From Thermoproteota archaeon (GTDB lineage Archaea > Korarchaeota > Korarchaeia > Korarchaeales > Korarchaeaceae): a DNA stretch of 64,000 nucleotides. The stretch spans positions 768,001-832,000 of the forward strand of contig JALSOH010000004.1 of assembly GCA_026986575.1 (NCBI GenBank), given 5' to 3'. The translations under genes and the position numbers were made by a program. Shown piece after piece: positions 1 through 64,000 of the stretch (position 1 is its first letter; each line of letters begins with the position of its first letter). Under the pieces are notes generated by a model that worked only from the letters and a program-made list of their open reading frames with translations, was not told the DNA's origin and searched no databases.

Positions 1-174
1 GTAAGTAGCGCTGCGAGCGGAAAGAACAACGATACTGGTCTGAAGCTGGGTCACATCATCCTCATAGGCTTGGGAGTTGCTCTAGTAGTCATATTCGGTG
101 TCTGGTACTACAGAACCCTGAAGAAATTCGAGACATCGAAGAAGGGGAAAAAGAAGAGTAAGGGCAAGAGATGA
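1..174 (+). CDS. 3' end of a membrane-anchored protein (partial)
   Basis: Frame 1 is open from the window edge (VSSAASGKNNDTGLKLGHIILIGLGVALVVIFGVWYYRTLKKFETSKKGKKKSKGKR*): TM helix plus basic tail; TGA overlaps the next ATG (ATGA 171-174). Confidence 0.75.
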   Translation, partial: VSSAASGKNNDTGLKLGHIILIGLGVALVVIFGVWYYRTLKKFETSKKGKKKSKGKR

Positions 175-884
175 GGGGGCAAGAGGATAGTAGTTGGGAG
201 GGGAAGGCCCTCGCCTTCCTACTGGCAGCTACCATCCTCATGATGGTAGTTCCAACCCCATACCTCAGGGCACTCCTCTCATCCACAGTTTTCGTCTTGT
301 TGGTGAGGTATCAAGGAGAGGACCTGAAAATAGGTTCCCTGAAGAGATCCGTGGCCGCGTCATTACTCGCATTCGCGATGACCCTGCCCCTCCTGCTATT
401 CTCCAAACTAGAGTTCTCGGATTTCAATTCTGCGTTTCTACTCAGCGCGATCCCCTTTCACCTTTCAGTTGCCGTGTGGGAGGAAGTTGTCTACAGGGGA
501 TATCCTCTCCTGAGGTTTTCACGCGTGAATCTACTGGCATCGTCCCTAGTCTTCTCTCTTATCCACGCATTCAACCCGGGGTTCGGACTTCAAGCCTTTC
601 TAGGGATATTCATAGCCGGCCTCGCCTTAGGACTGGTGAGGTGCGAGTGGGGCCTCGGGCCCGCTATATCTATGCACTTCTCGTGGAACATCTCCATGGA
701 GCACCTCTGGGGATATCCCACGAGCGGACTGCGGGGACCCAGCGTATTCGTATCAAAGCTCATCGGATCGGACATTCTAACCGGCGGAAATTTCGGACCG
801 GAGGCCTCCATTATAGTGATGATAGAGTTCTCCTTACTCTTCCTTGCCCTCCGGTTTATGCGGCGATGGGACCGCTTACCTTAA
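171..884 (+). CDS. CPBP/Abi (CAAX protease-like) intramembrane metalloprotease
   Basis: EEVVYRG, FSLIH, HFSWN motifs; GGNFGPEAS; multiple TM segments. Confidence 0.9.
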   Translation: MRGQEDSSWEGKALAFLLAATILMMVVPTPYLRALLSSTVFVLLVRYQGEDLKIGSLKRSVAASLLAFAMTLPLLLFSKLEFSDFNSAFLLSAIPFHLSVAVWEEVVYRGYPLLRFSRVNLLASSLVFSLIHAFNPGFGLQAFLGIFIAGLALGLVRCEWGLGPAISMHFSWNISMEHLWGYPTSGLRGPSVFVSKLIGSDILTGGNFGPEASIIVMIEFSLLFLALRFMRRWDRLP

Positions 885-909
885 AGGTTTTCATCTGCGT
901 TCAACGCTT

Positions 910-1746
910 ATGTGGCTCGATCCCATATCCCTTCTGTGGTGGCTATTCATATTCTACCTGCTAATGGCCCCTCAGCTCCAGCATAGGGCCATCCAGAACG
1001 CCAGAAGAAAGGTCATGGAGGTCCTAGCTAGAAAGAGGGGAAGCAGCGTGATAACCCTCATCCATAGGGAGGAGTCCATCGGTCTGTTTGGGATACCCTT
1101 CTACAAGTTCATCGATATAGACGATTCCGAGAGCGTCCTGAGGGCGATAAGATCCACGCCCCCGGAAACCCCCATAGATCTGATAATTCACACGCCTGGA
1201 GGCCTCGTGCTGGCAGCTTCTCAGATAGCTAGGGCTTTGAAGAAGCACCCAGCGAAAACGACCGTGATAGTCCCCCACTATGCCATGAGCGGTGGTACTC
1301 TCATAGCTTTGGCAGCTGACGAGATAATCATGGACGAGAACGCTGTTCTAGGTCCGGTAGATCCCCAACTGGGTCAGTTCCCAGCTCCATCTCTGATAAA
1401 GGTCGTTGAGAAGAAGAGCGTGGACAAGGTTGATGATCAGACCTTGATACTAGCCGATGTAGCCGAAAAGGCGATAAACCAAGTGAGAGACCTCGTGACA
1501 TGGCTGCTTGAGGATAAGCTGGGCAGGGAGAAGGCTGAGGAGGTGGCGAAAACGCTGACTGAGGGAAGATGGACTCACGATTATCCTATAACCGTAGAAA
1601 TGGCGAGGGAGCTAGGTTTACCCGTTTCCACTGATGTGCCGTCGGAGGTCTATCAACTCATGGAACTCTTCCCGCAACCCCTGAAGACGAGGACCCAGAG
1701 TGTGGAATTCTTCCCCGCCCTGCCAAGGGGTGAGGGCAAGTCATGA
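910..1746 (+). CDS. ClpP-class/SDH-family membrane serine protease
   Basis: IHTPGGLV, AMSGGTLIALAADEI, LGPVDPQ, WTHDYPI; start placed at ATG 910 (MWLDP). Confidence 0.9.
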   Translation: MWLDPISLLWWLFIFYLLMAPQLQHRAIQNARRKVMEVLARKRGSSVITLIHREESIGLFGIPFYKFIDIDDSESVLRAIRSTPPETPIDLIIHTPGGLVLAASQIARALKKHPAKTTVIVPHYAMSGGTLIALAADEIIMDENAVLGPVDPQLGQFPAPSLIKVVEKKSVDKVDDQTLILADVAEKAINQVRDLVTWLLEDKLGREKAEEVAKTLTEGRWTHDYPITVEMARELGLPVSTDVPSEVYQLMELFPQPLKTRTQSVEFFPALPRGEGKS

Positions 1747-1791
1747 CTTTCACCATAGTTATTTTTATTTCCGTAATGGTTCTGTAGGGAG

Positions 1792-2232
1792 ATGCAGATG
1801 GATCCCGAGGAGATTAAGGCCAAGGTCCTGTATGCCCTGAGGTTCATCACAGATCCCGAAATACCGATAAATGTGGTCGACTTGGGACTGATCAGGAAGC
1901 TGGAGGTGGAAGACTCTAAAGTGTACCTGAGGGTTGTGATGACCGCCCCTGGCTGCCCATACTCCTCCATGATAGTCCAGCAAATAGAAGAGAGCATAAA
2001 GAGCGCGATACCCGAGCTGGAAGAGGTCAAGGTGGAGCTCGAAATATTTCCGCCTTGGACCCCCTTCGACATGACCGAGAGGGGGAGGGAGCAGTTCAAG
2101 AAGATGTACGGTTATGATTTGGCCGAAGGTTTCCTCAAGAGATATGGCAGCGTCGAGAACTACTACGAGCTGGTGAGGAAGTATTACGGCCTCGAGAAGG
2201 AGTCCAAAGAGGAAGGTGAGAAGGAGTCTTAA
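1792..2232 (+). CDS. DUF59/SufT (MIP18) metal-sulfur cluster assembly factor with short C-terminal extension
   Basis: DPEIPINVVDLGLI, TAPGCP, PPWTP. Confidence 0.9.
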   Translation: MQMDPEEIKAKVLYALRFITDPEIPINVVDLGLIRKLEVEDSKVYLRVVMTAPGCPYSSMIVQQIEESIKSAIPELEEVKVELEIFPPWTPFDMTERGREQFKKMYGYDLAEGFLKRYGSVENYYELVRKYYGLEKESKEEGEKES

Positions 2233-2367
2233 GCTAAAATCACCTGAATTTAAGCATCCTCGCATCTTTCAAAAATTTTTGTCGCTATAATGTCGAAAAG
2301 ACCTAATGCGATTCCCCAGATCGCCTTTTTAAGTAATCCCTTCCATTCAAGGAGGGGGTGTCCTCCC

Positions 2368-3531
2368 ATTAGAGCAGCAGTTTTGGGTGCCGGATCGGTT
2401 GGTAAAGCCATCTCGTATGATCTTTACGAAAGGGTGACGGGTTCCGACCTCATCCTCGTCGACAAATGCAAGCCCTGCCTTGAGGAGGCCTCAAAATTTA
2501 TCGGCAGGTCCGAAGTCAAGCAAGCGGAGATAAGGGGAGAGGACGACATCTACAGGATAATAAAGGATGTGGACGTGGCCGTAAATGCCCTCCCCGGACG
2601 CTTCGGCAAGGCCTCTTGGATAGCCGCCATCAAGGCTGGGGTGGACCTCGTTGATGTGAGCTACTCCCCTGACGACCCCACCCAGTACCATGTGCAGGCT
2701 AGCGATGCTGGAGTGACGATAATTCCAGATGCCGGTGTAGCCCCCGGGCTTAGCAACATGATGGCTGGAAGGGCCTACGCCCAGCTCGAGGAGGTAAAGG
2801 AACTCAAAATATATGTGGGTGGGATTCCTGAAAGGCCGATACCTCCTCTCGGATACTTGGTGACTTGGAGCCCCGAGGACCTTATCGAGGAGTACGTAAG
2901 ACCTGCTAGGGTCATCAACAACGGTAACATCGTTGAGAAGCCTGCCGTCAGCGAGATCGAGAGAGTCTTCATACCCGGGGTGGGCGAGCTCGAGGCCTTC
3001 CTCACCGATGGCCTCAGGACCATGCTCAAGACCCTCAAGGGAGTGGAGGTCATGGAGGAGAAGACCCTCAGGTGGCCCGGGCACGCCGAGAAGATAGAAC
3101 TCTTGAAGGTGCTTGGGTACTTGGACAAGGACCCGCTGGATCTCAACGGATCGAGTGTGAGCCCCGCTAATTTGACCGCCAAGCTGTGGAGGGAGAAGCT
3201 CAAAGGAGACACGAAGGATATGGTAGTCCTCAGGGTAATTGCCAGCGGCAGGACGAGCCTTAACAACGTGGAGATAGAGTATAGGATGGTCGACAGGTAC
3301 GACGAGAACACAGGATTCTCAGCAGTGGCTAGGACGACCGCCTTCGTCGCTACCGGCATGCTCAAGCTTATAACCGAGGGATCTATTCCCGGACCGGGAG
3401 TGATCCCACCTGAGGTCATAGGGATGGACGAGAGCCTCTTCTCGTCTGTGGCTGAGTGGCTCTCTTGGAGGGGGATAAATATACTGGAGAGGGTGACCGA
3501 GTCTAGGAGGATCCCCTCTATCCCCTCCTGA
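2368..3531 (+). CDS. Saccharopine dehydrogenase / lysine 6-dehydrogenase family protein
   Basis: Rossmann GAGSVG, DAGVAPGLSN, TWSPEDLIEEY, EKTLRWPGH, ARTTAF; start uncertain (ATT 2368 after SD, or ATG 2290). Confidence 0.85.
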   Translation: MRAAVLGAGSVGKAISYDLYERVTGSDLILVDKCKPCLEEASKFIGRSEVKQAEIRGEDDIYRIIKDVDVAVNALPGRFGKASWIAAIKAGVDLVDVSYSPDDPTQYHVQASDAGVTIIPDAGVAPGLSNMMAGRAYAQLEEVKELKIYVGGIPERPIPPLGYLVTWSPEDLIEEYVRPARVINNGNIVEKPAVSEIERVFIPGVGELEAFLTDGLRTMLKTLKGVEVMEEKTLRWPGHAEKIELLKVLGYLDKDPLDLNGSSVSPANLTAKLWREKLKGDTKDMVVLRVIASGRTSLNNVEIEYRMVDRYDENTGFSAVARTTAFVATGMLKLITEGSIPGPGVIPPEVIGMDESLFSSVAEWLSWRGINILERVTESRRIPSIPS

Positions 3532-3820
3532 GTTTCTCCTCCACCACCCTCACTTTGTACTCCATAGTTATCGTCTTGTCCCTTCTGTCATCTATCTTTA
3601 TGACGGTAACCACTCTAGGCGCTCCCTTGGAGAAGGGAGACTCATGCATCTCCTTCAACACTTTGAAGAGTTCATCTAGGTCTCCTTCTATCACCGTAGA
3701 TGTGGGAGTCAGCTGGTACTTGAGACCCGACCGCTTCACCACTTTCAAAGCCTCGGCAACGTAATCGCTGACGCTGGCCCCCACTCCAACGGGGACTATC
3801 GTTATCTCCGCCATGGGCAT
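3518..3820 (-). CDS. MTH1187/YkoF thiamine-binding family protein
   Basis: SVSDYVAEA, TPTSTVIEG, KIDDRRDK; GGGTGA SD before ATG 3820. Confidence 0.9.
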   Translation of the reverse strand: MPMAEITIVPVGVGASVSDYVAEALKVVKRSGLKYQLTPTSTVIEGDLDELFKVLKEMHESPFSKGAPRVVTVIKIDDRRDKTITMEYKVRVVEEKLRRG

Positions 3821-4071
3821 GAGATCACCCGTGCTCATCAAGTAACGAACAAGATTTAGGGTTTCCTTGGCCACGGCCGGTGATGCTATAAATTCATTCC
3901 ATTAACCTAGTGTGCCCAATCAATGCTATGTTGAGAGTAACTTGCCCGATATTAAGGTAAAGTCTACCATTTTTGATTCCCTCCGAACACTTCTTGGTAG
4001 TTGACCTCTTCTCATGACAGGATGACCTTTCAGCGCGGAAACATTATACGGGAATAGTTAACACATCTTCG

Positions 4072-4845
4072 GTGAGTATGAATACAGAGAGGTTCAGATT
4101 CGATGTGGAACCCCTAGATTTCCTCTTGCCCCAAGGCATACTCAGGAGCAGCCTGATAGGCGTCTTCGGGGAGACTGGTACTGGGAAGAGCGTTATGCTT
4201 AATGAGATAGCGTATCGTACCCTCAAACGAGGTGATAGGGTCCTCATGGTCCTGCTAGAGGATACCCCTACCTCTAGACTGATGAACTTCGCTGCTCTGG
4301 GCTTTGATGTGATGGACTACGTGAGGAGGGGCAACCTTGAATTCCTAGATTGCTTCTCCTACAGGCTCAGGGAGAGGGGTATCGAACTGCCCGAGGACCT
4401 AGCTAAGGTCTTAGACGGCGCCAAGGGAATAGTGAGCGTTGAGGATCCTAGAAACTTGGACGCATTCTGGGATCAGATTGAAAGGGACGCTAGAAGCATG
4501 AGAGGGAGGGGAGTTGTCCTGATAGATTCGCTGACCGAGTTTCTGACGATAACTCCGGATCCATCCTCGCTCTTGGATTTGATGAAGATAGTGAAGGCAG
4601 TAGTGAGTAAGCACTACAAGGTCCCGGTAATATACACCTTCCACTTCGGGTTCTTCGATGACTTCAGGTACGTGTTGGAGGTTGCCTCTGACGGGGTCTT
4701 GGACCTCAGATTCAACCCAGAGGTGATAAAGAAACTCCTGATAAAACAGATGAGGGTAAGGAGAATGGGCGGATCTAGGCACAGGCCTGATTGGGTTACC
4801 TTCGATGTGGAACCCGGTAAGGGACTCGTCATCCTGAGGAAGTGA
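4072..4845 (+). CDS. RAD55/KaiC-like RecA-superfamily ATPase
   Basis: Walker A GETGTGKS, Walker B VLIDSL, DGVLDL, RRMGGSRH. Confidence 0.85.
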   Translation: MSMNTERFRFDVEPLDFLLPQGILRSSLIGVFGETGTGKSVMLNEIAYRTLKRGDRVLMVLLEDTPTSRLMNFAALGFDVMDYVRRGNLEFLDCFSYRLRERGIELPEDLAKVLDGAKGIVSVEDPRNLDAFWDQIERDARSMRGRGVVLIDSLTEFLTITPDPSSLLDLMKIVKAVVSKHYKVPVIYTFHFGFFDDFRYVLEVASDGVLDLRFNPEVIKKLLIKQMRVRRMGGSRHRPDWVTFDVEPGKGLVILRK

Positions 4846-4863
4846 TCTTGGTTGAGGAGCTCG

Positions 4864-5496
4864 ATGAACGCTGCTAAAGCGATTCTGAGATCGAGAGGTT
4901 TCGAGATCATTGGGGAGAGAGTTCCCATTAGGAGGAGCGGCTTCGAGATAAGCGATGTGGACCTCATGGCCTCAAAAGAAGGTGAACTTTACGCGGTGGA
5001 GGTGAAGAGCGGCAGACTGGACGTCGGAGGGGTGAGACAGGCCTATGTCAATTCTCTCTTAGTTAATGCGAAGCCTTTGGTAGTCTGCAGGGGATTCGCA
5101 GATCCTTCGGCTGAGATCTTAGCAAAGGAGCTTGGAGTGGAGGTGATAGTGCTTGAGGACCTGTTCCTGTCCGACCCAGAGGAGTTGAGATCCATCATAA
5201 GGGAGGAGATAAGGAGAGGAATTATGGAAGTATTACCTGCAGTGATCAACCCTCCCGAACTTGAACCCACGGACTTAGATGTGCTGAAGGCGATAGCATC
5301 CACGGAAGAGTTCAGAGACGCAGCTGAGAGCCTTAAGATCAGTGAGGACGATCTAGGCAGGGAACTGGGCAGGATGAGGCTTCAGGGGAAGATACCTAGG
5401 TGGGTGAGGGATTACTCCGAGTTGAGGGAGTGGGCCATCTCCCTCCTGAAATCCCATGGGGTAACTTTTTCTCGTAGGTCCGTAGATAAGAATTGA
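4864..5496 (+). CDS. PD-(D/E)xK RecB/YraN-like endonuclease with C-terminal HTH-like region
   Basis: DVDLMA...AVEVKSG, VRQAYVN. Confidence 0.75.
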   Translation: MNAAKAILRSRGFEIIGERVPIRRSGFEISDVDLMASKEGELYAVEVKSGRLDVGGVRQAYVNSLLVNAKPLVVCRGFADPSAEILAKELGVEVIVLEDLFLSDPEELRSIIREEIRRGIMEVLPAVINPPELEPTDLDVLKAIASTEEFRDAAESLKISEDDLGRELGRMRLQGKIPRWVRDYSELREWAISLLKSHGVTFSRRSVDKN

Positions 5497-6080
5497 TGAG
5501 GGCGATTCTGATAATCGCTGCAGTGCTTATCGTCCTAGGTGCTGTCCTTCTCCTCTTAGGAACCTCCTTAAGCCCTCATAAATCTCCCGAGACCACTTCG
5601 GGTGCTGGTGGAGGTGGGAGTTTGCCCTTCACCTTGAAGTCCGTGTTCGCGAATGGCGAGAGGATCCCGATCAAGTACACCTGCGATGGGGAGGACATAT
5701 CCCCTCCCCTGACTTGGGAAGGTCAGCCCGAGGGCGTCGTGAGCTACGTGTTGATAGTGGAGGACCCCGATGCCCCGATGGGCACATTCACCCACTGGGT
5801 CATGTACAACATCCCGAGCAAGCTGACCTCGCTACCGGAGGGGGTCCCTAAACAGGGGAAGACAGAAGTCGGCTTGCAGGGGATCAACGATTTCAGGAGG
5901 ATAGGTTACGGTGGTCCCTGTCCTCCGCCCGGGAAGCCCCACAGGTACTTTTTCAAGCTGTACGCCCTTGACTCCACCTTGGACCTGCCCCCGGGTGCGA
6001 GGAAGAGGGATGTCACCAAGGCCATGGAGGGTCATGTGCTGGCCCAAGCCCAGCTCATGGGCATCTACGGCAGGGGCTGA
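5496..6080 (+). CDS. YbhB/YbcL (PEBP/RKIP-like) protein with N-terminal anchor
   Basis: YTCDGEDISPPL, DPDAP, FTHW, GYGGPCPP, HRYFFKLYALD. Confidence 0.95.
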   Translation: MRAILIIAAVLIVLGAVLLLLGTSLSPHKSPETTSGAGGGGSLPFTLKSVFANGERIPIKYTCDGEDISPPLTWEGQPEGVVSYVLIVEDPDAPMGTFTHWVMYNIPSKLTSLPEGVPKQGKTEVGLQGINDFRRIGYGGPCPPPGKPHRYFFKLYALDSTLDLPPGARKRDVTKAMEGHVLAQAQLMGIYGRG

Positions 6081-6240
6081 TTCTTCCCATCACCCCTTTT
6101 TTGGTGGAGTACTGCGATCAGCGAGACCAATGGGACGCCAGCTTACCGGCCATTCTCTTCATAATTGACCTTTATTTAACCAGCGTCAGAAATATAGGTT
6201 CCCTTGGAAACCACTCTTGGAAAAATGAGATCATGGGTTA

Positions 6241-6257
6241 AGGCTTTATTTTATCGA
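6241..6257 (+). promoter_or_regulatory. TATA-region motif AGGCTTTA(TA)TTTTATCGA, copy 1
   Basis: Near-identical to 7825-7843; both lie just upstream of gene starts. Confidence 0.5.
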
Positions 6258-6274
6258 CTGGCCGCTAGGCTCAA

Positions 6275-7591
6275 GTGATTCTCATGGGCAGACTCTCTAG
6301 AGAGGATGTGATTCGATTTTCCGACCAGTATATGATGACCAACGTGGCTAGGTGGTGGAAGGACGATCCAGTGGTCATAGAGTCAGGTAAGGGGGCGATT
6401 CTCAGGGATATGGATGGGAGGGAGTACATAGATCTCCATGCCATGCATGCGGTCGCCTCTCAGGGTTACTCTCATCCCAAGATAATTCAGGCGGTTAAAG
6501 AACAGCTTGAGAAGATTTTCGTGGTAGCGACTGACTTTTATAACGAGCCCCAAGCTCTCCTCGCCAAGAAGCTTGCTGAGGTAACCCCTCCAAATCTCAA
6601 GAGGAGCTTTTTCGTGAATTCAGGGGCGGAAGCGGTTGAGACAGCCACCCTCCTTGCCAAGAGGGCCACCGGAAGGCCTGGAATCATAGCTCTGTGGGGT
6701 GCCTTCCACGGCAGGACTCACATGCCTAGGACCCTGACGGGTTTCTCGAAGTACAAGAAGGGCATGGGTCCCTTTCCATACGGGGTGGTGCATCTCCCCA
6801 ACTACTACTGCTACAGGTGTCCCCTCGGCTTGGAGTATCCGAGTTGCAACCTACAGTGCGCTAGAATGCTCGACGATGCCTTGAAATATGCTGCTCCTGA
6901 GGAAGTAGCGGCCTTCATTGCGGAGCCCATTCAAGGTACAGCCGGGAACATAGTTCCCCCGCCTGACTACTTCAGGATAGTCAAAAACATCCTCGATCAG
7001 TACGGCATCCTCTTCATCGCGGACGAGGTGATCACTGGCTTCGGTAGGACCGGGAAGCTCTTCGCTATAGAGCACTTTGGGGTGGAACCAGATATAATGA
7101 CCATGGCCAAGGCTCTCGGGGGAGGATTCCCAGTCTCCGCGGCTATAGCTAGTGAGGAGGTGGGCACGGCCTTCAAGCCGCTGGATCACTACTCCACTTA
7201 TGGAGGCAATCCGCTCGCTATGGCAGCGGCCCTCGCAGCAATAGAGGTGATAGAAGAGGAGAACTTGGTGGAGAAGTCGGCTAAAAACGGAGAATACATG
7301 TTAAAGAGGCTCAAAGAGCTTATGGACGATCACGAGTTGATAGGGGAGGTGGACGGCAAGGGGCTGCTCATTGGCTTAGAGCTCGTCAAGGACAGGGAGA
7401 CGAAGGAACCAGCAGTGGAAGAGACGGCCAAATTCAGAATAGAACTCAGGAAAAGGGGTGTTATAATAGGCCCACCGGGATGGACTGGTTCGAGAATTAG
7501 GATAAATCCACCGCTCGTGATCGCTAAAGAGCAGATAGACCGCGCGATAGAGGCCATCGACGAAGCGCTCACAGTTGTAGAGAGGGAATGA
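6275..7591 (+). CDS. Class III PLP aminotransferase
   Basis: NSGAEAVE, FHGRT, EPIQG, ADEVITGFGRTG, PLP lysine in MAKALGGG, STYGGNP. Confidence 0.95.
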   Translation: MILMGRLSREDVIRFSDQYMMTNVARWWKDDPVVIESGKGAILRDMDGREYIDLHAMHAVASQGYSHPKIIQAVKEQLEKIFVVATDFYNEPQALLAKKLAEVTPPNLKRSFFVNSGAEAVETATLLAKRATGRPGIIALWGAFHGRTHMPRTLTGFSKYKKGMGPFPYGVVHLPNYYCYRCPLGLEYPSCNLQCARMLDDALKYAAPEEVAAFIAEPIQGTAGNIVPPPDYFRIVKNILDQYGILFIADEVITGFGRTGKLFAIEHFGVEPDIMTMAKALGGGFPVSAAIASEEVGTAFKPLDHYSTYGGNPLAMAAALAAIEVIEEENLVEKSAKNGEYMLKRLKELMDDHELIGEVDGKGLLIGLELVKDRETKEPAVEETAKFRIELRKRGVIIGPPGWTGSRIRINPPLVIAKEQIDRAIEAIDEALTVVERE

Positions 7592-7824
7592 TTCTCGTCA
7601 GCCTAACGCTAACAATTTTTTACCTTTTATCGCTCTTTGTCGATACGAATCTCGGACTTATTTATTGACTTTTTTACAACACAGTTCTTTGCGTAAATTT
7701 TATTTAGTTATAAATTTGTATAAGGTAAATTGACCCAAGCATATGGCCTTTATCCACCTATAAGAAAAACGTTTTTCTCCGTTTTCAGCTCATATTGAAT
7801 GCTATCCGAGACCCACTATAGGAG

Positions 7825-7843
7825 AGGCTTTATATTTTATCGA
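7825..7843 (+). promoter_or_regulatory. TATA-region motif AGGCTTTATATTTTATCGA, copy 2 (ABC operon promoter)
   Basis: TTTATA box about 50 nt upstream of ATG 7881; matches 6241-6257. Confidence 0.55.
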
Positions 7844-7880
7844 ATCTCGTCAGGTTAACACCTTAGGGGGTGTTACCCTA

Positions 7881-9266
7881 ATGGATACGAAGACATGGAT
7901 CTTGGCTATCGTGTTACTGATTGTGGGTCTACTGGTAGGATATTTCGCTGCAGGCCCAGGTCAGGTTAAGACTGTCACCACCACTAAAATGGTGGAGAAG
8001 ACCGTCACCGTCACGAAGACGGTGGCTAGCACGACTTCTCAGCCAGCCCAGACTACGACTGCCCCTGCTAAAAAGGTTGAAGTCAAGGTCGGTATTCTGC
8101 TCCCCTTGTCGGGAGGTTCCGCTTTCTCCGGACAGGAGGATCTGAGGGGAATCCAGCTGGCTGCTCTTCACATAAATCAGAGTAAGTATCCCAATATCAA
8201 GTTCACGATGAAGCTCGTGATCGCAGATACCCAGACCAAGCAGGATGTGGCCGTTACGGAGCTAAGGAGGCTCGCTCAGGAGGGAGTGGTCGCGATAATA
8301 GGTGCTTATAACTCTGCAGTTACTTACCCGTCTGCCGCCGAGGCCGAGAGGATCGGGCTACCCTACGTCGTCCCTGAGTCTGTATCAGATAAGATTACCG
8401 CCCAGGGATGGAAGTACGTGTTCAGGACCTGCGCTAACGCTAGCAAATACGCTTACGACACCCTTTGGGCCATGGCCGACATCGCTAAGGCCAATGGTGT
8501 GGAGGTCAAGTCCGTGGCCCTCATATACGAGAACTCCGACTTCGGAGTCACCACTACAGAGGGACTGAAGAAGTACCTGAGCAAGTTCTTCCCGAACGCT
8601 AAGATTGTGCACGAGGAGAGCTACCCAGCTGAGGAAGTAACGAGCATGGACGACATGGTTGCTAAGCTCAAGGCCGAGAACCCTGACATAGTGTTCCACG
8701 TAGCTTACCTGAAGGACGCTGTCCTCTTCGTGCAGACCATGAAGAAGCTCAACTGGTACCCGAAGGCCTACGTGGGTGCTGGTGCCGGTGGACAGACCAG
8801 GGTGGAGTTCATTCAGCAGCTCGGCGCTGATGCCAACTATGTATACACCCAGACCGAGTGGCAGCCTGATTTCCTGAACTCCAAGGCCCTCGGAAAGTGG
8901 GCTTGGATAAATGACGACTTCAAGAAGCTCTATGGAAGAGACATGGTCGGTAGCTCTGCTCTCAACTATGTGGGGACCTATGTGCTTGCTGTGGCCATTC
9001 AGAAAGCCTTGGATTCCGGAGCTAATCCCAACGACATAAAGGCGTTCAGGAAGGCCGTAAGGGACGCGCTTGAGACCATCAAGATACCCGCGGGTGAACT
9101 CCCACTCATGCCTTGGGGTGTGGATCTCACCGTACCGAACCATCAGAATCCAGAGGCTGCAGTGGCAATGGCCCAGATACTTGAAGGCAAGTTCAGGGTA
9201 GTCTGGCCCATAGAATTCGCCCCAGTGAAAGCCGTGTTCCCTGCTCCATCGTGGGGGAAGAGATGA
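7881..9266 (+). CDS. Branched-chain amino acid (Liv-type) ABC substrate-binding protein
   Basis: N-terminal TM, Thr-rich linker, KVGILLPLSG, IGAYNSAVT, YVFRT, YENSDFG. Confidence 0.9.
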   Translation: MDTKTWILAIVLLIVGLLVGYFAAGPGQVKTVTTTKMVEKTVTVTKTVASTTSQPAQTTTAPAKKVEVKVGILLPLSGGSAFSGQEDLRGIQLAALHINQSKYPNIKFTMKLVIADTQTKQDVAVTELRRLAQEGVVAIIGAYNSAVTYPSAAEAERIGLPYVVPESVSDKITAQGWKYVFRTCANASKYAYDTLWAMADIAKANGVEVKSVALIYENSDFGVTTTEGLKKYLSKFFPNAKIVHEESYPAEEVTSMDDMVAKLKAENPDIVFHVAYLKDAVLFVQTMKKLNWYPKAYVGAGAGGQTRVEFIQQLGADANYVYTQTEWQPDFLNSKALGKWAWINDDFKKLYGRDMVGSSALNYVGTYVLAVAIQKALDSGANPNDIKAFRKAVRDALETIKIPAGELPLMPWGVDLTVPNHQNPEAAVAMAQILEGKFRVVWPIEFAPVKAVFPAPSWGKR

Positions 9267-9331
9267 AATTTCCCCACAAAATCCAACTTTTTCTTTCATC
9301 TTCTCCGTAAATTCCAATTAGAATTGGAGGG

Positions 9332-10228
9332 ATGGTAATGATTGAGTTAAGTGCGTACACACAATTGCTCGTTTCATACGCAATCTTGGGAGGGGTCTAC
9401 GGTCTTACCGCGCTAGGGCTCTCACTTATATGGGGTGTGATGAAGGCTGTTAACTGGGCTCATGGGGACTTCCTCATGGTTGGCATGTACACAGCTTTCT
9501 GGACCGTAACGCTATTCGGGATAGATCCTTACATAGCTGCTATAGTTGCTTTCATCCTGCTCGGCCTGATAGGAATGGCGACGCATATAATAGCTATAGA
9601 ACCTGTGGTGGAGAAGCCTGGCGGCCATGAGGCTACACTCCTCACTACCCTCGGCATATCGGTGATTTTGGAAAGTTTGGCCTTGATTCTCTGGTCTCCC
9701 AGCCCTAGATCCTATCAGAATGTGTATAAGGACACTTTCCTAGAGGTATTGGGTATAAGGACCAGTGTGGCCGAGGCGATAGCATTCGTGGTATCTATAG
9801 CCTCAATAGTAGCTGTGGACCAATTCCTCAAGAGGGTCAGGATAGGCAAGGCCATCAGGGCCGTATCCCAGAATCCTGTGGGCGCAAGGGTCGTGGGTAT
9901 AGATGTCCCCAAGATCCGATTAATGACCTTCGGACTCGGAGTGGGCCTTGCGGGAATGGCTGGAGTATTGGTCTCCACTTTCTATCCTAACATAAGGCCC
10001 CTCGCAGGATATGTGTGGGACATCGCGTCCTATGTGGTCGTCATCTTCGCTGGGTTAGGCACGATATACGGGGTCATCTTCGCCGGGATAATAATAGGAG
10101 TCACGGAAGGCTTTGGGACGATTGTATTCTCCAATGCCTTCAGACAGATTCTGGTATATGTTGTCTTCCTCGCCGTCCTCCTGCTCAGGCCACAGGGCCT
10201 ATTCGGTAAAGCATTGAGGAGGGTCTGA
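9332..10228 (+). CDS. livH: Liv-type ABC permease
   Basis: ALGLSLIWGV..VNWAHG, GKAIRAVSQN, LLLRPQGLFG. Confidence 0.92.
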   Translation: MVMIELSAYTQLLVSYAILGGVYGLTALGLSLIWGVMKAVNWAHGDFLMVGMYTAFWTVTLFGIDPYIAAIVAFILLGLIGMATHIIAIEPVVEKPGGHEATLLTTLGISVILESLALILWSPSPRSYQNVYKDTFLEVLGIRTSVAEAIAFVVSIASIVAVDQFLKRVRIGKAIRAVSQNPVGARVVGIDVPKIRLMTFGLGVGLAGMAGVLVSTFYPNIRPLAGYVWDIASYVVVIFAGLGTIYGVIFAGIIIGVTEGFGTIVFSNAFRQILVYVVFLAVLLLRPQGLFGKALRRV

Positions 10229-10229
10229 C

Positions 10230-11204
10230 ATGGGTTTGGAGCTGAAATTCACCAAGAAACTGATTATAGCTGCCCTACTTCTGATAATAGGAGCGATCTT
10301 CCCTTTATTCGCGGATGAATTCCTAGTTTCCATTCTGATGCAGGCCTATCTATGGGCCTTCTTGGCCATGAGTTGGGATGTAATAGGAGGCTATGGTGGT
10401 CAGTTCTCCTTGGGACACGCCGCATTTCTAGCCCTCGGAGCATATACCTCAACCATACTACTTCAGGGCTATAATGTATCCCCATGGGTAGGAATGTGGG
10501 CTGCTGGAGTGGTTGCAGGGGCGGCCGGAGCCTTGGTGGGAATAGCCTCTTTGAGACTCAAGGGACCTTTCTTCGCCCTCGGTACCATAGCCTTCGCCGA
10601 GCTGGTGAAACTACTGCTCCTTTACTTCAAAGGGATAACTGGGGGACCATTAGGGATACTCATAACTAAGAGTGGACCGGAGAACATGCTCTTTGAGACC
10701 CAGACACCCTATTACTACCTAATGTTCGTCCTCATGCTGGCTGGAATACTCTTCCTGAAGTGGTTTGAGTCCTCTAGATTCGGTATAGGGCTAGTGGCTG
10801 TGAGGGAGGATGAAGAAGCAGCTGAAGGTGTTGGGATCAACGTTTATAGGACAAAGGTTATAGGCGCGGCTATAAGCGCTTTTCTGACGGGAATCGGGGG
10901 AACGATCTACGCCCAGTGGATACACTTCATAAGACCAGATATTCTGGTCAAGTTGGAGTACTCTACTCAGATAGCAGCGATAGACGTAGTTGGTGGTGCA
11001 GGGAGCCCGTACGGTGGATTAATCGGCGCTTTGATCTTGGTGCCGCTCTCTCTATACCTGAATGCTCTCTTCGGTGGAATGATCGCTGGTCTAAGCCTCA
11101 TACTATATGGAGTGGTTCTGCTCATAGTAGTGGTCATGATACCCGGAGGAATATACGGCCTTCTCAGAAGGAGGCTAAGAAGAAAACTTCCTGATCAGAG
11201 GTGA
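10230..11204 (+). CDS. livM: Liv-type ABC permease
   Basis: GYGGQFSLGHAAF, LRLKGPFFALGT, AVREDEEAA. Confidence 0.92.
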   Translation: MGLELKFTKKLIIAALLLIIGAIFPLFADEFLVSILMQAYLWAFLAMSWDVIGGYGGQFSLGHAAFLALGAYTSTILLQGYNVSPWVGMWAAGVVAGAAGALVGIASLRLKGPFFALGTIAFAELVKLLLLYFKGITGGPLGILITKSGPENMLFETQTPYYYLMFVLMLAGILFLKWFESSRFGIGLVAVREDEEAAEGVGINVYRTKVIGAAISAFLTGIGGTIYAQWIHFIRPDILVKLEYSTQIAAIDVVGGAGSPYGGLIGALILVPLSLYLNALFGGMIAGLSLILYGVVLLIVVVMIPGGIYGLLRRRLRRKLPDQR

Positions 11205-11941
11205 GGGTGATAGAAGTGCTGGAAGTCAAAGGTGTGGTTAAGAGGTTCGGGGGTCTCGTGGCCTTAAACAAGGTGAGCTTATCTGTCAAAGAAAGGGAAT
11301 TCTTAGGTCTCATCGGACCCAATGGATCCGGCAAGACGACGCTGTTCAACGTAATTACCGGGTACTATAGGCCAGAGGAAGGCAGGGTATACTATAGAGG
11401 AGATGACATCACTGGGCTCAGACCCCATCTCATAGTTAAGAAGGGTATTGCTAGGACCTTCCAGATACCTAAACCCTTTGGTAGGCTAACAGTTCTCGAG
11501 AACGTCATGTCAGCAGCAATGTACGGTAGGAAGGCCGCATCTAGGAGCGAGGCTAAGGAGATAGCCATGGACTGGCTCGAATACGTTAGGCTGAAGGAGA
11601 AGGCCGATGTGGAGGCCAAGGCCCTCAACATAGTGGAGAGGAAACTTATGGAGCTAGCTAGGGCGCTATCCACTGGCCCGGATCTCTTGCTTCTTGATGA
11701 GCTGGTGGCCGGTCTCAACCCGTCCGAGATGATGGAGGTCGTGAAGCTCGTCAGGAAGCTGGTGGATGAGAGGGGGCTCACCATAATAATGGTGGAACAT
11801 GTGATGAAAGCGGTGATGAGCATCTCGGACAGGGTGTTCGTCCTTCACAGAGGCGCGAAGCTGGCGGAGGGCAGTCCTCAGGAGGTCTCGAGGGATCCGA
11901 AGGTCATCGAGGCCTACCTAGGGGAGCCGATCCAAGTGTGA
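11201..11941 (+). CDS. livG: Liv-type ABC ATPase
   Basis: GPNGSGKTT, GIARTFQ, LLLDE, VIEAYLG. Confidence 0.95.
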   Translation: MRVIEVLEVKGVVKRFGGLVALNKVSLSVKEREFLGLIGPNGSGKTTLFNVITGYYRPEEGRVYYRGDDITGLRPHLIVKKGIARTFQIPKPFGRLTVLENVMSAAMYGRKAASRSEAKEIAMDWLEYVRLKEKADVEAKALNIVERKLMELARALSTGPDLLLLDELVAGLNPSEMMEVVKLVRKLVDERGLTIIMVEHVMKAVMSISDRVFVLHRGAKLAEGSPQEVSRDPKVIEAYLGEPIQV

Positions 11942-11950
11942 GGTGGTAAC

Positions 11951-12658
11951 ATGCTCCTCGAACTTCAGAAGATAAATGCCGGATATGGGGACCTGCAGGT
12001 CCTCTGGGATGTCGACCTCTCCGTGGACAAGGGGGAGATTGTGAGCCTGCTAGGGAGCAATGGAGCCGGGAAGACCACCACTCTAAGGGTAGTCTCGGGT
12101 CTGCTGAAGCCCTTCAGCGGGAAGGTGATGTTCAACGGCCGGGACATCACGAAGCTGCCTAGCAACAAGAGAGTTGAGATGGGCCTGGCCTTGGTGCCTG
12201 AGGGGAGGCAGCTCTTCCCGGAGATGACCGTGCTGGACAACTTGGAGATGGGCGCGTACACTAAGAGGGCTAGGGACAAGTTCCACGACACGCTCGAGTG
12301 GGTGTTCACCCTCTTCCCCAAACTGAAGGAAAGGAGGACCCAGTTAGCCGGAACAATGAGCGGCGGGGAGCAGCAGATGCTCGCAATAGCTAGAGGGCTG
12401 ATGAGCAGGCCCGAGGTTCTCATGATGGACGAGCCCTCCATGGGGCTAGCGCCCAAGCTGGTCTTGGAGATATTCGGGACGGTTAAGAAGCTCAGAGAGG
12501 AGGGGGTGACCATCCTATTGGTGGAGCAGAATGCCAAGGCCGCGTTGGACGTGTCTGACAGGGCTTACATCCTAGAGACTGGTAAGATAGTTCTCCATGG
12601 ACCGGCGCAGGAGCTTCTAGGAATGGATGAGGTGAGGAAGGCCTACTTGGGCATTTGA
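11951..12658 (+). CDS. livF: Liv-type ABC ATPase
   Basis: GSNGAGKTT, VPEGRQLF, MSGGEQQM, DEPSMGLAP, LVEQN. Confidence 0.95.
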   Translation: MLLELQKINAGYGDLQVLWDVDLSVDKGEIVSLLGSNGAGKTTTLRVVSGLLKPFSGKVMFNGRDITKLPSNKRVEMGLALVPEGRQLFPEMTVLDNLEMGAYTKRARDKFHDTLEWVFTLFPKLKERRTQLAGTMSGGEQQMLAIARGLMSRPEVLMMDEPSMGLAPKLVLEIFGTVKKLREEGVTILLVEQNAKAALDVSDRAYILETGKIVLHGPAQELLGMDEVRKAYLGI

Positions 12659-12760
12659 AGAACCCCTCCTCCTTTTTCTCGGTATCGACCTTCCAATACG
12701 GGACAGGCGAATCGAACCCGATCAGATAGCTTATAACCCATCACCGCCCAACCTGATTGT

Positions 12761-13072
12761 ATGTTGACCCTCAAGCCGAGCAACCCTGAGATGGCGAAGG
12801 CTTTGGTGGACTTCGCTCAGGGGGTTCAGAGGTCCTTCGGGGACAGGCTGGTCGCCCTCTACATAGCGAGGCACCCGTCCATCGAGGTCGACGGCTACAA
12901 CGCTTTGGTCGTCTTGAAGGAGGTCAGGCCCGGTGATCAGGAGCTGGCCATCAAGCTGGCAATAGAGTCGTGCAGGGAGCTGGATCCCGAGGATCAGATA
13001 GCTCCCCTAGTTGTGGAGGAGGATGAGCTTGAGGAGGGAGAGATCCCCCCAGAGTTTCGCAGAAAAGTCTAG
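12761..13072 (+). CDS. Degenerate minimal-nucleotidyltransferase (MNT)-like protein
   Basis: MNT size and layout (FGDRLVALY...YNALVVL...IAPLVV), upstream of a HEPN gene; lacks GS and DxD; paralog of 51680-51994. Confidence 0.65.
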   Translation: MLTLKPSNPEMAKALVDFAQGVQRSFGDRLVALYIARHPSIEVDGYNALVVLKEVRPGDQELAIKLAIESCRELDPEDQIAPLVVEEDELEEGEIPPEFRRKV

Positions 13073-13391
13073 GCTGCTATTACAACAAGCCGAGCTTGAT
13101 CTCTCCCACGGGTGCTTCGAGAAATCTGCAAGCGCCTCCTATTTCGCGGTGGAGAACGCTCTCAACGCGCTTTCCCTAGGGAGACAGGGGAGCCTCCCCA
13201 AGGGATACAGGAGCAGGCTGGCCCTGATGGGCAGGTGGTTTCCTGAAGAAGCCACGGAATTCGATCGGATGCATAGGGTGCGTGTGAAGGCAGATCACTG
13301 GGACGATCTCATCCCTGAGGAGGATGCTAGGAAGCAGCTGGAAAGTGCCAAGAAGCTAGTGGAGAAGTTACTTTCCCTGCTCTCTGAGTAG
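13023..13391 (+). CDS. HEPN domain protein
   Basis: AELDLSHG.FEKSASASYFAVENA, RVKADH (Rx4H); overlaps the MNT gene; start uncertain. Confidence 0.85.
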   Translation: MSLRRERSPQSFAEKSRLLLQQAELDLSHGCFEKSASASYFAVENALNALSLGRQGSLPKGYRSRLALMGRWFPEEATEFDRMHRVRVKADHWDDLIPEEDARKQLESAKKLVEKLLSLLSE

Positions 13392-13429
13392 GCAGCTCTG
13401 GAACCCTATTTTGACTCTGACCTTCACCT

Positions 13430-14452
13430 TCACATGCGTTCCAGCACGGCCTCAGCGACCTCGAAGGTTGTGGCATTCCCCCCGAGATCGGGGGTCAGCA
13501 CACCATCCTTAACGGCCCTGTCAACCGCTTCGCGCATCCTCCTCCCTATATTACCGAGCCTTCCTTCCCGATACTTGGATCCCAACCACTCGAGCATCAT
13601 GGAGGCCGCCAATATCGTTCCTAGGGGGTTGGCTATCCCCCTACCAGCTATGTCCTCCGCGGTCCCATGGATGGGTTCGAAGGCAGCATACTCGTCTCCT
13701 ATTTGCGCCGAGCCGCAGAGTCCCAAGCTGCCTATCACCCCGGCGGCCACATCCGAGAGTATGTCCCCATATAAATTGGGGAGGAGCATCACGTCGAAGG
13801 GATGATCGACCTTCACGAGCCTGTAGGCAGCGGCATCCACTATGTAATCATCCGCTTCAACGCTGGGATGCATGGAGGCCATGTGATAGAACTCCTCGAG
13901 GAAGAGGCCGTCGCTAACCTTCAGGACGTTCTTCTTGTGGATGGCCGTGACCTTGGACCTGCCCTCCCTCTCAGCGAGCCGGAAGGCGAACTCCGCTATC
14001 CTCCTGGCACCCCTTCGAGTTACCACCCTCTTGGTGACGGCCACATCCCCTTGGAGCTCCTCCTCACCAGAGTACAAACCTTCCACGTTCTCCCTTACCA
14101 TCACAAGATCCATGCGCCTGAAGGATATGCCCTCATAACTCTTGAAGGGTCGTACGTTTGCGTATAGATCGAACTCTCTCCTGATCCTCAGATTAACGCT
14201 CGGATAGCTCCTTCCCTTGGTGGGAGTGGCAATCGGGCCCTTGAGAAGGGCGTCACTCTCCCTCAACTTATCCATCCCGCCCTCCTCTATTGGCAGCCCG
14301 GTCTCATTGAAGAAAGCCTTACCGGCCCTCACCTCCACGAACTCCGCATCCACGACCCTTTCCAGTAGGGAGAGAGTGGCGTCGATGACCTCCGGACCTA
14401 TACCGTCTCCCCTTATCACTGCTATTCGGGGTCTCAAGTCCATCACTCCCAA
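13430..14452 (-). CDS. Beta-decarboxylating dehydrogenase, probably NAD-dependent isocitrate dehydrogenase
   Basis: GDGIGPEV, SVNLRIRREFDLYANVRP (IDH-type S-x-N), RENVEGLY, NLYGDILSD, EPIHGTAEDIAG. Confidence 0.8.
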   Translation of the reverse strand: MGVMDLRPRIAVIRGDGIGPEVIDATLSLLERVVDAEFVEVRAGKAFFNETGLPIEEGGMDKLRESDALLKGPIATPTKGRSYPSVNLRIRREFDLYANVRPFKSYEGISFRRMDLVMVRENVEGLYSGEEELQGDVAVTKRVVTRRGARRIAEFAFRLAEREGRSKVTAIHKKNVLKVSDGLFLEEFYHMASMHPSVEADDYIVDAAAYRLVKVDHPFDVMLLPNLYGDILSDVAAGVIGSLGLCGSAQIGDEYAAFEPIHGTAEDIAGRGIANPLGTILAASMMLEWLGSKYREGRLGNIGRRMREAVDRAVKDGVLTPDLGGNATTFEVAEAVLERM

Positions 14453-14940
14453 GGAAGTTTCCCGTGCCTCCTGAAGTATGACTCTATCCCGCCCTCCTCT
14501 AGTAGAGACATTATCATTGGAGGGAACGGCTTGAATCTCACCTGCGTTCCCTTAGAGAGGTTCCTCACGATGCCCTCAGATAAATGGACCTCCACCATGT
14601 CCCCGTCCTCAGTTTCGATAAAAGCCTCCACCACAGGAAGCCCCACGTTTATAGCGTTCCTGTAGAAGATCCTGGCGAAGCTCTCGGCCACGACCGCTCC
14701 TACTCCAACGAGCTTGAGAAGCCTGGCAGCGTGCTCCCTGCTCGATCCGTAGCCGAAGTTCCTTCCGGCCACTATAACATCATTAGGCCTGATCTTCTCG
14801 CTGAACCCCGGTATGAGATCGTTGAACACGTACCGCCTCATTTCCTCTAATGTCCTGACCTTGTACTTGAGCCTGCCCGGGATTATATGATCCGTGGTGA
14901 TGTGATCTCCAAGTCTCCAAGCCCTGCCCCTAATCCTCAT
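14443..14940 (-). CDS. LeuD/HacB-type aconitase-family small subunit
   Basis: TTDHIIPGR, NFGYGSSREHA, SFARIFYRNAINVGL. Confidence 0.92.
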   Translation of the reverse strand: MRIRGRAWRLGDHITTDHIIPGRLKYKVRTLEEMRRYVFNDLIPGFSEKIRPNDVIVAGRNFGYGSSREHAARLLKLVGVGAVVAESFARIFYRNAINVGLPVVEAFIETEDGDMVEVHLSEGIVRNLSKGTQVRFKPFPPMIMSLLEEGGIESYFRRHGKLPWE

Positions 14941-16184
14941 GATAGCAGCCTCCTCGGGTCAGTGAGCTGTCCTCTCACAGCGGTCGCAGCTGCGGTCAGC
15001 GGGGATGCCAAGTATATCTGGCTGGATGGATGACCCATCCTCCCCGGGAAGTTCCTGGTCGAGGTGGAAACCACCACCTCTTCAGGCCCAAGCACTCCCA
15101 TGTGGGCCCCTATGCACGGTCCACAGGTGGGGGGACCCATCACGCAGCCGGCCCCCATCAACTCAGCTAGGATGCCGGACTCAACCAAGGATTCATATAC
15201 CGCTCTGGATGCGGGGGCCGCGATGCATCTCACTCCCTCCCTGACCCTCCTCCCTTTGAGCACCCTCACCGTCTGTAGGAAGTCCTCGAACCTCCCTCCA
15301 GAGCAGCTACCTATGAACACCTCATCTACATTCACACCTTCCACCTCCTCCACCGGCCTCACTTTATCTACATTTCCGGGGAGCGCCACGTTCGGCTGGA
15401 TTTCCCTGGCGTCAAATATGATCTCCTCCCCGTAGTCGGCGTGAGGGTCCGGTTGGAGGGGTTCCGCCTCAACGCCCCTCTCCTCCAGCCACCTGAGGGT
15501 CACACTGTCAGCTGGCACCAGTCCCACCTTGGCCCCCATCTCGACGCTCATGTTCGATAGCACCACCCTCGAATCTAAGCTCATCTCCTCAATCGCAGAT
15601 CCTAGGAACTCCACTGCCTTGTAGTTCGCTCCATCGCTGCCTAACCTCCCTATTATCTCGAGAATTACGTCCTTAGCCATGACACCGTCCTCCAGTTTCC
15701 CCTCCACAGTGATCGCCATCGTCTCAGGTACCCTCAACCAGATCCTCCCTCTAGCCATGGCTATCGCCGCGTCGGTGCTCCCCACTCCCGTGGCGAAGGC
15801 CCCGTAGGCTCCTAGGGTCACTGTGTGGCTGTCAGCCCCCAGTACCACCATCCCGGGCCTGACTAACCCAGCTTCGGGGATGACTTGATGGCTTATCCCG
15901 TTCCCAACATCGAATATCCTGATGCCGTGCCTTGAAGCGAAGGCCCTCATCTGAATGTGCAGCGCCGCCGCCTCGGCATGCGGAGCTGGAGCCGCGTGAT
16001 CTATGGTGAACACCACGTTTCCCGATAAAGAATCAAACCCTAGGCCTTCGAGCACGTCTATGGCGAGGGGCGCGGTGCCGTCGTGGGCGTACACCAGATC
16101 CACATTAACTACCACATGCTCGCCAGCCTCTACATCCCTCCCCAGCTTCGAGGAGAGGATCTTCTCGGTCATCGTCCCTCCCAA
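14937..16184 (-). CDS. LeuC/HacA-type aconitase-family large subunit ([4Fe-4S])
   Basis: HDGT, DH, GADSHT, FIGSC, CGPC, STRNFPGRMG, LASP. Confidence 0.93.
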   Translation of the reverse strand: MGGTMTEKILSSKLGRDVEAGEHVVVNVDLVYAHDGTAPLAIDVLEGLGFDSLSGNVVFTIDHAAPAPHAEAAALHIQMRAFASRHGIRIFDVGNGISHQVIPEAGLVRPGMVVLGADSHTVTLGAYGAFATGVGSTDAAIAMARGRIWLRVPETMAITVEGKLEDGVMAKDVILEIIGRLGSDGANYKAVEFLGSAIEEMSLDSRVVLSNMSVEMGAKVGLVPADSVTLRWLEERGVEAEPLQPDPHADYGEEIIFDAREIQPNVALPGNVDKVRPVEEVEGVNVDEVFIGSCSGGRFEDFLQTVRVLKGRRVREGVRCIAAPASRAVYESLVESGILAELMGAGCVMGPPTCGPCIGAHMGVLGPEEVVVSTSTRNFPGRMGHPSSQIYLASPLTAAATAVRGQLTDPRRLLS

Positions 16185-17473
16185 ACCTCGATCCCCTCCA
16201 CCAGCTCAGGTACATATCTCCTCAGGATCCCCAGCACCTCCTCATCACTCAGAGGTTCAGTCCTCCCACCTTCAAAGAAATTCAGGACCTCTCTATAGGC
16301 CATGTCCAAGCGAGGATCTCCCTTCAGGGACATCCAGTCCTTGATCCCGGCCTTCTTCACTAGCCAGTATATCAGACCAGCCCTTCCAGAGTATGGAGTG
16401 ATCTCCACGGTGTAGGGAATCCCCAGCACCTCCTCGGGATCGAAGGGCAGATAGATGGCTGGGTTCTTGAGCAAGCCGTCGATGTGTATTCCCGCCTTCG
16501 TCCTGAACGCGTTCTCCCCTAGTATGGGGTAGAAGACCGGCACGTGGAAACCCATCCTCTGGAAGAGATCCCTCGCTTCCCTCAGTGCTCTCAAGTTTAG
16601 GGGTGATCCCTTCACCAGCTGAGCGTAGAAAAGGGCCATAGCCTCCAGTGGACAGTTACCAGCCCTCTCCCCTATGCCGAGGAGGGTGCAGTTGGACAGG
16701 GAGGCCCCGTACACCCAAGCGGCGAGGTGATTGGCCACGACTAGGTGGAAATCGTTGTGCCCGTGGAACTCCAGTTGAGTGCTCTTCAACCCGAGATCGT
16801 CCAGCAGGAGCCTTATCAGCCTAGGTATGCTTCTGGGAAGTGGAGCTTCAACGAAGGGCAGGCCCATACCCAAGGTGTCGGAGAGCTTGAACCCCACCTC
16901 CACACCGTACCTCTCAGCCAGCCTCAGCACCTCGTCCAAGAAGGGCAGGAGGAACCCGTACACATCACACCTCGTTATGTCCTCCATCGCCACCTTGAGC
17001 TTCAGGCCCATCTTCATACCCTCCTCCACCGCCCTGAGGTACTTGGTCTTGGCCGTCTCCCTGTCCATTCCCAGCTTGTAGGTGATATGGTAGTCTGATA
17101 CGGAGGTAAGGACTATCGTCTCATCCAACCCAGCCTCCTTGACCAGTCTAAGATCTTCCAGACTGGCTCTGACCCATCCTATGGGTCTGGGGTAGGTGGC
17201 ATAGTCCTTTATCCTTCTAATGACCTCTCTGTCCTTTCTAGTGTAGGGGAAGAGCTCTATGTCCCTGACAACGCCACTCCCATTATCTAGCTTAACGAGC
17301 ACCTCGTAGATGGCCATCGCCTCCTCCACAGTGAAGGGCCTGCTCCCCTGCTGCCCATCCCTCAGCGTGGTATCGGTCAGTATGAGCTCATGAGTCGGAG
17401 GTCTCCTGAAAAATCTCGGAACACCCAGCTCGGGGAAGAACCAGCTTGGATCGGACGCCCCCATCCTTTTCAC
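16169..17473 (-). CDS. Re-citrate synthase-like DRE-TIM metallolyase
   Basis: DTTLRDGQQ, LDNGSGVV, SVSDYHI..KL, EDITRCDVYGF, DTLGMG, PRSI, HGHNDF, GIGERAGNCPLE resemble clostridial Re-citrate synthase more than LeuA/HCS. Confidence 0.8.
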   Translation of the reverse strand: MKRMGASDPSWFFPELGVPRFFRRPPTHELILTDTTLRDGQQGSRPFTVEEAMAIYEVLVKLDNGSGVVRDIELFPYTRKDREVIRRIKDYATYPRPIGWVRASLEDLRLVKEAGLDETIVLTSVSDYHITYKLGMDRETAKTKYLRAVEEGMKMGLKLKVAMEDITRCDVYGFLLPFLDEVLRLAERYGVEVGFKLSDTLGMGLPFVEAPLPRSIPRLIRLLLDDLGLKSTQLEFHGHNDFHLVVANHLAAWVYGASLSNCTLLGIGERAGNCPLEAMALFYAQLVKGSPLNLRALREARDLFQRMGFHVPVFYPILGENAFRTKAGIHIDGLLKNPAIYLPFDPEEVLGIPYTVEITPYSGRAGLIYWLVKKAGIKDWMSLKGDPRLDMAYREVLNFFEGGRTEPLSDEEVLGILRRYVPELVEGIEVWEGR

Positions 17474-17637
17474 CGGATTCGGACCAAGTGGTCCCGTGAA
17501 ATATTTATACGTTCCTTTTATCGTCGCATATTATCCGAAAATCGAATATAACGGATGTGAAACTTGTATAGCTGTAAAACGAATGATACCACGTCTCTCG
17601 ACTAAATGGAGGTTCAATATAAAAGTGATTAGGTTGG

Positions 17638-19239
17638 TCAGGTCGCCTCTTCGGGAGCAGGTAAGGGTCTCCTTCGGAGGAGGTAGATGGCCGAAACTAT
17701 AGTGGCCGCACCCACTATTCCCAATCCTAGGATTGTTGGATCCAGCCGGGGCTTCTCCACCGTTACGGTCCTCATGGCGCTCACGGTTTGGGTCACAGTG
17801 ACGGTCTCGGGCTGCTGAATCGCTTGGGTCTGCGTAACCGGGGCTTGGGCTTGGGCCTGCGCGGTCCGGGTGGTCTGGGTGGGCGGACCCTTCACTTCCA
17901 CCACTATGTCCGTGGTGTTAACGCAGCCGCAGTCTTCAGCCTTCGCTATCAAGGTGGCCCTGTACTCCCCAGGTGGGGCGTTCCTCAGGGTTAGGTTAAT
18001 CGATCCCAGCTCTCCAACCTTCAGTTTGGCTGGTAAGGAATATGAGATGCCGGATGGTAGCCCGACCATCATCAGGATCGCCTCATTCACATCGGGAGAA
18101 TCGAGAATCACGACAAGCTCCGACTTAGGACTGTCCCTAGTCAGAACCACATGGCTCGGCTTCACATCAACCGTTATCTCGCCCACCGTCCTCTCAACGA
18201 GTATCATTACCTGTCTGCTCTTGAGGAGCTCCTCGTCTCTGTACAGCTCAACGCTCATCCCATAGGTACCCGGGCTGGTTCCCTTGGGGACGGTGACCCA
18301 GAGACCGAGGTGAGTGGTCTTCGACAGCCTGCTGGGGTAGTGGCTCACGTACCACCCCGGAGGCGGGACGACCCTCAGAGTCAGGGGCTCCGTCGTCTCT
18401 CCCCCGGTTATCCCCACTGTGACCCTCACATGGAACGTGTCATCTGGCTTCACTTTAACCATCACGGGATACACGATGAGATTGACCTCCCTCTCCCCAA
18501 CCCCTTCGACGGTGAGCGTGGAGTAAGCCCTGTCGCAGTAACCGTCATAACAGCCCTCAATCACGATGCTGTAGTTACCTGGGCTCATTCCAGACGTGTC
18601 TATGGTCAGAGTGGAGGTGTAGGTGTAGCAGGGGATGGCTAAGCAGTCACATGCCACAGAGTTAGGGCACATGGGATTGGGATCGAAGGTGTGGCTGGCG
18701 CAGGTCGGGCATATCAGGGAGAGGTATATGGGGTGATTGAATCCGTAGAGGGGAGCTGCCTTGACAGTAAAGACAGCCTTTTCTCCCATGTTCACCGCAA
18801 GTGAGCTTGGAGATATGGAGAGCTCGAACTCAGGCTCGTAAGGCGGTAGGACCTCCAAGGTCACGTCGATGTAAACGTTCTGATCCGTTAGGGGATCCCT
18901 CCCCCTCACTGTGATTGTGTATATACCGGGTGGTGTGTAGATGGAGGTCCTCACCTCCATATCTGAATCGATGTCTCCCGTGGGGTTCAGAGGGTTGTCC
19001 GAGAAGACTACTGAGACTGCAGGTGGCTCGAACAGGGCTCTGAGGTAGACATCGTTGGAGTATCCGGGGGTGACGGTGATCAGAGTCACGGTGAAGTGGG
19101 CGGTCTCACCGGCCCTCACCCTCCTGTATGTGGGACTCACATCTAGGTCGTAGTCGGCCGCCCTCACTTCGATCAGGGTGAAGGAGAGGCTCACCACTAG
19201 CACCAGCACCAGTAAGAAGAGTGAAATACTACTTCCCAT
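17638..19239 (-). CDS. Secreted, C-terminally anchored surface protein with about four Ig-like beta repeats
   Basis: Signal peptide; repeats begin DYDLDVSP / EFELSISP / EVNLIVYP / EITVDVKP; Thr/Gln linker; TM followed by RRR. Confidence 0.75.
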   Translation of the reverse strand: MGSSISLFLLVLVLVVSLSFTLIEVRAADYDLDVSPTYRRVRAGETAHFTVTLITVTPGYSNDVYLRALFEPPAVSVVFSDNPLNPTGDIDSDMEVRTSIYTPPGIYTITVRGRDPLTDQNVYIDVTLEVLPPYEPEFELSISPSSLAVNMGEKAVFTVKAAPLYGFNHPIYLSLICPTCASHTFDPNPMCPNSVACDCLAIPCYTYTSTLTIDTSGMSPGNYSIVIEGCYDGYCDRAYSTLTVEGVGEREVNLIVYPVMVKVKPDDTFHVRVTVGITGGETTEPLTLRVVPPPGWYVSHYPSRLSKTTHLGLWVTVPKGTSPGTYGMSVELYRDEELLKSRQVMILVERTVGEITVDVKPSHVVLTRDSPKSELVVILDSPDVNEAILMMVGLPSGISYSLPAKLKVGELGSINLTLRNAPPGEYRATLIAKAEDCGCVNTTDIVVEVKGPPTQTTRTAQAQAQAPVTQTQAIQQPETVTVTQTVSAMRTVTVEKPRLDPTILGLGIVGAATIVSAIYLLRRRPLPAPEEAT

Positions 19240-19321
19240 CTCCAAATAGTTGTCCTCGGATAGAATAAAAATGTAGCCAGACAAGGGGTCAATCCGGCCG
19301 ATGATCACGTCGATTAAATGG

Positions 19322-20617
19322 TCATACGCTCAAATATGCTCTGTATTCCGCCTCGCTTGGCCAAGATCCGATCTCCGATGCCTCCTTCCTTTTGATCTCT
19401 AGGTATGCCTCCAAGGCGGAGGTGTCGAAAACGCCGCTCAGGTAGGAATTGTCGGATTCAAGCTCGTCCAAAGCCTCGTGCAGGGTTCTCGGGAGCCTCT
19501 TAGCCTCCAGTTTGTTAGTATAAGCGTTCAAACCGACCGGATCCCCGGGATCTATCTTTCTCCTTATGCCGTCCAAGCCAGCGGCGAACGTGGCGGCGAA
19601 TGCAAGGTAAGGGTTGCAGCTCGGATCCGGAACGCGGAACTCTACTCTCTTAGAGTTCCTCCCTCCCTTCCTGTACACGGGAACCCTGATGGCGGCGCTC
19701 CTGTTGGCCCTTCCCCAGATGGCGTATATCGGAGCTTCAAAACCCGGAACCAAACGTTTGTAGCTGTTGACTGTCGGCGAGACGATAGCCGCGAGGGAGC
19801 CTATATGCTCCAAGATGCCTCCTACGAAGTATCTCCCTAGTTGGCTCAGCTCAGCGTATTCATCATCAGGATCATAGAAGAGGTTTCTATCGCCCTCCCA
19901 GAGGCTTAGATGGAAGTGCATTCCGCTCCCATTATCACCGGGAACGGGCTTGGGCATGAAGGTGGCGATGAGACCGAGATCCCTAGCCACCTCCTTTATC
20001 CCTCTCTTAACCCTCATCACCTTGTCCGCGGCTCTGAGAGGAGTGTCCGCCCTGACTGAGACCTCAGATTGGCCCACACCCACCTCGTGATGCGTGACCT
20101 CCGGTTGTAGGTCCAAGCCCATCAACTCGTCCATCACCTCGAGCTTGAACTCGTAAAGGGGATCGGAGGGGGAGCTCAAGTGATAGTTGAGTTTGGGGGC
20201 GTTCCCCCAAGTAGAGACGGGTTTGAGGTCTTCGTTGAGGGTCATGAACTCCATCTCCGGTCCGACCATCCCCTTGTAGCCTTGAGCGGCTAGGAGATCC
20301 TCGGCCCTCTTAGCTACATACCTAGGATCCTTGGGTGATCTACCGCCTCCGAAGGGCTCCCAGATCTCGCTAAGCATCCTGAGCACATCGTCTTTGATCA
20401 CGGCAGTCTGGGGGTCTGGTATGAGTACGGCATCGCTCCACTCTATAACTGAGAGGCCCACACTGCTTGCATCGAAAGAACCACCCTTCTTTGATTTGAA
20501 GGTTTCTAATGAGAGGATCTCACTTCTTAAGGTGCCTGAAAGATCTACATACTCGAGCTCGACGAATTTGACTCCTTTAGATGATGCTTCTTTCAACACC
20601 TCTTCGAGGATAGGCAT
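19322..20617 (-). CDS. glnA: Glutamine synthetase type I
   Basis: FDASS, GPEMEF, HHEVG, TFMPKP..GDNGSGMHFHLSL, NSYKRLVPGFEAP, NRSAAIRVP, RVEFRVPD. Confidence 0.97.
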   Translation of the reverse strand: MPILEEVLKEASSKGVKFVELEYVDLSGTLRSEILSLETFKSKKGGSFDASSVGLSVIEWSDAVLIPDPQTAVIKDDVLRMLSEIWEPFGGGRSPKDPRYVAKRAEDLLAAQGYKGMVGPEMEFMTLNEDLKPVSTWGNAPKLNYHLSSPSDPLYEFKLEVMDELMGLDLQPEVTHHEVGVGQSEVSVRADTPLRAADKVMRVKRGIKEVARDLGLIATFMPKPVPGDNGSGMHFHLSLWEGDRNLFYDPDDEYAELSQLGRYFVGGILEHIGSLAAIVSPTVNSYKRLVPGFEAPIYAIWGRANRSAAIRVPVYRKGGRNSKRVEFRVPDPSCNPYLAFAATFAAGLDGIRRKIDPGDPVGLNAYTNKLEAKRLPRTLHEALDELESDNSYLSGVFDTSALEAYLEIKRKEASEIGSWPSEAEYRAYLSV

Positions 20618-20890
20618 AAGTATAGGTAACCCTCGGTTATAAATCCCTTACTAGCGAAAGGGTTGAAACGAGTGAAAGGGGACATGTTGAGGCTCATTTT
20701 GATGAGACTACCATTATAGCATCTCTCTTATCTAAAAATAACGGTTTTCACATCCTATAAGTTACATGAATACGATGAAAACTTCAGATATTGGTCATCA
20801 AGACATATCTGCTAAGCTTTTCACGTAAAGTCGTCTATTACCCAGCGTTCCGAAAGGTTATTTTCGCCTTACTACAATTAATATGAAGGA

Positions 20891-21919
20891 ATGAGGAGGA
20901 CAGGGGAAGCCCACCTCCCTCTTCATGGAGGGAAGGCTCCAGCTTGGCTCTTCAAGCGTATGAAGGAGCTAGCCAAGCCCATACTCTCTTCCGTGATCTC
21001 CGAATATGGGAAGAGAGGTCTCCTAGAGAGATTGGCCGACCCACATTGGTTCCAGGCCTTAGGATGCGTTCTGGGGTATGACTGGCATTCCTCGGGAGTC
21101 ACCACCGTGCTGACCGCAGCATTGAAGGAGGCCCTACAAGAAGAGGATCTGGGCGTCAGGGTAGCTGGAGGGAAGGGCAGGACCTCCCTGAGAACCCCCC
21201 AAGAGCTAACGTCTATAGCAGAGGAGTTCGGGCTCGATCCCTCTCCCTTAGTGAGGGCCAGCAGGCTCTCGGCCAAGGTCGATAACTCCGCACTGCAAGA
21301 CGGCTTCGACCTCTACCACCACGCCTTCGTAGTGACCGAGGAGGGGGAGTGGGTCGTGGTTCAGCAGGGTATGAATCCCTCCCTGAGGATGGCTAGGAGG
21401 TACCACTGGCTCGGGAGTCGGGTGGAGAGCTTCGTCATCGAGCCTCACCGCGGCATCGTATCCGAGGCCGGGAAGGTAAAGGTGCTCAATCTAGTGGCTA
21501 GGGAGAGCGAGGGCGTGAGGAGAGCCTCTCTCGACTTGGTCAAAGAGGGAACGGCCAGGCTCAGGAGGCTGATGAGCGAGTACAGGTTCCTCAAGATGCC
21601 GAGGAGGATAGACTGGAGCGCGCTGGAACGGGCATATCAGCTAGATCCTTCCAGCTACGAGGAACTCTTGGAGATCAGGGGGATAGGGAAGTCCGCCATC
21701 AGGGCTCTAGCCCTGCTCAGCGAGCTGGTTTATGGGGAGAAGGCAAGCGTGAGGGACCCGGCCAAGTACTCCTTCGCCTTCGGCGGGAAGGATGGAGTAC
21801 CCTTCCCAGTGGATGTTAGGCTCATGGACGAAATTATCTCATACCTGAGGGGCAGGGAGATTCCCAAAATCAGGATCGAGGTTAGGGGAGACCTGACTGA
21901 TTATCTGGATCGGGATTGA
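20891..21919 (+). CDS. DUF763 family protein
   Basis: LPLHGGKAP.WL, DWHSSGVTT, AKVDNSALQDGF, QQGMN, ARRYHW, DPAKYSFAFGGKDGVPFPV. Confidence 0.9.
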   Translation: MRRTGEAHLPLHGGKAPAWLFKRMKELAKPILSSVISEYGKRGLLERLADPHWFQALGCVLGYDWHSSGVTTVLTAALKEALQEEDLGVRVAGGKGRTSLRTPQELTSIAEEFGLDPSPLVRASRLSAKVDNSALQDGFDLYHHAFVVTEEGEWVVVQQGMNPSLRMARRYHWLGSRVESFVIEPHRGIVSEAGKVKVLNLVARESEGVRRASLDLVKEGTARLRRLMSEYRFLKMPRRIDWSALERAYQLDPSSYEELLEIRGIGKSAIRALALLSELVYGEKASVRDPAKYSFAFGGKDGVPFPVDVRLMDEIISYLRGREIPKIRIEVRGDLTDYLDRD

Positions 21920-21920
21920 G

Positions 21921-22526
21921 CTAGAACCAGGCTTCCAGACCCTTGCCCTCGTTATCCTCACCCAACAGTTCCTTCAACCTCTTAAAGTCTTCCTCCAGTA
22001 GAGGCTTCAGCTTGGGGTTGTAGAGAGCCGCTGCCGGGTGGAGGGTGGGCATCAGCGACCTCTTCCTACCGAACAGCTCCACCTCGAACACCTTCCCCCT
22101 TATCCTCATGATGGACCTCTCCTCCTCCCTCCCTGCAAGCCTCAAGAGGGTTAGGGCGCTGTGCCTGCCTAAAGCCACTATCACGTCCGGATCTATCACT
22201 CGGAGCTGCCTCTTGAGGAAGGGGAGACACGCCTCAATCTCCTCCGGCCTCGGGTCCCTGTTGTTGGGCGGCCTGCACTTCACCACATTAGTTATGAAAA
22301 CGTCCTCCCTCCTCAAACCTATCGAGGCCAGCAGTTCCGTCAGCAGCTTTCCGGCAGCTCCGACGAAGGGTCTGCCCTGCAGGTCCTCGTTCCTCCCCGG
22401 CGCCTCCCCCACGAACACCACCCTGGCTTTGGGATTCCCCTCCCCGGGCACGGCATTCGTCCTACTGGCGTGGAGGGGGCAGCGCTTACAGGACCTTATC
22501 TCTCCAGCTATCTTCTCCAGGCTCAA
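21921..22526 (-). CDS. udg: Family 4 uracil-DNA glycosylase ([4Fe-4S])
   Basis: CKRC, GEAPG, PFVGAAG, NVVKCRPPNNR, HPAA. Confidence 0.96.
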   Translation of the reverse strand: MSLEKIAGEIRSCKRCPLHASRTNAVPGEGNPKARVVFVGEAPGRNEDLQGRPFVGAAGKLLTELLASIGLRREDVFITNVVKCRPPNNRDPRPEEIEACLPFLKRQLRVIDPDVIVALGRHSALTLLRLAGREEERSIMRIRGKVFEVELFGRKRSLMPTLHPAAALYNPKLKPLLEEDFKRLKELLGEDNEGKGLEAWF

Positions 22527-23311
22527 AGCCTGACCCTCGCCACGGGAGGCATGGTCCTCTTATGCGCCGTCCTTGCGTGCATCTCCAGCACCCTATCGAC
22601 ATCGGCGCCGAACATCCTCCTGACCTCGTCGTGCCCCATCCTCAGGTCGAATATCGCATGTAAGATGAGGTCGATCCTCTCGTAGGGGATACCCAGCTCT
22701 TCCTCAGCCCTGTGCCCTCTCCAGAGCTGGGGGCTGCTGGGCTTCCCAACTATCTTCTCAGGAACGCCGAGCCATTCTCCCAGCCACCTGACCTGGGTCT
22801 TGTAGAGGTCGCCGATTGGCAAGAAGTCCACACCCCCGTCCCCGTACTTGGTGAAGTATCCTATCAGTATCTCGCTCCTGTCCCCGGTGCCAGCAACTAG
22901 GAGGTTCCTGCTGTTTGCCACATAGTACAGGAGGGACATCCTTATCCTAGCTCTCAGGTTACCCACAGCGACCTTATCCTCGGGATCGAAGAACTCCGAC
23001 TTGGCGAAGGCGTTCACTATATCGGCTATATCCCTCTCCCAGTATGAGATGCCCAACTCGTCAGCTACTCCTCTAGCATCCTCCACATCCTCTTGAGGGG
23101 TGACGCGGGAGTCGGGCATTATGAGGCCGAACACCCTATCAGCCCCCAAAGCCCTCACAGCGAGGTAGGCGGTCACGGTAGAATCGATCCCCCCGCTTAA
23201 CCCCAAGACGACGCCGTTAGTTCTGGATCCAGCGACCATCCCCTTCACGAAGCCCGTTATCGACTCAGTCACCTTCTTCCAGTCCAGCCTGAGTTCGTCG
23301 AGCGTTAGCAT
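22523..23311 (-). CDS. nadE: NH3-dependent NAD+ synthetase
   Basis: GLSGGIDS, NLRARIRM, GYFTKYGDG, DLYKTQV. Confidence 0.96.
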   Translation of the reverse strand: MLTLDELRLDWKKVTESITGFVKGMVAGSRTNGVVLGLSGGIDSTVTAYLAVRALGADRVFGLIMPDSRVTPQEDVEDARGVADELGISYWERDIADIVNAFAKSEFFDPEDKVAVGNLRARIRMSLLYYVANSRNLLVAGTGDRSEILIGYFTKYGDGGVDFLPIGDLYKTQVRWLGEWLGVPEKIVGKPSSPQLWRGHRAEEELGIPYERIDLILHAIFDLRMGHDEVRRMFGADVDRVLEMHARTAHKRTMPPVARVRL

Positions 23312-23371
23312 ATTCCATCTGGGGGACTATCTTTTTTACGTTTTCCTGTAGGCTAGGGAGGTGCGGGCGAA

Positions 23372-23971
23372 TTGAACTGGCTGGGCGCGGCCTCCTTGGT
23401 GCTCCTGCTGTTCGTGATGATATCGCCGTGGTGGTGGATGGAGGGCTACCTGCCACAGCTCGGGGGCTACTTTAAGTACGAGGGAAATCCTCTCACCTTC
23501 GTCTGGTCCTCAGGCAACAGGTCCTCCCTCGGCTTCGCCCTCCAGACCTTCACGTGGCTGTCGGATCAGGGCAGGCTCCCTCCCGGCTCTAGGTATAGGA
23601 CCGGTCTTACTAGGTTCTTCCTCATGCTAAGTACCTTCATACTCGCGCTGGGAGGACTAGCCTCGATATATGCCCTTGCTAGGGAATCCACCACACCCTA
23701 CTTCATCGCAGCCTTCCTAGTCTTCATGGCGGTCGTGTTCTACGAGATGGGATTCCTCGTTACGGAGGCGCCTAGGTCCCTGAGCCTCTCCTTCTTGGTG
23801 GGCGAGGAGCAGGCGTGGGTGAAGTGGGGAGAGGGCATCGGCAAGTATCTGGACATAGCGCTGGCGGTGCTGCTGATAGCCGCTGGCATAGTGAACAAGC
23901 TCTTCTTCGAGTACGAGCCGGGGCCGCCTAGGAGGCCGCCTAGGAGGAGGACCGGGAGGTACTGGTGGTGA
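23372..23971 (+). CDS. Hypothetical membrane protein (about 4 TM)
   Basis: Hydrophobic segments, SD GGAGGTG, basic C-terminus, overlaps the next gene. Confidence 0.7.
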   Translation: MNWLGAASLVLLLFVMISPWWWMEGYLPQLGGYFKYEGNPLTFVWSSGNRSSLGFALQTFTWLSDQGRLPPGSRYRTGLTRFFLMLSTFILALGGLASIYALARESTTPYFIAAFLVFMAVVFYEMGFLVTEAPRSLSLSFLVGEEQAWVKWGEGIGKYLDIALAVLLIAAGIVNKLFFEYEPGPPRRPPRRRTGRYWW

Positions 23972-24288
23972 TCTCTAACTTGGAGGAGAAGCTGGAAAGG
24001 GCCAAGGAGCTGGCCCACAAAGATCCCGGCAACGCGCTAGCGTTGCTAAGGGAGGTTGCCGAGGAGGCGCTAAAGGTAGCGGCCCCGGACTGGGACCCCT
24101 CCAACGAGAGCTTGGCTGAGTACGCCGCGGTGAGGAGGTACCCTGACTTCTTCCAAGAGATGGCCGACAGGATAGAGGGCTCCTACAGGTTCGTCATGCA
24201 GGCTGGCGAGGGTGACATGCTGGGAGCCATATCGTCAACGGCCTTCCTCTTGGAGGTCCTGAGGAGGCTGCCCACAAATAGTAGTTGA
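23965..24288 (+). CDS. Hypothetical all-helical protein, possibly HEPN-like
   Basis: Coupled ORF; ALALLREVAEEALK pattern. Confidence 0.6.
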   Translation: MVISNLEEKLERAKELAHKDPGNALALLREVAEEALKVAAPDWDPSNESLAEYAAVRRYPDFFQEMADRIEGSYRFVMQAGEGDMLGAISSTAFLLEVLRRLPTNSS

Positions 24289-24371
24289 AGATGCTAGCTT
24301 GGATTGGGTCGATGCGTTGGACTCGGCTCTTGACCATCAACTATTTAACCTATAAATTATTCAATTGATTA

Positions 24372-24686
24372 ATGTCATCGACAATAACGGTACCTGAGGA
24401 GCTGAGGAGGAGGGTGAAGAGACTCGCTTCCCTCCTAGATATACCTCAGCATAAGGTCTTGGAAATGCTTCTCGACCTCTTCGAGCAGGATCTATTGGAA
24501 GAGGATCGATCAGTAGATCGTGAGGTGGTAGAGGAGCTGGAGAAAGCTGAGGCTGAGGTTGAGGCAGTGGATCCCGATTGGGCCGAAAGATCGCGTAAGA
24601 TAGAGAGGGCTATCAGGAGAGGATTGACGCCCGAGCTCTTCAGAGGGAACTGGGGGATAGAACTTGCAGACGAATATCATGCTTGA
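24372..24686 (+). CDS. RHH-type antitoxin (VapB-like)
   Basis: STITVPEELRRRVKRLA N-terminus; overlaps the PIN gene. Confidence 0.75.
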   Translation: MSSTITVPEELRRRVKRLASLLDIPQHKVLEMLLDLFEQDLLEEDRSVDREVVEELEKAEAEVEAVDPDWAERSRKIERAIRRGLTPELFRGNWGIELADEYHA

Positions 24687-25086
24687 TAGCATGATCTTCA
24701 GGGATAGGCCCTTCATTTCTTGGCTCAGAGTGAACTTAGAGAGGTTCAGGATATATATTAGCCCGATAGTTCACGCAGAGACTGCTTTGTGGTACCTCTA
24801 CATCGGTTTGGATCTGGAAGACCTCACGTCAGACTTGAGGGCGTTGAGGGTGGAGATACCGCCCATCACTAGGGAAATCACTGAAGTAGTGGCTGGAAAG
24901 GCCTTCACGAATAGAAGGGCTTTGCCGTTCAGACATCATGCTAGGGACTACCTGATAGGAGTTCAAGCGGAACATCTGGGGGCTAGGATCGTGACCCGCA
25001 ATAAGAAGCACTTCAGGTGGGTGAATGTACCGGTACTAACCCCTGAAGAGCTTGTCAAGCAGTCCCAGGGCTCATCTCCTGATTAG
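24664..25086 (+). CDS. vapC: PIN-domain toxin
   Basis: MLDS, SPIVHAE, DYLIG, VTRNKKHF. Confidence 0.85.
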   Translation: MQTNIMLDSMIFRDRPFISWLRVNLERFRIYISPIVHAETALWYLYIGLDLEDLTSDLRALRVEIPPITREITEVVAGKAFTNRRALPFRHHARDYLIGVQAEHLGARIVTRNKKHFRWVNVPVLTPEELVKQSQGSSPD

Positions 25087-25119
25087 GGTTATCGCTAAAT
25101 ACTACGATAGCTCAATGGC

Positions 25120-25896
25120 TCAGATGAACCTTATCACTTCCTTCCCACCTATTATCGCGTATATTTCAACGAATCTTTCGAACTTGGTCCCCCTCAATTT
25201 CTTCATCAGGATCTCCTCTATCTGGAAGGTGCCGCTTGGGTCCTTCATGTATACCTCTATCCTCAGGGGTTTCTCCTCTCCCCTCGTTATCTCCACTTTC
25301 TGAACCGCGAGGGCGGAGTACTTGTGGATGTCGTGACCTCCGAGCCTGAACGGGAGCCTGGCCCTCTCCTGCTCCATGTCACAGCCATCGGCGGTGGCCA
25401 CGACCCCTGCTTCGATGCTGGTGGGCTCGAACCTTCCCATATGGCACATTATGGCCTCGTAGATCATACTAGCGACCTTCACGGCCTTCTCCTCGTCCTC
25501 GTAGACCATGGAGGTTATCTCCTCCACGAAAGGTTTAGCTAGCATTACGCTGAGGAACTCGTGCTCCTCCCTGTGTATGGAATTCCCGATGTCGTGTAGG
25601 TAGCTGGCCACCATTACTATCAGCTTGGAGTCCTCGAAGTCCCTCCAGTCCTCAGTGACCACGATCTCCGGCCCCAGTATGTCGAGGATCTTCAGCGAAT
25701 TCCTGGTCGTTATCATCGCATGGGTCACTCCATGGTCGTTGAACTTGAGCCTGTGGACCAGCACTATGTTGGACATATCCAAAAGCCCCCTTATCCTCCT
25801 GTTGCTTCTGAGGTAGTCGTAGACCCTCAAGAGCTTCTCTGAACCGTTCAGCCTGCTTACAATTTCATGATCGAGGGTTCGCTCTAAGGTGTTCAT
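25120..25896 (-). CDS. HD-domain phosphohydrolase
   Basis: NDHGVTH, YLHDIGNSIHR, ADGCDM. Confidence 0.9.
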   Translation of the reverse strand: MNTLERTLDHEIVSRLNGSEKLLRVYDYLRSNRRIRGLLDMSNIVLVHRLKFNDHGVTHAMITTRNSLKILDILGPEIVVTEDWRDFEDSKLIVMVASYLHDIGNSIHREEHEFLSVMLAKPFVEEITSMVYEDEEKAVKVASMIYEAIMCHMGRFEPTSIEAGVVATADGCDMEQERARLPFRLGGHDIHKYSALAVQKVEITRGEEKPLRIEVYMKDPSGTFQIEEILMKKLRGTKFERFVEIYAIIGGKEVIRFI

Positions 25897-25927
25897 AGAA
25901 GGAGAGGGCGCGAAGGGCCTTTTAAAC

Positions 25928-26269
25928 TTACCCGGATCTGGAGAGCACCCTCCTGAGGGCCTCGACTATCATCTCCTTGGGAGGGTAGTCGTGGTACTTG
26001 CCGGCCCATTTGTAAATCCTGCTGCAGGTGGATGTGTATACCCCCTTGTCCTCGAAGGAGGGATCCACATCCACACCGTTGATCCTCACGGTGGGGACAC
26101 CCAAGACCTTATGCTGCGCTGCTTCCTCATCACTTGCCAAAAGAACCTCCTCCAGCTCGTAATCCTTCAATCCAGCCTCTTCAACGGCCTTCTTTATCTC
26201 CTCAACGACTGGATCCTTGGGACACTCAGGAGTGTAATAGACCGATATCTTCACCCTGTTGACCATCAC
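25928..26269 (-). CDS. Thioredoxin-fold protein (DUF2703-like)
   Basis: YTPECP, GVPTVRINGVDVDP, CSRIY. Confidence 0.75.
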   Translation of the reverse strand: MMVNRVKISVYYTPECPKDPVVEEIKKAVEEAGLKDYELEEVLLASDEEAAQHKVLGVPTVRINGVDVDPSFEDKGVYTSTCSRIYKWAGKYHDYPPKEMIVEALRRVLSRSG

Positions 26270-26358
26270 TAATAACCTCCTCCTCCCATATTTTTATCTT
26301 TCCTCGCTGGTGAGGGTGGGATTGAGAATTCACTTCGTGGATGGGAGGGTGATGGACT

Positions 26359-27780
26359 ATCCTATACGGAATTAGGCCCTCTAAGCTCTCCACCAGGGTG
26401 ATCGCTCATCTAATAGATCTCTCCATAGTTACACTCGCGTACGTGCCCGTGGTCCTCTTTTCAGAACCCCTCACGGAGAGAGCGGGGTTCCTCGGACTGT
26501 CGCTCCTCTCCTCGGTGTTCCTCCTAGTATTCCTGGGTTACTTCACCCTCTTCGAGGGGCTCACCTCCTCGACCCCAGGCAAGAGAGCCTTGGGACTTAG
26601 GGTGATCTCACTGAACACCCTCTCCAGGATATCGATGGAGGATTCGATCGTCCGTAACTTGCTCAGGCTGGTGGATGCCCTGACCCTTTATCTGTCCGTC
26701 CTCTTTACGGATGGCATGAGGATAGGCGACTTGGCTTCAGGGACCGTCGTGGCATCCAATGACCTTCTCAACTTGGAGCTACCGTCCGGCAGATCTGACG
26801 TGGCCGTGGACATGAGAAGGGGGATACTTGAAGCCACGTCACAGGAGCTGATGACCATGGAGGGAGGAGGAGAGCTGGTGAAGAGGCTCTCCGGTAGGGT
26901 GAAGATCGATGAGCTGCCGGAGGGGATTCCCGAAGAGGTCGCGAGCGCTGCCTTCATTCTCGCCACCAAGCCCAGACTCTCGCTCACCCTTTTAGGGCCT
27001 GAGAAAATAATGAAGATCTATGAGAGGGCCGCGGAGCTCTGTTATCACGTTGAGAGCAGAGAGATACTAAGGAACAGGGTCGAACTGATGAGGGCCCTCA
27101 CGAGAGAACCTCCGCAAGGGGGCTTCGATATCAGGAGAGTGTTCTTGGAAGGACCGAGGGAGTTCAGAGGACTGGCTCCCTACTTCCTCATCTCCCTAAT
27201 AATATTCACGACCTCCCTAATCGTAGCCTACAACTACAGGCCAGCGTGGCTCGAAACTCTCCTAGAGGAGCTGTTCGGAAGGGGAGAGGCGGTAAACCAG
27301 CTGAGTCCCGTGACCCTCTCACTCCTCATCATGATGAACAACATCAGGGTGGCCCTCACAGTTGTTGGCACCGCTCCAGCGATATTCCTCGCGCCCTTGG
27401 TGCTGACCGCCAACGGAGCCCTAGTCGGACTCGTGCTTGCAATATCCAAGACGGGACCCATCCCTACTTTGGGCTTAATCTTACCCCACGGAGTTCCTGA
27501 GCTCACTGCCATATTCATCTCGACATCCATAGCCCTCTCCACGGTGAGAGAACTGATTGCACCTCGATCGGGGAGCAGGTTAAGATCTGCGGGTGAGGTC
27601 ATAAGGGGTAAGCTCGGGGCGCTGGCCCTTGCCCTGCTCATACTGGTGTACGCCGCGCTAGTGGAGGGGTTCGTCACCAGAGGCATAGGAAAGGACCTCA
27701 GAATGGCCCTCCTCTTCTCCTCGGTGGAGGGGTTCGTGATATACGCCTACCTCCTACTGGTGGGTCGGGGAGGACGATAG
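26359..27780 (+). CDS. RDD + SpoIIM (DUF95) fusion membrane protein
   Basis: RDD: RVIAHLID, TPGKRALGLRV, RNLLRLVD, RIGDLASGTVV; SpoIIM: NNIRVA, NGALVG, LPHGVPEL, AALVEGFVT; start uncertain (GTG 26398 or ATC 26359). Confidence 0.85.
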   Translation: MLYGIRPSKLSTRVIAHLIDLSIVTLAYVPVVLFSEPLTERAGFLGLSLLSSVFLLVFLGYFTLFEGLTSSTPGKRALGLRVISLNTLSRISMEDSIVRNLLRLVDALTLYLSVLFTDGMRIGDLASGTVVASNDLLNLELPSGRSDVAVDMRRGILEATSQELMTMEGGGELVKRLSGRVKIDELPEGIPEEVASAAFILATKPRLSLTLLGPEKIMKIYERAAELCYHVESREILRNRVELMRALTREPPQGGFDIRRVFLEGPREFRGLAPYFLISLIIFTTSLIVAYNYRPAWLETLLEELFGRGEAVNQLSPVTLSLLIMMNNIRVALTVVGTAPAIFLAPLVLTANGALVGLVLAISKTGPIPTLGLILPHGVPELTAIFISTSIALSTVRELIAPRSGSRLRSAGEVIRGKLGALALALLILVYAALVEGFVTRGIGKDLRMALLFSSVEGFVIYAYLLLVGRGGR

Positions 27781-27812
27781 GACTGAAGCTTTTAGCCTGT
27801 CCGATATTGGGA

Positions 27813-28367
27813 CTAGCACTCCCTCCCTAAACCCTTGAGAAGGTCGCTCTTTGTGACTATTCCCACTATCCTTCCCCTCTCCTGGATGAGGACCGCTGGA
27901 TAGAGGAAGAGCATATCCCTCAAGAGGGAGAGGGAGGCGTCAACTGGCAGGATGGGGAAGGCCTCCTCCATGACCTCCTCCACCTTCGACTCGGGGGATA
28001 GGGAGGAGAGCTTCCTCAGTAGCCCCTCCTCTGTCACGGAGCCTACCACCCTCCCGCCGGTCATCACGGGAAGCTGGGAGATTCCTCTCTTACCCATTAT
28101 GGAGATGGCCTTACTGACAGTCTCCTCCGGAGCCACATGTATCACTGGAGAGCTCATCATCTCAGCCGCCTTGGTGCATCCCCTCTTCCGCCTGGCCCTC
28201 TCCAAAGCCTCGAATATCCTCAGCGCAACCTCGTAGCTTGGAACCATCTGCCCCCTCTCGACCTTTGAGATGAGGGACTGACTCACCCCTGCCATCTTAG
28301 CGAGCTCCTTCTGGCTCAGACCCAGCGCCCTCCTTTCCCTCGCTATCGAGGAGAGGTCCCTTATCAT
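27813..28367 (-). CDS. XRE-HTH + tandem CBS transcriptional regulator
   Basis: RRALGLSQKELAKMAGVSQSLISKVERG; CBS ISQLPV...GSVTE, GIVTKSDL. Confidence 0.92.
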   Translation of the reverse strand: MIRDLSSIARERRALGLSQKELAKMAGVSQSLISKVERGQMVPSYEVALRIFEALERARRKRGCTKAAEMMSSPVIHVAPEETVSKAISIMGKRGISQLPVMTGGRVVGSVTEEGLLRKLSSLSPESKVEEVMEEAFPILPVDASLSLLRDMLFLYPAVLIQERGRIVGIVTKSDLLKGLGREC

Positions 28368-28369
28368 TG

Positions 28370-28383
28370 ATTCCTTTAGGAAT
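28370..28383. promoter_or_regulatory. Palindrome ATTCCT-TT-AGGAAT, candidate operator in a divergent promoter
   Basis: Perfect 6-bp arms directly upstream of the regulator ATG. Confidence 0.5.
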
Positions 28384-28427
28384 ATCTCATTACTTAAAAT
28401 TATTACCAAGGAATTTCCCGAAGGCTC

Positions 28428-29558
28428 ATGCCAAACTTCATCCCGCTGGAGACCCCGATCTACATGACGGCCACCTTCTTCAACCCGCTTCCCACTGGTG
28501 AACCCAGCATTTCAGATAGGGGCACGGACCTGAAGTACTCCAGGGAGGAGAACCCCACGGTCCGAGAACTCGAGAGGAACCTAGCTGATCTAGACGGTTT
28601 CGAGGACGGACTTGCTTTCAATAGTGGCATGGCTGCTATCTCAACTCTCCTTATGTCTAAGGCTAGGGAGGGCATCTTGATGGGTGTTGACGCTTATCCA
28701 ACCACGGTTGCACTCGCCCTTCGTCTGAGGGAGATGGGATTTCGGATTAAGCTGGTTCCCGTCAAAGAGGTAGTGGATGCCGTGTCCAATGAGTGGGGTC
28801 TCGTCTTCATCGAGACGATAACCAACCCCATATTGAGGATCCCCGACCTTCCATCTCTTTCGGACAGGTGCGGGGAGGAGGGGGTGGAGCTGGCAGTAGA
28901 TAACACATTCGCCTCTCCCGTCCTGCTGAAACCCAGTAAGTTTGCTTCCTACTCGATCCAGAGCGCCACCAAGTACTTGGCGGGCCACAATGATGTAATC
29001 GCGGGAGTCCTCACATCCGATGACGTTGGAGAGCTTTGGGAGTGGAGGAGAAGGCTGGGAACCATACTAGATCCCTTCAGGGCCTTCCTTGTCCTCAGAG
29101 GTTTGCAAACGCTGGAGCTAAGGGTGAGGAGGCACTCCCAAACTGCCTTGGAGGTAGCCAAGTTCCTAGAAGGGTGCGATCTAGTGGAGGAGGTCAGGTA
29201 CCCAGGCCTGGAGTCGCACCCCGATCATCGCATCGCGAGGGAGCTCTTCCACGGGATGTACGGCGGCGTCATAACCTTCATCCCTAGGGTGGATCCGGAG
29301 AGGATGTTCAGGCACCTCAAGGTGGTGAGGCCAGCTCCCAGCTTGGGAGCGCCTGCAAGCCTGATTAGCAGGCCCCTGACTTCAGCTTCCTCCCTACCTC
29401 CCTCCTTGGTTAAAGAGCTAGGGATAAGTGGGAGGACCGTTAGGCTCTCGGTGGGTCTCGAGGATCCTCAGCTCATAATTGATGACTTGAAGAGGGCATT
29501 AGAGCTGGCCCGCGCTCCCTCTCGGGAGGGAGAGGTCCCATCCTTTATTAGTTGGTAG
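28428..29558 (+). CDS. metB: Cystathionine gamma-synthase / Cys-Met metabolism PLP enzyme
   Basis: YSREENPT, FNSGMAAI, ETITNP, DNTFASP, SATKYLAGHND, RLSVGLE. Confidence 0.88.
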   Translation: MPNFIPLETPIYMTATFFNPLPTGEPSISDRGTDLKYSREENPTVRELERNLADLDGFEDGLAFNSGMAAISTLLMSKAREGILMGVDAYPTTVALALRLREMGFRIKLVPVKEVVDAVSNEWGLVFIETITNPILRIPDLPSLSDRCGEEGVELAVDNTFASPVLLKPSKFASYSIQSATKYLAGHNDVIAGVLTSDDVGELWEWRRRLGTILDPFRAFLVLRGLQTLELRVRRHSQTALEVAKFLEGCDLVEEVRYPGLESHPDHRIARELFHGMYGGVITFIPRVDPERMFRHLKVVRPAPSLGAPASLISRPLTSASSLPPSLVKELGISGRTVRLSVGLEDPQLIIDDLKRALELARAPSREGEVPSFISW

Positions 29559-31489
29559 AGTTCATTACTAATGTGAGAAGGCCCCCCGCGATCATACTCG
29601 CCGCAGGAAAGGCTACTCGAATGCAGCCCTACTCGCTAGAGGTGCCTAAGGCGCTCTTCGAGCTAGCGCCCAATCTCACAGTTCTGGACCTCACCATAAG
29701 GTGGTTGAGGGAGGAAGGCATCAAGGACATCATTATAGTGACTAGGCCGAGCCTCGCGAGGTTCTTCGTCGAGAGATATGGGGACAGCGTGAAGGTGGTC
29801 ACTACGGACAGGGAAGAGGGCTTTGGTAACCTCTACTCTTTCTTGACGGGTGTCCAGGCCGCTGACAGCTCCGAATATCTCGTGCTGATGTCGGATCACA
29901 TATTCGAGCCCGAGATCCTTAGGAGGATGCTCAGGAAGGAAGGGAGCAGGGCCTTTACCCTCTCCCTCGACAGGAATCCGCCTTGGGACAAACTGGAGGA
30001 GGGCCTTAAGGTGGTGCTGGAGGACGACGAGGTGAAGGAAGTCGGGAAGGACGCGGTGCCCCACTACGGGATAGATACGGGCATATTTTACTGCACCGAG
30101 AAGGCGGAGGTCATAGCCAGGGAGACCATAGAGGAGAAAGGGGAGAGAGCCACGATAGCTGATGCCTTGAGGAAGGCGATAGCCTACGGCGAGGTCTCGT
30201 ATGTGGATGTTACAGGCCTCATCTGGATGGATGTGGACACTCCGGAGGAGCTGGAGGAAGCGAGGAAGATACTGCCGCTCCTCCTCAGGAGGAGCCTTAT
30301 CAAGCCCGGAGACGGTCCGGTCTCCCGCTACATAAACAGGCAGATCTCCACTAGGCTCTCTGTTTCCCTCTTCTTGAGGGGCATATACGTCAGTCCAAAC
30401 CTGATATCGCTGCTGGCCTTCTCCCTGATGGGGCTGGCTGCGGTCCTCATATACAGGGGGTTTCTGGTTCCTGCAGCTCTCCTCATCCAGCTCTCCTCCA
30501 TAATAGATGGGATGGACGGCGAGGTGGCTAGGCTGTTCGGCACGGCCAGCAAATTTGGGGGCCTGCTAGATGCCTTCCTCGATAGGTACTCAGATCTGCT
30601 GATCGTTGCAGCGATTGGAACTGGGATCATGTTCCGGGAGCCTTGGCAGATCTTCCTCCTCGGACTGGCTGCTGGAAACGTTTTCGTTACGAGCTACGTC
30701 TCTCACTTAGCTGGTTGGAGCACCGAGAGGGTGGTAAGGCTAAGGGCTTGGAGTCCTGCCAGCAGGGATGTGAGGTTACTCGTTGCAGCCGTGATGACCG
30801 CATTGGGGATGTTCTGGCCTTTCCTCTGGTACATGGCACTGGTACCCCTCGCCTTCTCCGCCTACATGGTGATAGCATCTCGAATTCCGGGGAAGCCCAT
30901 CAAACTAGAGAGGAGAACCCCTAAACCCGAAGTGAAGGTAAAGAAGGTCAGAAAGAGGGTGACCCCGCTGGAGGCGAATCTAAGGGTTCTCCTAGCCTCA
31001 TCCATAAAACTGACCCTCTGGGTGATAGTCATCAGGCTCTTCTACGGACTGGTGGCCGATCTGGGTCCTCTGATGATTCTGGACCTTGCGGTCAGCCCTG
31101 TGACCGTGTTGAATATGGCCGAGTTCATAGTGGTGGTTTACTTCGGTTACAGGATCCTCCTCTCTGTAAAGTCACTCCTCGACCTCTTGAGCAAGTGGCT
31201 CGTCAGGGAGATGGGCCTCGTAACTGAGGCAGCTGTGAAGAGGGCGCTTGCCGACATCTTCTACCTCGCTCTGATATCCCTCCTGATAATGTTCGTTCCC
31301 AGCTACTTGGAGGAGGTTCCGCTAGGCAGCATAGTCTCAAAGGTAGCTCTACTGGTGCTCCTCTTCCTGTTCCTCCTGTTCTTCTATGATCTGGCGAAGC
31401 TGTTCTACAGGAGCTTCAAGGGCTTCTTCGACAGGCAGATATCCAAGATAGCTGAAAGACTCTCTGTTGCCGTGGAGGGGGAGGAATGA
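29552..31489 (+). CDS. Bifunctional IPCT/DIPPS-like (NTP transferase + CDP-alcohol phosphotransferase) with an extra C-terminal membrane domain
   Basis: ILAAGKATRM..PK, MSDH, DTG, WMDVDTPEE; DGPVSRYINR, DGMDGEVAR..G..FGGLLDAFLDRYSD, SRDVR. Confidence 0.88.
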   Translation: MVEFITNVRRPPAIILAAGKATRMQPYSLEVPKALFELAPNLTVLDLTIRWLREEGIKDIIIVTRPSLARFFVERYGDSVKVVTTDREEGFGNLYSFLTGVQAADSSEYLVLMSDHIFEPEILRRMLRKEGSRAFTLSLDRNPPWDKLEEGLKVVLEDDEVKEVGKDAVPHYGIDTGIFYCTEKAEVIARETIEEKGERATIADALRKAIAYGEVSYVDVTGLIWMDVDTPEELEEARKILPLLLRRSLIKPGDGPVSRYINRQISTRLSVSLFLRGIYVSPNLISLLAFSLMGLAAVLIYRGFLVPAALLIQLSSIIDGMDGEVARLFGTASKFGGLLDAFLDRYSDLLIVAAIGTGIMFREPWQIFLLGLAAGNVFVTSYVSHLAGWSTERVVRLRAWSPASRDVRLLVAAVMTALGMFWPFLWYMALVPLAFSAYMVIASRIPGKPIKLERRTPKPEVKVKKVRKRVTPLEANLRVLLASSIKLTLWVIVIRLFYGLVADLGPLMILDLAVSPVTVLNMAEFIVVVYFGYRILLSVKSLLDLLSKWLVREMGLVTEAAVKRALADIFYLALISLLIMFVPSYLEEVPLGSIVSKVALLVLLFLFLLFFYDLAKLFYRSFKGFFDRQISKIAERLSVAVEGEE

Positions 31490-31570
31490 CTCGATTCATA
31501 GGAGATGAGGGAAAGATTAACCATTAATAGCCCTCTAGGTAGAATAAAAGAAGGCCGAGGAGATGGGTGG

Positions 31571-32608
31571 ATGGAGGATCCCTTAGACGAGCTCGAGGTG
31601 GAGGTGGACATAAGGCTAGTCAAGGATGGGAAAGTTATCCTTGATGGAAGACTAGCGGAACTCCTAAAGGCAGTCTCTAGGACGGGTTCCCTTCTAGCGG
31701 CCGCGAAGCTCATTGGAATTCCTTACTCTAAGGCATGGAGAGACATTAATTCGGTCGAAAGGAAGCTAGGGATAAGCATAGTAGTCCCTAGGAGGGGAGG
31801 GAAACGAGGGGGTGGGATGACACTCACACTCTACGGTGAGGAGCTGCTTTCCATGTACGAAAAGGCTGAAGAGGATATGGGAAAGCGGAGAAAACCCATT
31901 ACTGGTAAGTTTGAGAGACCGGACTTACTTGTGGCCGGGAGCCATGATCTACTGCTGGAGAGGGCCCTCAAGATGATCACCGAATACAATGTCGAGGTTC
32001 ATTGGATAGGTTCATATGGCGGCCTTCTCTCCATTCTGATGGGAGATGCCGATCTTTCAGGTATTCATCTGCTAGATCCTAGAACTGGTGAGTACAACAC
32101 CCATGTAATGCGCGAGATTTTCCCCAATGGAGGTGCAATCCTCATTAGGGGATATTATAGGGAAGTGGGATGGGCATTTAGGAAGGGCTACTCCTTCAAA
32201 GTAGAGGATCTGTTCATGGGAAAGGCCATCCTCGCTAACAGAAACAAGGGATCGGGCATGAGATTACTCCTAGACAGGTTACTCTCGAGAGAGGCATATG
32301 GAAATGGATTACCTAGAGAGTCGATAAAGGGTATCAAGGGATATAAGACCGAATATTCGGCCCACACGGAGGCCTGCCTCGCAGTTGTTGAGGGTAAGGC
32401 CGATGTAACCCTTACAGTACTCCCCGCGGCTGAGATGTATGGATTGGAATTTGAGAGCATAGGATGGGAGAGATACGACTTCATAGTGAGAGAAGGGGTT
32501 AACAGCGATATCATAGAGGATGTACTCGAAGTCATCAAGAGGGGAACTCCGCCCAGAGGCTACAGGATTCCATCGAACTTCGGCTCCCCTGTCAATTTCG
32601 TACAATAA
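31571..32608 (+). CDS. ModE-type wHTH + PBP-superfamily (molybdate/tungstate-binding) regulator
   Basis: LLKAVSRTGSLLAAAK..IPYSKAW, RGGKRGGG; GSHD, GSYGGL, GIHLLD, NRNKGSGMR, ERYDF. Confidence 0.88.
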   Translation: MEDPLDELEVEVDIRLVKDGKVILDGRLAELLKAVSRTGSLLAAAKLIGIPYSKAWRDINSVERKLGISIVVPRRGGKRGGGMTLTLYGEELLSMYEKAEEDMGKRRKPITGKFERPDLLVAGSHDLLLERALKMITEYNVEVHWIGSYGGLLSILMGDADLSGIHLLDPRTGEYNTHVMREIFPNGGAILIRGYYREVGWAFRKGYSFKVEDLFMGKAILANRNKGSGMRLLLDRLLSREAYGNGLPRESIKGIKGYKTEYSAHTEACLAVVEGKADVTLTVLPAAEMYGLEFESIGWERYDFIVREGVNSDIIEDVLEVIKRGTPPRGYRIPSNFGSPVNFVQ

Positions 32609-32626
32609 AAAGGGGAAGGTGTGGGT

Positions 32627-33572
32627 TCATGGAGGTAAGAACACCGTCATCACACCTGCCTCCAAGATGGTCACTCTAAGTAGGAACCCTCCGACTAGTA
32701 TGAGTGCTGATCCAATCAATGGTAAGATGCAACTTCTAGCGATGTTTTTAATGGCTCCCTCCTTGGCATACTTCGTTCTTAGATAGAACACTAGCATGAG
32801 GAAAGCTGCACCTACTATAGCCAGATCTAGATAGGCCCAGAAAGTACGTGATACTTCCCCAAAGAGCATCATATTTACCTGCAGCTGCTGCCTCGTTGGG
32901 CCCGTAAGAGTATATGTAGTAGTAAACTACAACTATCGAGAGCTCTATTGCAGTTGCTATAGCACCTCACTTGGCCATCTTGGTGCAGTGATCCCTATAC
33001 CTAGCCCTCTCCTCCTCTGGTACCCTCAATCCCTCTGCTATGTTAACTACGGCAACGAGAGCAATTCCAGTAGCTAAGGCACTGGCAACGAAGAGCGCCG
33101 GGAGCCCAGGAGAGTGCCAGAACGGAACGGCCTTTGCCACGCCCAGTAGTATGCCCGTGTAGGTCGCTACCCCCAACCCGAGTATTGAGGCTATCCATCC
33201 TAGGAGCCACATCCCTGATTCGCTTTCGGCCCAAGGAAGCCATTTGAATGGTTTGAAGAAGGCAGCCGTGTAGAGAAGCCCAAATGCTATGAAGAGCATT
33301 ATCAACACACTGCCCTTAAAGATCCAGGAATCGACCTTGAAGGAGGTTATGGTGAGGTAGAAGAGCTCTGGCTTCTCCAGATCCATTATTAAGAACAGAA
33401 CGCCAATGACAACTGAAACCAGCGATAGCACTGCCGATACTGCCGCCACGCCCTCCTCCTTCCTATAGGTGTGGAAGTAATGGGCGAAGAGCATGGAAGC
33501 ACCGCCCATTCCACCCAAAAAGAGGTAAGCAGCTATAAGCGGCCCCCAAACCTGCTGCACCAGAGGATCCAT
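32627..33572 (-). pseudogene. psrC: NrfD/PsrC membrane anchor, interrupted
   Basis: WGPLIAAYLFLGG, DLEKP, YTGILL, PFW; in-frame TGA at 32967-32969 and +1 frameshift near 32879. Confidence 0.85.
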
Positions 33573-33583
33573 ACAAACACCTC

Positions 33584-34145
33584 CTAAACTTGGATGGATC
33601 TCCTTATATAGAACACCTTGGGCTTGGTCCCTAGATCAGGTCTGAGCGGTACAGCAGTCCCTGATGCCACTAGCTTGTATACCTCGCTGTCAGGATCGTC
33701 TAGGTCGCCGAATATCCTTACATGGCCAACACAAGTCTCAACGCAGGCTGTTCCAGACCTTTAACTACCCTGTTATCGAAGCAGAAGGTGCACTTATCTA
33801 CGGATCTGATTCTATGGTCCACGTACCTCGCGTTGTACGGGCAGGCGACTATGCAGTACTTGCAGCCAATACATAGCTCGTGATTCACTAGCACGACTCC
33901 ATCCTCGTTTACATAGCTCGCGCCAGTTGGGCAGACAGAGACACAAGGGGGATTTTCGCAGTGCATGCACAGTCTAGGAATGAACATCCTAGCAACATTT
34001 GGAAATTCGCCAAAGAAGAACTCTGGAACATGAGTTCTCCTCTTCCCTTCCCTCCAAGCGGTATCATTCTCTAGGTCACAGGCGGCGATACAAGCCCCAC
34101 AACCTATACAGCTTCGGGTATCTATCACCATGCCGTATCTACCAT
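33584..34145 (-). pseudogene. psrB: PsrB/NrfC 4x[4Fe-4S] subunit, interrupted
   Basis: CIGCGACIAAC, CMHCENPPCVSVCP, CIGCKYCIVACP, KCTFC; one base missing after ATG (ATGGTAGA vs M-x-RYGMVID) and one near 33750, whose repair restores PACVETC...FGDLDDP...KPKVFY. Confidence 0.88.
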
Positions 34146-34155
34146 AAATATCACC

Positions 34156-36664
34156 TTATACTCTCTCAACCTTAACTAAGATTTCCTGAGTCAGAGCATT
34201 TGGTAACAGCTTGAATGGTTTATCAAACTGAGCCCACAATTTGTTTAAAGCCACACCCCTCACTTTCCTAGCAAAGGCAAGCTTGTTGCTCTCCTGGCCC
34301 CACCCTGACACAGTGAATATTGTATCAGGCCTAATCGCCTCAGTTACAAAGGCCACGGCCACGGTGCTATTTCCCGACTGTAAGCTGGTTAGTCTCACTA
34401 GATCGCCCTCCTCTATCCCTAACTCTTTGGCCTTTTTGGCGTTTATCCAAACTCCGAAATGCGCTTTTCTTCCTATGGAGAGTAGCAACTCGTTGTCGGA
34501 TGTGTGGGTATGACTCGTTATTGGACTCCTGCCGTAAGTTAGGTAGAAGACATCGCCTCCGGCCCTATTGTGAACTCTTGGGGGTACCCACTCAGGTAAC
34601 GGGCTCCATATAGGGTCTTTACCAGCCTTAGCGGTTATGGCAGCTAGCTTGAAGCTGTATATCTCGACCTTCCCTGAGGGGATGTTCAAAGGCTTCTTAT
34701 AAGGCATAGTACCCACCAATTTCTCCCTAGGTACCTTAACTACGACTCCTTTGCTCTCTAGGTCGCTCAGTGAAATGCCCTTCGCCTCGGCAAGGACCTT
34801 TCTGAGTCCAGCAATGCCTTCACTCTCATAACCCTCCATAAGCTTCTTGTAATCCTTGAATCCCATTATGGCGGCGACAGCCTTGAAGTAGGCCTCCCTC
34901 ATACCCAACTTGTCTGCTATGCCCACTAGAATGTCGATCATTGGTCTACTATCATAGAGGGGCTCAACAGCCTTGTATGCAGTGTACACAGCCGCATCCG
35001 GAGTGAAGCCAATTCCGAATAGTGGATCGTCCCTCTCTAGGTAGGTGGTATCAGGCAGTATGACATCCGCATACATGGCTGTGTCCGTGGGCATGTTGTC
35101 AATTACAATGACGTCTTCTAGCTTGAGGAATATTTCCTTGACCTTCTTATCATCGGGCAGTGTTCTGACCCAATTACCTCCACCCAAGAGCAGCGACTTT
35201 ATGGGATAGGGATCTCCATGTACAACTGCATCATATAATGCGAGCACGTTTGCTTGTGCGTTGTTCACGATTATACCCTTCTTCTTGGACCATTGAACAT
35301 CAAATCTTGCATCTGGAAGCGGTTTCGACTTTACAGATCTACCAGCTGCGTTGAATACTAATCCACCTGGCTTATCGATGTTACCGACCAGCGCATTTAA
35401 GATAGCAACCATCCTCCAAGTCTGGACCGAGTTTTCGTACTTGGGGTCATGCCACCCCGGATCAATGACGGATGGCCTGTAAGTCCCAAACTCAACGGCA
35501 ACCTTCTCAATGAGATCAGCGGGAATGTCGCATATCTTGGCAGCCCAATCTGGTGAGTAGCTCTCCAGTTTCTCCATCATAACTTGGAACACTGGCTTTG
35601 CTTTGACTGAGGAACCGTCCTCTAGAACCAATGTCGAACTCGCCAGTTAGAGCCGGATCGGCCGCGCTGTCATGAGGTGAGACCCTATCCTGCTGGGCAT
35701 CGTAGACCAAGTATCTCTTCTTACCTGTATTCTCATCGGTCCATACCTTCACCGGTGTTCCAGTATTGGTGTCTAGTAGCATCGGGGCATTAGTGTACTT
35801 CTTCAGGAAGTAGTCGTCGTAAAGCCCCCTCTTTATCAGTACATGCCCTATCGCCAAGAGGAATGCCAAATCTGTCCCGGGTTTCAATGGGACCAATATA
35901 TCAGCAATGGCAGCACTCTCACTCAGTCTTGGATCCAGTACCACGATCTTCGCTCCTCTCTTCTTAGCCAAGGCTAACGTTGTAGCTTAGGGAACTCCCA
36001 AACTGCCCGCCAGGTTTCTCCTCAGTAGGATTATGTATCTGGCATTCTGGTGATCCGCCCTTATATGCGGGTGGCCTCCAGCGCCTATAGTTACCGTCCA
36101 AGCGAAGGCCTTTGGGAAGAAGCACATGGATGGTGGGCTCCCTAGGCCATTGGGAGAACCTATCATCTTCCCAATCCCGACTACGAAGGGCTTACACAGG
36201 GCGCAAGGAAGCCAGCCACCTCCACAGGCGAATGTTTTCGGATCCTCTTCCTTTCTCTTCTTCAGGATGTTGGCCACGTATTCGAGGGCTTCGTTCCAGC
36301 TTACCTCTTCGAATCCCTCCCAGCTGCCTCTCTTTCCCTTATCGGTTCTTATCATGGGAGACTTTATTCTATGGGGATTGTACAACCTCTCTATCCCTGA
36401 CTGGCCTCTGGCGCATATCTTGCCCAGGCTGTGGGGATCGTTTGGATTCCCATAGATCTTGACCGCTCTGCCATCGACGACCTTGACCTTTATAGCGCAG
36501 CGGTTTACACACATCGTGCAGATGGAGTGGACATATCTCTCCTCCCTGCTTTGGGTAGCGGCTTTCAACGCCCTGAATGCATACTCAGTAGTCCCGTAAA
36601 CTGAAGCTAGTGCTCCAGTTACCGCTGCTAACTTTAGGAATTCCCTCCTACTAATTGGTATCAT
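34156..36664 (-). pseudogene. psrA: PsrA/PhsA-type Tat-exported molybdopterin oxidoreductase, interrupted
   Basis: Tat SRREFLK, CTMCVNRC..C, Cys ligand region PPSMCF, DVILPDTTYLER; in-frame TAA at 35987-35989 and +1 frameshift near 35630. Confidence 0.88.
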
Positions 36665-36731
36665 GTGCCTCACCTGGGGAAGCCCCATAAGGTACCACTA
36701 TGAAATTTTTAAAAATTTACAAATATTCATA

Positions 36732-36750
36732 TGTTATTCTGGCTATGACA
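36732..36750. promoter_or_regulatory. Imperfect palindrome TGTTAT-N7-ATGACA upstream of the psrA TATA box
   Basis: One mismatch; candidate site for the ModE-like regulator (inference). Confidence 0.3.
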
Positions 36751-36868
36751 ACGCTTTATTTGACGCATTATCCTGTATGGAGAATAATAAAATTGCATTA
36801 TGCTGCTATAGATAAACGATTAAAAATAAGGATATAACAATACTTTTTTAAAAAGAAGGGGAGGGAAA

Positions 36869-37303
36869 TCACTCGCCACACTCGGAAGCGCAGCTTCCTA
36901 TAGCTTTGAGCGAATTGAATACTATTGCCAGCCCTCTCTGAATATCGGGATCCCTCAGCCTACTCAGCATACCAGTTAATGTCACCCTGTCCTCCTTTTC
37001 AACGGCTTCCGCAATCTTCTCTAGGCATTCAGGGGCTCCCAGAAATGAAGCTGACCCCATCAGTTCCGCTATAGCCCTCACAGTCTCCTCCTTGAGGAAC
37101 CCTCTCTGGAGTGCCACTAGGGAGAACAGTACTCCATACAGGTCATCGAGCATACCTGCCTCGGAGAACAACTCCAACTTACTCAGCAGCGCATCCATCC
37201 TATCTAGGTATTTTTCCAACTTATCCGCATTATCAAGCAGCTTCTCCAGCTTCTTTACCTTATCTGGATCGGATAGTATCTCACTCAGCTTGTCCTCAGC
37301 CAT
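36869..37303 (-). CDS. DUF1641 protein
   Basis: C-terminal GMLSRLRDPDIQRGL; directly downstream of sqr. Confidence 0.85.
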   Translation of the reverse strand: MAEDKLSEILSDPDKVKKLEKLLDNADKLEKYLDRMDALLSKLELFSEAGMLDDLYGVLFSLVALQRGFLKEETVRAIAELMGSASFLGAPECLEKIAEAVEKEDRVTLTGMLSRLRDPDIQRGLAIVFNSLKAIGSCASECGE

Positions 37304-37315
37304 AATCAACACCTC

Positions 37316-38455
37316 CTAGATCATCCCGCTCAATATGCACCTCCAATACATCTTGTTCATAGCTAGCTTCATAGCGTGAAGCAGCCAGTTAGGTATCAAA
37401 CCGGGAGGGACGTCGTAGAAGTAGTTAGATACTTGAGCTGATGCCTTGCCCATTCCAGTCTCTATAACACAGAAGCTCTGTCCATCAAAGAGCTCCTTGG
37501 TACCCTCCCCAGTTATCTCAACTGCTAAGTTGTTAGCCAGTGTGGCGGCTTGGAAGTGCGCTATGACACCGGTCTTGGGTGTCGGAAGTGCAGTGGCGTC
37601 TCCTACTGCGAAGGCATCATCGTATCCCTCTACATTAAGGAAATACTTGTCAACGGGGATCCAACCCTCATCATCGCCTATCCCAGAATCCCTAACTACC
37701 TTTGCGCCTTGCTGGGGAGGTGTGAGTATCAATAGGTCGTATTCGAGTGAATCTCCTTCGAGTGAGTTGACCACCTTCTTCTCAGGATCTACCGTATCGA
37801 CAGAGAAGAATGTTATCACATCAATGCCCCTCTTCTTCATCTCGTCCTCTATTACCTTATTGAGGAGGTGTGGCGCATAAGCCCTGTCTATTGGGGAGAC
37901 ATACTTAATCTCTATCTTATCTCTCACGCCCCTCCTTCTGAATATCTCCTCAGCTAAGAACACTATCTCCAGAGGAGCTACGGGGCACTTGTAAAGCAAG
38001 CCACCTATTCCAACGATAACCTTGCCCTCCTTTATTGAGAAGAGCTTCTTCCTGAGCTTCATAGCTGCATCGTAGTTCCAGAAGTGATCAACGCCTTCAG
38101 TAAATCCGGGTATCTCATCCGGATTTAGGCTCGAACCAGTGGCGATCACCAAGTAGTCATAAGTTTTCTTTGTTCCATCGGATATCTCAACACTTCTATT
38201 GTCTAAATCTATTTTCTTAGCCTCCCCTTTAGTGAATTTCACTCCTTTCCTGAAAAGTTTAGGTCTTCTTCTGGAAATATCCTCCTTTTCCGCTTCCCCC
38301 GTAGCGACGAAAAGGAATCCTGGTTGGTACCAGTGAATATCGCTCTTGTCCACGACTTCTACCTCAACTTGGTCGGGGGATAGCTTCTTCACCAGCCTAT
38401 TTGCAAGAATAGTACCCCCATCTCCTCCGCCTAGAATCAGCACTTTCTTGGCCAT
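37316..38455 (-). CDS. sqr: Sulfide:quinone oxidoreductase-family flavoprotein
   Basis: LILGGGDGG, HWYQPG, YDYLVIATG, YKCPVAPLE, GDAT..PKTG, FCVIETG. Confidence 0.85.
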   Translation of the reverse strand: MAKKVLILGGGDGGTILANRLVKKLSPDQVEVEVVDKSDIHWYQPGFLFVATGEAEKEDISRRRPKLFRKGVKFTKGEAKKIDLDNRSVEISDGTKKTYDYLVIATGSSLNPDEIPGFTEGVDHFWNYDAAMKLRKKLFSIKEGKVIVGIGGLLYKCPVAPLEIVFLAEEIFRRRGVRDKIEIKYVSPIDRAYAPHLLNKVIEDEMKKRGIDVITFFSVDTVDPEKKVVNSLEGDSLEYDLLILTPPQQGAKVVRDSGIGDDEGWIPVDKYFLNVEGYDDAFAVGDATALPTPKTGVIAHFQAATLANNLAVEITGEGTKELFDGQSFCVIETGMGKASAQVSNYFYDVPPGLIPNWLLHAMKLAMNKMYWRCILSGMI

Positions 38456-38605
38456 CGCTAACACCCATATATTCCCATCTGAGGAACTTCTGCTTCCCTC
38501 TAGTGTATAATTAAAATCTTCTTGAATGAACGTATAAACATAAGAAACTACAATAAAATTAGGGATGAATCCAGTGAATGAAAAAGTAGTGGTTGATGTG
38601 TGGGG

Positions 38606-38848
38606 TCATCTTGCAGTTACTTTTATTAGTGCCCTGATGACCCCACCCTCTTCCGTCAAGCTAAGGAGCTCATTGCCAGTTCTCTTGACCCAAGCCTCCA
38701 CATCCGCCTTGAAGCCCGCATCAGTAGCGAGTACCTCTATTATATCCCCATTCTTGGCCTTCCTGTATGCTTTGATTAGACTCGTGAGGGGTCCGGGGCA
38801 GGCAACACCCCTGGCATCAACGGTTACAGTCGGCTGAACATCTGACAT
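38606..38848 (-). CDS. tusA: TusA sulfur carrier
   Basis: VDARGVACPGP, EVLATDAG. Confidence 0.95.
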   Translation of the reverse strand: MSDVQPTVTVDARGVACPGPLTSLIKAYRKAKNGDIIEVLATDAGFKADVEAWVKRTGNELLSLTEEGGVIRALIKVTAR

Positions 38849-38857
38849 ACCGATCAC

Positions 38858-39265
38858 CTACACGAATATTACCTCGTAGTCCGACATCTCTGCTAAAAAT
38901 GTTGCGGCCCCCACAACGTCATCTACGATTGGGTCTACATGGTCTTTGGAGAAGCCCAGAGCTTCCATAGTCATGGAGCAGACCATGATCTTCACGTCAC
39001 CCAGCTCCTTAGCATCCTTGAGCATGTCGTACCAAGAGGGAGCTTTCATCTTGGCCATGCCCTCGAACATTTTCTGTCCCCACTCCATGAACTCTTGGGG
39101 TAACTTAGGCTCAGGTTTCTCCTTCATGAAGTAGGGTGTCGCAAAGCTGGTGACGAAGATCCTTACAGGCATGTCGTAATTGGCCGCAGTCTGGGCCAAG
39201 ACACCAGCCAAAACGAGGGTATCTGCTCTACCAGAGTACAGGACGATACCTAGACCCCTGGCCAC
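38858..39265 (-). CDS. dsrE: DsrE/DrsH-like sulfur-relay protein
   Basis: WYDMLKDAKELGDVKIMVCSMTM, DDVVGAATFL; GTG start after GGTGA. Confidence 0.88.
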   Translation of the reverse strand: MARGLGIVLYSGRADTLVLAGVLAQTAANYDMPVRIFVTSFATPYFMKEKPEPKLPQEFMEWGQKMFEGMAKMKAPSWYDMLKDAKELGDVKIMVCSMTMEALGFSKDHVDPIVDDVVGAATFLAEMSDYEVIFV

Positions 39266-39305
39266 TAAGATCACCGCCTCAAGGCTTCTCGTCAACAATT
39301 TTAAG

Positions 39306-39324
39306 TTTGCGGTGGATCCGCAAA
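39306..39324. promoter_or_regulatory. Perfect inverted repeat TTTGCGG-N5-CCGCAAA
   Basis: Abuts the dsrE TATA box in the divergent dsrE/CCG intergenic region. Confidence 0.55.
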
Positions 39325-39446
39325 TATTTGTGATCTAATCTATGGTCACCAGTTGGCCGAATCGCATGCCATCTAGATTATTGGAATCTTTGGGTTGGGA
39401 TGAAAAAGGAAATATTAAACACGTAAGAGATGTCCTCTGATGGAGA

Positions 39447-40403
39447 ATGGATCTAAAGGCAGTTAAATCTCTACTGGAGGAGAATGCTACGAGGACTTGG
39501 AACCCTCTGGGAGTGAGGGAATCCTACTGTAGTAAATGGGCCGAGGGACTGAATCTACCTAAAAAGGGAGATACTCTACTATACACTGGATGCCTCTATC
39601 AGATGATCCCCTATATCCAAACGTTCTCGGGCCTACTCAAGAGGCTCGAGGGGTTGGGTCCCTTCATATCCAATCTAGCGCTGACTATGGGAAGGCTCCT
39701 CAACTCTTTAGGGGTAAACATCACCTCAATAATGGGAATAGTCACATCCAGGGGAGAGAGGGAGAGGTATTTCTCCATCCTAAGGAGGATAGCAAATGCC
39801 CTAAAGACTGCTGGAGTTGACTTCGCCTATATGAAGGAGGAACCCTATAATGGAGTCCTCTATCACGATCTAGGGATGGACGAACTATTCAGGGAGCATG
39901 TCGTTAGATTGGCCAAGAAGATAAGGGAGACAGGTGCGAAGAAGGTGATCACGGTAGATCCCCATACCACCTACATGCTGAACTACCTGATCAAGGAGTT
40001 CGTGGATGACTTCGATGTCGAGGTTGTCCACTACATGGATGTACTGTTGGAGAGGGGATACACCCCGAAGGTCAGGGGGCCCAAGGAAGTGGTGATACAC
40101 GACCCCTGCTACTTGGCTAGGTGGAACGGAGTGATAGATCAGCCCCGCGCCCTGCTTACCAAGGCTGGTGTCAGGGTGAGGGAGCCGGAATTCTCGAGGA
40201 AGTTCACGGGCTGTTGTGGTGGTCCAATAGAATCCCTCTTCCCCTCACTGTCATCGAAGCTGGCTAGGAAGAGAATGGAGGAACTGAAGGCGAGCGGATC
40301 CCCCTGTTTCACTGTAATGTGCCCGATATGCCTCACCAACTTCCAGAGGGAGGCTAGGGAACTCGGGGTGAGGGTTTTCGATATCATGGAGGTGATCGAA
40401 TGA
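39447..40403 (+). CDS. CCG-domain Fe-S protein (HdrB/GlpC/LutA-like)
   Basis: YTGCLYQ, VDPHT, HDPCYLAR, GCCGG, MCPIC. Confidence 0.88.
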   Translation: MDLKAVKSLLEENATRTWNPLGVRESYCSKWAEGLNLPKKGDTLLYTGCLYQMIPYIQTFSGLLKRLEGLGPFISNLALTMGRLLNSLGVNITSIMGIVTSRGERERYFSILRRIANALKTAGVDFAYMKEEPYNGVLYHDLGMDELFREHVVRLAKKIRETGAKKVITVDPHTTYMLNYLIKEFVDDFDVEVVHYMDVLLERGYTPKVRGPKEVVIHDPCYLARWNGVIDQPRALLTKAGVRVREPEFSRKFTGCCGGPIESLFPSLSSKLARKRMEELKASGSPCFTVMCPICLTNFQREARELGVRVFDIMEVIE

Positions 40404-41578
40404 CCGACCTGACGGAGGTTAGCCAGCTGCTCAACAAGGTATCCGAGGATCCTGTCCTGAGGACGGCCTTGGATAGGGCCATAGCCTCTTACTGGAACAA
40501 AAGGAAGCAGGTTATGGAGAGGTATTCGTACATAAAGGAGCTCGCCGATGAGGTGAGGAGGATAAAGGAGTGGTCCATCGATCACATGGAGGAGCTGCTC
40601 GGTAGAGCCATAGAGGCCGTGGAGGCCAAGGGCGGGAGGGCTTACGTCGCCGAGACGGCTGAGGAGGCCCGGAAGATAATAGGAAAGCTGGTGGGAACCG
40701 GCAAGGTGGTGACCAAGGCCAAGAGTATGACCACGGAGGAGCTTAAACTTAGAGAGTTCCTGATTGAGAGGGGTAATGAGGTCTACGAGACCGATCTAGG
40801 AGAGTTCCTAGTTCAGTTCCTAGGTCCCAAGCCGATGCACTTCATATCCCCCTCGATCCACCTGACGAGGGAAAAGGTGGCGGAGTTCCTCAAGGACTTC
40901 ATGGGGGTCGAGGTGGATAAGGACGATGTGGAGGGGATGGTCGCCCTCGTCAGGAAGTTCCTCAGGGATAAGTACTTCAGCGCTGACGTGGGAATAAGCG
41001 GGGCCAATGCCTTCGCCGCCGACGAGGGAGCGGTCTTCCTCATAGAGAACGAGTCGAACATCAGGTTGTCCATCTCCCTACCTCCCAAGTACATCGCTGT
41101 TGTGGGTATGGAGAAGGTGGTGCCCACGATGAGCGATGCTTGGAAGGTAGTGGAGGTGATAAGCAGGTACGGCGGCTACAAGGTAACCTCATACATCAAC
41201 ACCGTGATGGGGCCCGCTAGGAGGGGGAGAGGGGATATCGGCCCCGAGGAATACCATGTCATATTCCTAGATAATGGGAGGAGGGAGGCATCTAAGGATC
41301 CCATATTGAAGCAGACCCTCTACTGCCTCAGGTGCGGGGCCTGCCAGTATCTCTGCCCCGTCTTCGGTGTGGTGGGTGGTTACTGGGCTGGACTCGAGTC
41401 GGCCTACTCCGGCGGGATAGGTGTAATGTGGGAGTACGTGACTGGAGACAAGGAGACCGCGACGCAGCACGCGTTCGTCTGCCTCCTCTGTGGGAGGTGC
41501 ATAGAAGCCTGCCCCATGAGGATAAACCAGCCTGAAGTCCTGAGGGAAATAAGAAGGAGGCTCATGGAGAAGATTTGA
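40400..41578 (+). CDS. LUD domain + 2x[4Fe-4S] protein (LutB/LldF-like)
   Basis: KAKSMTTEE, ETDLGEF, GISGANA, ENESN, DNGR, CLRCGACQYLCP, CLLCGRCIEACP. Confidence 0.92.
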   Translation: MTDLTEVSQLLNKVSEDPVLRTALDRAIASYWNKRKQVMERYSYIKELADEVRRIKEWSIDHMEELLGRAIEAVEAKGGRAYVAETAEEARKIIGKLVGTGKVVTKAKSMTTEELKLREFLIERGNEVYETDLGEFLVQFLGPKPMHFISPSIHLTREKVAEFLKDFMGVEVDKDDVEGMVALVRKFLRDKYFSADVGISGANAFAADEGAVFLIENESNIRLSISLPPKYIAVVGMEKVVPTMSDAWKVVEVISRYGGYKVTSYINTVMGPARRGRGDIGPEEYHVIFLDNGRREASKDPILKQTLYCLRCGACQYLCPVFGVVGGYWAGLESAYSGGIGVMWEYVTGDKETATQHAFVCLLCGRCIEACPMRINQPEVLREIRRRLMEKI

Positions 41579-41603
41579 GGATTCATTTGCACCTCCCATC
41601 TTT

Positions 41604-42653
41604 TCATAAGAGTGGGCAGCTACCTTCTCCACTCACCTCGCCGCGAACCTCCCCATCCAGCCCAACTATTTCCCTCCAGAGTCTCCAAGTGTCGAAGCAG
41701 GGTAGTTTCGACACCCTGATGCAGCTGAGAGCGACCCTCATCTTACTGTCGAGGGCTGCCGACCTGCCGTCGTCGAGTAATATCACATGGAACTCCCTAG
41801 GGCCGTGGGCCCCATATGTCACCCTTTTTTCTATATCTCCCGTCTTGCTCGGACCCGCGACTATTCCAAGGAATGAGAAGTCCATCTTTCCGAACCTAGA
41901 GGCAAACTCAGTGACTAAGAAGGCATCCATATATTTGCTGACCACCTCCTCAATACCCGCCACTATGATGTGAATCTCCGGAGTCATGGTTACTAGCCTG
42001 TCGATGCCGCTATCGGGGAGGAAAGTCATCGCACCGGGATCGGCGGCCACGGCCCTGACCCCAGTTATCCCCACATCGGCTTTATAGAGGGCTTCCCTGT
42101 AGAGGGCCTCCAAGCCACCCAGAACATCTCCTTCCCCTATTCCAATCCCCATATCTTTGAGGAACCTCCTGACGGAATCGCCATCCAAATTCAAATGGGC
42201 TAGAGCGGGAGGTACCGCTGTGTCGAGCACATCATTCAATTCCCTGAGCCTCTCGCCCAGCTTGGATTCCTCGACGGCCCAGCTGAATGATTTGATGACG
42301 GTCTTACCCTCGCCCACTATATCACCAACTATTCTAGCGACCTCGTCGCCATTAGACGCCCTGTAACAGTGACCCTTGTTCTCCTCTATGTTCTCACAGG
42401 CCTCTTCAAGCAGAGAGCCATCTCTCAGTAGATCTAAGGCCCTCTCCCTTATCTTTCTGACCTCCTCCAGCATCTCCTGATCCACTTCACCGTAGCAGCA
42501 GGCCATTCTCCTGACGATGAAATCTGCCAGAGGGCCCCTAGCCCGGCCAGTGAGGGACAGGTCTATAAGATCCAAGTTAGACCTAGGTCGTTCTCCATCA
42601 AGTGCTCCGCTCAATCTAGCCAAGTCGTACAGCATTAATGAGATGCCCATCAC
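41604..42653 (-). CDS. Degenerate LUD-domain protein
   Basis: ADVGITG, HIIVAGIEEVV, GPSKTGDIEK...GAHGP, LDDGR; ferredoxin motif eroded. Confidence 0.85.
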   Translation of the reverse strand: MMGISLMLYDLARLSGALDGERPRSNLDLIDLSLTGRARGPLADFIVRRMACCYGEVDQEMLEEVRKIRERALDLLRDGSLLEEACENIEENKGHCYRASNGDEVARIVGDIVGEGKTVIKSFSWAVEESKLGERLRELNDVLDTAVPPALAHLNLDGDSVRRFLKDMGIGIGEGDVLGGLEALYREALYKADVGITGVRAVAADPGAMTFLPDSGIDRLVTMTPEIHIIVAGIEEVVSKYMDAFLVTEFASRFGKMDFSFLGIVAGPSKTGDIEKRVTYGAHGPREFHVILLDDGRSAALDSKMRVALSCIRVSKLPCFDTWRLWREIVGLDGEVRGEVSGEGSCPLL

Positions 42654-42841
42654 CCCCGACCCCCCCGGTCCATAAAAGATAGATTTTTCGAATCACCCAA
42701 CTCCTTGGGGAGAAGACAAGGCGTTCCACGGGTTGCCAAGGCATGCCAAGACATGAGCACCGGACCCGCGCTGTGAAAGGTTTCACGCTGTTCGTACCAT
42801 TTCAATACGCTTAAAGTCCAGTGACAGTCCATCCACCGTGT

Positions 42842-45055
42842 ATGACCTCGAGATTACGGAAATTTCTCATTACAATAGTTCTGGCTGCAGTGATCTTCTT
42901 GATCGTGGGATCTCCGAAGAGCCCGACGCCTCCCTCCCCCTCAGCAACCTCTAAAGGTAATACATCCGCACATCCACTGACCACGGGTTGGATGATGGGT
43001 AATTGGAAGCTTGGATCGATACCCAGCTCAGGGAAGTTCCCTAGAGCAGGAAAGATGGAGCTGGTATGGGAACCCGCCAACTGGAGTGGTCCTCCAAAGG
43101 GGAGAGACGATCTCATAAATCCACAGATAATAGATGAACTGGGAGTCAATGAGAAGATCCTCTTCGACAGGGGATTCGCCCTGATTAAATGGGGCGAGAC
43201 TGGAGATTTTTCCATCGCCTACTCTAGGCTCAAGAGGTTCCCCATCTATGTGACGGTGGACACCTTCCTCCACGCCTATCACGTGCAGTTCGATTCAATA
43301 CTGGCTGAGATAGAGGAGGACTACCTCTTCGACGATCTCTTGAACCTAACCAACCGGATGCTGGAGCATAGCAGCACGGACGTACTGAAGGTCGGAGATC
43401 CGGCTCTCATGAACTTAGCCTACTTTTCTGTCGGCAGGAAGCTCTTGGATCCGGACTTCAATCCACCGGAGGAGGTGGCTAACTTAGTGGAGGAGGAGTT
43501 GGGTCTCATCAAAAGGGGGAAAATAGGGATGAGCCCAATTTTCGGATACAGGGAGGATTACAGTCAATACAGGCCTAGAGGACACTACACCAGATCGGAG
43601 AAGCTGAAGAGGTACTTCAGGGCTATGATGTGGTATGGGAGGATGGCATTCCTCCTCAGGAAGGGGTTGGTTGATGAAGAACGATCCAGAGAGCTGACAG
43701 TTCGCGCATCACTAATCGCCGCTGACCTCTCTTCAGATAGAAAAGATTCCGATATCTGGAGCAGGATCTACACAGTTACCTCTTTTTTCGTGGGGCTCGC
43801 GGATGATTATACCCCTTACGATTACTTGGAGGCGCTCAAGTCATTGTTCGACGGTACCCTCACCTTGGAACAGCTGAACTCCCTCAGAGAGGACGGACCC
43901 ATCGGGAAACTCAGGGAAGAGCTGATGAAGAGAGGGAAACCGAGGATATACGGAGGGACTGGAGTCTGCGAGGTGAGGCCCCCCATAACAGAGGAGATGC
44001 TGGAGAAATGCTTGGCTAGATCGGCGGGCATGAGATTCATGGGGAGGAGATTCGTGCCCGACTCTTACGCCTTCCAGAGGCTGGTAGCTCCGTCAGTGGG
44101 CCTCTATACTGGCCGGGATAAGCCCTTCACCTTGGTGATAACACAGATCGGCCCAGCGAGGGGTTTCCCACGTGGACTGGATTGGTTAGCTGTTATGGGG
44201 AGTGATAGGGCCTTAGAGATAGTGAAGGAGGAGGGAGATGCGAGCTACGATGGGTACGAGGAAAGGTTGAAGGAGCTCAGGGAGGAGTTCTCCTCCGTCG
44301 ACTGGTCTAGGAATCTCTACTGGTCGTGGTTGGACACTCTCCGACTTCTAATCGAGGAGAGGGGTGAGGGATATCCACCGTACATGAGGTCCAAGGCTTG
44401 GTTGGACAGGCAGCTGCAAACAGCACTGGCATCGTGGGCTGAGCTGAGGCATGACACCATACTCTACGCCAAGCAGAGCTACACGCCGAAGCTCACTGCA
44501 GCGCCTCCTCCTGCCGAACTTGGCGCAGTGGAGCCGCTTCCCCATGTATACGGGAGGCTCGAGTCCTTGGTCAATCAGACGATAGAAGGCCTCGAGGAGA
44601 TGGGCTATCTGAGCCAAGAAGCGAGGATCAGACTTGAGATCCTCGCGCAGGCGCTCAAGACTGCTAGGGAAATTTCGATGAAGGAACTAAGTGGAGAACC
44701 GCTGAACGCGAGCGACCTCTACTTCATAGGGAATTTTGCGGATGTGATGGACTCCATCATGATGGGACTGGATGAGAGGGCAAAGAGTACGGTGCTCGTG
44801 GCTGATGTGCACACCGATCTGAACAGCGGTGAGGTGTTGGAGGAGGCTGTGGGCAAACTGGACCTGATAGTCGTCGCTTTCCCAACCCCGAACGGGACGG
44901 CTTTGATGGTGGGACCGATCCTCTCCTACTACGAGTTCAGGCACCCCATGACCGACAGGCTCACCGACGAGAAGTGGTCGGAGATGCTAGATAACCCGCC
45001 CAAGCAATTCCCTTGGCAAGAGAGGCTGTATCATGGGAGACCTGCCCTACCTTAG
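42842..45055 (+). CDS. DUF3160 family secreted/anchored protein
   Basis: N-terminal TM; DYSQYRPRGHYT, YFRAMMWYGR, LASWAELRHDTILYAKQSY, VADVHT, SYYEF. Confidence 0.9.
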   Translation: MTSRLRKFLITIVLAAVIFLIVGSPKSPTPPSPSATSKGNTSAHPLTTGWMMGNWKLGSIPSSGKFPRAGKMELVWEPANWSGPPKGRDDLINPQIIDELGVNEKILFDRGFALIKWGETGDFSIAYSRLKRFPIYVTVDTFLHAYHVQFDSILAEIEEDYLFDDLLNLTNRMLEHSSTDVLKVGDPALMNLAYFSVGRKLLDPDFNPPEEVANLVEEELGLIKRGKIGMSPIFGYREDYSQYRPRGHYTRSEKLKRYFRAMMWYGRMAFLLRKGLVDEERSRELTVRASLIAADLSSDRKDSDIWSRIYTVTSFFVGLADDYTPYDYLEALKSLFDGTLTLEQLNSLREDGPIGKLREELMKRGKPRIYGGTGVCEVRPPITEEMLEKCLARSAGMRFMGRRFVPDSYAFQRLVAPSVGLYTGRDKPFTLVITQIGPARGFPRGLDWLAVMGSDRALEIVKEEGDASYDGYEERLKELREEFSSVDWSRNLYWSWLDTLRLLIEERGEGYPPYMRSKAWLDRQLQTALASWAELRHDTILYAKQSYTPKLTAAPPPAELGAVEPLPHVYGRLESLVNQTIEGLEEMGYLSQEARIRLEILAQALKTAREISMKELSGEPLNASDLYFIGNFADVMDSIMMGLDERAKSTVLVADVHTDLNSGEVLEEAVGKLDLIVVAFPTPNGTALMVGPILSYYEFRHPMTDRLTDEKWSEMLDNPPKQFPWQERLYHGRPALP

Positions 45056-45109
45056 GCTCCTACCTTGTCAACCTGTAGTGGATAAATTAATCGCCGAGGT
45101 GGTCACAAG

Positions 45110-45907
45110 GTGAGCAACTTGGTCAGGGAGGCCAAGAGAGAGGATCGCCCCCATGTGGAGGAGATAGCGAGGCTCACGTGGGAGGGTCACGATTACCTAC
45201 CTCGGGTTTTCGACTCGTGGCTCGAGGACGGCCATTTCTACGTGATCGAGGAGGACGGCAAGGTCGTGGCCACTGCCAAGCTAACCCTGCTCCCTTGCGG
45301 CGTGGGGTGGATGGAGGGCCTCAGGGTTCACCCGTCTTACAGGGGAAGGGGGCTTGCTAGAGCCCTTCACGAGTTCCTGATATCGGTAGGAAGGGAGATG
45401 TCCTCCAGAGGAGAACTTAGAAGCCTCATGTACGCCACTTACGTGAAGAACGAGGCGAGCATACATCTGGGAGAGGTTACCGGCTTCAGGGTGGTTAAGA
45501 GGTTCTATCACCTCTCCAAGGAGCCCGAGAGACCGGGAGTCGAGATAAGGGAGGTGGAGCCCAGACTACCTCAGCTGTACCTAGTGCCCGTTGGCTGGAG
45601 GTTCGTGAGGAGGTGCGGTGACACGCTGGACTGGTTGAAGGAACGCGTTAGGGCTTACGAGGACGGCTCCGGGTTCTTCGTACCTAAGGAGCCCACCACG
45701 TCCTTCACGCCCTTCGATTACGGTGAAGTGATCGAGGCATTGAAGGGTATGGAGGAGCTGGCATCGCGGGAGCGGAGGAAGGTCAACATAATGGTCCCTG
45801 AGGAGAGGTCTGAGGTAGTTAGCAAGCTAAGAGAGGCCGGATTCTCGCAATGGGAGCTTGAGGAACCGGATATACTCGTCTTTGAGCTGGATCTCCTGAT
45901 GACATGA
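45110..45907 (+). CDS. GNAT acetyltransferase
   Basis: WEGHDYL, WMEGLRVHPSYRGRGLA, NEASIHL. Confidence 0.9.
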   Translation: MSNLVREAKREDRPHVEEIARLTWEGHDYLPRVFDSWLEDGHFYVIEEDGKVVATAKLTLLPCGVGWMEGLRVHPSYRGRGLARALHEFLISVGREMSSRGELRSLMYATYVKNEASIHLGEVTGFRVVKRFYHLSKEPERPGVEIREVEPRLPQLYLVPVGWRFVRRCGDTLDWLKERVRAYEDGSGFFVPKEPTTSFTPFDYGEVIEALKGMEELASRERRKVNIMVPEERSEVVSKLREAGFSQWELEEPDILVFELDLLMT

Positions 45908-46146
45908 GGGGAAACCTCTCAGCGATACTGGAGCCGTCTTATAAATGTAAAATCTATATTACCGAGATCTGAGGAAGATTAGGATTATGTTAAAGGATAG
46001 TACAGAGAACGAAGCCAGCGCAACTATTATATGAACTAATATTTAGGGAGAACAGTTCACTACGGTACGGATGCCAACTCTTCGAACGGAGAGTACTACA
46101 TAGCTGAGGATGCTCTTAAGGATGTGACGCAGGGGGATCCGAATTC

Positions 46147-46677
46147 CTACTTTATCCCTAGCCTCTCCTTTATTAGAGCCACATCCCTCTCTAAAGTCGC
46201 CAACCTCTCATCTAAGATGGACTTCAGGTCCCTCCTCACTCCCTTAATCTCCTTCAGCGTCTCATCCTGCTTCTGGACCATGATTCCTTGATTCCGAATC
46301 ATCGTCTGCTGGTTCTGCTTGCTCTCCTCCCTAAAGGCCCTCAGCTCCTGTATCATGGCCAGCCCTACCTCGATCATCTTCCCAAGCTGGAGGGTCGTGA
46401 AGTAAGATCTGAACATCTCTATGTCCTTCACGGGACCCTCATAATCCTCGAAGGTTACTCTTTAGACTTGGGCCCCCTCAGAAGCTATTAACCTGACATC
46501 AGATTCGAAAGCCTTGACTGCCTCCTCATCTCCCTCGTACAGGGCCTCCACTACGTTCTTCCCAACGTTTCGAGCCTGGAAACCAGTCAGATCATGCTCA
46601 CTTGCCAGGTTGAGGAGGAACATGCGGTAGCCTATGTCTTGGACCCTCTCCCCCTCGATGATAAGCCTCCTCTTCAT
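46147..46677 (-). pseudogene. acyP: Acylphosphatase with coiled-coil extension, split by an in-frame TAA
   Basis: GERVQDIGYR...ARN; TAA at 46462-46464 is in frame with the downstream RVTFEDYEGPVKDIEMF. Confidence 0.8.
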
Positions 46678-47182
46678 CGATTTAGGTATCTACGGGAGCT
46701 TATTTAAGGGTTCCCAGTCGTTCGACATATTCAGGATGGTTAATGAAAGTTTTGGTGGGCAAGGGAGATGGGGCTAGGTAGGTGCGATGTCAGCTGCTGC
46801 TTAAGGCCGCCAAATGCCATCGTGCCGTTCCAATAGCATGATCCTCGATCAATCGCCTGCGTGAGCATGACGCACGCATGCTTAAATATCTAAACTAAGT
46901 TGATGAGGAATCTCGGGTCAGAATTCAAATATTTTTAAAATTAATGGGTTCAATAGTTGTATACGTGTCGTGACAACCTGTCTCCTAGCGAGGATTTCAA
47001 TGTCATCCCCCCGGACTCTATGCCACCGAGAACGTTACCCTAAAGACGATGAGAGTTGCGAGATCTGAGAGATAGGACCTATGAAACGGATTAAGACCTT
47101 AAATGGGGGCGGATAGTCCCCCCTCAGCTCACTAAGTGCACACACCAGCACTAATTCTAAGACTATGATCTCTGGGATAGCA

Positions 47183-48322
47183 TCACCTCACTAGATCAAT
47201 GCCTTGCTCCAGTTCCCTCAGTAGGTCGCTGAACCTCCTGAGTCCCTCCCTCAACTCCTCTCCACTCCCTCCGAAGCCGATTCTGAAATGCCCTTCCATC
47301 TCGAAGCAGCATCCTGGAACGATGAAGACGCCCTTCTCCCTGATGAGGCGCAGGGCCAGCTCCTCAGAGGGCACATTCAGGTGATAGCGGGGGAAGGCCA
47401 CGGTCCCGGCCCGAGGAGGAACCCAGTCCACCAAGAGTTCGGACTCGACCCACTCCCTCAGAACCTCGAAGTTCTCCCTCACTATACTCAGATTCCTCTC
47501 GTATATCCTCTCCACGTTCTCCAAGGCCAGAAGGGCTAGGTGCTCCAGCAGGATGCTGGCGCTTATGGTGGTGTAGTCCCTGTGCCCCAGTAGCTCCTCC
47601 ATGACCTCTTCCCTCTTTGTAGCTATCCATCCCAGCCTGAGGCCCGTGAGGGAAAGTGACTTGGAGAACGACCTGGTCACCACCGCCCTGTCGCATAGAT
47701 CGAGCATCGAAGGGACTCTCTCCCCAGAGATCTCCAGACCGTAGTAGGATTCGTCAGCCAGAACGTAGGCACCGGCCTCCTCCGCCAAATTGCAAATCTC
47801 CTCGAGCGCGCGCCCATCCAAGAGGGCCCCAGTAGGGTTGTGCGGGTTGTTCACTACCATCATCTTCGCACCCTTCCCCACCAGCCTGGAGAGCTCGTCT
47901 AGGTCGGGCAGCCACCCATCAGCTTCCCTGAGATGGAGCAGCCTCACCTCGGCGCCAAAGGTCTTAGGCAGGCTGTAAAGCTGCTGATAAGCTGGGAAGA
48001 TCGATACGACCCTGTCACCCGGCTCGATCAAGCTGAAGAAGACGAGGAAATTGGCATCTATGGCCCCTCTCGTGATCAGCACGCCCTCCGGAGGTAGGTC
48101 CCTGTAAAGCTTAGCCACCCTCTCCCTGAGCTCGGGCAGCCCCTCCACGTACCCATAGGTGAGGGGGAGGTCCTTCAACTCCTCGAGGTAGTCTTCCCTC
48201 CCCACGAGCCTGAGGAACTCCCCCAGCGTGAAGGGCTTCACGCATGTCTCCGCGAGGTTCAGCTCGACATCATGCTCGTACTTACCCATGAACCTCTCGA
48301 CCAGAAAGGGATCTACCTTCAT
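47183..48322 (-). CDS. Class I/II PLP aminotransferase
   Basis: NLAETC, YGYVEG, NNPHNPTG, DESY, SFSKSLSLTGLRLGW, FRIGFG. Confidence 0.93.
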   Translation of the reverse strand: MKVDPFLVERFMGKYEHDVELNLAETCVKPFTLGEFLRLVGREDYLEELKDLPLTYGYVEGLPELRERVAKLYRDLPPEGVLITRGAIDANFLVFFSLIEPGDRVVSIFPAYQQLYSLPKTFGAEVRLLHLREADGWLPDLDELSRLVGKGAKMMVVNNPHNPTGALLDGRALEEICNLAEEAGAYVLADESYYGLEISGERVPSMLDLCDRAVVTRSFSKSLSLTGLRLGWIATKREEVMEELLGHRDYTTISASILLEHLALLALENVERIYERNLSIVRENFEVLREWVESELLVDWVPPRAGTVAFPRYHLNVPSEELALRLIREKGVFIVPGCCFEMEGHFRIGFGGSGEELREGLRRFSDLLRELEQGIDLVR

Positions 48323-48405
48323 CCCGATGCTCGACGGGGGATGCTAAAAAAAGGCGCGCGAGCTATCCCCTACTGATGGATCCCACCCGCTGATGAGGAT
48401 CACGA

Positions 48406-48711
48406 TCAAGTGAGGAGCACACTGTCCAGTCCTTCTCGAGTGACACCTCATGGAGCCTCTGAGCCTCTCATCCGTCTGATTAATTCGCTCACGATTCCTT
48501 TGGCCTTCACCGGCTAGAAATTTAGTTCTATCTCCTTCTCATCATCTTTCTCATCTATCTAGCTCAAGATGTCTTCTATCTCAGTGTTAAGCTCCTCCCT
48601 TACGATCTCCCCAAGGAGCCTCGACGTCTAGATCCCTCTACTCTTCGCATGCGCCTTAAACCTCTCCCACAGCTCCCCATCTATATAGATGTCCGTCCTA
48701 ACCCTCTTCAT
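48406..48711 (-). pseudogene. Decayed VapBC pair: RHH antitoxin with three in-frame TAG codons plus a PIN C-terminal remnant
   Basis: MKRVRTDIYIDGELWERFKAHAKSRGI*TSRLL...ILS*ID...LNF*PVKAKGIVSELIRRMRG, then RLHEVSLE..GLDSVLLT* like a PIN C-terminus. Confidence 0.7.
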
Positions 48712-48825
48712 GAGTCCCGTTACCAAGTCGATCTTACCGAATTAAGTAGTTTAGGTTTGATCTCAGGCATCAGCCGGCATACCCGATCCCAACCTTGAGG
48801 CGGAGATATCGATCCTCCATTGAGA

Positions 48826-49248
48826 TCAAACCTCCCCGTGAGCCACGCTAACTATGAGAAGCTCCACGAATCCCTCCCCACGATGCCAGATGAAGGCCCT
48901 AACCCTCACCTTGGGCACCGACACTATAACGTAGAGGAAGCCGGGATGGGCCCTCTCCTCATCCATCCTTGAGGGAACAGCTTGGCCGAGGGGATGGCTG
49001 TGGTACGCACCGAGGATCTCAAGCCCCCTACTCTCAGCATCCATGAGGGCGTGATACATGTCGTCTGGATTTATCTCGTACCTAATAGGTGACTCCGCCG
49101 AGTTCCTCGTTGGATATGCTGCCCTAATGTTGAAAGACCCGTCACGGTCTCTCACACCAGCTAGGAGCCCGCATGCCTCGTTGGGGTACTCCCTGAGGGC
49201 ATGCTCGATCACGCGTCTCCTGACGCCCTCTGGTAGGAAGACCCGCAT
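48826..49248 (-). CDS. JAMM/MPN+ metalloprotease (desampylase/Mec-like)
   Basis: PNEACGLL, YHSHP...PSRMD. Confidence 0.92.
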   Translation of the reverse strand: MRVFLPEGVRRRVIEHALREYPNEACGLLAGVRDRDGSFNIRAAYPTRNSAESPIRYEINPDDMYHALMDAESRGLEILGAYHSHPLGQAVPSRMDEERAHPGFLYVIVSVPKVRVRAFIWHRGEGFVELLIVSVAHGEV

Positions 49249-49302
49249 CCCATCTCTTCCCCGCCGTCCAACTTTAATATCCCCTTAACGATCTTCCATC
49301 AC

Positions 49303-49367
49303 GGGGCGATGAGGCTGGAGGGGACATCTGATAACGGGGTGATGAGACACCCCTCAGGCTGAGCCCC
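49303..49367 (+). ncRNA. Archaeal C/D-box methylation-guide sRNA
   Basis: C box CGATGA 49307-12, D' CTGA 49328-31, C' TGATGA 49340-45, D CTGA 49359-62, GGGG/CCCC terminal stem, TTTAATAT about 25 nt upstream. Confidence 0.75.
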
Positions 49368-49917
49368 CCTGACTGGGCGTAGAAGGGGAAGGGTATTGGA
49401 TGGTCTCCTTTCCTCGGACAAACCCGTAGAGGACTTTAAGGAGACCGTATAAGGAGGTCAAGTGGACCGCGATCACTACGGAGGTCAAGACGAGGGAGGA
49501 GACGAAGAAGAGGGGATCAATGGGTACCGCTGGAAGGGAGGGAATCCCCGGAGCGATGGAAGAGATGACGACGAGCGACTTCCCTACCCTCCCCAGTCCC
49601 CTCCAGACGCGCACGAACCAAGATGCCTCCAGATATATCACGGCTAGTGGGAGGATCGTCGAAAGACCCTTTATTCCGCAGACGCCTGCAAAACAGAGGA
49701 TCGTTCCTATCATGCTCCAAGGAAGTGCGAGGATAACCATAGCTGGCCATATGGACAGGGGTTTGAGCAGATCGTAGAGGGGAGGGGGCTCAGTCCCGGG
49801 AACGTCGTCCACGAAAGCGTAAGCCTGTATCTGGCCTCCTACAAGGATGAACGCGAGGATAAGGGTGAGGACAATCGAGGAGGGGTCGGGGAGGACCCAC
49901 TCGAACCTCGGACTCAT
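49354..49917 (-). CDS. Hypothetical membrane protein
   Basis: Multiple TM segments, PPPLYDLL; TTATAA box upstream. Confidence 0.65.
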   Translation of the reverse strand: MSPRFEWVLPDPSSIVLTLILAFILVGGQIQAYAFVDDVPGTEPPPLYDLLKPLSIWPAMVILALPWSMIGTILCFAGVCGIKGLSTILPLAVIYLEASWFVRVWRGLGRVGKSLVVISSIAPGIPSLPAVPIDPLFFVSSLVLTSVVIAVHLTSLYGLLKVLYGFVRGKETIQYPSPSTPSQGGSA

Positions 49918-50027
49918 GCGCATGCCCGTTGACACGGGCATGCATCCCTTATAAGCTCGGCGGGACATCCGAGTGGGGGTCAGCCTCTTTACACAAAAGG
50001 TAATATAGGGGGTCCGTTGGATCCCCC

Positions 50028-50393
50028 GTGCGAGGCAGGGTCAAGGTCACGATATACGGTCTCTTCCCCACAGTCTACTTCACCGCAGCGCCCTGCTGCC
50101 GCTTCACCACCCCTGAGGAGGAGAGGTACGGCGCTGAGCAGCTGCAAGAGTACCCTTGGTGGATGGTGCACGACCTGAGGCAAGCCGCTGCCCTAGTCGA
50201 GAGGCTCTCCAAGTACGGGGGGTCCGTGAGGGTGGAGCTTGTGAGCGCGGACTCCCTCAAGGGGGTGTGGCTTTCACTGAGGTACGGGCTCGGGGGCGAG
50301 CCGGCCGTATTGGTGAACGGCTGGGTGTTCAAGGGCCCGGCCCTGGATCCGGACACTATTGAAGACTTCGTGAGACGCCTGCTGGGCTACTGA
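50028..50393 (+). CDS. Thioredoxin-like hypothetical protein with a vicinal CC
   Basis: APCC; C-terminal LRYG...PAVLVNG thioredoxin-like strand. Confidence 0.65.
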   Translation: MRGRVKVTIYGLFPTVYFTAAPCCRFTTPEEERYGAEQLQEYPWWMVHDLRQAAALVERLSKYGGSVRVELVSADSLKGVWLSLRYGLGGEPAVLVNGWVFKGPALDPDTIEDFVRRLLGY

Positions 50394-50395
50394 AC

Positions 50396-50626
50396 TCATA
50401 TCTCCTCTATTTTGATGGCCTCCACCGGACAGGACATGGCCGCATTCTCAACGCATTCCTTCAGCTCATCGGGGACCTCTCCCACGGATAGACTGTCCGA
50501 CAGTTCCTTGCTATACTTGTCGACGACTCTGTTCTTACCTTCGAGCACGAAAACCTCTGAGCAGAGGGTGGGAGCCACTCCGCATGCTATACAGGATTCC
50601 CTATCCACTACGACTCTCAGGGTCAT
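50396..50626 (-). CDS. Monocluster ferredoxin (atypical ligand set)
   Basis: VDRESCIACGVAPTLC...AAMSCPVEAI. Confidence 0.85.
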   Translation of the reverse strand: MTLRVVVDRESCIACGVAPTLCSEVFVLEGKNRVVDKYSKELSDSLSVGEVPDELKECVENAAMSCPVEAIKIEEI

Positions 50627-50797
50627 ACTCGTATAAGTCCGTTATACATAATAAAGGTGAGCTTCCAGATAGATGTCGGAAAGATCGCCATCTGTTAGAT
50701 CCTAACCCCCACGAGTTAGGCTCTAACAGAACGTTTCGAGTGCGCTGGGAAACGGTAAAGGGGGATTCTTCTCTGGATCAGAGGTGATAGGGTCAGG

Positions 50798-51030
50798 GCT
50801 TTCCACCACACGGTGGATGCCTCGGCGGAGCTCTCTAAGAGGTTCCCAGTGGATCTGCATTTGCTGAATGAGGCACCCGCACTCTTCCTGTATCATGTCT
50901 TCACCGAGGGGAGGTCCCTTATTATCGAGGGGTGAGAGAGTGAGATCGGAGGTCTATACAGGGCCCTCAAGATGTACTTGGACTTTAAGGAGGGAATCAA
51001 GTCCTTGGGTAGAATTCGCTCGCATCGCGA
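50798..51030 (+). pseudogene. Remnant of a canonical MNT nucleotidyltransferase (C-terminal half)
   Basis: VDLHLLNEAPALFLYHVFTEG...*...KMYLDFK; TGA at 50933; no intact start. Confidence 0.55.
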
Positions 51031-51080
51031 GGCGGAGAAAAGCCTTCTACCTGCAAACGAAGAAGTTAGACTTCATGGAA

Positions 51081-51460
51081 TCAGAAGGGTTCGCAGCCTA
51101 TCCTCACTAGATCGCGTGGACTTAACCTCACACAGATGTACTCGCTGCCAGCGGATCCCACAACCCAGTCGAGGGAGATGAGGGCCCTGTCGATGTAGCA
51201 CGGCATGATACCGTGGAAGGCGAAGGAAGAGATGCTTCCCAGTTCGTATCCAAGGACGGAGAGGATCTCATCATGTCTCGCCAACCTTGGCCTCTTCAGC
51301 CCGGAGGCGGACCTCAATCTCCTCAGGTCAACCCTCCTGTCCCCCCGAGGTGATGACGAAGACGAAGTTCCCCCTCTCCACGAAGACTAGGGTCTTCAGG
51401 ACTCTATTGAGCGGAATGCCCGGGACTTGGCTGCCTCCTCCGAGGTCCTCCCGCTCACTC
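51081..51460 (-). pseudogene. YbaK/ProXp aminoacyl-tRNA deacylase remnant
   Basis: RVLKTLVF, then an extra G in a G6 run (51341-46) whose repair restores GDRRVDL...GYELGSISSF...GSAGS; N-terminus degraded. Confidence 0.7.
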
Positions 51461-51679
51461 CATGCTAGATTATCTCTCCACCAATTCTTAGGGCCTCCAT
51501 CGTACGTAAGGCCCTCTTCACGGGATCCACATGCCCGAGCGTTCGGGCATAATATAATTAACCTAAGGAGACCGCGGACCATAGCATCGGCTGTTCCGCC
51601 CACCGGAGTTGTTCAACTCAAGATACTCACATCCGTAGACGGGCCCCATCTTTATTAGCCGGAACGGGCCTACTCACCG

Positions 51680-51994
51680 ATGCTCCCGATAGTAGTAGAG
51701 GCCTCCGCCTCTGAGTCGTGGCTGGACTCGGTGATAAAGTTCTCCCAGGAGCTCAGGTCCCACTTCGGCAGGAGGCTCCTCAGGGTCATAGCCCTTCCCA
51801 GCCCCGATCAGGAGGTCCACGACTCCAACGTCCTCGTGGTCCTCGACAGGTATGACCTGAGCGATGTGGATGCCGTTGTAGAGATCGCCTCCCGCGTCGA
51901 TGAGAGGATAAACCCCTTGGTCGCCAGTGCCGACGAGGAGGACGAGGTGGAGGCCTTCCTTCAAGCCGGTGGTAGGGATGTCCAAGCTGGTTAA
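51680..51994 (+). CDS. Degenerate MNT-like protein
   Basis: FGRRLLRVIALP...DSNVLVVLD...INPLV; upstream of a HEPN gene. Confidence 0.7.
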   Translation: MLPIVVEASASESWLDSVIKFSQELRSHFGRRLLRVIALPSPDQEVHDSNVLVVLDRYDLSDVDAVVEIASRVDERINPLVASADEEDEVEAFLQAGGRDVQAG

Positions 51995-52340
51995 GTCTAG
52001 AGTCCTAATGGAGGAGGCAGAGAAGGACTTGGAGCACGGTTCTTACAACAAGGCCGTGTCCGCTTCCTACTTCGCCACTAGGTTACTGGTAGAGCATCTG
52101 ATAAGGGGTTTGAAGACCTCAAAGGACGACAAGATAGCTAATGCCCTCCAAAGGCGATTGGAGGAGAGGATAGGGGAGGAGAGAGCTCGAGATATAAAGG
52201 AGAGGTACCTCAAGCTCTTCATGAGGAGGAAGATCGCTGATCACAAACCCTATCTCTTCTCGAAGGACGAGGCGGAATGGACGGTGTTGGAAGCTAAGAG
52301 GCTGATGGAGGAGATAATGGAGGCCCTCTCCCCGAGGTGA
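51978..52340 (+). CDS. HEPN domain protein
   Basis: EAEKDLEHGSYNKAVSASYFA, RKIADH. Confidence 0.88.
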   Translation: MSKLVKSRVLMEEAEKDLEHGSYNKAVSASYFATRLLVEHLIRGLKTSKDDKIANALQRRLEERIGEERARDIKERYLKLFMRRKIADHKPYLFSKDEAEWTVLEAKRLMEEIMEALSPR

Positions 52341-52373
52341 ATGCTTAAGTCCTGTTGGAACCTCCCAACCCAG

Positions 52374-54308
52374 ATGAAAGTCGCTTGCCAGAGGGACTGC
52401 CTTGACGGCTGCGTTCTAATCTTGGAGGGCGAGGGTTCTGAGGCCTCGGTGCGGGGCGATCCCGATCATCAGGTCACTAGGGGGTTCACATGTCCTAAGG
52501 CCCTGAACTTTCCCCGCTACTATTCTAGCGGAAGGAGAGTCCTCTACCCACATATCAGGACCGTAAATGGGTTCAAGAGGGTGAGCTGGGACCAAGCTCT
52601 GGATTTAATCGCCTCCAAGCTCAAGGAGGTGGTGAGGGAACATGGCCCACAGGAGATCCTCGTATTCAACTACTCTGGCAACACGGGACTAATAAACTTC
52701 AACTATCCGCTCAGGCTTGCCTACGCCCTCAACGCCTATCGGGTGCATTACACGATATGTGACGAGGCTGGTGAACTTGCGCTGGAGCTTCACTACGGCA
52801 TGCGCTACGGGGCCTTTCCGGAAGACCTTGAAAGGGCCGAGATGGTCGTGGTGTGGGGTGCAAACCCGGCCTCGTCCAGCGTGCACGCCTATCGCATCTT
52901 GGTAGACCTGAAGGTCAGGGGAGTGCCCATCTGGGTGATCGATCCTAGAAGGACGAGAACATCTCTGCTGGGGAATTACGTCAGGATAAAACCGGGAACT
53001 GATTCCTTACTGGCTGCAGGCATCTCTTGGTATCTGATAAATGAGATCGGCGTGGACGAGGACTTCATATCGAAATACACGGTGGGCTTCGAGGAGTACT
53101 CGCGACATATCTCCAAGTACACTCCCGAACTCGTGGAGAAGGTTACCGGAGTTCCCAAGCGGATAGTAAGGGAACTGGCAGAAGAATACGCTGAGCTTAA
53201 GCCCAGCGTCACGTATATCGGTGTGGGAATGCAGAAGACCAAGTATGGAGCTGAAGCTGTCCGCATCATCTCCCTAATACCTGCGCTGGTGGGAGTTCAC
53301 AGAGGTTTCTTCTTCTGCAACTCCTCTCGGGACTTCGACACCGCTTACCTGCAGGCCAGGCATCTGGGGGAGGACAGGAGGGTCAACATGCTGGACGTTC
53401 CCTCCATGCTCTCCTCAGGTCGCTTCAAGTTCCTCTACATCTACAACTCAAATCCCGCAGTTACCCTACCTAGGTCAGACCTCTTCCGAAAGGGCATGAG
53501 GAGGGAGGACTTGTTCTCCGTAGTGCACGATGTGATGTGGACTGAAACGGCGGAGCTGGCTGATGTAGTACTCCCAGCCACTGGGATGTTCGAACAGGAG
53601 GATTTCGTCGCCAGCTGGTGGCACCCCTATCTCGCTTACTCCCCCAAGGTCTGGGAGCCACTTGGGGAAAGCAGGCCTAATTGGTGGGTTGTCCAGGAAC
53701 TGTCCAAGAAGCTTGGGATAGAGACGCCTGAATTCAAGGAGGATCCCATCCGAGCTTTCGAAGGGGCTGTGAAGGGAAGTATGATGCTCAGGGTTCCCGT
53801 TGAGGAGGTGATGAGGAGGGGTTATGTGAGGCTGGAATACCCGCCGAAGCACGAGTACCAAACCCCCTCCGGCAGGATAGAATTCTACAGCAGCACAGCG
53901 GAGAGGCTTGGCTATTCTCCCCTTCCGGTCTTAGAGTGGGAGGAGGTCGATCTCGACTACCCATACGTCCTCATCACTAGTTCGGTTCCGAAGAGGACAT
54001 CCTCGCAGGATGCCATGCCGAGGGATCTCCCGGTGAGGGATCACGTTCACATCAGTTGTGAAGATGCCAGCAAACTGGGACTGAAATCAGGGGATCTGGT
54101 CCTCATTCGCTCCCCGTGGTCCGAAGCTATCTCAACGGTCGAGATCGACGATTCCCTCCCTAGCGGAGTATTATGGGCTAGGAGATCAGCCAAATTCATC
54201 AAGGGCACGGTCAACGATCTCCTGCAGGATGAAAAGCAAGTCATAGCCGGTGGAAACTCGCTCAACAGCAGCAGGGTATCGATTGAGGTGCTGGTCAGTG
54301 GGAGTTAA
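52374..54308 (+). CDS. Stand-alone cytoplasmic molybdopterin (DMSO reductase family) oxidoreductase
   Basis: CQRDCLDGC..C, TICDEAG, WGANP, IDPRRT, DVVLPA, TPSGRIEF; no Tat signal. Confidence 0.9.
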   Translation: MKVACQRDCLDGCVLILEGEGSEASVRGDPDHQVTRGFTCPKALNFPRYYSSGRRVLYPHIRTVNGFKRVSWDQALDLIASKLKEVVREHGPQEILVFNYSGNTGLINFNYPLRLAYALNAYRVHYTICDEAGELALELHYGMRYGAFPEDLERAEMVVVWGANPASSSVHAYRILVDLKVRGVPIWVIDPRRTRTSLLGNYVRIKPGTDSLLAAGISWYLINEIGVDEDFISKYTVGFEEYSRHISKYTPELVEKVTGVPKRIVRELAEEYAELKPSVTYIGVGMQKTKYGAEAVRIISLIPALVGVHRGFFFCNSSRDFDTAYLQARHLGEDRRVNMLDVPSMLSSGRFKFLYIYNSNPAVTLPRSDLFRKGMRREDLFSVVHDVMWTETAELADVVLPATGMFEQEDFVASWWHPYLAYSPKVWEPLGESRPNWWVVQELSKKLGIETPEFKEDPIRAFEGAVKGSMMLRVPVEEVMRRGYVRLEYPPKHEYQTPSGRIEFYSSTAERLGYSPLPVLEWEEVDLDYPYVLITSSVPKRTSSQDAMPRDLPVRDHVHISCEDASKLGLKSGDLVLIRSPWSEAISTVEIDDSLPSGVLWARRSAKFIKGTVNDLLQDEKQVIAGGNSLNSSRVSIEVLVSGS

Positions 54309-54372
54309 CGAATTTCCCGCAAGAATCCTAGGAAGGATTATCATATTCCTCCCCCTCATTTTTGGGATTATC

Positions 54373-55629
54373 ATGAAGGTAAGCGATTTACTTAAGGGAG
54401 AAGTACCCGTTGGGAGAGCAGTCGAGCTCGAGGGAACTATAATTGAGATACTTCCGTCCTTCTCGCTCGGAGACATAGTTTATGAGAGGTTCTCATTGGA
54501 GGACGGTACGGGACAGCTCACTGTGATCCTACCCGCATCACCCAAGTACTTCCTCCCCGACGACAAGGTGAAGGTGAGGGGAAGGGTCAGACCCTGCCCG
54601 TACGCCCCGTCAGTGACCTGTTTGGAGACATCGGGGGACGACATCGACATCTTGGAGTGGAAGTGGATAGAACCCAGATTCAGGGAAGGAGCTGCAAAGA
54701 GAGGAGCATTCGACGTAAATGCCCTCCTCCAAGTCACCAAGTTCGACCGAGAGCTCATCAGAGGGGTGGTCGAGACCGGTCTGGACCCGCTCAGGATGAG
54801 GGAGAGATTCGAGGAGAATATTTCCTCCGGAAAAGATGTGAGGTACCTAGTAGATGCGATAGCGGCCATGACCATGTACGCCATATTCCTCAGGGATCTA
54901 CCGGCGGCGAAGAGCGTTAAGACAACCCTCTACTTGCTGAGAGATTTGAAGCTCCCTGAGAGCGAGCGCAGGGTCTTGGAGCTCCTAGGGGAGATGATCG
55001 ACGCCTTGGTGAGCAGAGAAGGTCTGGCCCCCTACATATCACCGCCCGAAGCCATTCAGGGGGTAGTGGAGAGGTACCCGGTGGCGGAGGAGGACGAGAT
55101 AGAGGGTCTCCCGAGGCTTGGCTTTCTGGCTAAGAGGATAATAGAGGATCTCAGGGAGGGAAAGAAGGAGTTCCTGATAGTGGAGATATCCGATGGCTCC
55201 CAAGTTATGGAGGCGAGGAAGATGGCCGAGGTAGCTGCGGGGGTCGCGAAAGCGAAGCTCTACTACATGCCAATCTCCTCACTCAGTTCGGTCGAGGGGA
55301 TGGGTCAGGTGATATCGGACCTCAAGAGCATCGTGGAGGGAATCAAGCCGGATGAAAAGGTGGTTTTCTACATGGAGGGGCTTGAGCTCCTCGTTCCCAG
55401 CGAGAGGATGATGGAGATGATGAAACTCACCCCTCAAGGGGTATCAGCGGCCAAGGCGTTCAAGGCCGACCTCATGAAGACGCTGGAATCCTTATTGGAT
55501 AAGGCCATCGTGGTGTCTGTGACTAGCTCAAAGGTCCTCATAGACGACGAGCTGGCCTCTAGGGCAGCCCAGATAGTCTCAGGCGAGACGGGGATGGGAA
55601 TAAGTGGGGGAGGATACCCTCCCTACTGA
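54373..55629 (+). CDS. OB-fold protein with a degenerate AAA+-like C-terminal domain
   Basis: OB: VELEGTI...LEDGTGQLTV...DKVKVRGRV; C-terminus follows AAA+ topology without Walker motifs. Confidence 0.7.
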   Translation: MKVSDLLKGEVPVGRAVELEGTIIEILPSFSLGDIVYERFSLEDGTGQLTVILPASPKYFLPDDKVKVRGRVRPCPYAPSVTCLETSGDDIDILEWKWIEPRFREGAAKRGAFDVNALLQVTKFDRELIRGVVETGLDPLRMRERFEENISSGKDVRYLVDAIAAMTMYAIFLRDLPAAKSVKTTLYLLRDLKLPESERRVLELLGEMIDALVSREGLAPYISPPEAIQGVVERYPVAEEDEIEGLPRLGFLAKRIIEDLREGKKEFLIVEISDGSQVMEARKMAEVAAGVAKAKLYYMPISSLSSVEGMGQVISDLKSIVEGIKPDEKVVFYMEGLELLVPSERMMEMMKLTPQGVSAAKAFKADLMKTLESLLDKAIVVSVTSSKVLIDDELASRAAQIVSGETGMGISGGGYPPY

Positions 55630-56031
55630 TCACTCCCTCAATATGGTCATCACGGGCCTCCTAGTTGCCTTGGCCACTCTCTCCGAGATGCTCCTCCCCA
55701 CGACCTTTCCCAAACCCTTTCTTCTTCTCTTGAACATGATAATCAGGTCATACTTCCCTTCCTCAGCCTCCTCGACTATGGCATCGGCCACATCCCTCGC
55801 CTCGGCCACGACCACTCTAGTGGGGATACCCATGCTCCTCAGCTCTTGAGCTAGATCCCTCAACCACTCGGGGGTGTTCACTTCAACGTCGAGAGGCGTG
55901 GTTATGGGGACCTTCACCACGTGAAAGATGGTCAGTTCGCTCCCCCCTTCTAGTTGGGAGAGTGCCGCCACTATTTCCCTCGCATCCACCCTATCTTTGA
56001 GGGGGAGCAGCACCTTTCTCAGCTTAACCAC
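55630..56031 (-). CDS. Universal stress protein (UspA family)
   Basis: KVLLP, IFHVV, ADAIVEEA..YDLIIM, GRSISERVAKATRRPV. Confidence 0.9.
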   Translation of the reverse strand: MVKLRKVLLPLKDRVDAREIVAALSQLEGGSELTIFHVVKVPITTPLDVEVNTPEWLRDLAQELRSMGIPTRVVVAEARDVADAIVEEAEEGKYDLIIMFKRRRKGLGKVVGRSISERVAKATRRPVMTILRE

Positions 56032-56090
56032 CTCTTTTTATTCTCAGCAACCGTTTTAAGCTCTTTCTACTCCTTGAGCTCCCGGTGGAA

Positions 56091-56432
56091 ATGAGGGTTC
56101 GGGAGGATCCAACCACTTCATTCGTGAGAGGGAGCTACCGTCTCCTCATCTTAGCGTTGCTAGAAAGCTCTGTAATGCACGGTTATCAGATTTTAAAGAA
56201 TTTAGAAGGGCTGACGGGACAGAAACCAAAGATAAGCACCCTCTACTCTATACTGAAGGACATGGAGAGGAGCGGACTCCTCCGCTCGAGGGTGGAGGAT
56301 GCTAGGAGGATATACCAGCTCACGGAGAGGGGAAGGCAGGTTTTGGATGAGTTCAGGTCTAAGCTGGGCGAGGGGGCGCTGAGGATACTGGAGTTCATAA
56401 TGAGACCTAGGACCCTCTCGTCTAATCGTTAG
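56091..56432 (+). CDS. PadR-family regulator
   Basis: ILALL..MHGYQI, TLYSILKDMERSGL, RRIYQLTERG. Confidence 0.92.
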   Translation: MRVREDPTTSFVRGSYRLLILALLESSVMHGYQILKNLEGLTGQKPKISTLYSILKDMERSGLLRSRVEDARRIYQLTERGRQVLDEFRSKLGEGALRILEFIMRPRTLSSNR

Positions 56433-56481
56433 AAGCGTTACTTCTAATAATTTATATATTTATCAGAACAGCAACTTCTAA
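56429..56481. promoter_or_regulatory. Two 19-bp palindromes (TTAGAAG-N5-CTTCTAA; TCAGAAC-N5-CTTCTAA) flanking a TTTATA box
   Basis: 56429-56447 perfect, 56463-56481 imperfect and overlapping the ATG. Confidence 0.6.
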
Positions 56482-57689
56482 TGAGTATGCTCGAGTGGCA
56501 GAACCCTTGGTGGGGGGGGAAGAAGAGCAAGGTAGTCCTTAAATGGGAGGAAAGAAAGTACAAGTGGGTCCCCTCGTGGTTAAACGAGATATCTCTTGAG
56601 CCGTTCTCTCTCAACTTCGTGATGGGCCCCAGGCAGGTGGGAAAGACCACGGGCCTTCACCTTCTCATAGACAGGCTTATTAAGGGCGGGGTGGAGCCAC
56701 AAAGGATATTCTTCCTCGATCTGGACCTCGTATGGGATCTGGATTCCTTCAAGAGGGCTCTGGACGACTACCTGAGGATGAGAGCTTATGAGGGTCACGA
56801 CTCGTCCTACATAATCTTGGACGAGGTGACTAGCTTGGAAGGGTGGTGGAGGCTTGTCAAGGGCTACATTGACCTGGGGATCTTTGACAACGATGTGCTG
56901 ATTCTCACAGGATCCTCCTCCCTGAGGGTGAAGGGGAACGCAGAGCTCTTTCCTGGCAGGATGGGTAAGGGAGTCGAGGTGGAAGCTTTGCCCCTTTCCT
57001 TTCGGGAGTTCCTCCAAGTGAAGGGGATCGAGGTGAAGAGGACCGGGAATCTAGAGAAGGATATGGTCTCACTTCTTCCGGTTAGGGAGAGGGTTAGAGG
57101 ACTGTTTCGAGAGTACATGAGATTCGGGGGATATCCCCTCTCCGTAAATGAAGATCCAGCGGCCGAGGAATCCTTCATAAGATCCGTCATCGGCGAGCTG
57201 CTGAGATTGGGGAGGAACCCCTCCCTGGCCTCGGCCGTAGTGGGATCCCTGCTCAGGAAGGCTCCCTCTCCCCTGTCTTACAGCTCCATAGGCTCAGATG
57301 TGGGAATATCATACAAGACCGTCAGGGACTACTTGGAGGTGCTTAAGGGATTGATGATGATTGGGGAAGCTCCATTCATGGAGTCGGGCTCGGTAAAATG
57401 GAGAAAGGAGAGGAAATATTTCATGAGAGATCCCTTCCTCGTAAGGTCCTTGGCTGGCTGGGTGGGAGTGGATCCCTTACCCAGTGCCATGCACGAGTGG
57501 GTCGTGCAAGAGCACCTCCTCAGGAGGTTCGGAAGAGTCTATTACTGGAGAGACGGATATGAAGTTGACGCCGTTGCCAACGGGCTCAAGGTCGAGGTCA
57601 AGGCCGGAAAGCCCCACAGAAGATATCCTAGGGATGTCCTGATCTTAGATGAGGATAACATAGCCGACTTCCTAGCGGTAATCGTCTGA
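56481..57689 (+). CDS. AAA_14/DUF4143-type ATPase with wHTH and nuclease-like C-terminus
   Basis: GPRQVGKTT, ILDEV, LTGSSS, PLSFREF, GGYP, EVD...VEVK. Confidence 0.9.
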   Translation: MSMLEWQNPWWGGKKSKVVLKWEERKYKWVPSWLNEISLEPFSLNFVMGPRQVGKTTGLHLLIDRLIKGGVEPQRIFFLDLDLVWDLDSFKRALDDYLRMRAYEGHDSSYIILDEVTSLEGWWRLVKGYIDLGIFDNDVLILTGSSSLRVKGNAELFPGRMGKGVEVEALPLSFREFLQVKGIEVKRTGNLEKDMVSLLPVRERVRGLFREYMRFGGYPLSVNEDPAAEESFIRSVIGELLRLGRNPSLASAVVGSLLRKAPSPLSYSSIGSDVGISYKTVRDYLEVLKGLMMIGEAPFMESGSVKWRKERKYFMRDPFLVRSLAGWVGVDPLPSAMHEWVVQEHLLRRFGRVYYWRDGYEVDAVANGLKVEVKAGKPHRRYPRDVLILDEDNIADFLAVIV

Positions 57690-57691
57690 TC

Positions 57692-58402
57692 CTAAGGTCT
57701 TCTGGCCTTGATGGCCACAAAAGTTCCTAAGAGAGCCCTCTTCACCTTGATAATCTCGAACTTCTCCCCAATTATGCTGGTGAATTCGGAGGTCGTTAAC
57801 ATGCTTCTAAAGGTTGGGTAGAGAGCCTTCCATGGCGTATCAAAGCTCCCGTATATGGGTATGGAGATAAGGGGGACCAAAGTCCTGAGGTAGAGGCCCA
57901 CCAGCCAAGCGAAAGCCCTGTTGTCCGGTCTGACTAGGTCCAAGACTAGGAGCTGGCCGCCCGGCTTGAGCACCCTCCTGAACTCACTTAAAGCTCCGTA
58001 AAGGTCCCTTGCATCCCTCAAAGCATAAGCTGTTACGATGACATCTACGGAGCTGTTGGGTAGAGGTACGGATTCGAAGGTGGCCTCCAAGAAGTTTAGC
58101 TCAACGTCGCCAGCGATGCCTCTCAGATTATCGAAGGCCGCCTTCAGCATCGACGGCAGCGGATCCAAGCAGTAGAGCTTACCCTCTCTCATCCTCTTCA
58201 GTATGTGGACTGACATGTTCCCTGGTCCACAGCCAGCGTCCAGCACTGTCATGCCATCATCCAGCGCTGCCATGCCGGCGAGGACTTTCCTCATCCTCTC
58301 GCTGTAACCTAGAGTGATCACCCTGTTCACAGCCTCGTACTTCCTGACCGTCCTGTCCAGAGCGCTGACTATCTCCTTCCAAGTGCCGTCCTCCAAGCCC
58401 AC
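57692..58402 (-). CDS. UbiE/MenG-like SAM methyltransferase
   Basis: YEAVNRVITLG, LDAGCGPG, AYALRD, EFRRVLKPGG. Confidence 0.85.
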   Translation of the reverse strand: MGLEDGTWKEIVSALDRTVRKYEAVNRVITLGYSERMRKVLAGMAALDDGMTVLDAGCGPGNMSVHILKRMREGKLYCLDPLPSMLKAAFDNLRGIAGDVELNFLEATFESVPLPNSSVDVIVTAYALRDARDLYGALSEFRRVLKPGGQLLVLDLVRPDNRAFAWLVGLYLRTLVPLISIPIYGSFDTPWKALYPTFRSMLTTSEFTSIIGEKFEIIKVKRALLGTFVAIKARRP

Positions 58403-58482
58403 GCGCCGAGCTGCCTTGAAGAGGTTAAAAGGTTATCACTGAGGAGGCCTCAAGTTTTTCTCCTCTCCGCTCGCGATCCCGT

Positions 58483-59447
58483 ATGGAGCTGCTGTACCTC
58501 TCCTACCAAGATATATCTTCCTTGAGTATCCCCCTGTCCGATATAATAAGGGTCGTGGAGAATGCGTTCCGTCAGAAGGGAGAGGGTCTGGCTGAGATGC
58601 CCCCCAAGCCGGAATTCATCCTCGACCGGACTCATTTATTCATGCGATGCCGGCTTACCTCAAGGGTAGCGATGCTGCTGGCTTGAAGTGGGTATCTGGC
58701 TATCCGGAAAATCCCAAGAGGGGTCTCCCCTACATAACTGGCCTATTCATTCTCAATGACCCTAATACTGGGGTGCCGGTAGCCGTGATGGATGCCATGT
58801 GGATAACCGCCTATAGAACGGCTGCAGCCACGGCCGTTGCAGCCAAGTACCTAGCTAGGGAGGATAGCGAGGTCCTAGCGGTGCTGGGTTGCGGGACTCA
58901 AGGTAAGACCAATACCTTGATGCTTAGGGAGTTGCTCCCCATAAAGACCGTCTGGGCATATGACATCGATCCGAAGGCCCTCGACAGGTATGAGGAGTTC
59001 GTTAAGGAGAGGATCGATGTGGAGATCATCAGGGCCTCCTCACCCAAGGAAGCGGTGGAGCACGCCGACATTATAGTTACAGCAGGCCCGATCCTCAAGA
59101 ACCCGAATCCAGTTATAGAGGCGGACTGGGTGAGGGAGGGTGCCACCGCTGTACCGCTGGACTTCGACTCCTACTGGAAATCCTCGGCCATAGCCTCGAT
59201 GGACAAGTTCTACACGGATGATGTGGATCAACTGAAGTACTACATAGAAGAAGGATGGATTCGTCCCATAGAGAGGATAGATGGAGATTTGGGTGAGGTC
59301 GTTGCCGGGAAGAAGCCCGGCAGGGAGGGAGACCACGAGAGGATAATGTCCATGAATCTGGGGCTAGCTATAGAGGATGTCGCAACGGGGAAGCTAATCT
59401 ACGATCTAGCCAAGAAAAAGAGAGTTGGGAGGAAGCTTCCCCTTTGA
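58483..59447 (+). pseudogene. Ornithine cyclodeaminase/alanine dehydrogenase (mu-crystallin) family, one frameshift
   Basis: One G missing at 58611-12; repair gives MPPKPGIHPRPDSFIHAMPAY; GLKWVS, TAYRTAA, GCGTQG, GLAIED. Confidence 0.8.
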
Positions 59448-59929
59448 TGCTCGGGTTAGGGGTGCCCGTCGCTAGAGTGGTCTTAGGGGTGGAGGCCTCC
59501 ACCTACGGGGAGGTAGGCCTCTGCCTTGACCTCTTCTTCTCCAAGTGGGCTTCCTCCCTCGACGAGTTCGTACCCCTCTTAATACCCGAGCAGAGGTTTA
59601 TGGGGGCTGTAGATAGCTCTTACCTCGAGCTCGAACCTCTTGTATCTCCTGAAGAGTTCGTTGAGAGGTTTTCGATCGCATACAGGAGGTATGCCGAGCG
59701 AGTGAACGATCTCAGGGAGAAGCTGCTTCAGGTAAGGAGATCCTATCGATTCAATCTCCTGATTCCTCCCTCGCCGTCGCAGCTTCATGCTGAGGACATA
59801 CTAGTGAAGGAGATAGGGCTGATCGAGGGTTCCGTAAGGGGGGTTAATCTAATACTTGGACTTAACGAGTGGGATAAAATCGAGGAGGTGAGCTTGACAG
59901 CGTGGCAGGATAATTCGATGCTGGCTTGA
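59444..59929 (+). CDS. Hypothetical protein
   Basis: ORF coupled to the upstream stop; no motif recognised. Confidence 0.45.
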   Translation: MMLGLGVPVARVVLGVEASTYGEVGLCLDLFFSKWASSLDEFVPLLIPEQRFMGAVDSSYLELEPLVSPEEFVERFSIAYRRYAERVNDLREKLLQVRRSYRFNLLIPPSPSQLHAEDILVKEIGLIEGSVRGVNLILGLNEWDKIEEVSLTAWQDNSMLA

Positions 59930-60259
59930 CGTGTTCTCTCCGAGGGGTTACTTCAGGTTTGGGGAGAGGTCTAACCTCTTAGCTACGCTGATAAGATCAA
60001 ATCCCCAGCTACGAGATTTTCTATCGTCATTGACCAATGGATAGTGCTTCTCTATTGGAGAGAGTGGCTAAATTGGAGTTATTGATCCACATATCAGGCA
60101 GATTTCTACAACCACGCGCCTTAATTCGATAAGATACCAGCCCACGATACTTGGCCTATGACCTCGGGAAATTTGTTAGGACATGGTGGAAAACCCGAAG
60201 CGCGGGATCCTAAATCAAATCCAATTCATGAAGTGCCATTAAGAACAAAAGCAACGATA

Positions 60260-60949
60260 TCACTTCTCAGTTAGCCTCCTATAGATCTTCCTACCGGTAT
60301 CATTTCTCACGTATCCGCTCTCCAGAGCTGGTATCACTAGATCTGGTCGATCTGTGGTAATGGCGTCCACGCCTATTTTAGCTAGGGCGAGGGCCTGCTC
60401 CGCATCGTTCACCGTCCACACGTATGTGAGGCCACCCACCTCCTTCATCTCGCTCAGAAGGGCCTCGTCCACATAGGAGAGCTCGACTGACAGCCCGTCA
60501 GCCATCGCGTCGGCCATGACCCTAGCGGGTCTGGCTGGCCTGTCCTGTATAGACGCCAGCATCAAGTAGTTGCCCTCTAGCTCCGGTCTGAGCTTCCTGA
60601 GGATGTTGTGGTATTTAGAGCTGATCGCGACACTCCCGTCCCCGGGCAGGGAGCTGAAGATCTTGGGATCCACCTCTGGGGTCTTGAGGTCTAAGACTAG
60701 GGAGACATCCCTCTCTACGACCTCCCTCACGATCCTGTCCAGCGATTCGCCCCTAGGTTCTGGGAAAAAGATCCTCCTCAACAGGGCCTCCCTCAAGGTA
60801 GCGGGCTTTATGCCAGCTACATGCCTGACCTCGCTCCCCGTTATGTCCACCTCTACCGCATCGACTCCCAGCTGTAGGTAGAGCCTGAGCTTGGTAAGGG
60901 TGTTCGCCCTATGTCCCACTATGAGCGGACGCATCCAAGGGGCGTGCAT
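60260..60949 (-). CDS. Glycerophosphodiester phosphodiesterase family
   Basis: VGHRA, AVEVD, LDLK, WTVND, GVDAITTDRPD. Confidence 0.9.
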   Translation of the reverse strand: MHAPWMRPLIVGHRANTLTKLRLYLQLGVDAVEVDITGSEVRHVAGIKPATLREALLRRIFFPEPRGESLDRIVREVVERDVSLVLDLKTPEVDPKIFSSLPGDGSVAISSKYHNILRKLRPELEGNYLMLASIQDRPARPARVMADAMADGLSVELSYVDEALLSEMKEVGGLTYVWTVNDAEQALALAKIGVDAITTDRPDLVIPALESGYVRNDTGRKIYRRLTEK

Positions 60950-61019
60950 CCTAACAATTTAAACGTGCCTGAGCCAGCCAGAACTGGGCCGGGAAATCAC
61001 ATGGGAAGAGAAAAACTAT

Positions 61020-62795
61020 CTAACCTGATTCACGCAGTGTCTCCCTAGCGAGCCTCACTAGATTGACCATGACCAATAAGAGACCCCCGTCATCTCCCAA
61101 GGCGACGGCTGCCCACAAGGGGATATACCCAATCACTCCAAGCAGGGCTGCTACAGCCTTGAAGGTACCCACAAAGGCCATATTCGACCAGAAGGTGGAT
61201 ACCACGGACCTGGAAGCCCTGAACAGCCATGGCAGTGACGAGATGCCTGACACAAGGGCCACATCGCCTGCCTCGATTGAGGCCTCCAAACTACCAACGG
61301 CCACACCTAAATCGGCCGCAGCGAGGGCCGGGGCATCATTTATCCCGTCACCGACCATCGCGACATATCCGAACTCCTTCAGCCTCTTGACTATCTCAAC
61401 CTTCCCTTCTGGGGAGAGGTCCGCGTAGAGCTCGTGGATCCCCAAGCCCACGGCTACCGGTCTGGCGTTCTCCTCCCTGTCACCGGTGAGCATGGCAACG
61501 CGGAGACCCATCTCCTTCAGTCGCCCGATCACCTCCTTAGCTAAGGGATTCACCTCGTCCCCAAGCGACACGTACCCGTGTCTCCCTCCAACCGAGGCAT
61601 GAACAACGACACCCCCGCTCGTAACCTCCTCAACCCCTACGAAGGACGCCTTTCCCGCGACCACCTCCGCCCCGTCTACTAACCCCCTTATCCCCTCACC
61701 CGGTACCTCTTCTACTTCCTCGGGTATCGAGAGCTTCAGACCCCTCCTCTTGGCTTCCTCCACAAGAGCTCTGGCCACGGGATGCTGCGAAGCCAGCTCT
61801 AGAGAAGCTAACAGCCTGAAGTCCTCTACATCCATGTGTAGCTCCCTCACCACCAGTCTCCCCAATGTGAGGGTACCGGTCTTGTCGATGGCTACGGCCC
61901 TTACCTTGGCAGCCATCTCTACAGGGGCGGATCCCTTGAACAGCACTCCTCTCCTCGCAGCCACAGCCAACGATGTGAGGGTCGTGGCCGGAGCGGCAAC
62001 AAGGAAGGCACTCGGACAGGCGACGGCCACCAGAACTATGGATGCTCTCACTCCTAGGAGGGCCCATGCCAGCGCGGAGAGGGCGAGCATCGACGGGAGG
62101 TAGTACTTGCTGAACCTCTGGACCAGCCTCTCTCCGGAGGACTTCCTTCCCTTGAACTCCTCCACCATGGCGAGTATGCGCGAGATGAATGCCTCCTTCC
62201 CAACCCTCAGGGCTCTTATGACTAGGCTTCCCTCGACTAGGAGGGAGCCGGAGTGGACGTAGCTGCCCATCTCCACCCTCACAGGGAGAGGTTCGCCGGT
62301 CACCACCGACTGATCCAAGTGCCCCTTACCTCTGACCACCAGCCCGTCCACGGGGACCCTCTCGCCCCTAGCCACCACCACTAGGTCCCCCTTCCTTATG
62401 GAATCGAATCCCACCTCCAAGAGGGAGCCGTCCCTCTCCACTTTGGCCTTCCTCGGGAGGTACTCCATCAACTCCTTCAACCCAGACTCAGCCCTCTCCA
62501 TGGCCACATGCTCCAGTATCTCGGCCAGTCCGAACATTCCGAGGAGGAGGGTACCCTCAAGGTGGAGGTCTAGCCAGTAGGTTAGGCCACCAACCCCGAC
62601 CATCAGCAGGTTAATCACATGCTCTAGCTCCGCCTTCCTCTCGTGGAGCACCTCCCAAGCCGTGTAGGAGGAGATCATGACTATCAGTAAGAGGAGTAGA
62701 AGCGAATCCAAGCCCTCTATACCGGTTACGTGCAAGATCACTGATATCAGCGATGCGATCAGCACTGAAGCCCAGAAGAGATCCTCCAGCTCCAA
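61020..62795 (-). CDS. P1B heavy-metal-transporting ATPase without an N-terminal metal-binding domain
   Basis: TGEP, ACPSA, DKTGTLT, HP, LTGD, GDGINDAPAL. Confidence 0.93.
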   Translation of the reverse strand: MELEDLFWASVLIASLISVILHVTGIEGLDSLLLLLLIVMISSYTAWEVLHERKAELEHVINLLMVGVGGLTYWLDLHLEGTLLLGMFGLAEILEHVAMERAESGLKELMEYLPRKAKVERDGSLLEVGFDSIRKGDLVVVARGERVPVDGLVVRGKGHLDQSVVTGEPLPVRVEMGSYVHSGSLLVEGSLVIRALRVGKEAFISRILAMVEEFKGRKSSGERLVQRFSKYYLPSMLALSALAWALLGVRASIVLVAVACPSAFLVAAPATTLTSLAVAARRGVLFKGSAPVEMAAKVRAVAIDKTGTLTLGRLVVRELHMDVEDFRLLASLELASQHPVARALVEEAKRRGLKLSIPEEVEEVPGEGIRGLVDGAEVVAGKASFVGVEEVTSGGVVVHASVGGRHGYVSLGDEVNPLAKEVIGRLKEMGLRVAMLTGDREENARPVAVGLGIHELYADLSPEGKVEIVKRLKEFGYVAMVGDGINDAPALAAADLGVAVGSLEASIEAGDVALVSGISSLPWLFRASRSVVSTFWSNMAFVGTFKAVAALLGVIGYIPLWAAVALGDDGGLLLVMVNLVRLARETLRESG

Positions 62796-62848
62796 GTTTC
62801 TCCCCTTGAGCTAGAGGGTCCCTTAAATAATATGCTCCCCCCACCTCA

Positions 62849-63346
62849 ATGATGGAGATGGATTGGAAGGACCTCCTGATAGATCTGTACATGAGGAGAG
62901 CGGAAAAGAACGTCTTAGAGGTAGGTACAGGTTTCGGAGCTAACTTATCTCTCCTCTTGGAGGTCTTCCCAGATTCTACGATAGTGACAGTTGATCCCGA
63001 ACTCTCCGCATCGAACAGGGTTCCTCAGGGGGTTCACTTCGTCCAATCAAGCGCCGAAAGCCTACCCTTCCGGGACGAATCCTTCGATCTGCTCTCGACC
63101 GTTGCCACGATTCACCACCTCACCGACGTTCAGGCAGCGCTTGGCGAGTTCAGGAGGGTACTCAGATGCACCGGCAGGCTGGTCATAATGGACTGGACCC
63201 CCGACTCTAGGTACAATCCACATGGGAGGGAGAGGGTGGCGAGGAGCATGGAAGAGGTAATGTCCTCCGTGGACCACTATGTACAGGTCATCCACATGGA
63301 GGAGGAAGAGGATTACTACGTGATATGCGGGGCCAAGCTCTGCTGA
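62849..63346 (+). CDS. Class I SAM methyltransferase
   Basis: LEVGTGFG, AESLPFRDESFD, HHL, EFRRVL. Confidence 0.88.
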   Translation: MMEMDWKDLLIDLYMRRAEKNVLEVGTGFGANLSLLLEVFPDSTIVTVDPELSASNRVPQGVHFVQSSAESLPFRDESFDLLSTVATIHHLTDVQAALGEFRRVLRCTGRLVIMDWTPDSRYNPHGRERVARSMEEVMSSVDHYVQVIHMEEEEDYYVICGAKLC

Positions 63347-63365
63347 GCTGGCGATAAACCTAAAT

Positions 63366-63400
63366 ATGATAATATTAATTATCATAATGAGAATTATCAT
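63366..63400. promoter_or_regulatory. Palindromes ATGATAAT-ATTA-ATTATCAT and ATGAGAATTATCAT at the ATPase start
   Basis: Perfect 8-bp arms at 63366-63385; second copy overlaps the start codons. Confidence 0.55.
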
Positions 63401-64000
63401 GTTTGTGGACAGGAAGGAGGAGCTGGAAGCCCTGAAAGAGAGGCTGGAATCTGACTCGTTCGAGTTCATAGTGGTGATGGGGAGGAGGAGAATAGGGAAG
63501 ACCCGTCTCATCTTGGAAGCTGTCAAGGGAAAGGATTACATCTATTATCTGGCGGTTGAGGGAGGTAACTTAAGGTACTTCAAGCTGACGGCATCCCGCC
63601 TCGTTCCTCAGGCTAGGTACGCGATGGAGGATTGGGAATCTATATTCACTTTCCTGAAGGACAGGATAGTGGTTATAGACGAATTCCCTAACATGGTGAA
63701 GGAAGATCCTAGTGTCGTCTCGGTCTTCCAGAGGATAGTTGACTTACACCTGCGCGGTACTAGGACGAAGCTGATTCTGTGCGGTTCCTCAGTCTCCATG
63801 ATGAAGGATAAGGTCCTCTCCTACAAGAGCCCATTGTACGGCAGGAGGACCTCCACCCTCAGGCTGGGTCCCCTGAGGTTCCCCGACCTCAAGGGATTCT
63901 TCCCCTCCTCAAGTTGGGAGGAGCTTGTAGAGATCTACGGCTTTGCTGACGGGGTCCCCTACTACCTGAGCAAGGTCAGGACACCCTTCTGGTCTTGGTT
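63387..64000 (+). CDS. Archaeal ATPase (AAA/DUF234-type), partial, runs off the window
   Basis: FVDRKEEL, GRRRIGKT, VIDEFP, LCGSSVSMM, SPLYGRRT, GVPYYL. Confidence 0.92.
   Translation, partial: MRIIMFVDRKEELEALKERLESDSFEFIVVMGRRRIGKTRLILEAVKGKDYIYYLAVEGGNLRYFKLTASRLVPQARYAMEDWESIFTFLKDRIVVIDEFPNMVKEDPSVVSVFQRIVDLHLRGTRTKLILCGSSVSMMKDKVLSYKSPLYGRRTSTLRLGPLRFPDLKGFFPSSSWEELVEIYGFADGVPYYLSKVRTPFWSW

Follow-up and report, generated by a model that had tools for sequence, protein, structure and literature searches.

Two divergent operons at one korarchaeal locus

Does a sulfur-carrier operon that diverges from a set of iron–sulfur genes form a single system with them? We asked this of a window in a korarchaeal genome, the window being the whole 64,000-nucleotide stretch of DNA that was analysed. 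The source organism is a hot-spring archaeon. An earlier note on this DNA had placed dsrE-tusA-sqr-DUF1641 on the minus strand, divergent from genes for a CCG protein and a LUD–ferredoxin protein, with a second LUD gene convergent on these. Profile matches bear out this gene content and orientation (Table 1). A single new system wiring sulfur carriers to CCG/LUD proteins does not look supported. We put at about two in three the probability that the locus comprises two separate modules, which came to adjoin through rearrangement within one korarchaeal lineage. As part of that explanation, dsrE-tusA-sqr-DUF1641 (module 1) is probably a self-contained sulfide-oxidising cassette of an already known kind. 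The CCG and LUD genes (module 2) probably encode an archaeal variant of the LutABC/LdhH-type iron–sulfur complex that oxidises 2-hydroxyacids (lactate).

Table 1. Features of the locus, in window positions
Feature	Position	Strand	Evidence
psrABC-like operon, decayed: Tat-signal Mo-bisPGD subunit, 4Fe-4S subunit, NrfD membrane subunit	32630–36697	-	Pfam and NCBIfam matches over several ORF pieces
DUF1641/helical-membrane-plugin (HMP) protein, 147 aa	36869–37312	-	PF07849, 46.5 bits (cut-off 21)
Flavoprotein resembling type III SQR (sulfide:quinone oxidoreductase), 382 aa	37316–38464	-	NF049943 (type III SQR), 363 bits, below the cut-off of 525; profile positions 1–380 of 406
TusA sulfur carrier, 83 aa	38606–38857	-	PF01206, 76.8 bits; Cys-Pro-Gly-Pro motif
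DsrE-like sulfur carrier, 146-aa ORF	38858–39298	-	PF13686, 50.3 bits over residues 68–142
Divergent intergenic region, 148 nt, GC 0.40	39299–39446	.	Inverted repeat and A/T-rich promoter-like boxes
Inverted repeat TTTGCGG-N5-CCGCAAA	39306–39324	.	7-nt arms, 5-nt spacer, GGATCC core
Single-CCG iron–sulfur protein, 318 aa	39447–40403	+	PF02754, 46.2 bits, residues 215–299 only
LutB-like LUD + 2x[4Fe-4S] protein (LUD+Fer4), 392 aa	40400–41578	+	PF02589, 142 bits, plus Fer4_8
LUD-only protein, 349 aa	41604–42653	-	PF02589, 107 bits; TIGR00273, 107 bits; convergent with LUD+Fer4 gene

Module 1 resembles known type III SQR cassettes

Among PDB sequences, human SQOR matches the SQR best (E 4.7e-42), and the alignment covers both motifs that contain Cys. 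Residues C160 and C332 are invariant in an alignment of 41 sequences. The TusA translation reads ...GVACPGPL.... Orthologues of the DsrE-like protein align only from residue 12–14; hence, its true start probably lies some 11–13 codons inside the ORF.

Two pairings in this cassette are already in print. PMC13433803 describes SQR with DUF1641 (HMP), and PMC10205796 a type III SQR with TusA and DsrE2. The nearest known counterparts are type III SQR operons with TusA/DsrE carriers, as in Methylacidiphilum fumariolicum (MFUM_v2_0219-0221, PMC10205796), and SQR-associated HMP/DUF1641 scaffolds (PMC13433803; Ndh-Ncp, PMC13524794). The window has in common with them its four families in one operon, both catalytic Cys and a DUF1641 gene directly downstream of the flavoprotein. 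Conversely, the window cassette is archaeal (Korarchaeia), its DUF1641 protein is short (147 aa) and its gene order varies within the genus. In every korarchaeal locus examined, SQR is followed by a DUF1641 orthologue, and in 36 of 80 metagenome loci by a DUF1641 ORF. Among 74 non-korarchaeal metagenome loci, DUF1641 lies directly downstream of SQR in 30, and TusA with DsrE directly upstream in nine.

DUF1641 is predicted to form a tetrameric tube, a docking platform for SQR. SQR folded together with four copies of DUF1641 scored 0.71 (best control, 0.00) and so passed the tool's mark. Of 157 solved complexes 116 reach this mark, as do 2 of 215 mismatched pairs; the present model differed from the tool's calibration in having its own alignments and 4+1 chains. 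Three model runs have at least 91% of contacts in common, with partner pLDDT of at least 89. The modelled interface sets SQR residues 343–382 against DUF1641 residues 45–96. The C-terminal helices of SQR are predicted to dock on the tube, as Ndh is reported to do on YjlC. The model supports docking, and its pass may reflect memory of the solved Ndh–YjlC/Ncp structure (9pxk, among the PDB matches). The cited SQR/HMP literature, in the sections drawn on here, contains no isolated or solved SQR–HMP complex. Together, the gene pairing in metagenomes and in PMC13433803 and the complex model uphold the suggestion that DUF1641 is a partner subunit of SQR.

In such a cassette, electrons from sulfide would pass to quinone reaching the enzyme through the tetrameric DUF1641 (helical membrane plugin) tube. 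The sulfane sulfur would be passed to the carriers TusA and DsrE, which would take it up as protein persulfides so that it can be disposed of or used in biosynthesis. The genome has cytochrome bd oxidase genes, whose product could reoxidise the quinol, and three UbiA-family genes.

Each module is conserved without the other

Within the genus, 12 of 17 genomes have the modules side by side and five have them apart. All five carry TusA-SQR-DUF1641 elsewhere, indicating that module 1 is self-contained. In G011 it lies among housekeeping genes ~520 kb from CCG-LUD, with the gene for ribosomal protein S27e at one end and that for eIF2-alpha at the other. Its neighbours in G020 are methyltransferase and DNA ligase genes to one side and, to the opposite side, a CopG-type (RHH) gene. 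CCG-LUDFer4 and a third gene of the LUD family (LUD2), convergent with them, are kept together in 13 of 13 genus loci retrieved. The CCG-LUDFer4 pair recurs in other korarchaeal genera (L017–L022) with neither TusA nor SQR within 8 kb, indicating that module 2 also stands alone. At genus level the distributions of the two modules are uncorrelated. DUF1641 is present in g2 and g5, where no CCG relative reaches 37% identity and there is just a ~36% GlcF-like paralogue or weaker matches; g7 has CCG-LUD and lacks DUF1641.

These data bear on the one-system reading that the earlier note put forward. There, CCG/LUD would be a per/disulfide oxidoreductase acting on sulfur carried by TusA/DsrE, or would oxidise a 2-hydroxyacid at LUD and, coupled to this, reduce the sulfane sulfur on the carriers at the CCG cluster; both operons would belong to a single system. 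We consider this unlikely. Adjacency and divergence do speak for it, surviving three orders of module 1 (DsrE-TusA-SQR-DUF1641, TusA-SQR-DUF1641 and SQR-DUF1641-DsrE-TusA). Across 20 genomes of the genus, both modules are found in the same 16 and missing from the same four; the completeness of three of these is no higher than 70%, and that of the fourth is 92%. However, adjacency is limited to part of one genus. No CCG or full LUD gene lies near SQR in 74 non-korarchaeal metagenome loci, and neither TusA nor SQR lies within 8 kb of CCG-LUDFer4 in 12 non-korarchaeal archaeal loci. In these loci, the synteny of CCG/LUD with dsrE-tusA-sqr does not recur outside korarchaea.

Module 2 is a probable variant of LutABC

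The end of the CCG gene and the start of the LUD+Fer4 gene share 4 bases, and the two genes are translationally coupled. LutABC, LldEFG and E. coli YkgEFG (PMC3924224), as well as Desulfovibrio LdhH (NF045670), have the same kinds of domain (CCG, LUD + 2x[4Fe-4S] and LUD) in three proteins. Whether the window genes group with bona fide LutABC has a split answer: LUD+Fer4 groups with LutB, while the CCG protein does not group with LutA. The LUD+Fer4 protein aligns collinearly with YkgF, at 32% identity across 393 residues (E 5e-74). Like every NCBIfam score in this comparison, its match to TIGR00273 (LutB/LldF) stays below the cut-off (358 bits against an equivalog cut-off of 444.8); NF045670 (LdhH) matches with 349 bits over profile positions 4–386. 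In contrast to LutABC-type proteins, it has no DUF3390 tail. Module 2 also differs from LutABC in order, with CCG first and the third gene convergent. The LUD-only protein has just 21% identity to E. coli YkgG over 105 residues. It is a paralogue of LutB, not LutC, and a full LUD+Fer4 paralogue occupies its slot in G026. Probably, it is derived from LutB by loss of the ferredoxin domain and takes the role of LutC. The two LUD genes of the locus are the only ones in the 1.91-Mb genome.

The CCG protein has one CCG domain where LutABC-type proteins have two. Only the C-terminal C-X34-CCG-X34-CXXC set is kept, and the N-terminal half has no Cys motif. Residues C221, C256, C257, C292 and C295 are invariant (alignment A1). 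The protein barely matches E. coli YkgE (31% identity over 113 residues, E 3e-5, 30 bits) and, judged from its sequence, is not a LutA orthologue. Its model (pLDDT 89) has EtfD (M. smegmatis, 9ojn), a LutA model (9a6l) and methanogen HdrB (5odc_B) as top structural matches. EtfD is the closest solved fold (Foldseek E 7.7e-11, TM 0.69; HdrB, E 7e-6). Sequence identity to HdrB and EtfD is 14–18%, and just one of their two Cys-rich cluster sites is kept.

Some of this favours the one-system reading, namely that the CCG protein is not LutA-like and belongs to an HdrB2-like single-CCG family. The HdrB-like subunit of bacterial DsrE-TusA-MvhD-HdrL-HdrA-HdrC-HdrB(-DsrE) operons falls in the same family, with ~40–45% identity over the full length. 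Such operons make up 47 of 80 loci and form one clade in our tree (SH-aLRT 99). However, the window protein sits outside that clade, in an archaeal LUD-linked grade. It is coupled to a LutB-like protein, and genes for MvhD, HdrA/HdrL and a separate HdrC are absent from the window. In addition, HdrB uses two CCG cluster sites for disulfide cleavage and the window protein has one.

The setting of its relatives also counts against acting on carrier-bound sulfur. In Thermodiscus, Pyrodictium and one Desulfurococcales MAG, the operons that hold the CCG-LUD pair encode, besides an HdrC-like ferredoxin, a GlcD-type FAD oxidase, which points to 2-hydroxyacid oxidation. The present genome also encodes, ~24 kb upstream and outside the window, a GlcD-type FAD oxidase and its CCG-Fer4 partner. 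The earlier note was right that the window encodes no lactate permease or flavin lactate dehydrogenase. No match to LctP (PF02652) occurs in the whole genome, which is 99.7% complete, and none to FAD_binding_4 or FMN_dh within the window. Lack of a permease sets the locus apart from LutABC and fits the one-system reading.

Under the two-module reading, LutB would be conserved in module 2, a single-CCG HdrB2-like protein would stand in place of LutA, and a LutB paralogue with no ferredoxin domain would replace LutC. Electrons would exit via the clusters of both the ferredoxin domain and CCG to a putative acceptor.

The shared promoter region

The modules might also be biochemically separate and yet stay together, under shared regulation, as an island of quinone-reducing dehydrogenases. 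Both SQR and CCG/LUD would then feed the same quinone pool, possibly at the same DUF1641 tube. Both operons do share the 148-nt divergent promoter region, and the genome encodes a cytochrome bd oxidase. EtfD, which has the solved fold nearest to that of the CCG protein, is a quinone reductase. The NCBIfam name for the LdhH relative is quinone-linked lactate dehydrogenase. The discussion of PMC13433803 raises the idea that other oxidoreductases dock promiscuously on HMP tubes. We regard co-regulation as improbable; the modules are apart in five of 17 genomes and there is no conserved operator. A palindrome had been claimed for the shared promoter. A repeat is there but is not perfect, its arms being separated by a spacer, and the right arm is missing from G018, which is the closest of the genomes that share this gene order. 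By our own estimate, ~0.1 such repeat is expected by chance per 150-nt spacer. The box GGAAAAAGGAAATATT ahead of the CCG gene is common to the window and G018.

The adjoining psr operon

Least likely is that module 1 of this anaerobe runs in reverse and uses quinol to reduce (poly)sulfide or persulfide, respiring sulfur together with the neighbouring Psr-type enzyme. In favour of this, psrABC adjoins the cassette in the window, as does an NrfD gene in G026; Psr-like genes (PsrA or NrfD matches) lie within 6 kb of SQR in 4 of 74 non-korarchaeal metagenome loci (L137, L162, L165, L182); and a DUF1641/flavoprotein pair and an NrfD protein of the sulfur reducer Ignicoccus hospitalis rise together in co-culture (PMC3149612). 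Against it, the window psr genes are pseudogenes beside an intact cassette, the characterised type III SQRs cited in PMC10205796 oxidise sulfide, and bd oxidase offers an oxidative route. A Psr operon does follow the cassette, downstream of DUF1641 as the earlier note stated, but stops and frameshifts show that it is not intact. Lesions in psrA comprise an in-frame TAA (35987–35989) and a frameshift within 35519–35646. A frameshift near 33749 disrupts psrB, and the NrfD gene has a TGA (32967–32969) and a frameshift near 32878. Where the window operon is broken, G014 has an intact 840-aa frame. In an independent run (X2), the psrA lesions are the same, with 1-base indel differences at 32878 and 33749.

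Two probable side-by-side modules

Open reading frames and profile matches bore out the gene map of the earlier note, in content and in orientation. We give odds of about two in three to the following reading. The minus-strand genes dsrE-tusA-sqr-DUF1641 and the adjoining CCG and LUD genes form two side-by-side modules. The first would be a known sulfide:quinone cassette, in which a sulfide:quinone oxidoreductase (SQR) works with a DUF1641 quinone conduit and sulfur carriers. The second would be an archaeal variant of the iron-sulfur 2-hydroxyacid oxidases of the LutABC/LdhH type. This is our best reading. The earlier note had proposed a linked system, in which the LUD-CCG complex acts on TusA- or DsrE-bound sulfur.

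The source genome (G000) is 1.91 Mb in size and 99.7% complete. The closest homologues of the window's proteins carry the source names Candidatus Korarchaeota or Korarchaeum. Scans of the window for tRNAs and Rfam families gave no matches. The GC content of the cassette and psr genes is 0.47-0.52, compared with 0.53 for the genome. We regard this difference as weak evidence of transfer of these genes.

Positions of the genes and loci discussed (plain coordinates are window positions; L-numbers are fetched loci)
Feature	Position	Strand	Remark
DsrE-like gene	38858-39298	-	first of four, 5' to 3'
tusA	38606-38857	-	product with ACPGP motif
Type III SQR-like flavoprotein gene	37316-38464	-	
DUF1641 gene	36869-37312	-	
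CCG gene	39447-40403	+	148-nt spacer from dsrE; 4-base overlap with LUDFer4 start
LUDFer4 (LUD plus ferredoxin gene)	40400-41578	+	
LUD2 (LUD-only gene)	41604-42653	-	convergent on the CCG-LUDFer4 pair
Decayed psrABC-like operon	32630-36697	-	stops and frame changes
Inverted repeat	39306-39324		
Cystathionine gamma-synthase family gene	28428-29558	+	
ModE-like plus MoeA-like protein gene	31505-32608	+	
DUF3160 protein gene	42821-45055	+	744 aa, 583 bits
Mo-bisPGD (Fdh-alpha-like) gene	52341-54308	+	
GlcD-type FAD oxidase with CCG+Fer4 protein	G000:C4:741162-743956 (L107 6162-8956)		
Second flavoprotein with DUF1641	G000:C9:230029-237378 (L106 6029-13378)		
GlcD-type-oxidase CCG-LUD locus	L037 6208-10144		
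GlcD-type-oxidase CCG-LUD locus	L073 521-4346		
GlcD-type-oxidase CCG-LUD locus	L027 7995-11904		
SQR relative beside TusA-Hdr operon	L084 7623-11384		Thermoleophilia MAG
Full LUD+Fer4 paralogue in LUD2 slot, G026	L015 47-1228		

A putative sulfide cassette with a predicted quinone conduit

The flavoprotein has a glycine motif for FAD binding (GGGDGG, residues 12-17). It aligns with human SQOR (E 4.7e-42), including both cysteine-containing motifs. Residues C160 and C332, which we take to be the redox-active catalytic pair of SQRs, are invariant in 41 sequences. The match to NF049943 scored 363 bits against a cut-off of 525; this model, the sole type III model used, describes the selenoprotein subtype, and the window's protein has cysteine in place of selenocysteine. 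We class the protein as a putative type III SQR-like sulfide:quinone oxidoreductase. The genome also carries cytochrome bd oxidase genes and three UbiA-family prenyltransferase genes. Hence, a route for electrons from sulfide to quinone to cytochrome bd oxidase is possible.

The DUF1641 protein matches PF07849 over residues 105-140 (46.5 bits, cut-off 21), and its gene adjoins sqr in the window and in all korarchaeal loci examined. The DUF1641 proteins HucM, ForE and YjlC/Ncp are described as tubular scaffolds, or helical membrane plugins (HMPs), which anchor enzymes that reduce quinone at the membrane and serve as quinone conduits (PMC13524794). We modelled four DUF1641 copies with one SQR, using 41-row alignments (A5 and A4). 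Three runs scored 0.71, 0.71 and 0.69, and the best control 0.00; the alignments were custom and the 4+1 chains differ from the calibration set-up, in which 116 of 157 solved complexes and 2 of 215 mismatched pairs reached the docking mark. The pass may partly reflect memory of the solved Ndh-YjlC/Ncp structure (9pxk). The three runs had at least 91% of contacts in common, with partner pLDDT of at least 89. On the SQR side the predicted interface comprises C-terminal helices 343-382, together with residues 200-204, 304-307 and 324-331. On the DUF1641 side it involves residues 45-96 of three copies. This placement of the SQR C-terminal helices parallels the reported docking of Ndh on YjlC (PMC13433803). 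Gene adjacency and the complex model thus support predicted binding of SQR to DUF1641, and with it the suggestion that DUF1641 is a partner subunit of the SQR.

Our literature search on DUF1641 with sulfide returned no report of an SQR complex; archaeal SQR-HMP pairs may be listed in the supplements of PMC13433803 and PMC13524794. The cassette would add to the archaeal cases in which a flavoenzyme gains access to quinone by way of a protein tube and is not itself seated in the membrane. For SQR, such an arrangement has so far been inferred from genomes, not isolated, and SQR residues 343-382 of the predicted interface offer a directly testable construct.

Similar cassettes occur elsewhere. We scanned metagenome contigs with the SQR alignment and obtained 80 loci, many on short contigs, so that counts are lower bounds. 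In at least 36 of the 80 the SQR gene is directly followed by a DUF1641 reading frame, and in at least 15 it is directly preceded by TusA and DsrE genes. Methylacidiphilum is reported to have a sulfide-induced operon of type III SQR, TusA and DsrE2 (PMC10205796). The window's genome encodes a second flavoprotein (477 aa) paired with DUF1641 on contig C9. Genes for a CBS protein, a cysteine desulfurase, a peroxiredoxin and a Sulf_transp (YeeE-like) membrane protein follow, with a weak TusA-like match near.

A putative, divergent LutABC-type set

The genome has two LUD genes in all, both in the window. The earlier note would count grouping of the CCG and LUD genes with LutABC against its proposal. 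LUDFer4 probably does group there; the CCG protein and LUD2 match E. coli YkgE and YkgG poorly. LUDFer4 is 32% identical to E. coli YkgF over 393 residues (E 5e-74), and scores 358 bits with TIGR00273 (cut-off 444.8) and 349 bits with the LdhH model NF045670. LutB of LutABC/LldEFG has a LUD domain, two [4Fe-4S] motifs and DUF3390, whereas LUDFer4 has LUD and Fer4_8 without DUF3390. On sequence grounds, LUDFer4 is LutB-like. LutC is a short LUD-only protein; LUD2, at 349 aa, is nearer to LutB models (TIGR00273, 107 bits) and is 21% identical to YkgG over 105 residues. Hence, LUD2 is a predicted LutB-type paralogue lacking the ferredoxin domain. In one member of the genus (G026) a full LUD+Fer4 paralogue stands in place of LUD2, with 56% identity to LUDFer4 and 46% to LUD2 itself. 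LUD2 may therefore descend from a duplicate of the LutB-like gene that lost its ferredoxin domain. A PDB sequence search returned only ferredoxin-domain matches for LUDFer4, and only 2g40 for LUD2.

The CCG protein contains a single cysteine motif set (C221, C256, C257, C292 and C295) and its N-terminal half is free of cysteine. LutA, the YkgE orthologue, has two CCG domains, but the window's protein has one, and its similarity to YkgE is restricted to 113 residues (30 bits, 31% identity). Judged from these features, it is not LutA-like. It also differs from disulfide reductases of the sHdr/HdrB type, which have two CCG cluster sites and HdrA and HdrC partners; no HdrA, HdrC or MvhD gene was found in 28-50 kb of the window. 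The closest structures to its predicted model (pLDDT 89) were Mycobacterium smegmatis EtfD (9ojn, TM 0.69), then a LutA model (9a6l), then HdrB. Lactate oxidation by LutABC/LldEFG is usually accompanied by a lactate permease. The remark that the window has none extends to the whole genome, which gave no match to LctP (PF02652). A literature search for Korarchaeum with LUD or LutB found no Korarchaeum paper among the matches listed.

Upstream of the window, at a distance of about 24 kb, a GlcD-type FAD oxidase (505 aa) stands beside a 463-aa CCG+Fer4 protein that is 35% identical to the window's CCG protein and occurs in most genomes of the genus. Beyond LUD2 are genes for a DUF3160 protein and a GNAT acetyltransferase. 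These are syntenic in the nearest members of the genus (G017, G019, G022 and G023); in its other members, the neighbour is a JAB-domain gene.

The modules adjoin each other in part of one genus

The CCG-LUDFer4 pair with a convergent third LUD-family gene was present in 13 of 13 genus loci fetched; this gene is LUD2, or the full paralogue in G026. In 12 of 17 genus genomes, no more than ~3.5 kb separates the SQR module from the CCG gene; this count takes in the window itself and three short contigs judged by coordinates only. The module occurs there in three different internal orders. In the remaining five (G011, G015, G020, G027 and G030) TusA-SQR-DUF1641 is elsewhere. The distance from the CCG gene is ~520 kb in G011, where the unit stands between the genes for ribosomal protein S27e and eIF2-alpha. 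In G020 its neighbours are methyltransferase and DNA ligase genes at one end and a CopG-type gene at the other. A gene of the cystathionine gamma-synthase family is the direct neighbour of the CCG gene in G011, G015, G027 and G030, the four genomes with no SQR module at the upstream CCG flank, and flanks the far side of the SQR module in G012 and G028. Therefore, the SQR module occupies the gap between the cystathionine gamma-synthase and CCG genes. Genomes with the adjacency do not form one clade in the CCG tree. The simplest history is a single old juxtaposition followed by relocations. The window also has a gene of the cystathionine gamma-synthase family.

Comparison of 43 genomes across the phylum found, in other korarchaeal genera, one module without the other. 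Outside Korarchaeia, no CCG or full LUD gene lay near SQR in 74 loci (metagenome contigs, many short), and neither TusA nor SQR lay within 8 kb of CCG-LUDFer4 in 12 loci. Hence, synteny beyond one lineage, which the linked-system proposal predicts, was not found, and the case for a new wired system is weak. The value of the region is as a pointer to the single-CCG family.

The single-CCG family in archaea and bacteria

With the CCG alignment as query, we identified 595 relatives in species genomes and kept 80 of them. The archaeal context is a CCG gene followed by LUDFer4, seen in Desulfurococcales, Thermodiscus, Pyrodictium, Acidilobaceae and Nitrososphaerota. In the three archaeal loci examined, genes for a GlcD-type FAD oxidase and an HdrC-like ferredoxin precede or flank the CCG gene. 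In Thermodiscus and Pyrodictium one operon encodes, in this order, the oxidase, the ferredoxin, a single-CCG protein and a LutB-like product. The oxidase and ferredoxin genes of a Desulfurococcales MAG are convergent. The set looks like a combined D-/L-2-hydroxyacid oxidising unit.

The second context is mainly bacterial. A TusA gene is fixed 5.5-5.8 kb upstream of the CCG gene in 47 of the 80 loci (L098, L050, L084 and 44 further loci of L023-L102), which span many bacterial phyla and one Thermoplasmata. The gene order, determined with Pfam on three loci, is (DsrE)-TusA-MvhD/FlpD-HdrL-like flavoprotein (~900 aa)-HdrA-like (~580 aa)-HdrC-like ferredoxin-CCG-(DsrE_2). DsrE upstream of TusA, the HdrC-like ferredoxin and DsrE_2 after CCG were each found in one of the three. 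We considered type I sHdr as the bacterial context and rejected it; Pfam gave MvhD, HdrL-like, HdrA-like and HdrC-like genes instead. A literature search for TusA, DsrE, MvhD, HdrA and HdrB did not find the bacterial operon among the matches listed. L084 is the only one of the 80 loci in which a non-korarchaeal SQR stands beside this CCG family: there, a gene for an SQR relative (36% identity to the window's SQR) directly follows the Hdr-type CCG gene in the TusA-Hdr operon.

We built a quick IQ-TREE phylogeny with SH-aLRT support from 99 CCG proteins, dropping L023-L025 as duplicates of genus loci. A single clade of 58 (SH-aLRT 99) contains all 47 TusA-context proteins. The window's protein belongs to a korarchaeal clade within an archaeal LUD-linked grade, in a tree whose root is unsure as the outgroup branch is long (2.7-3.25). 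This placement indicates a common ancestry of the CCG subunit and a sulfur-carrier-linked enzyme, but the lineage of the subunit itself goes with LUD and GlcD-type partners.

Action of the LUD-CCG complex on carrier-bound sulfur, at odds with the synteny, is improbable. It retains a small share of our belief because of the bacterial relatives of the CCG family, the non-LutA subunit and the missing lactate permease. In its fullest form, the archaeal CCG-LutB-like complex would not be a plain lactate dehydrogenase. Instead, 2-hydroxyacid oxidation at LUD would reduce sulfane sulfur or a disulfide at the single HdrB2-type CCG cluster, and the Korarchaeum substrate would be the TusA/DsrE persulfide of the neighbouring SQR. 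We consider this, too, unlikely. If it were true, persulfide chemistry in the same CCG family would be a clue to the function of the widespread and unstudied bacterial DsrE-TusA-Hdr-like operon. 

The CCG and LUD genes indicate that many hyperthermophilic archaea have a LutB-type enzyme with a CCG partner different from the bacterial one. The family of that partner also serves the unstudied sulfur-carrier-linked Hdr-like operon across many bacterial phyla. The identity of the compound that the single-CCG protein reduces is of interest for both systems.

The divergent promoter and a decayed psr operon

The palindrome described as perfect in the shared promoter is TTTGCGG-N5-CCGCAAA, with arms separated by five bases. 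We do not regard it as a conserved operator: G018, the nearest of the genomes that share the window's gene order, lacks the right arm, and the repeat is in none of 12 other intergenic regions compared. An A/T-rich box before the CCG gene is kept in G018.

The genes of the Psr operon said to follow DUF1641 are present; they are pseudogenes and not a functional operon. The psrA reading frame is broken by a TAA (35987-35989) and by a frameshift within 35519-35646. One frame change interrupts psrB, and the NrfD gene has one frame change and an in-frame TGA. Selenocysteine at the psrA break was dismissed, the codon being TAA and outside the region where we assume the Mo ligand to lie. Assembly error is also an unlikely cause of the psrA breaks. 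Over 34464-42650, contigs from an independent run (X2) match the window exactly, and so the psrA lesions are real. Conversely, X2 differs from the window by single-base indels at 32878 and 33749, which are the window's NrfD and psrB frame breaks. Elsewhere in the genus, G014 keeps an intact 840-aa frame, and other members have stops, several in G019 and G022. The decay is recent and strain-specific. A gene for a ModE-like plus MoeA-like protein adjoins the decayed operon, and a further Mo-bisPGD gene (Fdh-alpha-like) lies 10 kb past the CCG/LUD region.
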